This document shows, piece after piece, positions 1 to 64,000 of a DNA stretch of 64,000 nucleotides; position 1 is the first letter of the stretch, and every line of letters starts with the position of its first letter. A program made the translations under genes and the position numbers. Origin of the DNA: a virus (Duplodnaviria; Heunggongvirae; Uroviricota; Caudoviricetes); IMG/VR virus record IMGVR_UViG_3300028886_000029, positions 270,007-334,006 of that record; one strand, 5' to 3'. Under the pieces are notes generated by a model. That model did not search any database. It was not told the origin of the DNA and saw nothing but the letters and a program-made list of their open reading frames with translations.

Positions 1-2
1 TG

Positions 3-632
3 GTGAATGAAAGTATAAAGATTGAGGATAATATTAGACTTAGATTAAATAACGAACTATCTGAAAATAAGGGACAAATCCAAAATAACCTTAATTCAAT
101 TAATGATAAAAAATCAATTATTGTCAGAATTGAAAACGAAATAGAGATAGAAAAGAATTGGAAACTTTATCTTAAGATAATTGGTAAGGATGGTATTTCC
201 AAAATGGTTCTAAAAAACACATTACCAATCATTAACGGTGAGATAAACAATTTGCTTGGTGATGTCTCTGATTTTGATGTGGAAATCACTGTCAACGAAA
301 AAAATGATGTTGATTTTTGGTTAATCAGAAACAATGTGAAATATAGGTTGTCAGCCGCATCAGGACTTGAAAAAACACAGGCTGCGTTGGCTCTAAGAGT
401 TGTACTTGGTAAAATGAGTAACCTTAACAAACCACCGTTTGTCTTATTTGATGAGATACTTGGAACTGTTGCCAAAGAAAATTATGATGACATGAAAAAA
501 TTATATGACAAAATATTAAGGAATTATGATTTTATTTTACATATTTGTCACATTGATTTGGATTGGTACAATGATGGCAACATAATTACAGTTTGTAAAG
601 GAAAAGACAACATTTCTTACTTAAAAAATTAA
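3..632 (+). CDS. SbcC/gp46-like recombination endonuclease ATPase subunit, C-terminal part (5' truncated by window)
   Basis: ABC signature-like LSAASGLEK, Walker B FVLFDE, H-loop ICH after a coiled coil. Confidence 0.8.
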   Translation: MNESIKIEDNIRLRLNNELSENKGQIQNNLNSINDKKSIIVRIENEIEIEKNWKLYLKIIGKDGISKMVLKNTLPIINGEINNLLGDVSDFDVEITVNEKNDVDFWLIRNNVKYRLSAASGLEKTQAALALRVVLGKMSNLNKPPFVLFDEILGTVAKENYDDMKKLYDKILRNYDFILHICHIDLDWYNDGNIITVCKGKDNISYLKN

Positions 633-706
633 AAAACCAATATTTATTTGTTTAACCAGGTTGGATGTACAACCATAAAAATAATTTGATATGACATAAT
701 TAAAAA

Positions 707-1402
707 ATGAAAAGAAACAAAAATGTCATTGAATATGATAAAAACACGACCACATATTTCAATGAAATTAGTGAAAACAAACCTTTGTCTAAAGACGAAG
801 AGTATGAGTTATGGAAAAAATATAAGGAAAACAATGACATTGAAGCCAGAAACAAACTGGTTTCCGCAAACCTTAAGTTCGTAACAACAATAGCGAAAAA
901 ATACCAAGGGTTAGGTTTATCTTACAATGAATTGATTGCTGAGGGTAACATTGGGCTAATTAAGGCACTTGACAAATTTGACGCATCTAAAGGTTATAAA
1001 TTAATTAGTTATTCGGTATGGTGGATAAAGCAAGCGATAATTGAGGCAATTAATAAACGAAACATAATTGACGCTGAAGATATTCCATATAAAACAGTTG
1101 ACGAAAACGATGATATCTATGATGATACAGAGGAAATCTTACCATCACAGATGTATTCAGACGAACAGCAAAAAAAAGATAAAAAAAATGACGAAAAATC
1201 AACGGTTGGTTTTCTCATGAATTTTCTGTCCACCAAAGAAAAAAACATAATATCCAAATATTACGGATTAAACGGGGAAAAACCCAAAACATTGGAAGAG
1301 ATTGGTGAAGAACTTGGCATAACCAAAGAAAGGGTGAGACAAATTAACAAAATGAGTTTCGCTAAAATGAGAAGCGCATCACTTCTGATGTCAGAAAAAT
1401 AA
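707..1402 (+). CDS. RNA polymerase sigma70-family factor
   Basis: Region 2 (NLKFV, LIAEGNIGLIKALDKFD, SYSVWWIKQAI) and region 4 HTH (TLEEIGEELGITKERVRQI). Confidence 0.92.
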   Translation: MKRNKNVIEYDKNTTTYFNEISENKPLSKDEEYELWKKYKENNDIEARNKLVSANLKFVTTIAKKYQGLGLSYNELIAEGNIGLIKALDKFDASKGYKLISYSVWWIKQAIIEAINKRNIIDAEDIPYKTVDENDDIYDDTEEILPSQMYSDEQQKKDKKNDEKSTVGFLMNFLSTKEKNIISKYYGLNGEKPKTLEEIGEELGITKERVRQINKMSFAKMRSASLLMSEK

Positions 1403-1434
1403 AAAATAAAAACTATTTATTAAAGTAAATTATT

Positions 1435-1809
1435 ATGGCAAAAACAACAAGTGCGGCAAAAGCACAATCAAAGAGAATTACTAAAAAAGATAATGTCGTT
1501 AAAGACACTAAACTTGAAAAAATAGAAGAAGCGATTGAGAAAGCCGATACCGACATTGACATTAAAGAAATAAAAATGCCTGAACCTGACATGTCGGAAG
1601 TGAAGGACGTTATTGAGACCATCAATACTGTCACTGAAAAAGAAAAAGAACTAACAGACTTGTTAGAAAATAATACCGACAAGGCAGAGGATTTCATTGA
1701 AGAAGAGTTGAAAAAAGTTGAGGAAACAGAAAAAAAGATTGAAAAAATAACAAAATCGTCCACTAACAACACAACATATACATGGAATGGAATGTACGGT
1801 GGATATTAA
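1435..1809 (+). CDS. hypothetical charged coiled-coil protein
   Basis: 124-aa ORF preceded by ACTATTTAT motif at 1412. Confidence 0.7.
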   Translation: MAKTTSAAKAQSKRITKKDNVVKDTKLEKIEEAIEKADTDIDIKEIKMPEPDMSEVKDVIETINTVTEKEKELTDLLENNTDKAEDFIEEELKKVEETEKKIEKITKSSTNNTTYTWNGMYGGY

Positions 1810-1827
1810 TAAACAAAACCAAGTAAA

Positions 1828-2316
1828 ATGAGAAACGAAGATTTAGTTACAAGGGACATACTTGACAAAATCAGGACAATGTGTGAAAATCTCACTGATG
1901 GGAATAAAATACTGACTGAGGCCGATGACAAAAATGGGGAGTCAATAGCAATAACTGATGACCCTAAATTTGGTGACAGTGTGTTGACAAACCAAATTGA
2001 ACAATTCAGAACATCAGTTGATGGTGGTGCGCAATTCGCAAGGCCAACTGAAAATGTGTCTGATTGTCCGCTTATATATATGCCAACAACAGGAAACCTT
2101 ATATTTAGCGGCACAATACCAAGACTTAACAATCTAAAATTCCAATTTGTTTTAAGAACCAATACAGGTAATGGTTGTTTTATTTGGGCTGACGGTTTGA
2201 TTCTTTCGGACGAAAACATGAAAACTATCAACAAAATTTTAGGTTTCTACAAAAACTGGTGTAACAGTTGGGAACAACAATCTGGTGATTTGGAAGCACT
2301 TAAAAATTTAATATAA
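1828..2316 (+). CDS. hypothetical protein
   Basis: 162-aa ORF followed by terminator. Confidence 0.7.
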   Translation: MRNEDLVTRDILDKIRTMCENLTDGNKILTEADDKNGESIAITDDPKFGDSVLTNQIEQFRTSVDGGAQFARPTENVSDCPLIYMPTTGNLIFSGTIPRLNNLKFQFVLRTNTGNGCFIWADGLILSDENMKTINKILGFYKNWCNSWEQQSGDLEALKNLI

Positions 2317-2350
2317 AAAAAAAGGAGAACAATAACAGTTCTCCTTTTTT
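2317..2350. terminator. bidirectional intrinsic terminator
   Basis: A-tract-GGAGAAC...GTTCTCC-T-tract between convergent genes. Confidence 0.75.
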
Positions 2351-2351
2351 G

Positions 2352-3038
2352 TTAAATATTACTTACATCCAAATCCAAATCAATCGGTTCCTCATCACCA
2401 TCCAGAGCCTTTTTGAAAGCCTCTTGTTCTTCAGGTGTGGCGTTATTGTAAGCCTCAACGATTTTTTCCGACATATTCCAACAATTTGAAAGTGACTGCA
2501 AAGCATTATTTCCAAAAACATCACCAAAAGCCTGTAAAACCTCAAAAACATTTTTATTTCTGATAAGGTTCTCAATATTCTCACCAAGAATTTCCTCAGT
2601 TAATTGTTTTTTGGTTAAAACACGTCCGTTTTTCCTCATCTCGTGCAATCTTGCGATTTCAACATTTTTTTTCGAAAAAGACCTCATTTCGGAAACACCG
2701 TTAGTCACATCTTCAGTGTTGTCTTTTGCCACCACTTTATTTATGTCAACACCGTTACTGACCGCTTGCTGTACTGAACTTGTAACAGCGTCCTTAATGT
2801 TACTTTTATTACTATCAAACGCAATCTCAATTTCGTCTTTGTCTGACGCGTTGTTGTTAATTGATTTACCTTGTAGTGCGATGGAAGAGGGTGTTAAACC
2901 TGCTTTAATCGCATCATTGTATTTTTCTTGCGCGTTTGTACCCATTTCATTGGCGTTATTACCGGTAAAAGTAACAACAGTTTTTTTACTGTCCATTATC
3001 TCATTTAATTGAGATTTTGTTATTATAATCTTTTTCAT
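2352..3038 (-). CDS. hypothetical protein, probably head-associated
   Basis: N-terminus MKKIIITKSQLNE resembles those of 5355..8066, 18236..18823 and 26680..27093. Confidence 0.7.
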   Translation of the reverse strand: MKKIIITKSQLNEIMDSKKTVVTFTGNNANEMGTNAQEKYNDAIKAGLTPSSIALQGKSINNNASDKDEIEIAFDSNKSNIKDAVTSSVQQAVSNGVDINKVVAKDNTEDVTNGVSEMRSFSKKNVEIARLHEMRKNGRVLTKKQLTEEILGENIENLIRNKNVFEVLQAFGDVFGNNALQSLSNCWNMSEKIVEAYNNATPEEQEAFKKALDGDEEPIDLDLDVSNI

Positions 3039-3631
3039 TATTTTTTGGTGTTAAAATCAGGGTTATTAAACGGTGTGTTTTTTAATTGTTTTTTGGTTTT
3101 TTCATTTTTTAGGGTTTCTTTCTTTTCTCCATTATCCATAAAAGTCTCATTTATTCTATCCAACTGTTTTTTAGTGAAAACAACTGATTCCATTGGCATT
3201 TCCTGACTGTCATCCATAGGACTTTCAATACTATCACCTTCCATGTTTACATCACCGTCACCGCTTTCTCCGTCAAGTGAATCTAACATGCCACTAATCC
3301 ACTTTCCTAAATCCTCTTTGTCTTGGCCTTGATATGACCTGTAGTCAGCACATGCCTTACCAATGTTTTTTTGGATTTCTTTTCTATCCTTTTCAGGGTT
3401 ACTCCCCATGTCCTGCTCACCACCCATCATATTAGGTGCTTCACCCATATTCATACTTGTGTCACCCATTGGTGGTGCGTCATTACCTTGCATTCCCATA
3501 TCAGGATTCATTCCCATTGAACCATCAAGTCCCCCTTGTGGTTGTTGGGTTTCATCAGGTGAAACCATAGAAGCATCACCCATTGGCATATCTTGTTCAG
3601 GTTCAGCCACAGGTGATGCTTTTTTCTTCAA
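3038..3631 (-). CDS. Met/Pro/acidic low-complexity protein; probably the -1 frameshift extension of 3652..5286
   Basis: TTG start only; the frame opens at the A9 run (3661-3669) in the last codons of the upstream gene. Confidence 0.6.
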   Translation of the reverse strand: MKKKASPVAEPEQDMPMGDASMVSPDETQQPQGGLDGSMGMNPDMGMQGNDAPPMGDTSMNMGEAPNMMGGEQDMGSNPEKDRKEIQKNIGKACADYRSYQGQDKEDLGKWISGMLDSLDGESGDGDVNMEGDSIESPMDDSQEMPMESVVFTKKQLDRINETFMDNGEKKETLKNEKTKKQLKNTPFNNPDFNTKK

Positions 3632-3651
3632 TTTAAGAACTTTCTTTTCAG

Positions 3652-5286
3652 TTAGTCCACTTTTTTTTTATTGTCAAGGGGAACACCGTGTTTTAACTGA
3701 TATTTGATATCAGCAGCAACCTTGTCAACTAATTGTTTGAAAGGTGAACTGTCACCGATTTGTTTACCAAATGGCTCCTCATTATGTACACTGTCATCGT
3801 TAATGTCCTCACCATGTTCGTTCTTGTCTTCACCTGTAGGTGGTAATGTCATGGGCTTTTTTCTGTAACCAGGATGGTCACCAAACACATGAAGTTCATC
3901 CTCATTGACAAACTGTCTAACAACAGATTCAATAATGGTGTTCATAGCCTTTTTCTTTGACTCATCAAACATAGGCTCTTCCATATCTTCTTCTTCAGCA
4001 TCAACAGGTTCCTCAGGAACGTCCTCATTGAAATCACTTTCACTGTCATCAACATCACCCATAGGTTCCTCCATAGGGTCTTCCATTGATTCAGGTTCCT
4101 CTACAGCTTCTTCACCAGACTCAAGTCCTGCAAGAACTGACTGCAATCTTTCGATTTCAGCCTGTACAGCCTCAGGGTCGGTCTCATCAATGGGTTCGGT
4201 TTCTTCTTCCTCATCATCATCGAAATCAAGTGACTCCTCTTCTTCATCACCAATCTCAGGTTCCTCACCGTCAATAGGCTCTTCCATAGACTCATCGTCA
4301 CCGTCAAGTTCCTCATCATCATAATCACCCTCAAACTCTGAATCAACATCATCATCGTCAAAGGTATCAGTGTCATCAATCTCAGGTTCGTCATCTTCCA
4401 TTAAATGACCGTCAGGTGAACCAACACCTTCCTGTGAAGGAAGACCTTCAGAACCCCACTCTCTTTCACCTTCCTCATTTACTTCTTTCTTGCAAGTGCA
4501 AGCGGCACCTTCCTTACCGCAGTCAGGACAAACATTGGAATCCTCATTCACTTTCTCCTGATTTTCCATATCCCAACCGATAGAGGCAGGTTCCTCACCC
4601 TTGTTCATACCAGCGTCAAAGTCAGTATCAGTCGCAAGACTCTCATTTAAATCCTTACTCTTGACAGGTTCTTTCTCAAATGGGGTTGCCTTTTTGTCAA
4701 GACCAACATGGCTTCCCTTGTAGTCAGGGTCAGCGGTAGCGTCCTTACTTCCTTCGGCTTTATCACCCTTTGAGCCAGTCTCAGCCTCAGGTTGTGATGT
4801 TGAACAAGCGGCACCACCCTTTACGGCATAGTCTGTAGACTCATTCATAATCATAGCGGAATTGTACATGATTTGTCTTTGTCTTGCGATTGAGTCCTTC
4901 ATCTTATCTGATGCCTCAGCAAGAACAATCTCTTTCTTAAACGGGTCAAGAGTAGTGATATTAACCTTATTCTCATAAGCCTCATTAAGTGAAGATAACT
5001 TTAGCTCAAGATTTTTAAGAGCGTTATTGTAGCTATCGTACTGATAAGCCTTTTTGTTCATATAACCACCAATATAGTCATATGACTCCGCAAGATTTTG
5101 TTTACCCTCACTTGTCTGTTTAATATAATATTGGTTAAATTCTTTCACAATACCATAATACTTACCGTCAGCACCTTTCTTGGTATACTCCAAGGTATGG
5201 TTGTTTTGTTTGTTGTTTTCTTCTTTAACCATGCCATAAGTATAAAGCTGTTTCATTCTGGCGATGGTATCTTCAAAGTTACCCAT
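3652..5286 (-). CDS. highly acidic protein, possible prohead core/scaffold
   Basis: Long D/E-rich tract, many L/V/M-N-E motifs; likely start MGNFEDT at 5286; ATATTTAT motif upstream on coding strand. Confidence 0.65.
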   Translation of the reverse strand: MGNFEDTIARMKQLYTYGMVKEENNKQNNHTLEYTKKGADGKYYGIVKEFNQYYIKQTSEGKQNLAESYDYIGGYMNKKAYQYDSYNNALKNLELKLSSLNEAYENKVNITTLDPFKKEIVLAEASDKMKDSIARQRQIMYNSAMIMNESTDYAVKGGAACSTSQPEAETGSKGDKAEGSKDATADPDYKGSHVGLDKKATPFEKEPVKSKDLNESLATDTDFDAGMNKGEEPASIGWDMENQEKVNEDSNVCPDCGKEGAACTCKKEVNEEGEREWGSEGLPSQEGVGSPDGHLMEDDEPEIDDTDTFDDDDVDSEFEGDYDDEELDGDDESMEEPIDGEEPEIGDEEEESLDFDDDEEEETEPIDETDPEAVQAEIERLQSVLAGLESGEEAVEEPESMEDPMEEPMGDVDDSESDFNEDVPEEPVDAEEEDMEEPMFDESKKKAMNTIIESVVRQFVNEDELHVFGDHPGYRKKPMTLPPTGEDKNEHGEDINDDSVHNEEPFGKQIGDSSPFKQLVDKVAADIKYQLKHGVPLDNKKKVD

Positions 5287-5354
5287 TTTATAATGTTTTA
5301 AATATATTATTTTCAATTATTTTTCTTATAAATATCTATTAATTTAAAAAAAGT

Positions 5355-8066
5355 CTACAAACTACTTAAAATATCATAACTTTTTGTCTTTAATTTATAT
5401 AATTTGTTTAAATAACCGTTTCTTCTTAATGATTTGAAAATCACATTTTCATTTGAAAGTTCCTTTCCTCCACTTTTTTCAAAACCGGTTTTTCTCATGG
5501 TTTTAATCTCATCCCACAATCTTTGGGATTTTTCGGATATTTTAGACAACTTATATTCACTTTTTTTGTTTTTCTTATATAGATAAACCAATTTGTCAAT
5601 TTGATTCATATATTCGGAAACTTTGTCTCTTATGTATTTTTTATTGACTTTGGATGTGGCTAAGACATCTCTCTCAGGCTCAACAATCCAAGTGTCCCTA
5701 TCCAATGAATAAACACCACTTGAACTATGCTTCTCATTGGTGTCCTGCACATATAATTCAACAGGAAACCCAAATATGGTAATGTCTTTATGCTCATCGT
5801 TCCACTGTGTTTTCTTTGCCAAGAAATAGTTTTTAACCAAGTCAACATTATCATCAACATCAGAATAGTCCATCAAAATATGCAAATCAATATCAGAATA
5901 TCTGCCATCCCAATTAAAATTCGCTAATGAACCGGTCATTATAATGTCTTTTGGTTTTACCCAATCAACATCTATAAAATCAATAAAATCATCCGCAATG
6001 TCAAGTAATTTTAACCTAATCCTTGAATCAAGATGTCCGTCTTGCCAAAACTTGGGGTTCAGTTTCTTTTTTATGTTAAAAGACGATAAATCAACATCTT
6101 CTGGATTAACAATTTCTTTTTCAATGTTTTCCTTAATATTACCACTGATGTAATCACAAGAATACTTACCACCCTCAATAAACGCGGATGACAAGTCACC
6201 TCTTTGGTGAACGACATCCAAGCACCTGTTTATTAAAATCAAAATATCTTCGGCACTTGCGTTAGGTGTGTATGAGTTAATGTTTTTGAATAACGGTTGT
6301 AAACCATAATCAGACCAACCATCACTACCGTCAGGTAATTTGCACCAATCGTAAAAACCAAGGCTTTCGAGATATTCAAAACCTGATTCATAATCAACAA
6401 CTTCTTCCGCGTCAAAATAGTCAGAAACATCTTCAACAGGAAAATATTCTGAATGTCCTGCAAGATTTGTTATATTTTCAATGTCAATAGCGTTTGGCAC
6501 TATAATGTCAAAGAACCAACTATGGACAACATTGTAAGGTATTCTTGCCATTGTGGGATTTTCCATGAATCTTTGGAGTAATGTGTGATACTGCTGTGCA
6601 GGTATAAGATTCCATTTTTTTTGTTTTATATTATGCTTGATGTCATAATCAAACTCACTTAACAAATCATAACAGCCATGGTCTTCATAAATATCCTGCA
6701 AGTCTTCCCATGATTCGTTTAACTTGCTTTCTTTCAATGTGAACGGCATTGTTCCAAAGTATTTTCCACAATCTTTACAAACATAAACCGGTTCACCGTG
6801 AATTTGCACAACAACCTTTCCCCCACATTTATCACATTTTTCAGGTACAATCTCACCCTTGTCGTTTTTGACTGTTTTTTTGGTTTCGTTCACATGATAA
6901 TACGGACTAATATCACCCTTTTCAGGTGCCAATTCGTATGTGTCAGATTCAACATTCTCATAAACAGATGAATTTGCCGCTCTCATGTAATACTCCATTG
7001 GTGTTAGCACTTCACCACTATATGTGATATATTTGTCACCACTACTTTGTGTTTGTACCTTTACAATTTCTTCACTTGGTTTTGCGAAACAACAGTTCAT
7101 TGTTGGCGCGATTGAATCAAACATACCGTTAAAAAACCATTTGTATGGTACACTGGAATCACCAAAAGTTGTGTTACTTGTGTCCCATAAATCCACAATT
7201 AAAGTATTGAGGTTAAGAGAAACACCATGTCTCATCAACAAATCAACGGCTTCTCTTAAATAATGTCTGTTATTTTTTTGAAAAGGGGTTGTCCAAAAAC
7301 TAATCACATTATTATTTTCCCAATATCTACCGGTTAAATATGGGTTTACGATATCATTAAAATCCTCCGCCTCATAATCAAAGTCTTCTATTACTCCATT
7401 GGTAATTAGTTCTTTGATTATACCATAATGTGTTGTCCCTTTGTCGGTATAAAACTCATCGTTTTTTAACAAAAGTAAAAATGTGATAGCATCATCATCA
7501 GTAAAATAATTACCTGCAATTGTTGAATCGGGTGACTCATTTAATTTATTTTGAGGTGTTAATTGACACATATCATCTTTAACAGATTCATTTATGTTTA
7601 ATGGTTCTTTAGATAAAATAGGTTCTTCAGACCAAAGGCACATACAATATGAAGAATCTTGATTCACATAAAAACAATATGAATTAATCCCTTGTTCTAA
7701 TAGTTCTTGTGCTTCTTCCTCACTTGGTCCATCAATATAATCAATACCCATATCATCCACTTCATAGATAGTGCCATTACATTTTGACATATCTATTTTA
7801 TAAACAGTAACAGCATCACCGTATTCGCTTGCATATTCTAAATCATCAGTAAGCCATAAAAGATGAGGTGTTGTATTTGACTTCTCACCAAATTTCTTTT
7901 TGAACCCCCTATACCAAGTTTTAATATTACTGGATGTGGATTCACACATACCGACAACACCATCCATAATACCGGCATTGACTTTACCACCAACCTGGTC
8001 TTGAGCCGCAATAGCCTTCTTTAACTTTTTCTTTTGTTTCTCTGTTATATAAATTGTTTTCGCCAT
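5355..8066 (-). CDS. multidomain protein: ART-like domain, Zn ribbon, C-terminal nucleotidyltransferase
   Basis: GSLANFNW...SDIDLH (GS...DxD) NTase motif; CDKC...CKDC; WYRG...WLTDDLEYASEYG. Confidence 0.7.
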   Translation of the reverse strand: MAKTIYITEKQKKKLKKAIAAQDQVGGKVNAGIMDGVVGMCESTSSNIKTWYRGFKKKFGEKSNTTPHLLWLTDDLEYASEYGDAVTVYKIDMSKCNGTIYEVDDMGIDYIDGPSEEEAQELLEQGINSYCFYVNQDSSYCMCLWSEEPILSKEPLNINESVKDDMCQLTPQNKLNESPDSTIAGNYFTDDDAITFLLLLKNDEFYTDKGTTHYGIIKELITNGVIEDFDYEAEDFNDIVNPYLTGRYWENNNVISFWTTPFQKNNRHYLREAVDLLMRHGVSLNLNTLIVDLWDTSNTTFGDSSVPYKWFFNGMFDSIAPTMNCCFAKPSEEIVKVQTQSSGDKYITYSGEVLTPMEYYMRAANSSVYENVESDTYELAPEKGDISPYYHVNETKKTVKNDKGEIVPEKCDKCGGKVVVQIHGEPVYVCKDCGKYFGTMPFTLKESKLNESWEDLQDIYEDHGCYDLLSEFDYDIKHNIKQKKWNLIPAQQYHTLLQRFMENPTMARIPYNVVHSWFFDIIVPNAIDIENITNLAGHSEYFPVEDVSDYFDAEEVVDYESGFEYLESLGFYDWCKLPDGSDGWSDYGLQPLFKNINSYTPNASAEDILILINRCLDVVHQRGDLSSAFIEGGKYSCDYISGNIKENIEKEIVNPEDVDLSSFNIKKKLNPKFWQDGHLDSRIRLKLLDIADDFIDFIDVDWVKPKDIIMTGSLANFNWDGRYSDIDLHILMDYSDVDDNVDLVKNYFLAKKTQWNDEHKDITIFGFPVELYVQDTNEKHSSSGVYSLDRDTWIVEPERDVLATSKVNKKYIRDKVSEYMNQIDKLVYLYKKNKKSEYKLSKISEKSQRLWDEIKTMRKTGFEKSGGKELSNENVIFKSLRRNGYLNKLYKLKTKSYDILSSL

Positions 8067-8148
8067 ATCAAAAATATTATATTAATAAATATAATATAAA
8101 ATTAGAAAAACGCAACACAAAAAAATCGACTAATTTTGGTTTTTACTT

Positions 8149-8177
8149 AGTCATATACTATTTAATAGTATATGACT
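8149..8177 (+). promoter_or_regulatory. 29-bp palindrome over TATTTA promoter core upstream of LRR gene
   Basis: AGTCATATACTATT-T-AATAGTATATGACT; related copies at 13248-13278 and 17773-17803. Confidence 0.7.
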
Positions 8178-8234
8178 GTCCTCATCGTGAAATTAGATAC
8201 AGTCATTTAAAATAAAGGTTTAAATAAAAAATAT

Positions 8235-9800
8235 ATGAAATATTTACACGAATTTGATACAGTCAATGACTATAATGAAATGAGATTTGGTGAGGAATAT
8301 GAAGAACCATGGGTTAGTCTCACCAATGAAAACACTAAAGTTAATTATAATATGACTGAGGAAGAAAAAAGACAAAAACCTCTTACATTTGAAATAACGG
8401 GTAATGGTAATATTTATTGGAAAGCAAAATCAGGTACACCTGAAAGCGGTTTACGAACAATAGAATACAAAAAAAATAATGACGAATGGAAAACAATCAC
8501 ATCAAGCACTGGTGGTGTCTCTATCACGGTGTCGTCAGGTGATACGGTTCTTTTTAGAGCACCGCAAGGTGTTACATATACAACATTAAGCGACACATAT
8601 GAAAAAGCTAATTTTTTTAGTGGTTGTACTTGCGCTTTCAACGTTAAAGGTAATGTTATGTCACTGCTTAATGCAAATAATTTCAGCACGATGTCCTCGT
8701 TGACAGCTTCCTTGGTTTTTACTTGTTTGTTCAGGTATTGTACAGGTTTGACTGATGCAAGTAAACTTATTTTACCGGCAGACAATCTAACATTTCAATG
8801 TTATAGGGGAATGTTCGCAAATTGTTCAAACCTTGTTGGTGTGCCTAAACTACCTGCAATGAACCTCGGTAAAGGTTGTTACAACGGTATGTTCCAATAT
8901 TGTTACAAACTTACCGATGGTACTATGTTACCTGAACTACCTGCGACAACATTGGCAAGTAACTGTTATGATTTTATGTTTGCGTCTGACACTGGTTTAA
9001 CTGACGCAAGTGGGTTAGTATTACCTGCAACTACATTAGCAAGTAATTGTTATGCAAGTATGTTCTGGAAGTGTACAAGTCTAAGAACCGCACCTGAGTT
9101 ACCTGCGACAACATTGGCAAATAGTTGTTATTATCAAATGTTCCAAGGTTGTACAAGTCTCACCCAAGCACCTGAACTACCTGTTACGGCATTAACTGAC
9201 CATTGTTATTATCAAATGTTCCAAGGTTGTACAAGTCTCACCCAAGCACCTGAATTACCTGCAACAACATTGGCGAATAATTGTTATGAACTGATGTTCT
9301 CAGGCTGTACAAGTCTAACAACTGCACCTTCGTTACCTGCAACAACATTAGCATATGGTTGTTATAGTAGTATGTTCTATGGTTGTACAAACCTAACTAC
9401 AGCACCATCAATATTACCAGCAACAACATTAGCAGATAGTTGTTATGGTAGTATGTTCCAAAATTGTACAAGCTTAACAACTGCACCACAGTTACCTGCG
9501 ACAACATTAGCAAATAATTGTTATGAGTATATGTTCCAAAATTGTAGAAGTTTAACTACAGCACCGTCAATTTTACCTGCTACTACATTAATAGATTCAT
9601 GTTATCATGGTATGTTCTCAGGTTGTACAAGCCTTAACTATATTAAATGTCTTGCCACTAATATATCAGCAAGTAATTGTACCGTTAATTGGGTAAGTGG
9701 CGTTTCACGTACTGGTACATTTGTTAAAAACCCATCAATGACATCTTGGTCAACAGGTACAAATGGTATTCCGACAGGTTGGACAGTACAAGACGCTTAA
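8235..9800 (+). CDS. BspA-like leucine-rich-repeat protein, paralog 1 (11 repeats)
   Basis: 26-27-aa repeats LPATTLAxxCYxxMFxxCTSLTxAPE; shared N-terminal module and C-cap. Confidence 0.85.
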   Translation: MKYLHEFDTVNDYNEMRFGEEYEEPWVSLTNENTKVNYNMTEEEKRQKPLTFEITGNGNIYWKAKSGTPESGLRTIEYKKNNDEWKTITSSTGGVSITVSSGDTVLFRAPQGVTYTTLSDTYEKANFFSGCTCAFNVKGNVMSLLNANNFSTMSSLTASLVFTCLFRYCTGLTDASKLILPADNLTFQCYRGMFANCSNLVGVPKLPAMNLGKGCYNGMFQYCYKLTDGTMLPELPATTLASNCYDFMFASDTGLTDASGLVLPATTLASNCYASMFWKCTSLRTAPELPATTLANSCYYQMFQGCTSLTQAPELPVTALTDHCYYQMFQGCTSLTQAPELPATTLANNCYELMFSGCTSLTTAPSLPATTLAYGCYSSMFYGCTNLTTAPSILPATTLADSCYGSMFQNCTSLTTAPQLPATTLANNCYEYMFQNCRSLTTAPSILPATTLIDSCYHGMFSGCTSLNYIKCLATNISASNCTVNWVSGVSRTGTFVKNPSMTSWSTGTNGIPTGWTVQDA

Positions 9801-9823
9801 TATCAGTAAACTACTCATAAACA

Positions 9824-9856
9824 AAAAAAGAGACCCCCAAAAAGGTCTCTTTTTTA
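9824..9856. terminator. bidirectional intrinsic terminator
   Basis: A-tract-GAGACC...GGTCTC-T-tract between convergent genes. Confidence 0.75.
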
Positions 9857-9875
9857 ATTATGTTGATTACCGATT

Positions 9876-11555
9876 TTATGGTTCAACTTCTTCGTCAGTC
9901 ACAGGCTCATGCATACCAGGAGCGACAGGTGTAACCGTGTTTTCAGGTACGACAGTGTAAACCTTCTTACCGTCCTCAACTGACTCAATCGCTTTATAGC
10001 CTTCGGCAACAAAACTTACAGGACCGCTTGGCTCACCGTAAGAGACCTCAGGGTTAAACTCATAGAATTTACCGCCATAAACATTAATCTTAGCAGTACC
10101 GCTTGTGTAATCGGAGTCATGACAGTTAAGCAAGAACTTAAGGTTACCGTTGGCATCCCTATCAGCGGTGTCGGCGTTCGTTAACTTAAACACACCATCA
10201 TAAACATTGATGACACCTTTTTCGGCATAAAGTGTATGTGTGCAACCCTCATATTCACCACCATGAATGTTTAATGTGGCACCTGTTGCCGCAACCCATA
10301 AACCATAGCCCTCACCTGTGTTCGCCATTTTACCGTCACCGTAGATGTCAATAGTAGGTGTTGTACCCCTAAGTAACATTATACCGTTTTTGTAACTGGT
10401 CTCAATCTTATGACCATTTAAGTTATACCTATAATTACCGTTTGTCAAAATACCAAAGGCAAGAGTTGTGTTACCGCTGTAGTCGGCTGTTAATGTGTAA
10501 ATACCAGGATTGTTAACCATTCTCTTGACCTCCACATCATCAGGAACCAACCACTCCATAGGCTCAATTGTTCCCTCACCCACAAACTCATCAACAAACT
10601 CAGTCACATCAGTACCATACACCTTGACATTACCTTGTTTCATAATCAACTTGTTAATGTGTGATGACGCTCTCATGACTAAAGTATCGTCTTTCACTGT
10701 TGCGGTAACCTCGTTCCATTTGTTACCTGATATTGTGACATCACCATTAGGGGCGTAAATCTCAACATCAGCGGAATCCTCATTAGCGCAAGCAGGTACA
10801 CTTAAAGTACCAGTTGTCATTGTCTGTATCATAACATCATCACCATAAATCATACCAGGAACAGAAACATTACCCTCAATGTTCTCATCAAATGTTATGG
10901 TTCCGCTAACTTCAGGCTTGGTTCCTGTCGTTGAAGCAATAGATTTGTTAGACCAGATATTGTTGAATTTACCACCAAGGTTAACATTACCGACAGAATC
11001 AATAACAATGTCAACAGGCTCCTCACTGGTGTTCACGATTGAAACAGTCTTAGGGCTGTGGTTGGTGATTGTCGCACCGTCAGCACATGCGCCTGTAATG
11101 TACAATGACTGTGTAACCTCCTCAGGTATTGTGATATTGTTTAATGTTTCACCCTCAGGTATTGTAATTTTAGTTGTGCTTGTCGCAGTGGTTATTTGGT
11201 CAACAATAGCGTTCGCAGTCGCATCTTGTGCCTCAGTGTTTGGTTTTTCCTCAGGTTTTGTGAAATCATGCTCAGGCTCAGGTTCTGGTGTGGGTTCAGG
11301 TTCTGGCTCAGGTTCTGGTTCTGGCTCAGGTTCAGGGGTGGGTTTTTCTTCAGCATCAATGGTTGCCACCAATTGTGCGCTCAAAACCTTCATTGAATCA
11401 ACACCATTTGCTGTAGGGTCAAAACCCTCAACAATGACCTCAGATTCTCCGGCGCAAACATCATCACCAGCCATTTCCATGACTTTGGGAATCATACCTT
11501 CAAATGCGGTTCCCTCTACAAAATCATATTCATTAAAATTGTGATTTATTTTCAT
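9876..11555 (-). CDS. protein with N-terminal anchor-like domain, (PE)n linker and beta-rich C-terminal region; probably virion surface
   Basis: PTPEPEPEPEP linker; IYGDG/IHGG/VYDG/VYGG beta-helix-like repeats; N-terminus paralogous to 11577..11780. Confidence 0.7.
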   Translation of the reverse strand: MKINHNFNEYDFVEGTAFEGMIPKVMEMAGDDVCAGESEVIVEGFDPTANGVDSMKVLSAQLVATIDAEEKPTPEPEPEPEPEPEPEPTPEPEPEHDFTKPEEKPNTEAQDATANAIVDQITTATSTTKITIPEGETLNNITIPEEVTQSLYITGACADGATITNHSPKTVSIVNTSEEPVDIVIDSVGNVNLGGKFNNIWSNKSIASTTGTKPEVSGTITFDENIEGNVSVPGMIYGDDVMIQTMTTGTLSVPACANEDSADVEIYAPNGDVTISGNKWNEVTATVKDDTLVMRASSHINKLIMKQGNVKVYGTDVTEFVDEFVGEGTIEPMEWLVPDDVEVKRMVNNPGIYTLTADYSGNTTLAFGILTNGNYRYNLNGHKIETSYKNGIMLLRGTTPTIDIYGDGKMANTGEGYGLWVAATGATLNIHGGEYEGCTHTLYAEKGVINVYDGVFKLTNADTADRDANGNLKFLLNCHDSDYTSGTAKINVYGGKFYEFNPEVSYGEPSGPVSFVAEGYKAIESVEDGKKVYTVVPENTVTPVAPGMHEPVTDEEVEP

Positions 11556-11576
11556 ATTGTTTTTATGTTTTTTTAA

Positions 11577-11780
11577 TTATTTTTCCGCAACTAATGTTCC
11601 GCTAATGGTCTTCATTGAATCAACACCGTTTGCTGTGGGGTCAAACGCCTCAACCACAACATCTGTCTGGCCAGTGCAAACATCATCACCAAGTCTTTCC
11701 ATAAGTCTTGGAATTAAACCCTCAAAGGATTTACCTTCTTTGAAGCCATATCTTTTCATCTCAACATTAACTTTCTCCAT
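11577..11780 (-). CDS. small protein, stand-alone copy of the N-terminal domain of 9876..11555
   Basis: Shared GDDVC.G...V.VE.FDPTANGVDSMK; ACTATTTAT upstream. Confidence 0.75.
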   Translation of the reverse strand: MEKVNVEMKRYGFKEGKSFEGLIPRLMERLGDDVCTGQTDVVVEAFDPTANGVDSMKTISGTLVAEK

Positions 11781-11868
11781 GTTATCAATTGATTTAAATT
11801 GTTATTTTTATGATAAATAGTTAATATTTTAAGAAAATATAACAATTAAAGAAAAATATTAAAAAACA

Positions 11869-13192
11869 TTATGATGATATGTCTTGTACTGTCCAATTAG
11901 TTGGGATACCACTTGTACCAGTTGTCCATCCTGTCATTGATGGTGCTTTGATAAATGTTCCAGTTGATGAAACTCCGGTTACCCAATTACTTGTACAATT
12001 ACTTGCTGATATATTAGTGGCAAGACATTTAATATAATTTAATCTTGTACAACCTCTGAACATATTACTATAACAAAATTCTGCTAATGTTGTTGCAGGT
12101 AATTCAGGTGCTGTTGCTAAACTTGTACATCCTTCGAACATACTATCATAACAACTACCAACTAATGTAGTTGCTGGTAATATTGAAGGTGCTTGGGTTA
12201 ATGAAGTACAGCCACTGAACATATTATTATAACAATAATATGCTAAAGTAGTAGCCGGCAATTCAGGTGCTTGAACTAAACTTGTACATCCTTCGAACAT
12301 ACTATCATAACAATAATCTGCTAATGTAGTAGCAGGTAATTCAGGTGCTGTGGTAAGATTTGTACAACCATTAAACATATTACTATAACAACTCTGTGTT
12401 AAAGTAGTTGCTGGTAATTCAGGTGCTGTTGTTAATGACCAACAGTTAGTAAACATACTACTATAACAACCATTTTTTAATGTTGTTACAGGTAATTCAG
12501 GTGCTGTTGTTAATGACCAACAGTTAGTAAACATATTACCATAACAATAATTTGCTAATGTTGTTGCCGGTAATGCAGGTGCTGTTGTTAAACTTGTACA
12601 ACGCCAAAACATCATATTATAACAACCTTCTGCTAAAGTTGTGGCAGGTAAAACCAACTTACTTGCATCAGTCAAACCTGTACAATACCTAAATAAATTA
12701 TAAAATGTGTAAGCACTTGTTAATGTTGACAATTCACTAAAACCGGTACTGTTAATTAATGACATTATGTTTCCTTTAAGACTAAACGAACAACTTGTTC
12801 CACTAAAATGGTTATAATTATAATTATATGACATTGTTGCTTTATTTCCTCTGAATTGAACAGTATCACCACTGACAACGGGTATTGATGGTGCTGATGT
12901 ACCGGTTGTAGAGGTTATTTCTGTCCATTCACCATCATTTTTCTTATATTCCAACGTAACTGTATAGGCAGTGTTACTTGCTTTCCAAACAATATTACCG
13001 TCACCCGTTATCTCAAATGTCAATGGTGTTTGGTATAATAAAATCCCTTTCTTTTTCCTCTTCTGTTTTGTTAAACTTCACCTCTTCTTGTGTCTCATCA
13101 CTTAAAAATGATGTCCAAGGTTCAACATAATTAAACAGCCTATCGCTCTCAAAATTGTTTTTGTTTCTGTAATAATGTATGTACTTTCCCAT
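11869..13192 (-). pseudogene. BspA-like LRR protein, paralog 2 (8 repeats), with +1 frameshift near 13040-13075
   Basis: ATG at 13192 encodes the family N-module (MGKYIHYY...YVEPWTS...VKFNK) but stops at 13013; the LRR body (QTPLTFEITG...) is in the +1 frame. Confidence 0.75.
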
Positions 13193-13247
13193 ATTTCTTT
13201 ACTTAAAGATTTATTTTAAATGACCACACCTAAAAAATAAAAAAGAA

Positions 13248-13278
13248 TAGTCAGATACCAATAAATAGTATCTGACTA
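13248..13278 (-). promoter_or_regulatory. palindrome around TATTTAT core upstream of LRR paralog 2
   Basis: TAGTCAGATAC-N9-GTATCTGACTA. Confidence 0.65.
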
Positions 13279-13305
13279 AACAAAAATTAAAATTAACAGA
13301 AAATT

Positions 13306-14022
13306 TTACGACATATGATGCCTTCTCAATATGTTTTGAGCGGTTCCTGACAATTCGGTATAATTCCTCACAAAAGCGATGTCATCAAATGACGCGTTTG
13401 TCATCGCAGCGTCTCTCTCCTCATCGGTTTTAAACCCACCGACAGTGTTGATGATTTTTGGATTGATATTTCTTGGTTTATCAAACATATGGTAAACACA
13501 AATTTTTTCGGGGTCAAATTGAAGCACATTGACAAGATAATCCTGTGCCTTAATATCCGTGCCCTGATAGTCACCGACTACAAACCGCACATCATCTGTT
13601 GTGTCAATGGCAAAATTGATTGATGTTTGGTAAAACCTCTCAAACTCATCATCAGTTATATCCCTGTGACCTGAAATGAAATATGTTTTTTGTCTGTAAT
13701 CCTCAGGGATTGTTGTTTTTTCATACTCCTCTTTCAACAACTCAATTGATTTGTCCCCGACTCTTTCGAACTCATACTTTGATTTAATCAGTTTGTTAAG
13801 TGTTTTTCCTTGCGAAGCGTCAGTTCCACCTGCGATTAAAAGGACATAATCAGACAAGGCGACTTCTTTGTATTTATATGTGGCTCCGTTTTTAAATGTG
13901 ACATACAAATCCACACAATTCCTGTCATCATACTCAACGGCTTCTGTGTAATAGAACATGGTACTGTCAAACCATGCTTTCTCCGTTTTTGCTTTCTCGT
14001 CGTAAATTTTTTTCAGTAACAT
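13306..14022 (-). CDS. KTSC-like domain fused to SLOG-like domain
   Basis: LYVTFKNGATYKY (KTSC-like); YFISGHRDI...FVVGDYQGTD (SLOG/YspA-like). Confidence 0.55.
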   Translation of the reverse strand: MLLKKIYDEKAKTEKAWFDSTMFYYTEAVEYDDRNCVDLYVTFKNGATYKYKEVALSDYVLLIAGGTDASQGKTLNKLIKSKYEFERVGDKSIELLKEEYEKTTIPEDYRQKTYFISGHRDITDDEFERFYQTSINFAIDTTDDVRFVVGDYQGTDIKAQDYLVNVLQFDPEKICVYHMFDKPRNINPKIINTVGGFKTDEERDAAMTNASFDDIAFVRNYTELSGTAQNILRRHHMS

Positions 14023-14078
14023 AGTTGTTTTTTCTTTTTAAAATATATATATTTGGAAAAAAAATCAAGAGAAAATAG

Positions 14079-16625
14079 ATGGATAGAAGTAGTGAATTGA
14101 ACAACTTGTTTAGTTATATGTTGGATGTAGTGGCAAAGGACTATCCTACGACAACCATTAGTCCATATTATTTAATGCTTGCTATTTTGCAAGAAAAAAA
14201 ATCAAACGCATATTTCGGTTTACAGAACTGTTTGACAACACAATCGTTAAACGCTATAGAGACGACACTTAACACCTATTTGTCAACCAAGGCACTTGTC
14301 GCCGTTAAACCAGGTAGAGAAATCACATATGATGACGCGTTCAATAGAATTGTTGCCAACGGTGTTGATGAGGCGGTTAAAGACGGTTCAAAGACACTTA
14401 ACAGCGAACACCTCATTTTAGGTATTCTAAGTAATGACAAACAAAACGACACAATAACAAAAATGTTAAGAAAAGCGGGGTTAATTTATAAAACCTTTGC
14501 TGAGAAAATCAAAAAGGAAAATAACACGCCGAATAATGTTGAAAGAAAAATAGTAATGACAATACCACCTAATGTAGACCCCACACAGATGCTTACAAAT
14601 ATGTTTGGGGGGGAAATACCTGAAAATGTGGCAAAAAGCATGGGGTTAAACCTAAACAAGAAACCAAAAACCAAGACACCTAACATTGATGAATTTTGTA
14701 CGGACTTGAACCATTTGGTTGAGACAGGTAACATAGACAAACTCATTGGTAGGGAAAATGAAACAGATGAGATAATCCGAATATTGGGTAGACGAAGAAA
14801 AAACAATGTTGTAATTGTTGGTCCTGAGGGTGCAGGAAAAACCGCGCTTGCTGAGAACCTTGCGTATAAGATTGTGGAAGGTAGCGTACCAAATTTTCTT
14901 CTTAACAAACACATTGTGTCACTTGACATGACTGCGTTAATCGCAGGTACAACTCTTAGAGGTATGTTTGAAGAGAGGGTTAAGGGTATAATTGATGAGA
15001 TGAAAGAATCAGACAATTATATTTTACTTATTGATAATATTGGTGCGGTACTTGCCGATAAAGGCAAAAACGACTATGACATAACTTCAATGTTGTCACA
15101 TTCCCTTGATAATGGGGAAATACAAGTAATTGGTACTTCAGATTATAAATCTTATAGGACGACATTTGATAAAAATCCGTCCTTGTCAAGAAAGTTTCAG
15201 AAAATGAACATTGATTCACCGTCAATTGAAGAATCAATCGAAATACTTAACGGTATTAAAAAATACTATGAGGACTATCATAAAGTAAAATATACCGATA
15301 AGGCCATTGACAGTTGTGTGAACCTTGCTGTTAAATATATTCCAGAAAGGAACCTTCCTGATTCAGCGATTGACCTTATGGATGAGTCTGGTGCTGTTGT
15401 CGGCACAAAGGCCGACAATAATCCTGAAGTGAATAAGGTTATGGACGAAATCAAAACAACCCAAAAGGAGATTGTCACCAACAAAAATAATGAGAACTTT
15501 GATGTCGCTGATGAGTTGGAAAACAAACTTAAAGGTTTGCGCGACAAACAAAATAAATTGGAAAAACAATTTAAGGAATACAGGAAAAACTATCCTTCAA
15601 CTGTTGACGAAAATGTCATACTTGAAATCGTGTCGAAGAAAACCGGTATTCCGGTTAACAAATTGACAACCGATGACAAAATTAAAATGTTGACCATAAA
15701 CGACAGGCTTAAAGAAGAAATTATTGGTCAAGATGATGCGATTGACACCATATGCAAATCACTTAAACGAAACAGAATCGGCTTGTCAAACAACAAATGT
15801 CTTTGCGCCTATATGTTAGTGGGTCAAACTGCGGTGGGAAAGACACTAACAGCCAAAATGTTGGCCAAAGAAATGTTTGGCGATGAACACGCTTTGATTA
15901 GATTTGACATGTCAGAATACCCTGATAAATCAGCGGTTAACAAACTTATCGGTTCTAACCCAGGATATATCGGTTATGAAGACGGTGGTTTACTTACCGA
16001 AGCCATAAAAAACAAAAAATATTGTGTGCTTCTGCTTGATGAGATTGAAAAGGCTGATAAGGATGTTTACAATATTTTCTTGCAAGTGTTGGATGAGGGT
16101 AGCCTTACCGATAACTCAGGTATGAAAGTTGATTTTAAGAATGTGATTGTGTTATTTACCTCCAACATTGGCGCAAAAACAGCGAATGACTTTAAGAAGG
16201 GTATCGGTTTTAATGAGGACATAAACAAAAACACCCATAAAATCTTGTCCAAGGAACTTAAAAATAAATTTCCCCCTGAGTTTATAAACAGACTTAATGG
16301 TGTTGTTTATTTTAACAATCTTACCGATGACAACCTTAAAGACATCATCAGGCTTGAACTTAAAAAGTCGCAAACAAGGATAAACAATATCGGTTATGAC
16401 ATTAAATATGATGATAACACAGTTGAACACATATTTAGTTTAATCGCACAGGAAAAGGAGTATGGGGCAAGAGCGATAATCAGAACAATACAGACTGAAA
16501 TTGAAGATAAAATAACTGATTTGCTACTCGAAAACGAATATCCTGAAAAATATGTATTTACTGTGGAAAGGGAAACATCAACAATAAATGGTGTAATAAT
16601 TAACAGTGAGTTAAAGATAAGTTAA
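14079..16625 (+). CDS. clpC: ClpC-like AAA+ chaperone
   Basis: Clp N-domain, Walker A GPEGAGKT and GQTAVGKT, RFDMSEY, PGYIGY, LLLDEIEKA, GIGF loop, FPPEFINRL. Confidence 0.88.
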   Translation: MDRSSELNNLFSYMLDVVAKDYPTTTISPYYLMLAILQEKKSNAYFGLQNCLTTQSLNAIETTLNTYLSTKALVAVKPGREITYDDAFNRIVANGVDEAVKDGSKTLNSEHLILGILSNDKQNDTITKMLRKAGLIYKTFAEKIKKENNTPNNVERKIVMTIPPNVDPTQMLTNMFGGEIPENVAKSMGLNLNKKPKTKTPNIDEFCTDLNHLVETGNIDKLIGRENETDEIIRILGRRRKNNVVIVGPEGAGKTALAENLAYKIVEGSVPNFLLNKHIVSLDMTALIAGTTLRGMFEERVKGIIDEMKESDNYILLIDNIGAVLADKGKNDYDITSMLSHSLDNGEIQVIGTSDYKSYRTTFDKNPSLSRKFQKMNIDSPSIEESIEILNGIKKYYEDYHKVKYTDKAIDSCVNLAVKYIPERNLPDSAIDLMDESGAVVGTKADNNPEVNKVMDEIKTTQKEIVTNKNNENFDVADELENKLKGLRDKQNKLEKQFKEYRKNYPSTVDENVILEIVSKKTGIPVNKLTTDDKIKMLTINDRLKEEIIGQDDAIDTICKSLKRNRIGLSNNKCLCAYMLVGQTAVGKTLTAKMLAKEMFGDEHALIRFDMSEYPDKSAVNKLIGSNPGYIGYEDGGLLTEAIKNKKYCVLLLDEIEKADKDVYNIFLQVLDEGSLTDNSGMKVDFKNVIVLFTSNIGAKTANDFKKGIGFNEDINKNTHKILSKELKNKFPPEFINRLNGVVYFNNLTDDNLKDIIRLELKKSQTRINNIGYDIKYDDNTVEHIFSLIAQEKEYGARAIIRTIQTEIEDKITDLLLENEYPEKYVFTVERETSTINGVIINSELKIS

Positions 16626-16630
16626 AAATC

Positions 16631-16660
16631 AAAGAGAGGTAAATGTTTACCTCTCTTTTT
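16631..16660. terminator. bidirectional terminator, near-identical to 36168-36198
   Basis: AAAGAGAGGTAAA-TG-TTTACCTCTCTTT. Confidence 0.8.
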
Positions 16661-16667
16661 ATATATA

Positions 16668-17738
16668 CTAAGCATTAACCTTTGTCCAACCATTTGGAAT
16701 ACCACTTGTACCTGTTGACCAAGCGGTAGTTGATGGGGTGACAAATGTACCGGTTGAACTAACACTACTTGTCCAAGCATATGTACAATTACTTGCTGAT
16801 ATGTCAGTCGCAAGACATTTAATATAATTAAGTCTATTACACCTATTAAACATGCTTCTGTAACATTCATCTATTAATATTGTTGCAGGTAATTCAGGTG
16901 CAGTGGTAAGACTTGTACAATCACTGAACATATTTCTATAACAATAACTTGCCAATTCTACCGCAGGTAACTCTGGTGCTTGAGTTAAACTTGTACAACC
17001 TTTGAACATAAGATTATAACAACCTTCTGTTAATGTAGTTGCAGGTAATATTGAAGGTGCTGTAGTGAGACTTGTACAACCTTCGAACATATTACTATAA
17101 CATTTACTTGCTAATGTAGTCGCAGGTAATATTGATGGTGCTGTTTGTAATATATCACATTGTTTAAACATTACTGTATAACATTGCTCACCCACCTTTC
17201 TTGCCGGTAATAACAAATTACTTGCATCAGTAATTTTCGTTCTAATAAACATATTACGCAATGCGTTATTACCCAACTCAAATATTGTCGGAAAATTGGT
17301 TTTATTAATCAGTGACATAATATTACCTTTGGCCACATAAATAGCCGCATTATTGGTATTTGCTGTTGTTGGGTCAAACGAATTAAACCAGTCACCATTT
17401 GAGTATACCTCATTGTCACCCCTAAATTGAATTATGTCGCCTGTCGTTACGTCAATTACAGTGCCCCCTGTTGTTGATGTAATTGTTACCCAATCACCAT
17501 TGTTCTTTTTATAATCAATTGTTTTGGCGACACCACCTGCTTTGTTCAATCTCCAATATAATTTACCACCTCTTGTGATTTCAAATGTAAGCGGAGTTGA
17601 AATTTTTTTCTCATTTTCATTTTTATTGTAGTTCACTTTCTGGTTTTCAGTGACAAGTGACAGCCAAGGTTCAAGATAATTATAATTTCTTGTCACCCCA
17701 TATTCGTTTGTATTTTCAAAAAAATGTATGTATCTCAT
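16668..17738 (-). CDS. BspA-like LRR protein, paralog 3 (5 repeats)
   Basis: Same N-module (MRYIHFFE...YLEPWLSLV...KVNYNK), repeats and C-cap. Confidence 0.85.
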   Translation of the reverse strand: MRYIHFFENTNEYGVTRNYNYLEPWLSLVTENQKVNYNKNENEKKISTPLTFEITRGGKLYWRLNKAGGVAKTIDYKKNNGDWVTITSTTGGTVIDVTTGDIIQFRGDNEVYSNGDWFNSFDPTTANTNNAAIYVAKGNIMSLINKTNFPTIFELGNNALRNMFIRTKITDASNLLLPARKVGEQCYTVMFKQCDILQTAPSILPATTLASKCYSNMFEGCTSLTTAPSILPATTLTEGCYNLMFKGCTSLTQAPELPAVELASYCYRNMFSDCTSLTTAPELPATILIDECYRSMFNRCNRLNYIKCLATDISASNCTYAWTSSVSSTGTFVTPSTTAWSTGTSGIPNGWTKVNA

Positions 17739-17772
17739 TTTTGTGTTTTTTTATAAAAATATGTCATAAACA

Positions 17773-17803
17773 TAGTCATATACTATTAAATAGTATACGA
17801 CTA
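17773..17803 (-). promoter_or_regulatory. palindrome upstream of LRR paralog 3
   Basis: TAGTCATATACTAT-TAA-ATAGTATACGACTA, one mismatch. Confidence 0.65.
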
Positions 17804-17889
17804 AACAAAAATCAATTTTTGATTGAAAATTTCACCAAAAAAACATTTAATATTTTTATTAATTTTTTAATATTTATAAGAAAAAAATT

Positions 17890-18243
17890 ATGAGAAAGAT
17901 ATTTTTGTTTTTACTTGTTTTCTTGTCGTTATCCGGTTGTGGCTTATTTAAGAAAACGCACAAAACCACAACACAAGAAAATCCATATGACATTATATAT
18001 TCAAGGACAATTGACAACATGACATTGGCTCAGTTTGACTCTATTTGTGTTGCGGACACGCTTTTAGGAGAATTGGATGATTGGTACACATCATATTTTG
18101 TTGATGAGGAAACAAAGGAAACAATCGCAAAACATATCTATATTAAACAAAATAAAAGGTTCAGAACCATTTATGTGTTTACTGTGTACACTGACGAGAA
18201 AAGATATAAAATGACAATTAGAACGGAGGAAGACAATGACTAA
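17890..18243 (+). CDS. lipoprotein
   Basis: Signal peptide with lipobox LSGC. Confidence 0.75.
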   Translation: MRKIFLFLLVFLSLSGCGLFKKTHKTTTQENPYDIIYSRTIDNMTLAQFDSICVADTLLGELDDWYTSYFVDEETKETIAKHIYIKQNKRFRTIYVFTVYTDEKRYKMTIRTEEDND

Positions 18244-18823
18244 GATAATAATAACAGAATCTCAATATAAACATATTATAAACGAGATGACTTCTGAAGA
18301 GATTAACGCTGAGGCTGAAAATGTCAATCTCACACCCACGGAGGCTCAAAAGGAAGCGGGTAATTATCGCATGGCTCACATATCAGTGAAAGGCATGAGA
18401 ATCGCCATTGAAAACCCCAAGGGTAGTAAGAGATACTACTATGAGAATGGTGAACAAAAATACAACATAATGAAAAACCATTATGGTTATTTCAACGTTA
18501 CCAAAGGAAAAGACGGTGATGCGGTTGATGTGTTTATCGGACCTGATGTTGAGAATTTCACTAAGGTCTATTGTGTTGACCAAAACAATAAAGAAGGTGA
18601 ATTTGATGAGACAAAGGTAATGCTTGGTTTCAATAGTAAAAAAGAGGCAAAAGAGGCTTATTTAAGCAATTTTTCTCCCAATTGGAAAGGTTTCAGGTCT
18701 ATAACGGCGGTTAGTCTTAAAACCTTTAAAAAATGGCTTTACAGGGGGAGAAAACAAAGGCTTCCTTTTGCTGAATATGTGGAAATAAAGAAAAAAGAAT
18801 TAAAAGAAAACAAAAAAAAATGA
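18236..18823 (+). CDS. inorganic pyrophosphatase-like (InPase) domain protein
   Basis: IENPKGS, HYGYF, DGDAVDVFIG, FDETKVMLGF. Confidence 0.75.
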   Translation: MTKIIITESQYKHIINEMTSEEINAEAENVNLTPTEAQKEAGNYRMAHISVKGMRIAIENPKGSKRYYYENGEQKYNIMKNHYGYFNVTKGKDGDAVDVFIGPDVENFTKVYCVDQNNKEGEFDETKVMLGFNSKKEAKEAYLSNFSPNWKGFRSITAVSLKTFKKWLYRGRKQRLPFAEYVEIKKKELKENKKK

Positions 18824-19380
18824 AAAGATTTTTTAGTGCGTTAATGGGCATTGCGCTCATTTTAGGAACCAGTTCTTGTAACAAGAACTTCGTGGAAAAA
18901 ACAATTGATGAAGACAAACAAACCATGTACACGGAATTTGGTGATGATTACAGGTGGTTTGAGACCGATGTGGTTCTTGAAAACTGGCTTGATGAAAAAA
19001 ATGACAACACTGTTGAAACAGTTTTAAACATTTTTCAGGTTGTCGAAATAATTGACTCAACAAGCGCAGATGTCTTCGTACATAAATTTGAGCATAAAGA
19101 CAACGAAATCAATAGGACAATAGCACATGATTTTTTTGTTGGTAACCATCAGTTAAACAATGTGAAAATAACTGTTTCTTTCAAAAAAGCATATGATAGG
19201 GTTCAAAAATCCAAATATGAAAAACCTCATAGCAGACAAGTAGTTCTCAGATGGGAAATCGGTGCAGAAGATTGTAACCCCCAATGGATTTTTGGTAACA
19301 CACAGTCACAACTTTATGTTGACGCTCTAACCGGTGAAGTCAGTGACACCAATCCTGCATATTTGCCTGAAAATAAATAA
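18820..19380 (+). CDS. lipoprotein with PepSY-like C-terminus
   Basis: Lipobox TSSC; LYVDALTGEV. Confidence 0.65.
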   Translation: MKRFFSALMGIALILGTSSCNKNFVEKTIDEDKQTMYTEFGDDYRWFETDVVLENWLDEKNDNTVETVLNIFQVVEIIDSTSADVFVHKFEHKDNEINRTIAHDFFVGNHQLNNVKITVSFKKAYDRVQKSKYEKPHSRQVVLRWEIGAEDCNPQWIFGNTQSQLYVDALTGEVSDTNPAYLPENK

Positions 19381-19481
19381 ACAAAAGCAAAATATTCAAG
19401 TCAAAGAATCTCTCCATGAAGAGATTCTTTTTTGTTTTTTTAAATTTTATCGGTATTTTTGTAAAAAATAACGATAATATT

Positions 19482-20000
19482 ATGGATACATTTGGATTTA
19501 TTTGCACAATTTTGTCATTTTTAATGATGACTGTTTTTAATTTTATCTGTATTAAGAGATATGGCTTGTTGTCATGTTACTCCGCATACGGTGAGCAATG
19601 GGCTAATGAGAAAAAGAGCCTTAATGCAATAAACATTTGGTCGTTGGTTACTATTGTGTCAGCCCTATTGTTGGTTCCGCCTATTTTGGTCTCATCTGAT
19701 GGCCATCCCCTTCAGTTTTTGTGTTTCTTCACTCCACTCTACTTGTTTTTGGTCGGCATAACACCTGATTACAATAAGGTTAAAGCACATAACAGATTAC
19801 ATATGACTGGTGTAATTCTCTGTGTCATATCAGTTTTATTTTGGCTGTTTTTTGTTGTACATAGATTGATTATTTTGTTCCCTGTGTATATTTTGGCACT
19901 TGTTATTGGAATGGGAACACGCACATTTGACAAATCTTGGTTATATTATCTTGAAATGGTTATGTATTTGACCGCGTATATTGCGCTTTTAACTGTTTAG
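19482..20000 (+). CDS. multi-pass membrane protein
   Basis: About five or six hydrophobic segments; start MDTFGF downstream of TATTTTTG promoter at 19454. Confidence 0.7.
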   Translation: MDTFGFICTILSFLMMTVFNFICIKRYGLLSCYSAYGEQWANEKKSLNAINIWSLVTIVSALLLVPPILVSSDGHPLQFLCFFTPLYLFLVGITPDYNKVKAHNRLHMTGVILCVISVLFWLFFVVHRLIILFPVYILALVIGMGTRTFDKSWLYYLEMVMYLTAYIALLTV

Positions 20001-20004
20001 TGAT

Positions 20005-20538
20005 ATGGAAGTTTTTGAAAATTTGATTAATAGTACTGAACTATGCGTTTGGGAAGAAGAGAAACTTGTCTCTTTTTGGGGCAGTTGCTTTTCAAATTTT
20101 TATCCGGCTAAATTCACTGTAGGTGAAAATGAATATTTGACTTCGGAACAATACTTTATGTTTCAGAAAGCAATGTACTTTAATGACACTGAAATTGCTG
20201 AACTAATAAAAAACACTGAACACCCAAGGGACTGTAAAAAATTAGGAAGGAAAGTAAGAGGTTTTGATGAGGCACAATGGGATAAAGTCAAGTACAATAT
20301 CATGTATGATGCAGTCTTAGCCAAGTTTTCACAAAATGATGAATTGAAAAAGGCATTGTTATATTTTCGGAACAAAGCCTATAATTTTGTTGAAGGAAGT
20401 CCATACGACAAAATTTGGGGGGTTGGTATATATTATAATGACCCACTTATTGCCGATAAGAAAAATTGGAAAGGAGAAAATTTGCTTGGAAAATGTCTTG
20501 ACGAAGTTGGCGATAGGCTATTGAAAAAAGAGAACTAA
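20005..20538 (+). CDS. NADAR family protein (YbiA-like)
   Basis: FSNFYP, SEQYFMFQKA, KKLGRKV, AKFSQN, EGSPYDKIWGVG, GENLLG. Confidence 0.9.
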   Translation: MEVFENLINSTELCVWEEEKLVSFWGSCFSNFYPAKFTVGENEYLTSEQYFMFQKAMYFNDTEIAELIKNTEHPRDCKKLGRKVRGFDEAQWDKVKYNIMYDAVLAKFSQNDELKKALLYFRNKAYNFVEGSPYDKIWGVGIYYNDPLIADKKNWKGENLLGKCLDEVGDRLLKKEN

Positions 20539-21131
20539 AATTTAGTTCTCTTTTTCTTTCCTTCATTATACATAAAATGTCTCCACATATCCTTATCCGC
20601 AATACCAAGAGTGTTGGTTGACTTTTCCGAACCAATATTGTTGTTTTGTTTTTTTGACATTGACTCAAGTCTGTTCCAATCATTTTCACTCCAATCTCCT
20701 GATATACCCATTTTCTCAAATTCAGAAACAGTTGCCATGAAAACATGCCTATAATCAAATTCAGAGACAAATGTATAGTTGGAAATATCAAGGTTTAACA
20801 CTTCCTTAAACAAATAACTTATGACTTCCATATCAGATGATGCCAAATCATTCCACACAGAAATGAGTTTTTCGTTCATCCATAATCTACCTTCTCTTGT
20901 GTTACTTAATTTACCGTTTTTGCATTGATAATTGTAAAGCAAATAAGTGTGTAACAATGTTTTCGAACAAATCAACTGAAGGTCACCACTGGTATTCACA
21001 CCAACAATAAATGTTAATGTGTTCTCATCTTTGTAGTTTAAATCAATGTTTTCTTCAGGTATTCTTATTGTGTCCGGACAACCATGCAGGTTGTTACTAT
21101 TTTGTTTGTCAACTTCAAAAGTCTTAACCAT
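20535..21131 (-). CDS. hypothetical protein, related to an internal domain of 5355..8066
   Basis: GRLWMNEKLISVW versus GRYWENNNVISFW. Confidence 0.6.
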   Translation of the reverse strand: MVKTFEVDKQNSNNLHGCPDTIRIPEENIDLNYKDENTLTFIVGVNTSGDLQLICSKTLLHTYLLYNYQCKNGKLSNTREGRLWMNEKLISVWNDLASSDMEVISYLFKEVLNLDISNYTFVSEFDYRHVFMATVSEFEKMGISGDWSENDWNRLESMSKKQNNNIGSEKSTNTLGIADKDMWRHFMYNEGKKKRTKF

Positions 21132-21197
21132 TTTGTTCTAACAGATTTTTTTTATATATTTGTCGTGTAATATAAATAGTCAGAAAAAAATAAAAAC

Positions 21198-21581
21198 ATG
21201 AAAAGAAAAAACTTGTCAAAGGCAATTGAATCAACATTGTTCCAATTAGACAGGGCACTATTTTATGATTCGGAATTTGATACATATAAAACCAAATCCA
21301 GAACATTAATTGGTGTTTGTAAAGAACTTTTAAACAACAGTCATAGTGAAGAACAAGAAAAATTTATAAAAACATTCAACAGAATAATTAGAGATACAAA
21401 CAAATATTTTGTCCCGCTTCCTCGGTATCTTGGAAGATATTATGGAAAAATATTTGTTAACGAAATCAAAGAAAAGTATAATAAAGGTATGAGGGGAACA
21501 ACAGGTAAACTTAGGACATATTCAGATTCCCTTTTCAAAGCATATGTCAAGGCAATAATTTTTAAGAGGAACAATTTTTAG
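21198..21581 (+). CDS. hypothetical protein
   Basis: 127-aa basic ORF. Confidence 0.6.
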   Translation: MKRKNLSKAIESTLFQLDRALFYDSEFDTYKTKSRTLIGVCKELLNNSHSEEQEKFIKTFNRIIRDTNKYFVPLPRYLGRYYGKIFVNEIKEKYNKGMRGTTGKLRTYSDSLFKAYVKAIIFKRNNF

Positions 21582-23710
21582 TGGAAACAAATTTTAAATG
21601 TATAATTGATTATATCACATATCACAATGATGACAACGGATATACCATCATGGGTGTTAAACCTGATTTTCAAAAAGACAGGATAACGCTTGTGGCTTAC
21701 ATAACGACACCCATCATTGGCATGACTTTGCATGTGGAAGGACAATGGAAAAAACACAACATATATGGTAACCAATTTGTCGCAGATGTCTGTGATGAAA
21801 TTATGCCTGACACATTATACGGTATACAAAAATATCTTGCAAGTGGTCTCATTAAAGGAATTGGTGAAAAGTACGCCACATTGATAGTAAACAAATTTGG
21901 CATTGAGACACCTGATATCATTGAAAACCACCCTGAAAGGCTTAAGGAAATCCCAAGATTCGGAGAAAAACGAATAAACACGTTGGTTGAATCTTGGAAA
22001 GAGCAAAAACATGTTATGGATATTATGGTTTTCCTTAAATCATTTGATATCTCAACATTATTTGCGGTTAAAATATATAAACTTTATGGCGATAACGCCA
22101 TTGATGTCCTTAAGGAAAATCCGTATAGGTTAATAACTGACTTGGATGGTGTTGGTTTTAAAAAAGCGGATGCCATTGCCCTTAAAATGGGTATTCCATT
22201 CAACTCACCACAAAGAATATCAGCCGGTATTGTTTTCACATTAAATGAGTGTGGTGAACAAGGTGACACATATGAACTCAAATCATTTTTAACCAATGAA
22301 ATTGTCAATCTTCTTCAGATTGAGGCATCATTTATTGAGACTGAAATTGATAACATGGTTAATGATGAGCAACTTGTTTGCCTTGATGACAAAATATTTT
22401 TGCCGCAATATTACTATGCGGAAAAAAACATAGCATATAAACTCACCAATGTCCTGAAAGCGTTCAAACCAATGGACACGATTACGGACGCTGAAATTAA
22501 ACAAATTGAGACACATCTTAATATCGAATACAATGAAGAACAAAAAAACGCTATTAAAACGGCTTTATATAACAATGTGATGGTCTTGACAGGTGGCCCT
22601 GGTACCGGTAAAACAACGGTGACTAAAGGCATAATAACAGCGTTAAGACTACAAAACAAAGAAATACTATGTGCCGCACCAACAGGTAAAGCGGCGGACA
22701 GAATGTCTGAGGCGACTGAAATGGAAGCGTCCACTATACACAGACTGTTAGGGTATAATCCAACCAAAGGTTACCAATATAATGAGGAAAGACCTTTATA
22801 TGGTGATGTGCTTATTGTTGACGAAATTTCAATGGTGAATGTTCTTTTAATGAATAGTTTACTTAAAGCGGTTCCAAAAGACATGAAACTAATTTTAATT
22901 GGTGATGCAGACCAGTTACCTTGTATTGGGGCAGGTAACATCCTGTCTGATATAATCTCTTCGGAAATGATACCTGTGGTGAAACTCCAAGAAATCTATA
23001 GACAGGCGGCAACCTCAAAAATAATAACCACCGCACATGCGATTAACCATGGTGAATTTCCTGACTTGAAAAACAGTAAAGACAGTGATTTGTTTTGGAT
23101 AAACATTGAGGATGAGGAAATAATAGTTAACAACATTATTGATTTGGTCAAAAACAGATTACCAAAAACCTATGGTTATAAACCAACTGAAATACAGGTT
23201 TTAACACCAATGAAAAAAGGGTCGCTGGGTACAATCAATCTTAATGAACTACTCCAAAAAGAACTGAATCCCAATGGTGAGGAAATAAAATTTGGAACAA
23301 CTACATTCAGGGTTAATGATAAGGTTATGCAAATTAAAAACAATTATGATAAAGAGATTTTTAATGGTGACTCTGGATTCATACAATCAATAAACAAAGA
23401 GGAAAAAACACTAATTGTGGTGTTTAAAAAACAAGTTGTAATTTACGATTTTTCCGACCTTGATGAATTGATGCTTGCTTATGCTGTCACCGTTCACAAG
23501 TCACAGGGTTCTGAATATCCGATTGTGGTAATGCCGATAACAATGGGTCATTATGTTATGCTAAAACGAAATTTAATATATACCGGAATCACAAGAGCCA
23601 AAAATCTATGTGTGTTACTTGGACAAAAGCAGTCTCTTTATCTTGGTGTTAACACAATTGACACAACAAAAAGAAATACATACCTTAATAATTTTTTAAA
23701 AGAAATTTAA
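21581..23710 (+). CDS. recD2: RecD2-like SF1B helicase
   Basis: OB/HhH N-terminus, GGPGTGKT, APTGKAA, VDEISM, GDADQL, YAVTVHKSQGSE, YTGITRA. Confidence 0.93.
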   Translation: METNFKCIIDYITYHNDDNGYTIMGVKPDFQKDRITLVAYITTPIIGMTLHVEGQWKKHNIYGNQFVADVCDEIMPDTLYGIQKYLASGLIKGIGEKYATLIVNKFGIETPDIIENHPERLKEIPRFGEKRINTLVESWKEQKHVMDIMVFLKSFDISTLFAVKIYKLYGDNAIDVLKENPYRLITDLDGVGFKKADAIALKMGIPFNSPQRISAGIVFTLNECGEQGDTYELKSFLTNEIVNLLQIEASFIETEIDNMVNDEQLVCLDDKIFLPQYYYAEKNIAYKLTNVLKAFKPMDTITDAEIKQIETHLNIEYNEEQKNAIKTALYNNVMVLTGGPGTGKTTVTKGIITALRLQNKEILCAAPTGKAADRMSEATEMEASTIHRLLGYNPTKGYQYNEERPLYGDVLIVDEISMVNVLLMNSLLKAVPKDMKLILIGDADQLPCIGAGNILSDIISSEMIPVVKLQEIYRQAATSKIITTAHAINHGEFPDLKNSKDSDLFWINIEDEEIIVNNIIDLVKNRLPKTYGYKPTEIQVLTPMKKGSLGTINLNELLQKELNPNGEEIKFGTTTFRVNDKVMQIKNNYDKEIFNGDSGFIQSINKEEKTLIVVFKKQVVIYDFSDLDELMLAYAVTVHKSQGSEYPIVVMPITMGHYVMLKRNLIYTGITRAKNLCVLLGQKQSLYLGVNTIDTTKRNTYLNNFLKEI

Positions 23711-23711
23711 T

Positions 23712-24179
23712 ATGAGAAAAATTACGGATGTTAACATTAATGTAACTGAAAAAAGGGCACCGACAGACGAATCTGTCAAACTACTGAACGAGTTTCAAAA
23801 AGAAGCACTTGAAAATCTCATTTGCAAAATATCAAATGATGAGAACAACACATTTAAATGGGAAGGATTCTTTTTTAGAACATTTAATCCTGATTCCATT
23901 ACACCAACAGGAATTTTTTACTTACGATTAACAGTTAACGGTCAATTGTTTGAGAGAAAAGTGAAAACAACCACACAAATAATGTCAATGTTAAAGTATG
24001 GCGATTTGAGATATATTGACTTAGATGGGGATATAAAGCGATATGTTCTTTTACAGATATCCGTACTTGTCAGTGAAATTCTACTTAATGACAGCGAAAC
24101 CGCTAAAAAAATCATAACTGAGATGGCTGAAATTCCAGTGACAAACTTTGATTACAAAACATTAATGAAAACAAAATAG
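23712..24179 (+). CDS. hypothetical protein
   Basis: 155-aa ORF, followed by hairpin TAGGAAGTCA...TGACTTCCTA. Confidence 0.65.
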   Translation: MRKITDVNINVTEKRAPTDESVKLLNEFQKEALENLICKISNDENNTFKWEGFFFRTFNPDSITPTGIFYLRLTVNGQLFERKVKTTTQIMSMLKYGDLRYIDLDGDIKRYVLLQISVLVSEILLNDSETAKKIITEMAEIPVTNFDYKTLMKTK

Positions 24180-24197
24180 GAAGTCATTTTTGACTTC

Positions 24198-24560
24198 CTA
24201 TGATTTATATCCCCTTTTTACTACAATGAAACCACCTCGTTGTCCGTTATATTCATCAAGACCTGTCGCTTTGCATGGCACACCTTTATGTTGATAATAG
24301 ATATTTAAATCCTCCACCAAATCATCAAAAGGTAATACTTTCCACATTGGTGCATCTGGATAACATCTGATAACAACCATATTAGGTGCCTTGTCAACTG
24401 TTTTTCCTGTCCAACCATTTGCTCTTATAACATCGGACGCTTTTTGTGGTTTTTCAGGAAAATTTTGTTTTTTGGAGAAAATACCTTCTAAAATTTGTCC
24501 GACAGACTCTTTAATGATGTATGTCAATTCATTTGCGTTCAGTTCAATATTCTTTCCCAT
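24198..24560 (-). CDS. hypothetical protein with IIKES-type N-terminal leader
   Basis: ELTYIIKESVGQILE; ACTATTTAT upstream. Confidence 0.65.
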   Translation of the reverse strand: MGKNIELNANELTYIIKESVGQILEGIFSKKQNFPEKPQKASDVIRANGWTGKTVDKAPNMVVIRCYPDAPMWKVLPFDDLVEDLNIYYQHKGVPCKATGLDEYNGQRGGFIVVKRGYKS

Positions 24561-24658
24561 AAAATTTCTTTTTTTCTGATAAATAGTGTTTTAATTAAAA
24601 AAATTTTGTTTTTTACCATTGTTTTTGTATTTTTGTAAAAAATAAAAAAAAAATATAT

Positions 24659-24877
24659 ATGGCAAAACAACAAGCAATTGAACAAACAGGTATTGTACTT
24701 GAAAGTTTACCTAATGTGATGTTTAGAGTACAACTGGACAGTAACGGCATGATTATATTATGTCAATCATCAGGAAAAATGAGACAAAATTTTATTAAGG
24801 TAATTGTTGGAGACAAAGTTAAAGTCGAAATGTCACCTTATGATTTGACAAGAGGTAGAATTGTAGCAAGGCTTTAA
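24659..24877 (+). CDS. infA: translation initiation factor IF-1
   Basis: 72 aa; [35 protein letters not shown]. Confidence 0.95.
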
Positions 24878-24881
24878 TAAC

Positions 24882-25721
24882 ATGGATGATTTGAAAAATA
24901 TCTTGAGTCTCATGAAAAGAATGAGACTTTTTCCTGAATCTAATTATGGTTTAAAGAAAAAGTTTGTTTTAGAAACAAGTTATGAATCAATTTTAGACGA
25001 AGGTATACATCAATCTTATGATGCGGACAAAATATATAAAATCCTGTCAAAGTATTATAAGATTGGGAACATTGATGATTTTATTAAGAACAATAATGAT
25101 ATTGGTTATGCAACTGAAGGGGCATATAATAGCGATGGTTTTTTAATCAATAACGAAATTATTGTGTTTTACCTAATTATACCCAATGGTTTTAAAGACA
25201 CTGAAAAAATTAAAAAATTCATGGAAACTTGTGGGTGGACACTTGCACAAGAACAAATTTGGAACAAAAACAAAAATTACTCTGTCTATTCTTTTCAGAA
25301 AAATCGGCAAATAAAGGAAATTAACGATGTTCCTGATTACCTATATCATTTGACACCAGTAACAAAACTACCCAAAATACTTAGAAACGGACTTACACCA
25401 AGAACAACAAATATTCTGTCGAATAGACCCGAAAGAATATATTTTCAAACCGAAAAAGCAACTAAATTGACATATGTTTTATTTGCTAATGAACTTTACA
25501 AAGCGAATTTAGAAAAAAAACTTGACATTAGTAACATGTCAAAAGATGAAATTATGGCTGAACTAAATAAACCACGCACCCTAAAATATGCATTACTTCT
25601 AATTGATAGAACAAAATTAAACAATATTAAATTTTTTGGAGACCCTGACATGGATGGTGCGGTTTGGACATACGACAATATCACACCAAAGGCAATAACA
25701 GTATTATCAAAAGAAATTTAA
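24882..25721 (+). CDS. protein with C-terminal ADP-ribosyltransferase-like domain
   Basis: YLYHLT...ILRNGLTP...RIYF pattern. Confidence 0.5.
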   Translation: MDDLKNILSLMKRMRLFPESNYGLKKKFVLETSYESILDEGIHQSYDADKIYKILSKYYKIGNIDDFIKNNNDIGYATEGAYNSDGFLINNEIIVFYLIIPNGFKDTEKIKKFMETCGWTLAQEQIWNKNKNYSVYSFQKNRQIKEINDVPDYLYHLTPVTKLPKILRNGLTPRTTNILSNRPERIYFQTEKATKLTYVLFANELYKANLEKKLDISNMSKDEIMAELNKPRTLKYALLLIDRTKLNNIKFFGDPDMDGAVWTYDNITPKAITVLSKEI

Positions 25722-25724
25722 AAA

Positions 25725-26039
25725 ATGTTTTGGAAATTATTAATCTTATGTGTTCTTTGTCATTTCCTTACTGAAAATGTGTTATTTCCAATTTCACATA
25801 ATAAGGAAAGCAAATCGGTATCTAATGCCGATGCCATAATGTGGTCATTAATTATCATTCTTCCTATAATGTGGTTTTTACCCACAAGCGGTATTAACTT
25901 ATTGCTTGTCAGCATAGCCAATGCTTCAATATATTATGTGACGACAGACGCGCTTCACGAAAAAAGTGAAGTAGGTGAAAATGTAATTAAATTTCTTCAA
26001 ATTATCTTGACTTTATTACTATTTTTATTTATATTATAA
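25725..26039 (+). CDS. small membrane protein
   Basis: Several hydrophobic segments. Confidence 0.6.
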   Translation: MFWKLLILCVLCHFLTENVLFPISHNKESKSVSNADAIMWSLIIILPIMWFLPTSGINLLLVSIANASIYYVTTDALHEKSEVGENVIKFLQIILTLLLFLFIL

Positions 26040-26068
26040 AAATAATAAAATAAAAAAATATTTTTGTT

Positions 26069-26566
26069 ATGAAAAGTATATTTGATTATTTTAATGATGA
26101 CTCGGTGAAAGATAGTTTAACCACCGCGCCCCAACACAACAATTGGTTTAACGAACCATATAACCCATTTCCATCCTATCCGTATCAAGAAAATCCATGG
26201 ACATTTTGGTGGCCTTATAGTTACACGACAACAACACTTAACGAAACATTCCCCACTTTCCATGAGTTTGTTGATAAAGGAGTTACCTATGAATTAGTTC
26301 TTCCAATATCCAAGAAAGTGGTTGGTTCTGACATCACCATTGATGTTATTGATGAGAAAACAATAGAAATCAAATATGAACACAAGGAAGATAACTCATT
26401 TACCAGCGGTTCATATGAATATACACTTCCAAAGGATGTTCAACCTGATACTTTAACCGCTATAATTGACAACAGTAAAGGTGAAACCAACCAACTTAAA
26501 ATTACGGTGACAAAAAAACCGCTTACTGATAAAACTTCTTCTTCAAGGAGAATTGAAATTAAATAA
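26069..26566 (+). CDS. Hsp20/alpha-crystallin-like protein
   Basis: YELVLP...ITIDV...YEYTLPKDV...LTA...QLKITV strand pattern. Confidence 0.55.
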   Translation: MKSIFDYFNDDSVKDSLTTAPQHNNWFNEPYNPFPSYPYQENPWTFWWPYSYTTTTLNETFPTFHEFVDKGVTYELVLPISKKVVGSDITIDVIDEKTIEIKYEHKEDNSFTSGSYEYTLPKDVQPDTLTAIIDNSKGETNQLKITVTKKPLTDKTSSSRRIEIK

Positions 26567-26679
26567 AAAAAATGACAGATATATATATATCTGTCATTTT
26601 TTTTTTATAAATAGCCATTAAATCACATTTTTTAATTTATTTCTTTTACAAAACTATTTATAGTAAAAACAGATTTTTA

Positions 26680-27093
26680 ATGAGAAGAATAATTATAACG
26701 GAAGCACAAGAACAGCAACTGATTAGGTTGTTGAAAGAAGATACTGTGCAACAAATGCCCGTGGACAAAAAAATGAATAAACCATATACCATTGACCCCC
26801 AAAAGGTGATGGTTGTTAAAAAGTTTTTGGATGACAACTTTAAAAAGGGTAATATTGAAAGGATTGGCTCAGATGGTTTGAAAGAAGTGGTGCCAATTGT
26901 ATCCATTGTGTCATCAACCGGTGAATCACTGAAAAATCTTTACAAAGAGGACTTGTGCGATTTACTTATTGAAAAATTTAAGAAAATGTTTCTTGATAAA
27001 ATTGAAAGGGAATTGTTTATGAAACAGGTTATGGAAGATTGGTTTAATGACAAAATCAATATTCATGGCATGTTGTCTGTTAATCATCTTTAA
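26680..27093 (+). CDS. hypothetical protein with IIITE-type leader
   Basis: MRRIIITEAQ; ACTATTTAT at 26653. Confidence 0.7.
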   Translation: MRRIIITEAQEQQLIRLLKEDTVQQMPVDKKMNKPYTIDPQKVMVVKKFLDDNFKKGNIERIGSDGLKEVVPIVSIVSSTGESLKNLYKEDLCDLLIEKFKKMFLDKIERELFMKQVMEDWFNDKINIHGMLSVNHL

Positions 27094-27108
27094 AAAAGCA
27101 ATAATGAA

Positions 27109-27783
27109 ATGTGTTTAAATAACATACTAAAACTATTATTTGCCATGGCAAGAAAAAAGAAAAACTTCGGCTTTCAAAAATCCGTTATTGATGGAACTGA
27201 ACATATATTCGGTGCGTCAATGACCGAAGGTCTCCCATCGGAGTATTCATACAAAAAATATTTACCTGATGCTCTTAACCAAGGTTCAAACCCAATTTGT
27301 GTGCCTTGTTCATTATCGGCTTATATAAACTGGCAGTTAAATTTGAGTGATGGTTCCAAAAAAGACAATAAGGTCGCTTATTACGATATATTTAAAGCAA
27401 AAACAACTGAGACTGCCGATGAAGGCATGACATTTAAAGATGGTTTGAGGTACCTTCTTCATCACGGTGTTAAAACATCAAGCGGTTATTTCAGTATAAA
27501 AAGTTATGCGATGGTGAAAAATTTCCTGAGTCTTAAAAACGCAATAGTAATGAACGGTCCTTGTCTTGGCGCATTACCGGTATATAATTATAACGATAAG
27601 TTCTGGACAAAACTATATGGTGACACTCTTATGGGTTATCACGCAATAGCGATAGTCGGTTACGATAGTGAAGGTTTCATTATCAGAAATTCATGGGGAA
27701 AATCTTTCGGTAAAAACGGTTATACAACAATACCCTATGAGGATTTCAGTAAATTTGTTGAAATTTGGACAATTGTTGAGTAA
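27109..27783 (+). CDS. papain-like (C1) cysteine peptidase
   Basis: NQGSNPIC, HAIAIVGY, IRNSWG. Confidence 0.85.
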   Translation: MCLNNILKLLFAMARKKKNFGFQKSVIDGTEHIFGASMTEGLPSEYSYKKYLPDALNQGSNPICVPCSLSAYINWQLNLSDGSKKDNKVAYYDIFKAKTTETADEGMTFKDGLRYLLHHGVKTSSGYFSIKSYAMVKNFLSLKNAIVMNGPCLGALPVYNYNDKFWTKLYGDTLMGYHAIAIVGYDSEGFIIRNSWGKSFGKNGYTTIPYEDFSKFVEIWTIVE

Positions 27784-27818
27784 AAAGAAAAAGAGAGGTT
27801 TTTCACCTCTCTTTTTTA

Positions 27819-28496
27819 TTAAAACATTTTTAATAACTTCACACCAACATCGTGTTTTGGTACATATTCATTTTTGTTAAAATAGTAATGCCCATCAACT
27901 GATAAACCCCAGGACTGATTTACAAAAACACCTGCCTCAGCGGTAACGGATGGGAATGTGGTTCCACCTGCGCCCACATAAGGAAGTATTTTTCTTGTTC
28001 TATATTCGGTGTTTGTCACAACCTTTACTTTGGGAACAAAATCATAATACAATGTACCCAACCTGTTATATTGCACAGATGTGTTTAACTTAAAAGTACC
28101 AAGGGTATCATTATCAAACAACGTCTCTTTATATTCCCGTAAAGTCGCCCAATCAGCGATAAGTTTAAGTGTGTCCTCACTAGTCATATAAACAGTGTCT
28201 TTTATTTCCTTTATTTTTTCAGGAAACAACTCTTGATAAACACCGTCTTTTACCGCTTGCGCTATAATTTTAGCGACATCAACCGGTTCTTTGATGTAAA
28301 CAGGTACAGGTTTGTCAATACTGTCATGTATTGGTTTTGCCTCAACATATATGGTTTTTGTTATCTTTTTTACGGGTGTTGTCTTTTTACCCACATATAT
28401 TCCAAAAAGAAATATACCGACAATCCCAAGAACATAACCAATTAATTTCATGTTTTTTGGGGTGAAATATTTTTTTAAATCTTGTAGCATAAACAA
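27819..28496 (-). CDS. membrane-anchored hypothetical protein
   Basis: N-terminal TM helix; beta-rich C-terminus ending in Phe. Confidence 0.6.
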   Translation of the reverse strand: MFMLQDLKKYFTPKNMKLIGYVLGIVGIFLFGIYVGKKTTPVKKITKTIYVEAKPIHDSIDKPVPVYIKEPVDVAKIIAQAVKDGVYQELFPEKIKEIKDTVYMTSEDTLKLIADWATLREYKETLFDNDTLGTFKLNTSVQYNRLGTLYYDFVPKVKVVTNTEYRTRKILPYVGAGGTTFPSVTAEAGVFVNQSWGLSVDGHYYFNKNEYVPKHDVGVKLLKMF

Positions 28497-28555
28497 AACA
28501 TTTTCAATAAATAGTTGATTTTGTCAATATTTTTTTGTATTTTTGTAAAAAAAAC

Positions 28556-28732
28556 ATGTTAGAAATAATATTAACTTATCTGATGGTTTTCAGTTGTTTA
28601 TTTGTTTTCAAGGAAATGTTTTGTTTCGGCAAAGCATTATTGACTGACGGAAATTATAAAATAACTGAGAAAAAATTGTTAAATCTAGGACTAACAATTT
28701 CGTATATAATAACATTTTTGATTTGTTCATAA
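28556..28732 (+). CDS. small membrane protein
   Basis: Two hydrophobic segments; TATTTTTG promoter upstream. Confidence 0.55.
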   Translation: MLEIILTYLMVFSCLFVFKEMFCFGKALLTDGNYKITEKKLLNLGLTISYIITFLICS

Positions 28733-28747
28733 AAATTATTTGAGTCT

Positions 28748-29203
28748 ATGGCAAATAACATTAAAGACAGAATAGAGAAAATAAAAGAATATTTTAAAGG
28801 AATGAGAGTTGACACCGACAATGGTGAAAACGCTATTTATATTATTGTTCAATTCCCACCCAAATGGATTGTTGACAACACAATAGAAGAAAAATACGGT
28901 ATAAATGTAATTCAGGGTAATGAATATCCTGGACAATTTTATTTCTGCGCTGAAATGGAAGTCGGTTTTGATGTTCTTTTTGACGCGATAGAATATAGTA
29001 TTGACAAAATGCTGACCGCACAAGAAAGGGCAAGATTACTTAAAGAAAAAGCCGAAGAACTGAAGGAACTGTTTATTGATGAGACAATCCCAATAGAGGC
29101 ACTTAGGACATTGACATTCACTTACAAAACGGCCAAACCAAAAAAGGTCAGCAAAACCAAAAAAGAAGAAATAAAAACACAAGAAAATGATATTGAGGAA
29201 TGA
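28748..29203 (+). CDS. hypothetical protein
   Basis: 151-aa ORF within operon. Confidence 0.65.
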   Translation: MANNIKDRIEKIKEYFKGMRVDTDNGENAIYIIVQFPPKWIVDNTIEEKYGINVIQGNEYPGQFYFCAEMEVGFDVLFDAIEYSIDKMLTAQERARLLKEKAEELKELFIDETIPIEALRTLTFTYKTAKPKKVSKTKKEEIKTQENDIEE

Positions 29204-29619
29204 GTACAGGATTAATAATATTTATTTATAGTATATTCCTTTATGGAATTTCGTGGATGTTTGTTTACGCAAGCGGTCCATTCCGAATATTTGAACACGT
29301 TAGAAACATCAGTAATTCAATATCCGAACATTTCGGCCAATTGTTTCAATGTATGGTGTGTTTTCCAAGTAACTTGTCTTGGGTAATGTCATTAATTGAT
29401 TGGTTTTTCCTGCCCCAAGTAGCGATTACCCCATTTAATATATTGCTTAGCGGAACCGGTTTATGGTGGTTGGCGATTTTGATGGATATTGGTTTTGGTG
29501 CAGGCATTACTTGGACAATACATAATATCGTGGGTTTTTTTGAATCAATCGCCGAAGGAAACAATGCGGATGGCATAGAGGAAAATAATGAAGAAATAAT
29601 TGATGTCAGTGATGAATGA
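29200..29619 (+). CDS. membrane protein with CxxC (DUF1360-like)
   Basis: GPFRIFEHVR...LFQCMVC plus TM helices. Confidence 0.55.
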   Translation: MSTGLIIFIYSIFLYGISWMFVYASGPFRIFEHVRNISNSISEHFGQLFQCMVCFPSNLSWVMSLIDWFFLPQVAITPFNILLSGTGLWWLAILMDIGFGAGITWTIHNIVGFFESIAEGNNADGIEENNEEIIDVSDE

Positions 29620-29935
29620 TGTTAACTCACTTAAACAAGACATAGCCAAAACCAAGGCTATAGTAAAGCAAGAACAGGTCATATTGAAAGACAAAGCCAA
29701 AAACGGAATGTTTGACGGTAGTGAAACAGTTCTGTCCGATAATAGGGATTACTTTCAAAACGCTCTTAAAAAACTCGAAAAAGAATATGTGTGGGATGAT
29801 GAGAACAAAACATATAAGCTAAAAACAGATAACAAACCAGAAACAAACACAGCGGTAATCAATCCCCAAAACATTAAGGCAACAAAAGCCTTTAAAGAAA
29901 AAATAAAAGAAAATATCAAAAAAATTTTCAAATGA
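29612..29935 (+). CDS. hypothetical protein
   Basis: ORF coupled to neighbours. Confidence 0.55.
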   Translation: MNDVNSLKQDIAKTKAIVKQEQVILKDKAKNGMFDGSETVLSDNRDYFQNALKKLEKEYVWDDENKTYKLKTDNKPETNTAVINPQNIKATKAFKEKIKENIKKIFK

Positions 29936-30426
29936 ACACAAACGAAGAACTATATAACCACCTCCTTTTTCAATTTGGATATAATAGCCAAAATCTGTTT
30001 CTGACAGAAACAAGAGGTTATGTTTCTGATATTGATGACGCTATTAATGTTTTGCTTGAAATGGTATCGTTACAGATTGAGACAACCATTAAAACACAAA
30101 CATCAATAACATACACATATACACAGGAAAAACTTAAATCCAAACTAAACACTTTTTTTGATGAATTTAGATTGACCCTCACAACACAATTTGACTCCAA
30201 AAAATCTTATTTAGGTGAATTTCACCCAAAATCAATTATGGAAAAAGATGAAAAAATTGTTTGTGTGCCTCGAGTGGAAATCAAAATATCCGCAAATAAT
30301 GTTAATGACTTGCGACAGGTTTTTGCCTTTGCTTGCGGTCATGAATTGACACACGGTTATAATCTTTTGCAATACGCCAAACAATATGGTGTTACGAAAA
30401 ATGTGCAAGAAAGCCCACTACTTTAG
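29932..30426 (+). pseudogene. HExxH protein interrupted near its 3' end by the tnpB element
   Basis: HELTH motif; last codons derive from the IS left end; removing 30396-31780 restores ...YGVTLDGKNMNNNTTIKQ* ending at 31826. Confidence 0.6.
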
Positions 30427-31780
30427 TGGTGGGATGAATTGCACTACAAATATACATATTTTTTGTTAATAAACAAAACTTTTTGATTTTTCATACTATT
30501 TACAAGTAAATGATACAATATAGAACATATACAATAAGACTATTTCCAAACAAGGAACAGGAACAACAACTACAGAACCTACCCCTTGCAAGAAACACAT
30601 TGTATAACATTCTTATTGATATTGAGCAACAGACTTATAAAACAGCTGGCAAAATAAAAACTGAGTATGATTTAGATAAAGACATAACAGCACTAAGAAA
30701 ACAAACGCCATTGTTATTATGCCTTAATTCAAAAGCAAGCCAAAGGGTTGCTAAAGAAATATATTCATCATACAAATCATTTTTTAACCTTATTAAAAAG
30801 GATAACGCAGCAAAACCACCACAAAAACTACAAGATGTTAACCATTTTCATACCGTTGTCTATAACCAAACAGGTTGGAAATTCATTAATGATGAAACCT
30901 TAAAAATTAATGGTATTGTTGTTAATTACAAAGGGATTCCAGGTATTGACTATTCTAAGCAAACAATTAAAGAAGTTAAACTTAAATACCGTAATGGTAA
31001 ATATCTTCTTGATTTAGGCATTGAAAATTATGTTCAGGAAAAGGAAGAATTGACACAAGAAAACAAGGTGCTTGCAATTGACTTAGGGATTAAGAACCTA
31101 TGTAATGGTGTTGATAATCTGGGGAATGTTGTTATAATACCTAACAAAGCAAAAAAAATTAACACATACTTTAGAAAACAAATATCCAAAGTACAAAGTA
31201 AGATGGATAAATGTGCTAAAGGTAGCAATAGACATGAAAAGCTAAAAAAAGTAAAGAAAAAACTGTACAAACGAAAGGATGCACAGATAAAACAAACTCT
31301 ACATATTCAGAGTAAAAAATTAGTGAATATGAACTACAAAACAATTGTAGTAGGTGACTTAAGCGTAAAGAAACTCATGGAAAAGGGAAGTAACAAATTA
31401 ACGAAGACATCCAGGAGCTTCAGTGAAAGCGCGATAGCCACATTTATGGAATTTTTAACATATAAATGCCAAAACAGTAACACTGAGTTGGAAACCATTA
31501 ATGAGAAATGGACAACACAGCAGAATTGTTTAACGGGCAAGTTATTTAAAAATAAAGTAGAATTATCGGATAGGGTAGTTTATCTTTCAGATTCCATAGT
31601 AATTGACCGTGATTTGAATGCTGCAATTAATATATTGAAGCGATATGAACAGAATCACATTGCACTGCTGACAGTGCCATTGGATGTATCCAATGTGGTT
31701 AATAGGTATAACTTATTAACAAATATGTGTTCTTAAAATTGGTTAAGAACCCCACGATTTCAATCGTGGGAGTATGTCAG
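30396..31780 (+). mobile_element. non-autonomous IS200/IS605-family element (tnpB only) with IS608-like ends
   Basis: Target TTAC at 30392-30395; left AAAG + hairpin CCCACTAC-TTTA-GTGGTGGG; right GAAC + hairpin CCCACGATT-TC-AATCGTGGG + AGTATGTCAG. Confidence 0.88.
30510..31736 (+). CDS. tnpB: TnpB RNA-guided endonuclease
   Basis: N-terminal YTIRLFPNKEQ; RuvC-I LAIDLG; VVGDL; INEKWTTQ; RuvC-III DRDLNAAINI. Confidence 0.9.
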   Translation: MIQYRTYTIRLFPNKEQEQQLQNLPLARNTLYNILIDIEQQTYKTAGKIKTEYDLDKDITALRKQTPLLLCLNSKASQRVAKEIYSSYKSFFNLIKKDNAAKPPQKLQDVNHFHTVVYNQTGWKFINDETLKINGIVVNYKGIPGIDYSKQTIKEVKLKYRNGKYLLDLGIENYVQEKEELTQENKVLAIDLGIKNLCNGVDNLGNVVIIPNKAKKINTYFRKQISKVQSKMDKCAKGSNRHEKLKKVKKKLYKRKDAQIKQTLHIQSKKLVNMNYKTIVVGDLSVKKLMEKGSNKLTKTSRSFSESAIATFMEFLTYKCQNSNTELETINEKWTTQQNCLTGKLFKNKVELSDRVVYLSDSIVIDRDLNAAINILKRYEQNHIALLTVPLDVSNVVNRYNLLTNMCS

Positions 31781-31832
31781 GCTTGACGGAAAAAACATGA
31801 ACAATAATACAACAATTAAACAGTAAAACCAC

Positions 31833-32339
31833 ATGAAAATCAAAATTAAAAAACTAAATGATTTGGCTAAAACACCGGTTAAGGCGAAAGAAGGTGATTT
31901 TTGTTATGATGTGTGGGCAACATCAGTGGAAGAGATAGCACCCAATGTCTACAAATATGGAACAGGACTTGCGTTTGAAATTGTAAGAGATTATGAAACG
32001 GTACTAAATTATGATAAAAAATCATGCTCTTCAGGTCTTGAACTTAATTTAGACTATTCACCATTAAATATTTCAATTGATTTTAGACCAAGAAGTTCTG
32101 TATGGAAAACAGGAATGGTTCTCAGTAATTGTGAAGGTACAATTGATGAAGGCTATAGAAACGAGGTATTTGCCATTTTTTATCATGTGATGCCCAATAT
32201 GCCAAAATACGAAGTCGGTGATAGAATTGGACAAATTAAAATCGGTGTTACAACACCTATTGATTTTGAAGTTGTGGATGAATTAAATAATGACACTGAC
32301 CGTGGACTTGATGGTTTTGGTAGTAGTGGTCTAAAATAG
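31833..32339 (+). CDS. dut: trimeric dUTPase
   Basis: RPRSS, GTIDEGYR, GDRIGQ, RGLDGFGSSG. Confidence 0.92.
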   Translation: MKIKIKKLNDLAKTPVKAKEGDFCYDVWATSVEEIAPNVYKYGTGLAFEIVRDYETVLNYDKKSCSSGLELNLDYSPLNISIDFRPRSSVWKTGMVLSNCEGTIDEGYRNEVFAIFYHVMPNMPKYEVGDRIGQIKIGVTTPIDFEVVDELNNDTDRGLDGFGSSGLK

Positions 32340-32346
32340 AAAACTT

Positions 32347-33207
32347 ATGGATTTGCTAACAGAAATCAAAAAAATAATAAAAGAAGAGTATGGTATTTCA
32401 GATGTTGTTAACTTGGAAACAAGAAAAATCATTAACACAATAAAATCATACCACCCAAAAAACGCAAAACAAATTGTTAATGGTTTTCCACTAATTGAAG
32501 GGGAAATATATAACTATGTGTTTCTTAATATTAGAATAGATTTGTTTTTTAGAATATATTACATTACAGATAACAGTCAAATTAATTTAATTAAAGATAC
32601 AAACCCAGGTAATACTGCTTTTGATGAAAACACACAAAAGTACTTTATCCAAACAACTGTTATCTGTAATAATGGTAATTTTACTGACTATAACGGAACG
32701 ACTGAACATGAGGTTGACCATCTTTTTAAAATTAAAAAAAGAGGTAAAAAACCACTGTATAATCCAATAAGTCAGGAAATTTATCAAAAAGCAAGAAATT
32801 TGTGTATTAGAGACAATTTCTATTCCCAAATTGTTGGCTACGTTATTTACTATAATAACAAATTTGAAAGGGACGCGTTCGCAAGTGAAACATATAGAAC
32901 CATAATGGACAACCCACATACTGAGCCAATTGAAACGGTTAAAAATGGTATATTGTTTAAAAATATTAAAATAATAAATACTTTTATTGAAAATATATCA
33001 ACCGAAGACAAAGAAAAAATTGAAAACATACTATCAAACAATTTTGGAAAACATTTTGATTGGTGGTATAATATGGCTAAAAATGTTGTTAGAAACTATT
33101 ATACAAAAATAGGAAAAGCAATAGTGAAGGCTGAAAAAGACCTGTTAAAAAAATATCCAATGTCCAATTTTAAAAAACAAATATCTGAACCACCAACAAA
33201 ACTTTAG
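32347..33207 (+). CDS. HExxH zincin-like protein with IIKEE leader
   Basis: HEVDH plus downstream E (FERDAF); related in layout to 29932..30426. Confidence 0.55.
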   Translation: MDLLTEIKKIIKEEYGISDVVNLETRKIINTIKSYHPKNAKQIVNGFPLIEGEIYNYVFLNIRIDLFFRIYYITDNSQINLIKDTNPGNTAFDENTQKYFIQTTVICNNGNFTDYNGTTEHEVDHLFKIKKRGKKPLYNPISQEIYQKARNLCIRDNFYSQIVGYVIYYNNKFERDAFASETYRTIMDNPHTEPIETVKNGILFKNIKIINTFIENISTEDKEKIENILSNNFGKHFDWWYNMAKNVVRNYYTKIGKAIVKAEKDLLKKYPMSNFKKQISEPPTKL

Positions 33208-33257
33208 TTGTTTAATTAAATTAATTTTTATATTTTTGTAAAAAATAGATTGATATT

Positions 33258-34178
33258 ATGCACGATGAAATTGCGTTAAATTATGATGACATCACTGTCA
33301 TTCCAGAAAAAATCACAACAATAACAAGTAGAAAAGAATGTAACCCATATGATGAAAACGGTTATTTGCCGATATTCGCAAGTTGTATGAGTTCCGTTGT
33401 GTCAATAGACAACACCAAAGATTTTAACAAAGCCAAAATAAGAACAGTCATTCCAAGAAGTTATTCTGTTGATGATAGGCTTAAATATCTTGCTGAAAAT
33501 TTCCCCAATACACCAAATTTTGTGGCATTTTCACTTAATGAGGCAAAAGATTTGTTCGTTGATAACTATCTACTAACAACAGTAAAAATTAACAAATACT
33601 TTACTAAATATTTAGATACTAATTTAATTAATGTACTTAGTGATAAAAATAAAACATGGAAAACTGAATTCCAATGGCCAATTAAAATCTGTATTGATTT
33701 GGCGAATGGACACATGAAGAAACTCCTTGATTTGGTTAAGGACATTAAAAGAATACATGGTGATAATATTATTATCATGACAGGAAACATTGCGAACCCT
33801 GAAACATATCGTGATTATGAGGAGGCAGGTGTGGATTATTGCAGGGTTTCCGTGGGTACAGGAGACGCTTGTTTTGTTGAAGGAACAAAAATAACAATGG
33901 CTGATGGTAGTAAAGTCAATGTTGAAGATGTTGATAAAGGTGATTTTGTTAAAACCAAAAACGGAATTTATAAAGTTACTAATACTATTGTAAAAAAAAC
34001 AGAAGAAACAATAAAAATTAATGATGATATTGAGTGTACTCCAAATCATAAATTTTTTGTTGTTAAGAAAAATGATGTCAAAGAAAACATTGATTTAACA
34101 GATGAAGAAATTAAAAAAATTGGATTTTGGGTCGAAGCATCTGAATTAACCGATGATTATTTCTTGGTACAGGCATAA
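33258..34178 (+). CDS. GuaB/GuaC (IMPDH/GMP reductase family) N-extein + split-intein N-fragment
   Basis: LNYDDITVIP, CIDLANGH, MTGNIA, RVSVGTGDA, then intein block A CFVEGTKI (33870) and block B CTPNHKF. Confidence 0.9.
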   Translation: MHDEIALNYDDITVIPEKITTITSRKECNPYDENGYLPIFASCMSSVVSIDNTKDFNKAKIRTVIPRSYSVDDRLKYLAENFPNTPNFVAFSLNEAKDLFVDNYLLTTVKINKYFTKYLDTNLINVLSDKNKTWKTEFQWPIKICIDLANGHMKKLLDLVKDIKRIHGDNIIIMTGNIANPETYRDYEEAGVDYCRVSVGTGDACFVEGTKITMADGSKVNVEDVDKGDFVKTKNGIYKVTNTIVKKTEETIKINDDIECTPNHKFFVVKKNDVKENIDLTDEEIKKIGFWVEASELTDDYFLVQA

Positions 34179-34252
34179 AATGTTTGTCTTTTTCCAAAAC
34201 ATTTACTATTTATAATAAAAAAAAAATAATAGATATAAAATTGTTTTTAAAA

Positions 34253-35311
34253 TTGGCAGAATTAGAATGTAAAGAATGTGGTAAAATTTTTGAATATGAA
34301 AAAGAATCTTCTTGTAGGGGACAGTTAAAGAGACATTTAAGAGAATGTCACCATATGTCAGTATTAGATTATATTGTTAAGCACGAATATAATGGTATTA
34401 GACCAAAATGTCCATGTGGTTGTGGCCATGAATTAAATTTAAGAAGTGGTGGAAAAAGATGGGAATTTACCAAATACTATGCTGATACTTGTTATGGTAA
34501 TTTAGTTAGAAGTTGTAATGAAGATGTTTTAAAACATTATAAAGAAGCACATAAAAATGATTTTGATGTTGTAAAATATTATGAAACACATTACGATAGG
34601 GATACATATGAAAAGGCATTTAAATTATTTTCAAGTAAAGAATTTACCTTAGAGGATGTTTCAAAATCTTATAATATTGATAAAAGGACATTGAAAAAAG
34701 TGTGGCTTGCAATGAACATTACAAATGCGGCTGAATTGACTGAACTAATAGATTATTCTAAATATACATTGTCAAAGTTACATAATCCTAAAGTGATTAT
34801 AAATGACGAAACAATGATGAGTTGGATGTATAATATGATAAAAACACACCCCTCCAAATATACAATACATGCACTAATAAAAGAATATAACAAAACACAT
34901 TTGGAAAATCCTTGTGAATCATATGATGGAACTTTGTTACAGTCTCTACATAGAATTTATGGTGATGAAATTGATTTTTTGTTAGCAACAGGCTATCACT
35001 CCAGCGAAGAATACAAACTTTATGAAGTATTAAAATTTTTTATACCTGAATATAGAATTAAGTTGGGTAAAAGATTTATTTTAAATGGTGATTATTGCTA
35101 TTTTGATTTTTTAATTGGTTCAAAACTACTTATTGAATATGATTCCGATGGAAAATTTCATGAATCAAAATCAGTGAAAATAAATGATAAAGAAAAAGAA
35201 AATTTTGCAAAAGAAAACGGTTATTCTTTTTTAAGACTTTCGAAAAAAGAAGCACAAGATATTAACACAATTATTAAAATTAAAAACATGTTAAAAAATG
35301 AAACTAGTTGA
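34253..35311 (+). CDS. free-standing Vsr/DUF559-like endonuclease with Zn-finger N-terminus (putative homing endonuclease)
   Basis: CKEC...H...H, CPCGCG; FDF...IEYDSDGKFH...D..K...GYSFLRL; TTG start after ACTATTTAT. Confidence 0.75.
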   Translation: MAELECKECGKIFEYEKESSCRGQLKRHLRECHHMSVLDYIVKHEYNGIRPKCPCGCGHELNLRSGGKRWEFTKYYADTCYGNLVRSCNEDVLKHYKEAHKNDFDVVKYYETHYDRDTYEKAFKLFSSKEFTLEDVSKSYNIDKRTLKKVWLAMNITNAAELTELIDYSKYTLSKLHNPKVIINDETMMSWMYNMIKTHPSKYTIHALIKEYNKTHLENPCESYDGTLLQSLHRIYGDEIDFLLATGYHSSEEYKLYEVLKFFIPEYRIKLGKRFILNGDYCYFDFLIGSKLLIEYDSDGKFHESKSVKINDKEKENFAKENGYSFLRLSKKEAQDINTIIKIKNMLKNETS

Positions 35312-36020
35312 AATAAAAAAAATCACACACAAACAGTGTACTAAAAATGTTTATGACCTTGAAGTTGAAACTGAACATTCTTACATTGCAAATGGTTATA
35401 TAGTGCATAATTGCCTTACAGCGAGTAACACAGCGGTTCATTTTCCGGTCTTTTCCTTATTGCAAAAAATCTATGATATAAAACAGCAAATTGGTGGTAA
35501 ATGTAAAATTATCGCTGACGGTGGAATAAAAGGATATAGGGATATACAAAAAGCTTTGATTTATGCTGATTATGTGATGATTGGCAGCTTATTTAATAAA
35601 GCGATGGAAAGCGCCGGTAAAACCACCTACGGTAGTTTCTATTGGAACATCAGGGGTAAAAAAATATATAGGCCAATCACAACCCTTCTAAAATACGGTA
35701 AGGAAATACCTAAAGACAAATATGAGGAAACTTATAGACTCATTAAAGACAATAAACTGACAGTGTGGAAAGAGTTCTTCGGTCAAAGCACAAAAATAGC
35801 ACAGGCTATAGTGGCATCGGCAAATACACAAACCCTTAAGTCACTTAAAACATCTGAAGGTCTCCTTAAATACCAAAAAGTAGAGTACACATTACAAAGC
35901 TGGGCTGAAAATGAAACCGATTACTTGCGTTCGGCAATGTCCTATACCAACTCACATACACTTGATGAATATAAAAACAGCCAATGGACAAGAATCACAC
36001 AAATTAGATATAATAAATAA
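35298..36020 (+). CDS. split-intein C-fragment (38 aa) + GuaB/GuaC C-extein
   Basis: VYDLEVETEHSYIANGYIVHN|CLT; IIADGGI, DYVMIGS, SEG, LRSAMSY. Confidence 0.9.
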   Translation: MKLVEIKKITHKQCTKNVYDLEVETEHSYIANGYIVHNCLTASNTAVHFPVFSLLQKIYDIKQQIGGKCKIIADGGIKGYRDIQKALIYADYVMIGSLFNKAMESAGKTTYGSFYWNIRGKKIYRPITTLLKYGKEIPKDKYEETYRLIKDNKLTVWKEFFGQSTKIAQAIVASANTQTLKSLKTSEGLLKYQKVEYTLQSWAENETDYLRSAMSYTNSHTLDEYKNSQWTRITQIRYNK

Positions 36021-36021
36021 A

Positions 36022-36180
36022 ATGGAAAACTTGACTTGGAAAGATATTAAAACAATCGTGAACATAGCGGATGACATGATTGATTTGGATATTCAGGACA
36101 AATTACCTGAATGCTGTGCGACTGAGGAAGGCTATTATCAGGAAATTTTAAACAGATTTTTAAAAAGAAAAGAGAGGTAA
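36022..36180 (+). CDS. small hypothetical protein (LTWKD module)
   Basis: Similar to C-terminal half of 39813..40121. Confidence 0.6.
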   Translation: MENLTWKDIKTIVNIADDMIDLDIQDKLPECCATEEGYYQEILNRFLKRKER

Positions 36181-36198
36181 TCATTTACCTCTCTTTTT
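36168..36198. terminator. bidirectional terminator
   Basis: AAAAGAGAGGTAA-TCAT-TTACCTCTCTTTT. Confidence 0.8.
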
Positions 36199-36205
36199 AT
36201 ATATA

Positions 36206-37513
36206 CTAAGCATCAACCCTTGTCCAACCTGTTGGAATACCACGTGTACCTGTTGTCCATCCTGTCATAGATGCCGCCTTAACAAATGTACCTGATGCTG
36301 CCACACCATTTACCCAATTAGCGGTACAATCAGTTGCTGATATATCAGTGGCAAGACATTTAATATAATTAAGATTTGTACAACCTTGAAACATACTCTT
36401 ATAACACTGAGTTACTAATGTTGTAGCTGATAATTCAGGTGTGGTTGTTAAACTTGTACAACCCTGGAACATACTGTCATAACAACTATTCGCTAATGTT
36501 GTTGCGGGTAATTCAGGTGTGGTTACTAATGACGTACAGTTTCTGAACATAGAAACGTAGCATTCAACAGTCAATGCTGTTGCTAACAAATAATTTGAAG
36601 GTATTGCTGTTAAGGAAGCGCAATTTTGGAACATACTACTGCAACAATAATCTGCTAATGTTGTTGCTGATAAAGCGGGTACCGACGTTAAAGCTGTGCA
36701 ACCATAGAACATCTGATTATAACAACCATATGCTAATGTTGTGGCAGGTAACTCAGGTGCGGTTCTTAGACTTGTACAACCCCAGAACATACTACTACAA
36801 CAATAATTTGCTAACGTTGTTGCAGGCAATTCAGGTGCTGTAGTTAGATTTGTACAACCTCTGAACATATACATATAACAACCGCTTGCCAATGTGGTGG
36901 CAGGTAAAACTGAAGGTGCAGTGGTTAAGCCTGTACAATCCCTGAACATATAATAATAACAATAATCAGCTAATGTAGTAGCAGGTAACAGTAGTTTACT
37001 TGCATCGGTTAAACCTGTACATTTATAAAATAAATGCCTAAATGCATAATAACCATTACTTTCTAATGTGGTTAGTGTACTGAAATTGGTTGGGTTAATC
37101 AATGACATTATGTTTCCTTTAACCTTGAATTGTGCCGTACTACCACTGAATGTATTATAAGAAGATGATGTACCATATGCGGTGTTATTTCCTCTAAGTT
37201 GAACGGTATTACCTGATTCAACATCTATTGGAATACCATCAGTTGTACTTGTGATGGATGTCCATGTTGTACCATTATCTTTACTATATTCAATGGTTTT
37301 GGTTAATGCCGTGTCACTTGCTTTCCAAACAATATTACCGCCACCCGTTATCTCAAATGTAAGCGGTGTTTCAAGTAGTTTCTCATATTCGGATTTGTTA
37401 TAGTTAACCTTGGCGTTATCCTCAGTGTAAGATACCCAAGGTTCAAGATAATCATTATTTCTTGCCGTTGTATATTCAGCAACTGTATTAAATCTATGAA
37501 GCCATCTACTCAT
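36206..37513 (-). CDS. BspA-like LRR protein, paralog 4 (8 repeats)
   Basis: MSRWLHRFNT...YLEPWVS...KVNYNK N-module; same repeats and C-cap. Confidence 0.85.
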   Translation of the reverse strand: MSRWLHRFNTVAEYTTARNNDYLEPWVSYTEDNAKVNYNKSEYEKLLETPLTFEITGGGNIVWKASDTALTKTIEYSKDNGTTWTSITSTTDGIPIDVESGNTVQLRGNNTAYGTSSSYNTFSGSTAQFKVKGNIMSLINPTNFSTLTTLESNGYYAFRHLFYKCTGLTDASKLLLPATTLADYCYYYMFRDCTGLTTAPSVLPATTLASGCYMYMFRGCTNLTTAPELPATTLANYCCSSMFWGCTSLRTAPELPATTLAYGCYNQMFYGCTALTSVPALSATTLADYCCSSMFQNCASLTAIPSNYLLATALTVECYVSMFRNCTSLVTTPELPATTLANSCYDSMFQGCTSLTTTPELSATTLVTQCYKSMFQGCTNLNYIKCLATDISATDCTANWVNGVAASGTFVKAASMTGWTTGTRGIPTGWTRVDA

Positions 37514-37728
37514 AATTAATTTAGTGATTTTGCTTATTATTATAATAATAAATATTTTAATAAAAACAAAATCACTATCCTCACAAAAAATTATCTCCTA
37601 TTTTTTCTTTGTTATTCACTCATATTTTTGTATTTTTGTAAAAAAAGTAAAAATATATTTCTTATCACATCAAAACGGCACGATTTTTGTAATATAAAAA
37701 AACAAACTTTTAAAAAAAAATTATTTTT

Positions 37729-40700
37729 ATGGAACTTATTAAAAAAATACATTCACTTATTACCGGTTACAAAACAAAAGATGTTGAAGGTGCTGAATTG
37801 TGGGTCGTATCATGGAACGCACGTTACGGGGATTGTTATACTGATACTGAGCGTGCCGCCAAAGCGTTCTTCACCGAAGAAGACGCAAAGACATTTGTTA
37901 AATCATTGAAAGACGCACAAGAACTTTTAAATTATACCGAAAGTCTTGACATTAAAATCCAAAAACAAAAGTAACAAAATGAAAAAAGTTTTAAGTATTT
38001 TAGTAACCATCATCCTCTTAATGGGTTGTTCAGATTATTCAGAAGAAGAACAAATTAAACGCCATCAGACTTTTATCCAGAATCATACAATAATGATTGA
38101 GATGGAGTTTAACGGAAACACACATGAATTTGTGTGGTATGCAAGTGGATATACCGCTGGTTTAGCACATTGGCCTGATTGCAAATATTGTAATTCAAAA
38201 CAGTAAATGATATGGATAGAAAATGTACCAACTGTGCCTTCTGTCAAAGATTTAAATATTCCTCAAATGATAAGACTGAACAAATGAGGTGTTGGACGGA
38301 ACCAGGTGTTTGTGACCATGCGTTTGTGCAGTCAATAAAAGAGGCTGAGAACTATGTCTGTGAGGAACATAAATTTCAGGAAGAGTATATCAGAGAACTG
38401 TATGAGGATGCAAAAGAGAAATATGAGTATTATAAAAAAGAAATGAAAAAATTAGACCAACTTAAAACAAAAAGTGATGGTTCTGAGTTTTCCGCTTAAC
38501 ACAAAAAAAGAAATAAATATGAAGTACATTGACGCAGACAAGTTATTGTCCGAGATTGAACGTGAACAAGAACAAGATTGGGAAAAAATACTTGAGTTTG
38601 CGCATAATAAAGGATGGTTATGAAAAAAGTTTTTGAACAAATACTTACATGGTTTGAAGATACCTTTGAGGACGGTAAAATAGATGATTCGTATCACAAG
38701 CGAATTGTTAATGGTGTTGTCTCATCTTATGTAACAAAAGCTAAATTAAAAGAAAAACTATCTAACATCATCAACTCTTTTCAGCAGGAAAAGCCAGAGG
38801 TGGATTTGGAGAAAGAAATAGAACGATATACGGAGGAAACAATTCATCTCCCAATAACTCATAAAAGAACCCCAATGGATATAATGGAATCTGATTGGGT
38901 TAGATGTGCTCATCACTTCTACGAACTTGGTCTTAAAGCAAGAAAGGAGGAATAACATGACAGCACCAGATAAGATTTACGTGCCTCAACATGATATTGA
39001 AGCAGGAAATATTCAAGAATTGGGTGAACTTATTGTGGCAGGTTCAACGGAATACATTCGCAAGGACGCTCTTATAGAATGGGCAAAATACCAAATGTCG
39101 TTTGAACAGGGATATAGTACTGGCGAAGCGGAACGTGCATACCGTTTTGCTATGATGGATTTGATTGAAAAACTAAATACAATATAATAAAAAACACAAA
39201 TAACATGACATATTATTTAACAAATAACGGAACCATAATATATGGTTATTTATTGGTTGACACAGATTCTCTTTGTAATTATTATTACCCGCTTAATGGT
39301 TATGAAATTGTTTATTTTTAAAATTTAATTTATATGGCTTGGTATTATTTGGTATCACTAATTATTGTTTATATTGTGATGATTGTCGTCACAACCGTCC
39401 TACTCGCAAAATGGTCAAAAGACAAGAACCCTGAGTGGATTTTTGTTGGCTTAGTGTGGCCTCTCGATTTAGTGATTTTCTTGTTCCTTGTGTTTCTGCG
39501 AACAATTGAAATCATCGTTGGAAAATTTACGGACAAAGAAGAAGAACATAATTAAAAAAACATAACAACAAATGGAAACACCAGATAAAATTTATCTCGA
39601 AAAAGAAAGAGAAACAAATAAGATTTCCCACCTTTGGGGTGTCTCACCGGTAGTACATAGTGGCTACGAACATATTGAATATATCCGCAAGGATACTATA
39701 GAAGAAATTTTGAGGAAAATAAAATATCAAATGAATGAGGGCTGTAGTGACTGTTTTGATTTCATTGACTGGTTAAGAGATTTTATTGATGAGCAATTAG
39801 AAGAATGTTAATATGACAAGAGCAGAAGAAGCGGCATTGAAAGTCCTGCCTAATTACCCGCTTGAAACTTATGCAGATGAGGACGAGTACATTGAAGTTG
39901 AATCAGTGCGAAGTATGCAAAGGGCATTTTATCGTAAAGGTTACGAACAAGCAGAGAAAGACCTTGTTTTGACTTGGAAAGATATGAGGAAAATATCCAG
40001 GATATTGGATATGATAGTAGATGATGATATCAAGGGTAAAATTCCAGAAGAATGGGGAGACGAAGAATACTATGAGGAAGTCCTAAGGAGATACAATAAA
40101 GCAAAGGAGGAGACGAAATGACTAACATAGAAAAGATACGCCAAGAGGTTGAAAGGCTTAAAAATGACTATCTGAACAGGAGTTACACATTTGTTCCAGT
40201 AGCAATGCAGCAACTATTGGAGTTTATTGCCTCCCTGTCAGAAGAAAAACTTTCTCTTCCAGACAATCTTGATGTGGCGGCACAAAAGGTTGAGGACTAT
40301 TATGATGTTGGTGAGGAGCATGGATATTTATACTGCCATCGTGGAGATATAAAAGATGCTTTCAAAGCCGGTGTCAAGTGGATGGCTGAGCAAGGCTATA
40401 CAACGGAAACAAGAGTTGATAGAACACCTATGAATGGACCGATTGGAATATGTCTGCATTTACACGATTCAACCGGCTTTAAGATTGATGACAAGGTAAT
40501 AGTTCAAATCAGAAAGAAATAGTGAACAATTATGGAAACATTCACATTCGGAAAATATAAAGGTTACAAAATTGACACCATCATCGAAATCAACCCAAAA
40601 TATGCTCTCTGGGCAGACCAAAATGTATCATTCTTCTCACTAACAGAAGAACAAAGAAACATGGCTAATTCTTTAGTAAGAAAATCTTTAAGACCGACCC

Positions 40701-42344
40701 ATTGGTATTGTGATGATTTTGACGATGATTTATACGATGATAGTATTGACAGAGAATTTGAAGATGATTTGAGGGCTTGTTTTGACCCTAACTTATAATT
40801 AATATTTTTAATTTAATGCGATATGACAAGAGAAGAACAAATAGTTGAATACGCCAACTCATTTAAAGGTAAAGGAATTGAAAGCGATGAACTGAAAGAG
40901 GTTATCCGTCTTGCTATTATTGACGGTGCAAAATGGGCTGACGCACATCCCCAGGAACCTTCTCTTCCAGATAATCTTGATGAGGTGGTAGAAAAATATG
41001 CTAATACTCATTATGGAGAATTTTTTGAAGTGGAATACGATTTTGGCGAACCAATCGAAATTATAGTGGATGATAAATCGTTTGTGCGTGATGCTTTCAA
41101 AGCCGGTGCCAAGTGGATGGCTGAGCAAGGAGTGAGTACCATTGCCATTGTAAGTACTGAAAATGGAATCACGGAAGAAGGCATGAAACTAATAGGTGAT
41201 TATTTGGAGTCCTTACCGGACAAAACAGAAGTTGTCTTACAAATCAGAAAAAAAACATACAACAAATAACATTAATTTTTAAAATAATAAAATCATGAGA
41301 AAAAAATTCAGTTTCGAAAAAGAACTTTACAGAGGCACAATCAAACAACTGATGAAAGTCAAAAGCCTCAGGACAATCTCAATCTCCAATTATTTCAATT
41401 GGTTGGGCACAACCAATAACCTCTCACCTGTGTCAACATTGAAATATAACCTTCAGGACGGTTATCTCAATATGTTTGACTCCAATAATGTTAAACTTGA
41501 TGACGACACGGCGGCATCACTTTATGAGGATGTGTATAATGTCATCACCGACATATTCAAAAATGAATACGCAATCCCCTATAAGAAAAAAAGAAATATA
41601 CTGGTCAAAATAAACAGATAAATATTATGGATATAAAACTGCTAACAAAACTCAAGAAAAAGGCGATTCACAAATATAAAATCACCACTTATTATGATGA
41701 CCACTATAAATACATGATTGTAAAACGGGATATGTTCTTTGATTGGTTCCCCATGTATTTTCACCTGCATCAAAACCTCAATGACGCAGCCCAAGACCTC
41801 ACGCAAGTGAGAAGGAAATATATATGTGACCGCATCCAAAAACTTAAATTTCGTAAAACCAAAAAAAATACGGAACAACAAATAAAAATAATAAACTCAA
41901 ATTGGTAAAAATATCATGTGTCTATTTAATCCCACAAAAATTAACTTGAAACATGACATAACCACCTTTAAGGTTATGCTACAACATAAACATACCAAAA
42001 AACTCATCCCACCTTTTTATACTCTAAAAGACTTCACATATGTTCTGGGTGAAACCTCCTATGTCATGGATAAGGAACCAATTTTAAAACCAAACGGAAT
42101 AATGGAAGAAGGGATAATGTATTCTTGTCCAACAAAAAAATTGGCTTTAGAATATGCAACATTCATAAATGAATGCATCACTTATCGCATCAAATTCTGC
42201 TCCAGCTCCAGCATAAAAGATTATAATGTGGTTACCGTCAAATGCGTTATCCCCAAAACCACTGATTATTGCTACTATGACAACTCGTCACAAGAATACG
42301 GCTCACAAGCACTGAAACCAATAAGAATCATCAAAAAAATTTAA
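37729..42344 (+). other. cluster of about 15 small co-oriented hypothetical genes built from shared modules
   Basis: ORFs at 37729, 37979 (lipoprotein), 38212, 38614, 38957, 39334, 39572, 39813, 40118, 40532, 40823, 41295, 41627, 41916. Confidence 0.7.
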
Positions 42345-42348
42345 AACA

Positions 42349-42386
42349 AAAAACACCCACAAAGGTAAAAACCGTGGGTGTTTTTT
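42349..42386. terminator. bidirectional terminator
   Basis: AAAAACACCCAC...GTGGGTGTTTTT. Confidence 0.75.
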
Positions 42387-42414
42387 AATAAATTATCTAC
42401 CATTAATCCAATAT

Positions 42415-42933
42415 TTATTCATAACCACCTGAGGAATCGTCAAAACCTTTTTCATAGTATTCCTCTAACCAACAATAACCACCTGAACCGTTAAATCGTG
42501 TATACAACCTATACCTAATACTGCTGTTACCATTAACATATACAAGACCATTGTACTCTTTTATAAACAACGGACTGTACACTGATTTGTTAACGGAGTC
42601 AGGCGTTCCCTCAATGTAAACCTTATCACCTGTCTCCGAATCCGTCACGCCACTGACAAAAATCCTGCAAAACACGTTGTATATGCCAGGTGTGGTCATG
42701 GCTGACATCGGCGTTAGTGGTTGCAATACCTCCTCTGACGATGATGATTTTGCCGCATTTAACACATTGCCGCCACCACCACCACTTGGACTACTTGTGG
42801 GAAGGTTGGTGTCGGTGTTGTCAATATTGTATCTCTCACTGGTTTTACCACTTATGTTTGAACTACCATAAAAATAATATTTACGGTTGTAATTAATCAC
42901 ATTCCTCTTTATGTTGATTGCTGTATATCCCAT
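42415..42933 (-). CDS. hypothetical Ser/Gly-linker protein, possibly the 3' part of 42958..43842
   Basis: VINYNRK resembles the end of the LRR-family N-module. Confidence 0.5.
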   Translation of the reverse strand: MGYTAINIKRNVINYNRKYYFYGSSNISGKTSERYNIDNTDTNLPTSSPSGGGGGNVLNAAKSSSSEEVLQPLTPMSAMTTPGIYNVFCRIFVSGVTDSETGDKVYIEGTPDSVNKSVYSPLFIKEYNGLVYVNGNSSIRYRLYTRFNGSGGYCWLEEYYEKGFDDSSGGYE

Positions 42934-42957
42934 TCTCTTATCTCAATTTCTCCTATA

Positions 42958-43842
42958 TTATTTTGCTTCGTATTTTTTGGGGTCGTCAGACCCACCTTCA
43001 CTACTTCCCTCAGGTTCCAATTCACCCCATCTCATAGGAAACCTTGACATACTTAAGTAAGTACTGCCGTTCCTGTCAGCCCACCTGTGATAAATTGTCT
43101 CCGTCTCACCGTATATAGATGTACTACGCATAGGACCGATAATACCGCCACTACCACCACTGTTACTTGATGTCTTCACACGCTTGCTCCCCAAATATGT
43201 CAATACAACATTTTCATTACTGTCAGTCGCACCAGTGACAACCCTCTCAGTCACGTTCTTTGTCAAACTTACCCAAGGAGTGTAATATGATGACACCTCT
43301 ATCGGCTCCGCTGTCTCAGGAATAACAACCTCAAATAAACCATCACCAGGTATTGTGCTACTGTTTGTGTATAAAAAAGACGGTATTTCTTCAAAAAAAA
43401 GTGAACCAATGTACACATATAATATGTCTGTCTCATCTGTCATACAGACAAGTTTCGAAAAACCTAATGGAAGTACTTCTTCAACCTCCTTATATGCTTT
43501 TCCGTTAATAATAATGTTTTCCTCTTCTGTTTCCGCCGTCAAATTGTTCAACGGTTTCACGTTGGTTAATAAAATACCAACACCATTTTCCTGCAAAAAA
43601 GTATAGTACTCACCGTTACTATAAATATACTCTTTTGGCATCATACCTGGTTTAATCCAAGGTAATTCAATGTTATATTCCTCCAAAAACTCAAACCCAT
43701 ATAATGTGTCCCAGGTCTCACTTGTGTCACCGCTGCTCACAAGAACGTCAAAAACCGATGGCAACACAGCACTACTCGTGTCATTGTATGCCTTATCAAA
43801 TTCGGTCTTGCTACTGAAAGCATGTAAAAAATCCTTTATCAT
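42958..43842 (-). CDS. hypothetical protein with LRR-family N-module pieces but no LRRs
   Basis: DFLHAFSSKTEF and YYTPWVSLTKN. Confidence 0.6.
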   Translation of the reverse strand: MIKDFLHAFSSKTEFDKAYNDTSSAVLPSVFDVLVSSGDTSETWDTLYGFEFLEEYNIELPWIKPGMMPKEYIYSNGEYYTFLQENGVGILLTNVKPLNNLTAETEEENIIINGKAYKEVEEVLPLGFSKLVCMTDETDILYVYIGSLFFEEIPSFLYTNSSTIPGDGLFEVVIPETAEPIEVSSYYTPWVSLTKNVTERVVTGATDSNENVVLTYLGSKRVKTSSNSGGSGGIIGPMRSTSIYGETETIYHRWADRNGSTYLSMSRFPMRWGELEPEGSSEGGSDDPKKYEAK

Positions 43843-44038
43843 TCCCTATCTTTTCTTTTCTCTGAAGAACATAAAATAAATATCCTTCCCTTATTTTTCT
43901 ATAAATATAAACAATAAGGAAAAAAAACTTTCCAAAACACAAAAAAAAATAACTGGTTTTTCACCACTTATCAAGGTGAAATTCTCATTAAAAATAATGA
44001 AAATTTTTCTGGGAAAATTTTTCCAAAACCAATTTTTG

Positions 44039-44230
44039 TTTTAACAAGGGGGTGGTCCTGTGAAAATCTGAAATTTTCCGGAAAAAAAATTTTTGAAAAA
44101 ACCTACTTTTATTTTAACAAGGGGTGGTCCTGTGAAAATCTGAAATTTTCCGGAAAAAAATTTTTGAAAAAACCTACTTTTGTTTTAATAAGGGGTGGTC
44201 CCCTGAAAAAAGTCATTTTTCCGGAAAAAT
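44039..44230. repeat. about 72-bp direct repeats (two full, one partial); candidate origin iterons
   Basis: TTTTAACAAGGGGTGGTCCTGTGAAAATCTGAAATTTTCCGGAAAA... at 44039, 44112, 44183. Confidence 0.85.
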
Positions 44231-44596
44231 TAACGGAAGCAACTGTGCCGCCCATATTGTCATTTTGGCAGGGGGATGGGGATGGGAGGGGGTTTACAGT
44301 AGGGGTATGGGATACATGGGGATACCACAGCCATACATAGTACTATCCATCATCTTGCTCTTATCATAGTTAAAACGTTTTATTTTTAAAAGAAATATTT
44401 TTAATGATACTTTGTTCATAAAAAAGATAAAAGTGTTTTATAGGGGCTAAAAATAAAAATCTTAAAAATATGCGGTGTTATATACATTGTGGCACTGAAT
44501 ATGCAAGTAATGTATAAAGATAAAAAAAGTTGTGTATTTGGTGAAAGAAAAGTCCAATGTTATCGTATAAATAAGTGTAACAAAAAAAAATGTATT

Positions 44597-44821
44597 ATGA
44601 ACAAGACTTACACAAACAGAGAGATTGAAACTATTCTTATCCGTAACGGATTTGTTATTGTTAGGAACAATGGTGGACATTGTATATATATGAGGGACAA
44701 TGTAAGTATCAGTATTGTCATGGGTCATGATATGAATCCAATGATATGGAGGAGGTTATGTAAGGAAAACAATATTGATTGTAGGGTTTTAGACAAAAAA
44801 TATTGGAGAAAGGTGAAATAA
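44597..44821 (+). CDS. HicA-like mRNA interferase
   Basis: REIETILIRNGFVIVRNNGGHCIY...ISIVMGH pattern, 74 aa. Confidence 0.65.
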   Translation: MNKTYTNREIETILIRNGFVIVRNNGGHCIYMRDNVSISIVMGHDMNPMIWRRLCKENNIDCRVLDKKYWRKVK

Positions 44822-47280
44822 AACGGAAGTGGGGAAGTATAATATAGCAGATGTTTAACTTTTAAATTGTTTTGTTATGAAAGAGAGTTTGAGAAAAAAA
44901 TTTGAGAAAGAGGTTGAGGGAGTTATCAACTATTTGGTCAATGCCGACAAGTTAAGGGGAGAGATTTTGTCAGATAGTGAGGATTTGGTTTTGTATGACA
45001 AATGGCAGAATGTACTTGCCAAGGCTTATGACATTGTGGTGTCATTTGCTGATGAGCAAGGCATAGAGGTGGATTAGGAAAAAAATTTGTGGGGAAGTGA
45101 AGTTACGGCACGGATATTGCTTGTAGTGTAGATGTATGTTTTTAATTTAATTTAGTTATGGCAATTAGCATTGAAAAAATCGAAGAAATGAGTGATATGG
45201 CCTTAGTAGGTATAAGGAACATATCCGCACACGGGGTAGATACAATATGTAAAACAATAATAAATAGGTACAAGAAATGTGTTGACATGGATGAATATGT
45301 TGATACCGACATTAACGCGGAGCATGGTGTTCTTGATTTCGTGATGATACTGATTGCTTTCAAGTTAAAATACAAGGGTGTTACCGATAGTTTAGGTTTG
45401 TTGTCATACCATGGTGATATGCTCAACATAATGAACATGGTGTGTTTGATTATGATGTATGAGGAAAGAATGTAAAAAAGTTGTGTAAAAAGGTCAGTTT
45501 GGCATTGAATATGCAAGTAAAGTAAGTGTATTGTTTAATTTAAAAAATAGTTATTATGGAAAACAAGATTTACAACGCGTTGAACAACATCAAGGGTAAC
45601 ACTATTTTGGGTATCACTTATTTTAGTGACGTGCGTATGAACAAAGGTGGCAGGGCTTGCACCAATCCTTTGTGGGGACATAAAGTAGTAAGGGTTACTA
45701 CGACTGAATTTCAGTTCGGTAACATCTATGAGAATAGTGTCAATAATAGGTCGGAGAAAGAAAGTGGCGTGAGGGTGTTTGAGACGGAAGCACCTAAAGG
45801 AAAGGTATGGGAGAAGTTCCCTTATTTTCTCAAAAACCTTGACGGAAGTAAGACTTATGTTAGGTTTTACAAGATGCGTAATGTTAAAGGCAGCAGTTTC
45901 ATTCTTGTTGATGGTCATTTGGTGACCGAAGATGAAATGATGGTTATCAAGGAGTATGAGCAGAAAAAGACTTATACAAGTCAAAAGCAGAGTGAAGCTG
46001 GATTGACGGAGAATCAAGTTGAGGTAAGGGACATCAATATAGACAACATATTGAGGATTGTTCTGAAAGGTGATGAGATTGTCAACACAATTGCGGAGGA
46101 AACAATAAAAGTTGGGGCATAGACCCCAATTTTTTTGTTTTGTGGTTGATTTGGCATAGAATGTGCAAGTAATGTAAGTGTATGTTTTTAATATAAATTG
46201 TTATGGAAAAAATCGGATTAAGAAAATACAAGAGCGGTAATGGTTTCAAGCCTTGTGATAATTGGTATTATAGTTTAGAGGATGCTTTGGACTGTGTTGA
46301 CCATGGTATCGCCAAACTTAAGGCGCAGTATGACATGGAAGGCAGGTTAAAAATCAATATCATTTTTGATGATGATGAGGGTTATTACTATGCTTGCAGG
46401 ATTCCTAACATGACCACAAGGGAGTTTAACGAAAGATATGGTAAGGATTATATAGATAATTTTAACTTTTATTTGTAGTTTGGTATAGTCCTTGCAAGTA
46501 AAGTAAGTATTAATTTTAAATTGTTTTTATTATGTACATTCTTTTTGATAGTGTCGAACAAAGGAAGTCTATAATCAATAGGCTTGAATCAATGGGATTT
46601 GAAAAGTCAGAATTCAGTTGTTCTAATAATGAGGTTATTGGTGTCGGTACTTACTACAATCCACTATCTAATGAGAGAGTATATATATTTCTCAATAAGC
46701 CTATGGTGTTTATTGATGATGAACGTTTTTCTTGGGTGATGAAAAGGACAAAGGCTGAAACCGAAGAAGAGTTTTTCAATGGATTGGAAAAAATGATGAA
46801 TACAATGAACAAACAAGATGAATTGTTTGGTAGATATATGGCACATTAATTGCAAGTAATGTAAGTGTTGTTTAATTTTAAAATTGTTTTTATTATGGAG
46901 AAGTTTGTTCCGCAGAAAAAGAATGAGTTTGTTGGTGCCATCAAAAAGTATTTGATGGGTGGTTTTATTATTAGATATGATGGTATTGAAGAACATCCAT
47001 TGGAAATACTGACAAGGGATGGTGTTAAATTCCTTTCAACAATGGGAAACATTGGGAATGGTGTTGACAAAGGTTTTCTTCATAGTACCCTAAATTGTTC
47101 CCACAAAATTCTATTTCTTATAATAGATGAGTTGGAAAAAGAGTATTCAGTTAGAATAATTAGGTGTGGAAATAGTGGTTGTTGTCAATATGCAACTTAT
47201 GGTGTATATCTTGATTAGTTTGGCACGGTAATTGCTATTAATGTAGGTGTTGTTTAATATTAATCAAAACACAAAAGAAT

Positions 47281-47508
47281 ATGAACAGAAGAAATGATTG
47301 GCAATATCTTCTTAAAATCGCCAATGAGGATTTGGAAAAGAAAGGTTATTCTTTACATCTTGTCGAAGATGAGGATGGATATTATAGTTGTGAGGTTTGG
47401 AAAGATGGGGAGTTTATTGACATCTATGCGGAAAACTATTGGGATGATGAACTTTCTGAACTAATTACAGATGCTTGGCATCACGTTTGTAAATATTTGG
47501 CACGTTAA
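47281..47508 (+). CDS. hypothetical protein, paralog of 56021..56248
   Basis: NDW..LL..ANEDLEK.GY...YAENY..DEL..LITDAWHHV in both. Confidence 0.75.
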   Translation: MNRRNDWQYLLKIANEDLEKKGYSLHLVEDEDGYYSCEVWKDGEFIDIYAENYWDDELSELITDAWHHVCKYLAR

Positions 47509-48028
47509 TTGTAATAAGAATAGATGTTGTTTAACTTTTAAAATTTAATTATCATGAACGTTTTTCAGTACGGAGCAATTTGCGAAAAGAATTGGGAGCA
47601 GAATCTTGCTAACATGAGTGGATATGAAAGGAAATACACTTTTTATAGTGATTTTTCTATTGCGGAGTTTTGTGAGGTGTGGATGCGTGATAGGGGAGCT
47701 ATTGTAGATACTTTCAATAGGGTAATTGAAAGTTGGGGCAGTTCCATTGAAGCGATGAGTGAAATTGTTATGGTACTTAACCATAAGATATGGGCGTTTC
47801 ATGATGGCGTTGATAGCAGTTATCTGAAATGTAATGAGACCAATAGGGATAAGATTGCAAGGTTATATGATAAGTTATATCGTAAGGCAGAAAATTTTGT
47901 CTATGAAAAATTTGGTGAAGATAAGGACGCAATGAGGTATTATTATAGTGTAATTGATTAATTTGGCATATTTTGTGCATCTATTGTAAGCGTATAGTTT
48001 TAAGTTTAATTCAATAAAAAGTATTATT

Positions 48029-48508
48029 ATGAAGAAGTTTTTTAGATTTGTTTTTGTAACTTTGGTTACTATTGTATCAATGTATAATGTTTCTTTCGGA
48101 CAAGTATGGAAAAGTACTTATCACGAAGCAGATGAATTGAAAGATGAAGATGCTTATTATTCTAATCTTTTTGTTGACAATAAAGGTGATGCTTTTGTTA
48201 GTTGGAGTAATACTAATGATGTAAAAGTTGTTAGCAATCGTGGTATTTTTGATTATGACCGTTATAACTTTGTTAAAGGAATTGTTGGTTTTTATGAAAA
48301 TGGACAATTAATGGAAAAAGTTTCTGTAAATTTTTATGTTCCTAAAGGCGATGCTAATAATGCATATACAAGTGATATAATAGATAAAACTATTGGTAAA
48401 AAGATTATTACCCATCTTAAGACAAAAGGAAATGTTCGTATTATTCTCAGTAAGTATAGTGGTGCTGACTTTGACTTGATGATTCCTATGAATAAAGATA
48501 TTAAGTAA
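48029..48508 (+). CDS. secreted hypothetical protein
   Basis: Signal peptide MKKFFRFVFVTLVTIVSMYNVSFG-Q. Confidence 0.65.
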   Translation: MKKFFRFVFVTLVTIVSMYNVSFGQVWKSTYHEADELKDEDAYYSNLFVDNKGDAFVSWSNTNDVKVVSNRGIFDYDRYNFVKGIVGFYENGQLMEKVSVNFYVPKGDANNAYTSDIIDKTIGKKIITHLKTKGNVRIILSKYSGADFDLMIPMNKDIK

Positions 48509-49255
48509 TTAAAAATATTTCCTATTTTTTCGTGCCATTCCGTTTGGTTTGGCACGATTTTAGTTATAATTGTAATTGTATAATTTTTGACATTTGATAC
48601 ACCTGAAGAAAACCGAGTAGCCGTTTGTTTAATAAATAATAAGTAAAATATGGGAACAGATTTTCACGATTTGTTAAAAGAATTTAATATTAGTGATAAC
48701 ACTAAACTTGTACCAAAGTACAAATATTATATTTTACATATCAGTATGTCTTTTGATAATAGTTATGTAAATGATAAAGTGGAATTTTATAATTTTGATA
48801 AGGCAGAAATGGCTGAACATTATGCAGAATTATTAAAAAAAGCATTTAGTGAAAAATATAAAGATAGACATCCTTGTTTTTCTTATAGCATTCATAGACA
48901 AACTTTTAGTTTAGTCACTGAATAAAGGTGGTTTGGCATAGACCTTGCTTGTAATGTAGATGTATAATTTTAAAACATTGTGTTATGGCAAACAAGAGAG
49001 TATCGTTAATGAAAGTAGCTGAATACATTTGGAAGCATTATGGGGGGTGTACTATTAGTAGGCTGTACACCAGAAACAACAAGATTGTTTCCAAATGTTA
49101 TGTCGCTTGGTACACAAGTCCAATTATTTTCACAAGGGACAAAAAGAAAAGTGAAAATTTAGGTTATGTTTACATTGAGGTGTAGTTTGGCATAGACCTT
49201 GCTTGTAATGTAAATGTAATATTTAAAAATTGTTTAACTTTAAAAAATAGTTATT

Positions 49256-49804
49256 ATGGAAAAGGAGAAGCAATTGATTAGTCTTGGTACGATGAATGTT
49301 AAAGGTGATGTTTATATTACTGACCCTTGTTATAACACGGATACTTGGTGTATGGGTTTGATTGAAATGAAAAAGGGTGAGTACAATTGTTTTGCTCATT
49401 TGTTTGATTGTGGTATATGGGGTGAAAGGATTGGGATACTTGAAATTATCCTTAATAATGAGATTGGAACAAGTTTGAGGACTGACAATCTTGGTTTGAA
49501 TATTGGGGTTGATAGTGGTCAAGCAGGTTTTTTCAATAAAGACTATTATGAGAATTATCATCATAGTCACTTTATTGACGAAAATTCAGAGGATGAGAAA
49601 TGGTACAAAAGGGTGTGCGACATAACCTTAAGTGACGATAATTGTGGTGTTATTGATGATGAGGGTGTTGTATCTGAAAGTGGTTATGGTGATGGTTGTT
49701 ATGATGTTTATGGTTATTATAATGATAATGATGAATTGGTTGGTTTGAAGTTGGTATTTATATGGGAAGAAGATGAAGAAGAAAATGATGAGGATTATGA
49801 GTAA
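49256..49804 (+). CDS. DUF4241-like protein
   Basis: ITDPCY, GVDSGQAGFF, SGYGDGCYDVY. Confidence 0.6.
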   Translation: MEKEKQLISLGTMNVKGDVYITDPCYNTDTWCMGLIEMKKGEYNCFAHLFDCGIWGERIGILEIILNNEIGTSLRTDNLGLNIGVDSGQAGFFNKDYYENYHHSHFIDENSEDEKWYKRVCDITLSDDNCGVIDDEGVVSESGYGDGCYDVYGYYNDNDELVGLKLVFIWEEDEEENDEDYE

Positions 49805-50221
49805 TTTGGCATAGACCTTGCAAGTAATGTAAGTGTATATTTTGTTTAACTTTTAAATTTGTGTTAATTATGTATAACAAAGTCAAAGAAAATGTAAACA
49901 AATTGGTTTATGATTGGGTATTGGCTTGTGGTGAGAACGGTCATATATATCCAAATGCTTATGTTGATTTGGAATTGTTTGGGGCAATTATGCACACTTT
50001 GATAATTGAGTTGTATTGCATGAACGGCAGGGATATTACAGTTATAAGCAGAGTTGAGGGGAGGGACGATGATAGGGATACATTTACTGATTTTTCACTT
50101 AGTGAAATGTGTCGGATGGCGGATGCTTGCGGTTATCCCGATGATTAGGTAAGTTTCAGAACTAATTTCAATTTGAATTGTTCATACTTTCTTTAAATCT
50201 TAAATACTTTCTTTAAATTTT

Positions 50222-50257
50222 AAATGACGGATGTTGTGAAATATCTGTCATTTTTTA
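50222..50257 (+). terminator. intrinsic terminator, identical copy at 53035-53073
   Basis: AAATGACGGATGTT-GTGA-AATATCTGTCATTTTTT. Confidence 0.75.
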
Positions 50258-52646
50258 TTGTATGGTGTACATTATGGCACGGAATGTGCAAGTAATGTAG
50301 ATGTATATTTTGTTTAACTAAAATAGTTGATATTATGGCAAAGTTAAGAGGAATAACCAATTCTATGATGAGTGATGTCAAAGCCGATATTCACAAATAT
50401 GAGATGGCGACAACAAGTGATACAAAATACACTGACGCATATAAACTAATGAAAACTTATCCCGAAATAAGATACTGCAATTATTGGTCGGATGAAAGTA
50501 TGGCGAAAGGTAATGGCATGATGGATTATAGCATCACAATGGAAGATGCCATAAACGGAAAGGAAATTGAGGACAATGAGGTTCATATTAATCAAACCAA
50601 CAAAGACAAGATTAAGATGTGCGGTACATCTTATGAAGTTGGTAGTGTAAACAAAGTTGTTTATAATAAGAAAGAAAGATATATTAGGATATATTATTAT
50701 AACAAGTATAGGAAAAGAGGGGATATTGATTACCTATGTTGTTGGGGACAATATGACATGATTGGCGGTAAAATGAGTGATAGGATGAAAGCGGTTAATG
50801 ATAAGAATTTTTCTGATGCCGTTGACTATCTTTTGTCTTGTTTGGCATAGTCCTTGCAAGTAATGTAAATGTATTGTTTAACTTTATTTGTTTTGTTATG
50901 GAAAAGAAAGAAATGATTACAAAGTTGTACGAAGGTCTTAATGAGATTGAAGGTTTGTTCAGTTTCTTCCACGTCAAGACCTTCACCATCACTGTTGATA
51001 GCAGTAAATATGATGTGATGGAAATGTACGTTGATGTTGATGACGATGTGTGCGTGTCGTGTATCGGTTATCATTCGTTTAGGGTGTATCATTTTAAACT
51101 TAATGAGTTGAAAACAAATACAGTGAAAAAAATTTTTGAAATGTTTTCAGATGAGGCAAAACGCGGTGCGTATTTTGCAATAAGTGAGATTGTCAATAAA
51201 CTTGAAAAAGCGGGGGTGTAATTATGAATACTGATATTGTTGTTTGGGGAACGATGGCTAATGACATTGACAACTTTGAGTTTGTCAAGGTGGATAATGT
51301 TGGGTTGATAAGAACCTATACTTTCAATTACGGCAGATACATTGTTGAGGTTGATGTCTTTAAAAAGAACAATCACATGACTTGCTATCTATGGTTCAAT
51401 GGAAAAATAGTTTGTTCTTGTTTTTGTGATGTCGCTAAAAGATTGGGGACACTTTTGTTAAAAAAATATTGGAAAGAGCTTAAGAACGGCACGAATCTTG
51501 TTATATAGTGTAAGTGTTATTAACTTTAATTTTTTTGTGTTATGAAAGTTTATGTTGTTATAAAGTCTATGTTTAATGACATTAATGGTAGGTTGAGCAT
51601 TGTTAAGGGTATATATACCACAGAGGATAGTGGCAGACTTGCGATGCTTGAAATGTTTGACAAGGATAAAGCCGAATATCGAAAAACATATAACGACAAT
51701 GATGGTATCGTAGAAGAGGTTGGTGACACACGATGTAGGATTTATATAGAGTGTGACTATGATGAGATTTGGTACGATATGTGTGAGGTGGAAACTGACA
51801 AGGAGATAGAGATTATTTGTTAGTTTGGCATAGACCTTGCATATAATGTAAATGTAATATTTAAAAATTGTTTAACTTTAAAAAATAGTTGTTATGGAAA
51901 AGAAAGTTAAAAATGACATTGTTTGGTTTGACACTGAATGGTGTGATAGAGCTGATGAGACGATTCAACCCGTTTCAGTGAATGGCACACTGCTTTATGT
52001 GTTATTTGACAGACGTGGATATAATTATGTATTCTTAACAATATACAAATTGCATTTGTTTTTCAGTGGGATAGATAACACTTATATGTTCACTTGTGAC
52101 AATGAGGAAGAACTGAACAAATTTCTTTCTGAATTGTAAGAGAACGGCATAGTCTTTGTTTATAAGATAGTTGTATAACTTTTAATTTTATTTGTTATGA
52201 GAACTTATTTTATCAATTACCTTTATCCCCAAACGATTGGGAGTTTCATTGTAAAAGCCGAAGATGGCATTAAGGCAAGTGAAAAGATTAGTTCATATCT
52301 TAAAAGCAAGGGAGTTGATTTGAGTAATTCCAACTCCACAGTCTGTGAGATAAAAGACGGAAAAATAGAGTTCATTTAGATAGTTTGGCATTGTTCTTGC
52401 AAGTAATGTAGATGTTAGTTTAACTTTAAATTGTTTTTAGTTATGAAGAAGTTTTTTCAGATTAGTCTTTATTTTGACGATGGCACAAACATTGGTTGGA
52501 ATTGTCCTTCGGAACTTAACGATGAGTGTGTCTTTGAAACTTACGATGATGCCGTTGAATGGCTACGCGATAACGGCTACGATGAGGAAACCGCTGACAT
52601 CACTGAATGTCTCTTTGATGAGGATGAGATAAAGGATTTGACAATC

Positions 52647-52804
52647 ATGTAATATAAAGGGTGTGTGACATGGTAAAGATTAGAGATAAGCCTTAATAAT
52701 ATATAGATATTTGATATTATTTGTATGTAATATAAAGGGTGTGTGACATGGTAAAGATTAGAGATAAGCCTTAATAATATATAGATATTTGATATTATTT
52801 GTAT
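52647..52804. repeat. perfect 78-bp tandem duplication
   Basis: ATGTAATATAAAGGGTGTGTGACATGG...GATATTATTTGT at 52647 and 52725. Confidence 0.92.
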
Positions 52805-53080
52805 TGTTTAATTCATATAAAACGATAGGAAGCCCAAGCAATCGGCAGTTAATAGGCTAAACAATGGAATGGTTACAAAACTGCAAAGTTACTCATAGGT
52901 AACACAAAGGACATTAAGGAAATTAAAAAACCTTATATAACCAATAGGTTCGGTCAGCCTTGGTGATAGTCTTGTGACTTGGAAATTTTTATTAAGGGTT
53001 TTATTTAGAACTAGAACATATCAAAAATCTTTATAAATGACGGATGTTGTGAAATATCTGTCATTTTTTTTTTATATATG

Positions 53081-53096
53081 GTACTCATTTGAGTAC
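53081..53096. repeat. palindrome GTACTCA-TT-TGAGTAC (also at 58189, 62931, 63987)
   Basis: Four identical intergenic copies, the last truncated by the window end. Confidence 0.85.
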
Positions 53097-54065
53097 CTAA
53101 TGGCACGATAGTTGTTATATAATAAATTGTGTAATTTTAAAAACAAATTGTTATGGAGAAGATAACCGATTTTAGTTACAATGATGTTGTTCTTTATGCA
53201 AAAGGTTGGTATAAAAGGACTGACAATGTATTCAATGACATAAAGGAATGTCTTAAGGAAGATAATGTGTATAACACTTGGGATAATATGTCCCCAAGAG
53301 ACATTTGTGGTCATATGCTAAGATGCCTTGATAAGATATATGGTTATCTTGATGATAATGACAAAAAGAATGGTAGATGGCTTTGCAGTCATGCCGCCTT
53401 TCTTGACACGATAGAACACAAGATGAAATTTTATGGAAACACTTATGAGGAAGCGATTGTATATACAGTTCTTTCAATCCTGCAAGGATTGAGTATTGAT
53501 GAGATTGAATTGAAAGCTCCGAAATATGGTAAGGGTCGTAGAAGAATGGGTGGAATGTTTAGTAATTATCCTATTTCTATGACATATAAAGAAATGAATA
53601 AAATTGCACAATTAACATTTAATAAAAAATAGTTTGGCATAGAATGTGCAAGTAATGTAAGTGTATATTGTTTAACATTTAAAAATTGTTTATTATGAAA
53701 AATAGTATTGAACTTTTACCCAAGGCGATTGAGTTTAACGATGGGAGATATTATGAACTAAGGATATATGTCACGGCATGGTTTAAACTTTGCTTAGCAT
53801 ATTGTAATCCTTTTCGTAGAAGCAGTGGGTGTTTGTCAGATGACGACAACATCTTAACGGTTGTTGTTGAGGGTGACAACAAGATTGAGAAGAAAATGAC
53901 AAATGACTATACAGTGATTTTCGATGCGTCTGATGTTGAGGATGCCGTTGATATTACATTAAGGAGAATAACCGCCTTACAAAATATTTGTGGTGATAAT
54001 GTTAAGTTAAAATATTAGTTTGGTCTTATCTTTGTAAATATAGAAATTGTTAAAATAGAAGTGTT

Positions 54066-54464
54066 ATGATTTCAGAAGATTATGTCACCTACGAGACCGC
54101 AAAACTCTTAAAGGAGAAAGGGTTTGATGAAGCTACTATTGGTTACTATAATACCCTATGTGAAATACCCGAAAGGATAAAATTTTTCGATTCTCCAATT
54201 TTTATATACGGCAGTGATGGACTTATCGGATGTATTCAGGCCCCAACCCTTCAGATGACGATGAAGTGGTTGAGGGAAGTACACGGTATTGATATTGAAG
54301 TGCGAACTCATTATTTGAATTATCTAAAACCAAACGATATTCGTTATTATAGCGGAAAAATCTTAAAAGGTAGTGAGGACGTAATACACACTATATACTC
54401 AAAAGATACCTATGAGCAAGTCGCTGAAGCAGGTATTCGTTACTGTCTTGAAAATTTAATTTAG
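54066..54464 (+). CDS. hypothetical phage protein (EDYV..ETAKLLKEKGF family)
   Basis: APTLQMTMKWLREVHGI motif. Confidence 0.6.
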   Translation: MISEDYVTYETAKLLKEKGFDEATIGYYNTLCEIPERIKFFDSPIFIYGSDGLIGCIQAPTLQMTMKWLREVHGIDIEVRTHYLNYLKPNDIRYYSGKILKGSEDVIHTIYSKDTYEQVAEAGIRYCLENLI

Positions 54465-56020
54465 ATAATGACAAGGTTTGGCATTATTCTTGCAAATAAT
54501 GTAAGTGTATTGTTTAATTTAAAAATTGTTTGTTATGCAAAAGAAAAATGTTAACATTAATGTGAGTGAGAGAGTTGTTAGTATTGCCAATATGATTAAT
54601 GATAATAACAATCCTGCGGTAAACCAAATTGTCATTGAATTGGAAAATCGTGGAAAACTTTTTGTAAGTTATAGCTCACTTATTTGTTATAAAAAAGGTG
54701 ATATTGTTTATTTATCATCAAAATGGAATTTTAGTCAAACCACACGAAAGCATCTTTATATGTTTATGAGGGACGAACTTGGTTGGCAGAATATTAAAAA
54801 GAAAAAAGATGTTGAACAACTGATTAAAGAAAGTAATGTTCTTATTTTGGTAAATCAAATTGTTTTTTAAAGAATATCCAAATAGTTTGGCATAGAATGT
54901 GCAAGTAATGTGAATGTATTAAAATTAATTAATTATGACTGGAAAAGATGTAATAAAATATATTCAAGAAAATAATCTTGAGGACGCAAAAGTAACGGTT
55001 ACTGCTACAATGTATTATCATGGTGACCATGATTGTCGTACAACTGATGAGGTGTCAATATCACAAGAAAGCGAAAGAATGAAAGTTGAGTGTGAGGGAA
55101 AAAGGCCCAAATACATAACTGTTCCTACGATTGATTTCTATGTTGATTCTTATCTTTATTAAATTATGACAAGAGAAGAAGCAAAAAACATCATTTGGAA
55201 CAAATTTCTTGAAAAGGCATTTTGTTCAAAATTATATGCCTAAGAATCCCATTGTTTTGGGTGATGGTAGTATTGTCACTATGATATATAGTACAATAAG
55301 AGGTATGTATGATAACTATGTTGTTTCTGATTATGATGGTGTTTTAAACGATGAGCTTGTGTCTTTGTTTGTCGTATTTAAGGAAACCAACGCGAACGGA
55401 TTTTCAAAATTTAGACAGTTAAAAAACATGAAAACTGAAGATATAATCACTATTGCCGAAAGGATGATGGCATAGTCTTTGCAAGTAATGTAGATGTATT
55501 GTTTAAAAATTGTTTAACTTTAAAAATTATTTTGTTATGGAAATGAATATGTTTTGGAATGAAATGCAAAAGCTTCATGCTAAGATTAAGAGCTACATTT
55601 GTGAGTTTTTCAGTGAAAACAATTTAGAGAGTATTAATATGTTGCCTTATGTGAGTAATGGCTACATTGATTCGTTTACATTTTTTGATGTTGATAACGA
55701 TGGTTGTTATGGTGTCGCTTTAAATGTTGATAGCATTGAATATAACAAAGACAAAAACGAAATTAAAGCGGTATTGTCTGATTATGAGGGTGTACATGAA
55801 GTAACACGTTCTTTTATAGATTTCAATACCCAAGAACTGCTTTATTTGGCTGATATGTTGTCAATGATTAAGACCGCACACGAAACTAAAAACACACCCT
55901 ATCTTGCTATTGGTGAAGAATTTGATTTTGATGAACTCCTTTTTCAATGATTATGAGTAGTTTGGTATAGACCTTGCAAGTAATGTGAATGTATTATTTA
56001 ACTTTTAATTTGTTTTAGTT

Positions 56021-56248
56021 ATGGCAACCATACTCAACGATTGGGAAAAGCTCCTTCAATATGCAAATGAAGATTTGGAGAAACACGGATATTTGCTTCT
56101 TATTAGTGAAGATGAGGGTTGTTACTCATGTATAATATGGCACAATGGTAAGCAAATAGCCGTTTATGCTGAAAACTATTTTGAGGACGAACTTACTGAT
56201 TTGATTACTGATGCTTGGCATCATGTTATAGGTACTTATATAGTATAA
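56021..56248 (+). CDS. hypothetical protein, paralog of 47281..47508
   Basis: Same conserved motifs as 47281..47508. Confidence 0.75.
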   Translation: MATILNDWEKLLQYANEDLEKHGYLLLISEDEGCYSCIIWHNGKQIAVYAENYFEDELTDLITDAWHHVIGTYIV

Positions 56249-59200
56249 GTATATAAAGATATGAAAACAATAACAAAGGAACAGTGGTATAAGATGCTTG
56301 CCGTTAATTGTAATCGAAGCAAGCATAGGTTTAGGACAAACAACTATGGCATAACATTTTGTGTTATTTGTGGCTTGTTATCCAATAAGGGGGCAGATGT
56401 TCTAAATGAGGAAGAAAAGATTAAAGTGGTTTAGTCATGTACAAGTTTTTTTATACTCTAACATTTGATGATGGCACGATAATTGACGATAGTTGTTATT
56501 GTGAGAGTGAGAAAGAACTGTTAAATATGTTGGCATATCTATATCCAACGGCATTTGTTGAAGTTTTTTAGGATTTCTTTCACTATGGCACGGAATGTGC
56601 AAGTAATGTAAGTGTAATTTTAAAAACTAATTGTTATGACAAAGATTTTACTTAACGATGAGACTGATTGGTACACCGCATTTGATACAAGGACATTTGC
56701 ACTGAACACCTCAACATTTTTGTTTGAGAACACTTCATGGACAGAGGGATTGTTCGCTTTCATTTATGATGATAAGGACACAATGTTTGATGAGAGTGAT
56801 GTTTCAATAGTTGTTAGGGAAAAGAAACCGATGTTTCTTCTTTATAACACAAGAAACGAATTAATTGGTTATGTCAATTAGTTTGGCACGGAATGTGTAA
56901 GTAATGTAGATGTATTGTTTAACTTAAAAGATGTTTGTTATGAAAGTCAAATTTTTTGAGGATTTCACAAAGAATGACCTTTGGGCATTGAGAAATGAGA
57001 TTAGTTTAGGTAGTCTTTTTGTTTATGACTATGAGAATAGTTTTAACCTTGACCCTCATACAGTGTCCGATTTCTTCGATAGTTACGTTGACTATCTTGA
57101 TAACGAATGTGGCGGCATTGACAATGATAGCATTGACAATCTTTTTGATTGGTTCTGCTGCTATGACGATTTGTCTTTCATGAGGTATGACCTTGAAGAA
57201 TTGGTTGACGAACTGAATGGGGTGACGGAGGAACAACATTGGATTGAGGATGGCAGGTACTTTGTTTGCTACGATACCGACAACATGGACAATATTGATG
57301 AGATTAGTGAAAAAGAACTAATCAATAAGATAAATAGAAAACTTGTTGACTATTAATATTATTGAATATATATTAGATAATAACAAAATATCTAATATAT
57401 ATTCAATAATTATGGGTTTAACAAAAGAACAATGGGTAATGAAAAGGATTAAAGAGCTTACCGACATTGTTAATAAAAAAGGCAAGGAGATTAAAAAGGA
57501 AATCAGATATTATTGTGGCAAAGAACCGCTGATTATCAAAGATATTTGTTGTGATGGAATCGCTTTGGTAAAAGATGAACTTGTTTTCGCTGACAACAGT
57601 AAGCACGGATTTACCATAAGGAAAAAAGCAAACGAAGTGGAAAGGAAATATTTGGAAGAAGTTTTGTCTGATTTGAAATAGTTTGGCATAGTCCTTGCAA
57701 GTATTATAAGTGTTTGGTTTTTATGTTTAATTGTTTTATTTTTAACTCGTTTTTTGGTATGGAAGACAAACTTTACAATTTTATTCAAGACATTATTGAC
57801 AATCTGTCAGACGATGATTTGAGAAATCTGCATCAAGATTATTGTGAATGTAATAATTATACCGATGACATGATTTTTTCAATGTGTGATTTCAATGACT
57901 TGAATAACAACAAAACACCTCTTGAAATTGCTGAATTGGTGTGTGGTAATGATTTCAATCCTAATCATGATTGGTTCAAGTACACTATCTATGGTGTTGA
58001 GTCTTCTGACAATGTTTCGGATTTGATTTACATCAGTGACTTGGTTAATTGGGTTGAGATTGACCCCTATAGGATTAGGAAATATCTTGATTATGATGAG
58101 GAGGAGGAACTTGACGAACTTCTTGGTCTGAATGACGATGAGGATTGGGAAGAAGATGAGGATGAAGACGACAATGATGAATAATAAGGTACTCATTTGA
58201 GTACTTTTATCAGCAAAATTCACAATTTATAAATCGCAAATTTTATATGGAAAAGATTATGATTGATAGCCTTAATAGGACTTATGTTGAGACATTGGTT
58301 ATGCCTTTCATTAGTGACGAAAACGATAGAGCCAAAATGGTCAGTCATATTATAGAGCATGTTGGCGCAGACGCTAACTTGGATGAGTATAACAAGTACA
58401 TGGGTGAACTTATTTTCAAGGGTGTAGATGCAGAGTATTACATTTAGTTTCTGCGGACAGAAATACACGCATGAGTTTTTCTTCGGTACCAAACCGATAA
58501 ATTGGTTTGGAATAAAGGACACGAATGGCAAATGGCACGATTGTTGTTACAATATGGAATTGGATTGTATATTCATATTTGGACAAGATAGTGATTATTT
58601 AGAAGAAACAAGTGTATGTATTGCGTAAAAAGATTTTACATTAAAAACGACATTGACCATCAGTATCAAGAGTTTTATAATAACATTGTCAGTATGGTTA
58701 TTGGTTTGTTTACTATAAAAGAAAATTGTTATAAGATTAAAGTAGTTAAAATTAAAAGTGTTTAGTTATGGGCAGTTATCAAGGTGATATGTTCGTCAAA
58801 AATTTGTTTTGGGATTTGTTTGAGGAAACAAGTAAACCTCATATTCTCAAATACGATTTTTATAACCTCAACGGTGACGACAAATATGAGATTGCGAAAA
58901 AGACATTTGATGATTGTGTGGAGATAATCAATGAGCAATATCCGCATTTTAGTGAAGACAATCCGATTTGGCAGGAGGAATATAGGGACAACATTGTCTT
59001 TGAATTTACCCAAATGTTGTAAAAATTTTTGATTTTGGCTGACTTTCGGAAAGAACGGCATACTCTTTGTTACATTAGTTAATGTGAATTATAAAAACGA
59101 AAAATCATGAAAGAGTTTAACAAATGGTTTAAGATTAGTTTTTCCTTTAGGGGTACGGACTTTGAACACACAATTCACCTTAATCAAATTGAGGTTGACG

Positions 59201-59502
59201 AATGTACTTGGTTCTATTACTTTGACATCAATATCAAAGAGGATACTTATAGAGTTGAGGTGTTCGGCACTTATGATGATAACGGTAATGTGAGGACAAC
59301 GGGTGATTGTGTTGTTGACGGTAGAGAGGTTGTGCCCGTATTCGGAATTAACATTCTTGACGACTTTGATGATGTTATTGACATTATAGATGATATTGAC
59401 ATCATAGATGCGGATTAATAAATATTTTTTGTTTTTTTAAAATATTTATATAAATTTGCTAAACATTTTAAAAATAATTTTTATTAAAAAAAGAACCGAA
59501 TT

Positions 59503-59667
59503 ATGAAAAAGATAGTATCAAGTATTGTTATTATTATGATGGCTATTGTCATGGTTTCATGTGGAAACAGAACCAAGAAGGTTGATACCGTTAATGAGGT
59601 TGCTGATACCACAGAGGTTGTGGCTGATAGCACCACAGTGGCGGTTGACAGTACAGTAGTTGAGTAA
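59503..59667 (+). CDS. 54-aa lipoprotein (below ORF-track cutoff)
   Basis: MKKIVSSIVIIMMAIVMVS-CGNRTKKVDTVNEVADTTEVVADSTTVAVDSTVVE*. Confidence 0.8.
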   Translation: MKKIVSSIVIIMMAIVMVSCGNRTKKVDTVNEVADTTEVVADSTTVAVDSTVVE

Positions 59668-62600
59668 TAACATTTTTTAAGTTAAACAATTTTTTTTTTG
59701 TCCATGTCAATAGTTTGGCATGGACTTTGTTTTATCTTGGTATGTAATTTAAAATATTTGTGTTATGGATATTGTTAAGACTATTGGTGCGAAAACTTAT
59801 GGCGGTATGACTTCCGTTGATTTCGGTGGTGTTTATCTCAACTCCATTTCATTGCAGTTCCACAACGGTAAAGAATGGATATATGATTATACCATATACG
59901 ATAGGGACTGTAATTTTCCTATGGTAATAAGGAAAGAATTCAAATGTTGTGTGGTAAATAATGTTGAAGAACTTCGTGCCGTTGGCAAGAAGATATTGGC
60001 AGGTGACACTTCTTTTCTCAATAGGGACATTGTTGTGAACACGAAAAAAGTTGACAAAGCAAGAATGGTTGAGATAGTCAGAACCAACAAAAACGTGATT
60101 ATGGCGGAAGAAAGCGCATATTTTGACAATACTTGGTATGTTGTTGAGGTAAAATAAATAGTTTGGCATGGAATGTGCAAGTAATGTAAGTGTTTTTATT
60201 TGTTTAACTTTTAATTTGTTTTGATTATGTACTACGACAAGGAAAGATTTGACAATGCTTTCAAGAAATTTCTTCATGAGTTTATTTGGTCAACTGAAAC
60301 TCTTGATGGATTCAATGAGTTTGACATAAAGGAATTTAAAAAGAAAATGACCAATGATGAGGACTTCAAACAACGTTTCCGTGAGATGTTCAATGGTATG
60401 ATTGATGATTATGTCAGTGACATTATTGAGAACAAGAGAGAGGTAAGGCGTTTTCATGTTACCAATATTGTATGGGATATGACTGATTCCCAAGGTAATT
60501 CCGAAGATGAGGGTATTTCACTTCCCAATGAAATTGACTTGTATTGCTTTGATGAGGACGAAATCGCTGACACACTTTCAGACGATTATGGCTTTTGTGT
60601 GAAAAGTTTTGTGGTAAACTATTAAAACTAAAATATCATGGCAAGAAATAAGATGCAATTAATTAACAAGATTAAAGGACTTGTTAGGAAAAACACGGAT
60701 AATAATACCTATTACTTCGCAACCAATACGATTGCGGATATGTGGAACAATGAGAAGAAGATACCAACGGTACTTCATTATCTTAAAGTAAAAAACGATG
60801 TGCTTTACATTTGTGTGTCAGATGTGTGGCTTGACCACTCCATTGAGAAATTCAGTGACTTTGACATTGATGAGATTGAGTATGTGTACAATTTGGTTTT
60901 AAACAATAAGTAATATGTTGTCAGATAATTTCAGAAGCAAGGCGACCGACCTTAATGCGGATATTGAGATTGCGATTGCCAAAATCATAAACAAGAAAAA
61001 CATTAAAGACCCTTCAATCAAAATTGGTGTTGATGATAACAATAACAGATGTGTCTTGTTCAATGGTTGTCCAATAAGAAAACTACATATCGAAGACAAT
61101 CTTACAATTCTTGAGAATTTGGAAAACCAAAACGATGTTTTGGCATAGACCTTGCAAGTAATGTAGATGTATATTTTGTTTAACTAAAAAAATCTGTTTG
61201 TTATGAAAAAGGAAATTATCAACACAACTTATCTTGATTCAAGGTGGTATCTTGACTATAAGTATGAGGACTATGTTAGGGATTGTGAGGACTTGGGCAT
61301 TGAACCTTGTGAGGAAAATTCAAATGGTTATTGGGATTACATTTCCGAAGAAACAAATATCAACTATGAGGACTTTTTCGATAACCTTGAATATTCCCCT
61401 ATCAATAACACACCTTGTATGGTTGTTGGCTCCGTTGGAAGATGGAACGGTGATTTTGAGATTGTTCCTGTCCTTTTCGATAACATTTCAGATGCTATCC
61501 ACAAATGCCTTAATGGTGCGGACGATTATGAGATTGTTTTGAAAGACGGTTATATCACCGTTTGTGGCTATCATCATGACGGTTGCAACTCCTTTGAGAT
61601 TCATATTCTTTCCAAAAAAGGTATGAAAGAAATTGATAGACCTAAATACAATTATGAGGACTATAATGTAAAACCTTGGTGGTTTAAGAAAATTTATGGT
61701 TATCTTTTCTAATAATGGCATGGTCTTTGCCATTATTGTCAATGTTATTTTGTTTTAATTTAAAGTTTATGGTTATGACAGAAAAATTTACTCTTTCAAA
61801 CGGAAAAGAGGTCAAAGTTAGTGTTCATAGGAACGGCACAAGCAGTGTTATGCTTAATGGTAAACACTATAAGTACAAGGTTATTGTGGAAGTTAACAAC
61901 ATAACCAAATACTTTAATTTCCACGACAGTATCGCTAATTATACAAAAGGTGCCTATCCTATTGTCGGTGAGTGTTTGGGATGCGTGCTGATGGATGCTT
62001 TCGATTATTATGAGAATTCCAATCCCCAAAACTTTGCCAATGAGTTTGGTTACGAAATAGGTACAAGGGAATTTGTAAGAGCCTATAATGGTTGCGAAAA
62101 AGCATATTATAAGATGTTGTCAATGTTTTCATTTGACGAAATGTATGAACTATACAATTTTCTTGCAGAAAAAGGTTATATTTAATGATAATGGCATGGT
62201 CTTTGCCATTATTGTTAATGTATATTTTTGTTTGGTTTAAAATCATTTTATCATGAAAAAGTTTAATCTTGACATTTGTTTCTTTCCTGGTTTTTACGGA
62301 ACCATTTATGATTGTGTTGATAACGAAACAGCCGCCATTGAAATGGAAATGGAATATCAATCCACTTCTGAAAACCATGGACTTTCATTTGACGATTTTG
62401 TCTTTGATTGGGATGCCTATAAAAAAGCGGTGGCCGAAAACTTTGTGGATGCCTATGCCTTGTACGCAAAGGAAATCCCTTTCATTAAAGCAATTACGTT
62501 TGATGAGATTGAAAGTCCACGGTACTATAACTTTACGACTGACAAAATCTATTGTTGGTTTGAGTTCGCTGACTCATGGAAAGACGACATGAGAAAATTC

Positions 62601-63744
62601 ATGGATGAGAACTACGATTGGCTGAAAAATATCATCCATGAGGAACACACCTCAAGAAGCGGCTTCATATCCTTTATGGATAATGACATTGATGATTGGT
62701 ATAATCGTCTCTTTGTTGATGAGGAGAGCATCTACATTGAGGACATGATTAAATATATGATTATGTCAAAAAACAATGTGGAACAAATGTTGGATGATAT
62801 TAATATGACAGTATATGACAACGTGATTGAGACTGAATTCGTCTCCATCAAAGAAAAAAGCGAAAGTAATGTGTAATATATTATAAGTTACAGCCATTAA
62901 AACAATTTAACATGTAATATATTATATATAGTACTCATTTGAGTACCTTACGGCATGGTTATTGTATTATAGTGTAAGACTTAAAATTTTTATTATGGAT
63001 AAGGAAACCGCACAAAAAGTTTGTGATGAACTGAACACCTCAATTTGGAGGGAAACCATCAACAAGGCCATCTATAACAAGTTGGGCGTAAAAGTTGAAA
63101 TGGCCGCTAAGTTGTCTCACGGAAGAACCCAAGACTATGTTGTTCTTGAGGATACTTTCGGTAAGGATGTATCTGATAAAATGATGGGTAATAAACTTCT
63201 TAGACACCTTTTCGAAAAAGCCTATATTGAAATTGAAGTGTGGAACTTTGACGACTCTTATGGATTTCCTGTCAATGTATACTATAACCATCATGATGGT
63301 GGAAGCAATGGACATCAACTACTGCTTTTCTATATCATGAAGCACAATAGAAAAATCATCTATCGTTGAAATCTTTTTTGTCTTTTCCTATTATTTTAGT
63401 ATATTTGTAAAAAAAACACGTAATATGATTAAGTTTAATGATTTCGCAAAAGTAATAGACAAAATCTGCACACTTGACGACACAGCCGCTAAACTTGCGG
63501 ATATTGGTATTGATATCTATAACACCCCTTTCTATGAGTGTGCCACCTCTCTTGCTGAGGATTTCTTTAACTGCCATTTTAACGCTGATGGCGTTGACCT
63601 TATCTATTGGTGGCTTTATGAGGATGTTGAGAAACTTATCTATGATGAGCACCATAATATCGTTGATAATCTCACAAATATAGAAGACCTTTTTGATTAT
63701 CTTACTGACCCTGACAATAATTACTTGCTTTAAAACTCTATATT

Positions 63745-63987
63745 ATGTTTAAAAACAGAACAATCGAAGACAATGGATGCCTTACGGCTATTATCTATGC
63801 CCTCATAACAATCGTGGTTGTTATCGCATTGTCAGTCCTCTTCTCCCTACCAATTAAATGGCTATGGAACTGGCTTATGCCAACCATCTTTAACCTCCCA
63901 ACCATTACTTGGCTTCAGGCTCTTGGACTCTCTGTCTTGTCAGGCTTCCTCATTAGAAGTGTTAATACCTCTAATAACAATAAATAG
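63745..63987 (+). CDS. small membrane protein
   Basis: WLWNWLMPTIFNLPTITWLQALGL between hydrophobic segments. Confidence 0.7.
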   Translation: MFKNRTIEDNGCLTAIIYALITIVVVIALSVLFSLPIKWLWNWLMPTIFNLPTITWLQALGLSVLSGFLIRSVNTSNNNK

Positions 63988-64000
63988 TACTCATTTGAGT

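Follow-up and report, generated by a model that had tools for sequence, protein, structure and literature searches.

We found that a block of small genes in a 363-kb T4-like myovirus is studded with sigma54-type (-24/-12) motifs, and we consider it probable that each of these cassettes is a promoter read by the sigma54 RNA polymerase of the host, probably early in infection. The strongest evidence for the promoter reading is the natural swap between sigma54 and sigmaA promoters among relatives. Since 36 small genes each have their own sigma54-type motif, whereas relatives have sigmaA motifs before some of the same genes, the early genes are likely to depend on the host's sigma54 polymerase. 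Their early timing and role in host takeover rest on gene size and layout, because a functional label of any sort is available for only 2-3 of the 51 block genes, nearly all the rest being function-less by annotation. One would expect the early genes of a phage to rely on housekeeping promoters that need no activator, or on a polymerase of the phage itself. Because a sigma54 promoter remains closed until it is opened by an ATPase, a whole early-type block under such control is unexpected.

The array comprises 36 cassettes among about 49 small genes (44-207 aa) at 44490..62966 on the + strand of the window, the stretch of 64,000 nucleotides analysed here, and runs on past its end, with sites at genome positions 334445, 335765 and 335949. 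An earlier note had listed 26 GG-N10-GC and 10 GG-N10-GT cores, all on the + strand. All 36 were found; 35 coordinates were right, whereas the core given at 52146 begins at 52145. Coordinates refer to the pyrimidine preceding GG, and G223, G224 and G225 are relatives of the phage.

37676..37691, +: core CGGCACGATTTTTGTA of the dispersed type, preceded by a sigmaA-like TATTTTTG box
44490..44505, +: core TGGCACTGAATATGCA, preceding the HicA-like gene 44594-44821
45106..45121, +: core CGGCACGGATATTGCT
45500..45515, +: core TGGCATTGAATATGCA
46152..46167, +: core TGGCATAGAATGTGCA
46481..46496, +: core TGGTATAGTCCTTGCA
46839..46854, +: core TGGCACATTAATTGCA, overlapping the end of the preceding gene
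47221..47236, +: core TGGCACGGTAATTGCT
47498..47513, +: GT core TGGCACGTTAATTGTA; homologues of gene 47554 have a sigma54 motif in G223 and sigmaA in G224 and G225
47964..47979, +: core TGGCATATTTTGTGCA
48550..48565, +: GT core TGGCACGATTTTAGTT; 48549-48565 is identical to the Flavobacterium psychrophilum remF SM4 core
48934..48949, +: core TGGCATAGACCTTGCT
49188..49203, +: core TGGCATAGACCTTGCT
49807..49822, +: core TGGCATAGACCTTGCA
50222..50253, +: terminator-like hairpin, shortly before core 50275
50275..50290, +: core TGGCACGGAATGTGCA
50843..50858, +: core TGGCATAGTCCTTGCA, overlapping the preceding stop
51487..51502, +: GT core CGGCACGAATCTTGTT, within the 3' end of the preceding gene
51826..51841, +: core TGGCATAGACCTTGCA
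52145..52160, +: GT core CGGCATAGTCTTTGTT; the homologue of gene 52197 has sigmaA in G225
52386..52401, +: core TGGCATTGTTCTTGCA
53035-53066: second copy of the terminator-like hairpin, upstream of core 53101
53081..53096, no strand: palindrome GTACTCATTTGAGTAC, abutting core 53101
53101..53116, +: GT core TGGCACGATAGTTGTT
53635..53650, +: core TGGCATAGAATGTGCA
54021..54036, +: weak GT core TGGTCTTATCTTTGTA
54479..54494, +: core TGGCATTATTCTTGCA; homologues of gene 54535 have a sigma54 motif in G223 and sigmaA in G225
54888..54903, +: core TGGCATAGAATGTGCA
55468..55483, +: core TGGCATAGTCTTTGCA, overlapping the preceding stop
55963..55978, +: core TGGTATAGACCTTGCA
56586..56601, +: core TGGCACGGAATGTGCA
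56884..56899, +: GT core TGGCACGGAATGTGTA
57684..57699, +: core TGGCATAGTCCTTGCA
58533..58548, +: probable 37th site, GT core TGGCACGATTGTTGTT, inside gene 58428-58628 and 83 nt before ATG 58616; absent from the earlier list
59056..59071, +: GT core CGGCATACTCTTTGTT
59716..59731, +: GT core TGGCATGGACTTTGTT, its -24 box forming the 3' arm of the terminator-like hairpin 59700-59725
60164..60179, +: core TGGCATGGAATGTGCA
61141..61156, +: core TGGCATAGACCTTGCA; homologues of gene 61203 have a sigma54 motif in G223 and sigmaA in G224 and G225
61716..61731, +: core TGGCATGGTCTTTGCC
62192..62207, +: core TGGCATGGTCTTTGCC, inside the inverted repeat 62182-62218
62951..62966, +: GT core CGGCATGGTTATTGTA

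The untrained pattern YGGYAY-N6-TGC occurs 26 times on the + strand and not once on the - strand of 44400-63100, against a mean of 0.18 and a maximum of 2 in 200 dinucleotide shuffles; relaxed to TGY it gives 39 sites, where 0.9 are expected. All 36 sites lie in sense orientation at promoter distance and keep the exact N10 gap between GG and GC or GT, as sigma54 promoters do. Other spacings (N7-N9 and N11-N14) give only 0-1 site each in the block. The earlier description of fixed ends and spacing around a variable middle was borne out, with 28 distinct cores among the 36. The core lies 44-104 nt before the ATG (median 56), and within the previously described 50-70 nt in 29/36 cases. The idea of one module per small gene holds for 36 of 49 genes, counting those on the + strand whose start lies before 63400. 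The core runs into the end of the preceding gene, or lies at most 30 nt from it, in 29 of 35 cases. The left 44 kb of the window is at background level except for 37676, as had been observed, but a wider dispersal had been missed: scanning the whole genome and choosing by eye gave 25 sites outside the block, most of them GG-N10-GT. Among their locations are 37676, the tRNA array and three places just past the window end.

In each cassette an AT-rich leader follows the motif, ahead of one small gene. Conservation extends beyond the core into AGTAATGT-A-R-TGT, and 32/36 cassettes have a G at +28, counted from the first T. Two cores fit the phage consensus less well: 54021, which reads TGGTCT, and 48550, which has an A ahead of the G. 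Searches of viral contigs found no relatives of the extended-cassette patterns or of the 188-aa gene. Other promoter classes are almost absent from the block, where 115 sigma70-like sites compare with 104.7 expected, that is, no clear excess. Terminator-like hairpins number 17 in 20 kb, against a mean of 6 in shuffles; about 5 of the 17 adjoin a core. The ATGAC...GTCAT repeats were considered as enhancers and rejected, being terminator-like in appearance. The palindrome GTACTCATTTGAGTAC recurs at 58189, 62931 (abutting 62951) and 63987, and may be an operator-like element.

The virus record is linear and rated 100% complete by CheckV. Its host is probably a member of the Bacteroidales and its source setting probably the cattle gut. 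Only 4% of the 398 phage genes have a Shine-Dalgarno-like motif, and A is enriched at -3 and -13, in keeping with such a host. The best matches of the phage IF-1 are from Phocaeicola and Bacteroides, and a PG1828-family lipoprotein match fell below the cut-off. Among the best 80 matches of the phage DnaJ in genome contigs there was no Bacteroidota genome. Recoding of stop codons was ruled out as needless (coding density 0.890 vs 0.894 and 0.893). Contigs identical to the block occur in two bovine-gut metatranscriptome runs from one sample, covering 28/30 and 19/30 bins; several span cores and, as assembled contigs carrying no start, strand or level, they attest presence only.

The motif agrees well with promoters of the host phylum. 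GG-N10-GY stands upstream of 92/99 unique Bacteroidales-type groES regions, where other spacings give 4-12 each. For the comparison with RpoN-type sites suggested earlier, a matrix was built from the Bacteroidales-type groES sites alone; of the 31 positions in the block that it ranked highest, 30 were listed phage sites, although 6/36 scored below 3 bits. SM4 promoters of F. psychrophilum are TSS-mapped, with one mutagenised, and in the available part of that study they are tied to sigma54 through motif likeness, not knockout (Guerin et al. 2021, PMC9723704). Nine of the 95 SM4 rows in its supplement file 3 comprise five GT and four GC cores, and the remF core matches the phage over 17 nt with no mismatch (PMC9723704). 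The TGGCAY-type -24 box fits the consensus of both groES matrix and SM4 rows. T at -14 occurs in 35/36 phage cores vs 10/92 host groES cores, while T at -17 to -15 is rarer in the phage. At least two TGNCA boxes, which we infer to bind a bEBP, lie within 110 nt upstream of 86/92 host groES sites vs 4/36 phage sites; the random rate is 15%, so that the phage sites are at random level, a lack of boxes that the earlier note had not remarked on. With 3 matches, against 9 for the control, a Parabacteroides fragment offered too few for judging box-less host promoters. We found no report on rpoN genetics in Bacteroidales in a literature search that covered subscription journals thinly.

Evidence from relatives points in the same direction. 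In the close relative G225, whose capsid is 86% identical, 7 homologues of block genes are preceded by 4 sigmaA -33/-7 promoters and 1 sigma54-like site, 2 having neither; G224 shows 2 sigmaA and 2 neither among 4 homologues, and G223 11 sigma54, 1 sigmaA and 4 neither among 16. The evidence for a swap of sigma class consists of 6 gene comparisons, drawn from two relatives. We take TTTG to be the -33 box of the clade arrays. The -7 box, TAnnTTTG, is that given in the accessible part of PMC9723704. TAnnTTTGC occurs 15 and 24 times per 16.4 kb in the G224 and G225 blocks, and once in 18.7 kb on the + strand of the present block; the strict sigmaA pattern occurs 42-109 times per genome in G001-G006 vs 10 in this phage. 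Arrays of sigmaA type are found in most clade members, and sigma54 motif enrichment is confined to the subclade G000/G225/G009/G007 (support 100/100). TTGGCAY-N6-TGY was found 3 times in Mel-JY01 and not at all in immuto, Lak-A1, pT24, PAU, crAss001 and LR756508, and the array is absent from every cultured or named phage tested. From these motifs it appears likely that the lineage changed the sigma class of its one-per-gene host-polymerase promoters. Such flips may have arisen through short deletions, because both classes begin with TTTGG and end with TTGCA.

We propose that upon phage entry the host sigma54 holoenzyme would bind the -24/-12 boxes, and that a host bEBP would open the promoters without a local enhancer, acting either in solution or through a small number of distant boxes. 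Enhancer-less opening is suggested because 29/35 cores crowd the preceding gene and host-type boxes are mostly missing; enhancer-free sigma54 activation is known (PMC3844500). The predicted transcription start lies 12-14 nt beyond the GC, the conserved purines of R-T-G being the likeliest position; leaders would then measure about 20-45 nt and lack a Shine-Dalgarno motif, and transcripts would read through, terminators being few. Cassettes that are nearly identical, with exact stretches of up to 34 nt, may permit shuffling of gene-plus-promoter modules, as with the PeSLs of T4-type phages. Later, a phage sigma70-type factor may take over the late genes, through the recurrent motif ACTATTTATA.

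The phage encodes two sigma factors of the sigma70 family, both RpoD-like and neither a sigma54:

707..1402, +: sigma70-family factor, not sigma54
genome 91358-92221, minus: second sigma70-family factor, not sigma54

The earlier note had left the choice between host sigma54 and a phage sigma54-like factor. The sigma54 type and its reading by the host gain support from groES, SM4 and the sigmaA slots of relatives; the phage factor does not, since a six-frame search of the genome detected none of the domains PF04552, PF04963 and PF00309, all of which were detected in the B. thetaiotaomicron control. That the same host sigma54 promoters are opened by an unrecognised activator, encoded by the phage or delivered with the virion, we regard as unlikely. 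The note had looked to the full genome for rpoN-like or bEBP genes and none was detected: PF00158 matches only ClpB and RecD2, and no GAFTGA-like motif was found. The orphan AAA ATPase (genome 73437-74600) was rejected as a bEBP, resembling proteasome/AFG2 ATPases; its gene, which relatives of the sigmaA type carry too, sits behind a sigmaA-like box. Comparison of 434 proteins with 5 relatives and G223, with PHROG and Atlas look-ups, named no activator, and none of 24 scanned subclade-biased proteins has a transcription label, most having no assignment at all. In favour of such an activator are the missing local boxes, the restriction of the enrichment to one well-supported subclade, and Htm (Gp204), a GAFTGA-less AAA+ protein from a phage of E. 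coli that the consulted part of a preprint proposes, as a hypothesis, to act on the sigma54 holoenzyme (bioRxiv 10.64898/2026.10.06.757011). Reading of the motif by one of the two RpoD-like factors, with convergent likeness to sigma54, is very improbable: both factors have homologues in relatives with sigmaA arrays, the same core precedes 92/99 host groES genes, and ACTATTTATA is available as a third motif for a phage sigma. The AGTAATGT-A-R-TGT extension is missing from the host groES consensus, which would suit a phage factor, but it is kept only in part in G223 and G007.

The sites might also be decoys that trap sigma54 holoenzyme and weaken the chaperone/envelope stress response of the host, with the genes transcribed by read-through from elsewhere. 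In the absence of a bEBP, closed sigma54 complexes stay inactive (PMC3844500), and some 60 near-consensus sites that lack activator boxes could serve this end. We judge it quite unlikely nonetheless, given that every site has the orientation of its gene and precedes the start codon by the length of a leader, that real-looking sigmaA promoters occupy the same slot in relatives and that the block has hardly any alternative promoter class. Titration of sigma54 could be a side effect of the promoters. Least credible of all is a mere recombination or translation-leader repeat from gene shuffling, devoid of promoter function. Exact identity of at least 20 nt is indeed shared by 24/630 cassette pairs (longest 34 nt), and gene order in G223 is unlike that of the block. 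Against this, the distinct cores hold ends and spacing while their middles vary, G223 retains the boxes with different core middles, and relatives carry sigmaA promoters instead.

Under the preferred reading, host sigma54 promoters, either Bacteroidales sigma54 would be much more permissive than its proteobacterial counterpart is held to be, or some new opening route would exist. More tentatively, a Bacteroidales jumbo-phage lineage may have moved its immediate-early programme from sigmaA to sigma54 on enhancer-less promoters that are opened in some unrecognised way, be it by a factor of the phage or its virion or by a host activator responding to infection stress, sisters flipping the same genes between classes. 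In that case infection would depend on a host stress sigma, and the phage would be free to shut down sigmaA. The sigma54/sigmaA pairs matched between sister phages would be a case of regulon-wide promoter-class switching with ready controls.

A phage sigma54 regulon was not found in the literature, with subscription journals thinly covered; the sole sigma54-like phage promoter found was P015 of Pseudomonas phage YuA (PMC10914365, citing Ceyssens 2008). According to the part of that source available, YuA is likewise a lytic phage with a host sigma54-like promoter, yet it has one promoter against some 60 sites and a whole gene block here, and a swap with housekeeping promoters features only in the account of the present clade. 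Htm resembles our case in that a phage is proposed to engage sigma54 holoenzyme; in the preprint sections available it is a protein acting on host genes, its sigma54 link hypothetical. The orphan AAA here looks like a classic-clade ATPase. SM4 and Bacteroidales groES promoters share TTGGCAY...GC/GT at fixed N10, the GT variant being common in the SM4 rows consulted. Host groES sites, however, have upstream TGNCA boxes and mostly C or G at -14, where the phage has T and no boxes; the downstream extension is common to the phage sites only, and the phage motif is repeated 36 times in 18.5 kb. The clade sigmaA arrays (G001-G006, G224, G225) also place one host-type promoter before each small gene, partly the same genes, but use the housekeeping sigma and need no activator. 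The PeSLs of the T4-type phages RB49 and phi1, as far as described in the part of Arbiol et al. 2010 (PMC2839356) consulted, are repeated promoter cassettes between small non-essential genes of a variable region, reshuffled as modules among relatives. The present array shares the repeated cassettes, but a PeSL joins a sigma70-like promoter to a stem-loop terminator, while here the promoters are of sigma54 type and hairpins accompany no more than a few cassettes.

All 36 sigma54-type cores listed in an earlier note were found on the + strand where it had placed them, with one coordinate shifted from 52146 to 52145. Using an untrained pattern, exact GG-N10-GC spacing occurs 26 times on + and never on - in 18.7 kb, against a mean of 0.18 (maximum of 2) over 200 shuffles, and seven other spacings give 0-1 sites each in the block. 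Neither GG nor the second G ever changes while the middle varies (28 distinct 16-mers), as had been noted; downstream, conservation runs on into AGTAATGT-A-R-TGT. The notion of one site per small gene holds for 36 genes, with the ATG 44-104 nt downstream, but not throughout, since the block has 49 genes. The end of the previous gene is overlapped or at most 30 nt away at 29 of the 35 sites that have a preceding block gene, and 10 sites begin exactly 3 nt past its stop codon. A genome-wide scan gave about 25 more sites elsewhere, mostly TGGCACG-T-rich-GT, ahead of single genes and tRNAs. In an automated census of non-coding sites genome-wide, 54 had N10, two N9 and six N11. Three sites lie among 16 tRNAs (genome 7240-17582, minus), and one at genome 334445 (+) precedes a tRNA-like 5' end, where ARAGORN made no call.

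Host promoters of this form were sought upstream of groES, with loci picked by what we take to be the pattern of the Bacteroidales-type GroES N-terminus. Of 119 metagenomic loci collected, the 99 unique ones with at least 200 nt upstream were used. TGGYAY with GG-N10-GY precedes 92 of them (68 GC, 24 GT), and other spacings were found at 4-12 each. The matrix comparison agrees with the proposed RpoN likeness: when positions in the block are scored with a groES-only host matrix, 30 of the listed sites come within the best 31.

In the part of the Flavobacterium psychrophilum study available to us, the TSS-mapped motif SM4 precedes groES, dnaK, grpE, clpB and the remF operon; it was attributed to sigma54 by likeness, and its promoter role was verified through mutagenesis (PMC9723704). 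Nine of its 95 supplement rows comprise five GT and four GC sites, with the TSS, counted by eye, 23-28 nt downstream of the base preceding GG (PMC9723704). GT variants are thus normal in this phylum. Window 48549-48565 has the same sequence as the remF SM4 core in that portion of the data. The phage carries ClpP, DnaJ and ClpB (genome 19-37 kb; window 14079-16625), the same gene kinds as in the host SM4 regulon, and its dnaJ has an upstream site (genome 30123, minus).

The record comprises 363 kb (GC 33.5%, standard code). Besides T4-type capsid, portal, sheath, tube and gp32, it encodes PolB, ClpB, DnaJ and IF-1 and has two genes of the sigma70 family; the 344 phage proteins scanned included no recognised RNA polymerase subunit. 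The host is probably one of the Bacteroidales, as suggested by few Shine-Dalgarno-like motifs (upstream of 4% of genes, n=398), A enrichment at -3 and -13, an IF-1 nearest to Phocaeicola and Bacteroides proteins, and sigmaA-type boxes outside the block. The IF-1 gene (window 24659-24877, +) scores above the TIGR00008 cut-off and is common to the related phages G225, G009 and G007. Contigs identical to the block in one bovine-gut RNA sample indicate presence only. Block genes are nearly all unlabelled; among 51 there are a HicA-like protein, a DUF4241 protein, a lipoprotein and a membrane protein. The HicA-like RNase toxin is the first block gene (window 44594-44821, +), with no HicB label among block genes. 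Elsewhere, an IMPDH/GMP-reductase-like gene (window 33258-36020, +) is divided among ORFs, with Hint/intein domains and an intervening 318-aa ORF, and a protein of 2035 aa (genome 52257-58361, minus), in which GH2 glycosidase and Fn3-associated domains were recognised, is perhaps receptor-binding or capsule-degrading.

Three informative relatives (G223, G224 and G225) were reached through homologues of gene 47554. In G223, a fragment of 43 kb, the first 21 kb contain about 40 sites of the sigma54 type; 11 of its 16 homologues of block genes follow such a site, one follows a sigmaA box and four neither, in partly shuffled order. In the sister phage G225 (393 kb, capsid 86% identical), the equivalent block is an array of TTTG-N19-23-TAnnTTTGCA, and the seven homologues have a sigmaA promoter (4), a distant sigma54-like site (1) or neither (2); in G224, two have sigmaA and two neither. 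Outside the block, a DUF932 gene has sigma54 in this phage and G009 and sigmaA in G225, and the same exchange for sigmaA is seen at a VWA gene (G003, G007) and at a gene of 530 aa (G005); most remaining homologues in this comparison show neither motif. Counts of the strict sigmaA pattern in 21 records are 42-109 per genome for G001-G006, 16-27 for G007, G008, G021, G224 and G225, 10 for this phage, two for G009, one for G223 and 0-11 for the remaining seven. Non-coding sigma54 sites exceed controls in this phage (54), G225 (31), G009 (22) and G007 (13), which form one clade on the capsid tree (100/100), and barely do so in G003 (8) and G005 (5). The clade thus usually places one host-type promoter before each small gene, and the extent to which this subclade uses sigma54 varies. 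G001-G006, G224 and G225, in which a single genome can have as many as 109 near-perfect sigmaA promoters, are a ready-made collection of strong promoters for Bacteroidales.

This swap is the best evidence that the sites are promoters. That they are decoys is very unlikely, given that the same slots hold sigmaA promoters in relatives, and a plain repeat, the least probable reading, fits poorly with an exchange at homologous genes. The earlier note had also allowed for a phage sigma54-like factor, but six-frame searches of the genome gave no sigma54 domain. Reading by a phage sigma is slightly less probable even than decoys, both sigma70-type factors being common to sigmaA-type relatives.

At least two TGNCA boxes lie within 110 nt upstream of 86 of the 92 host groES sites (11 of 64 farther upstream), and of four of 36 phage sites, which is the random rate. 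Upstream of most cassettes there is coding sequence only; a box pair lies at 44258, 230 nt upstream of the first site, and the gene preceding 45106 contains five boxes. According to the part of PMC3844500 at hand, bEBPs without a DNA-binding domain can open any sigma54 promoter, less efficiently, so enhancer-free opening of the cassettes is possible. Opening by a phage activator is unlikely, although it is the strongest of the rivals: gene-content comparison with relatives, label look-ups and an orphan AAA ATPase yielded no candidate, and a full-genome check for bEBP genes gave PF00158 matches that sit in ClpB and RecD2, with the GAFTGA-like motif absent. We consider it likely that host sigma54 holoenzyme is used. 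Beyond motif, position and swap, we infer that it would bind each cassette soon after entry, that a host bEBP would open the cassette with no local enhancer, and that transcription would start 12-14 nt downstream of GC; read-through and near-identical cassettes would give strong expression and easy shuffling.

Other elements accompany the arrays. An operator-like palindrome occurs in seven copies, all within genome 323-337 kb, two of them adjoining -24 boxes:
Window 53081, 58189, 62931, 63987; genome 334405, 336554, 336924: palindrome GTACTCATTTGAGTAC
G225 and G223 have related copies in their corresponding blocks, and no copies were found in G003, G005, G007 or G009. At a strand switch right before the first promoter lie three direct repeats of 72 nt and a G-rich tract that includes a TGTCATTTTGGCA box (window 44014-44330); this stretch could be an origin, a terminus or a shared enhancer. 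An exact 78-nt tandem duplication (window 52647-52802) includes TTAGAGATAAGCCTTAA; G223 has four related copies mid-array and five other relatives none. In G007 (C1:188000-209000, minus), strong Shine-Dalgarno leaders (AAAGGAGGT) precede most genes of the sigma54-array block and are missing from flanking and capsid-region genes, which is unusual in a phage that looks Bacteroidota-type in other respects.

No phage sigma54 regulon was found in the literature searched; for phage YuA, the portion of PMC10914365 consulted reports one sigma54-like promoter. Among seven named phage records, six had no match to the motif and the seventh three scattered ones. The array itself is real, and resembles known promoter arrays in layout: although two features of PeSL arrays, as described in the available part of PMC2839356, are absent from the block, their arrangement is the same.
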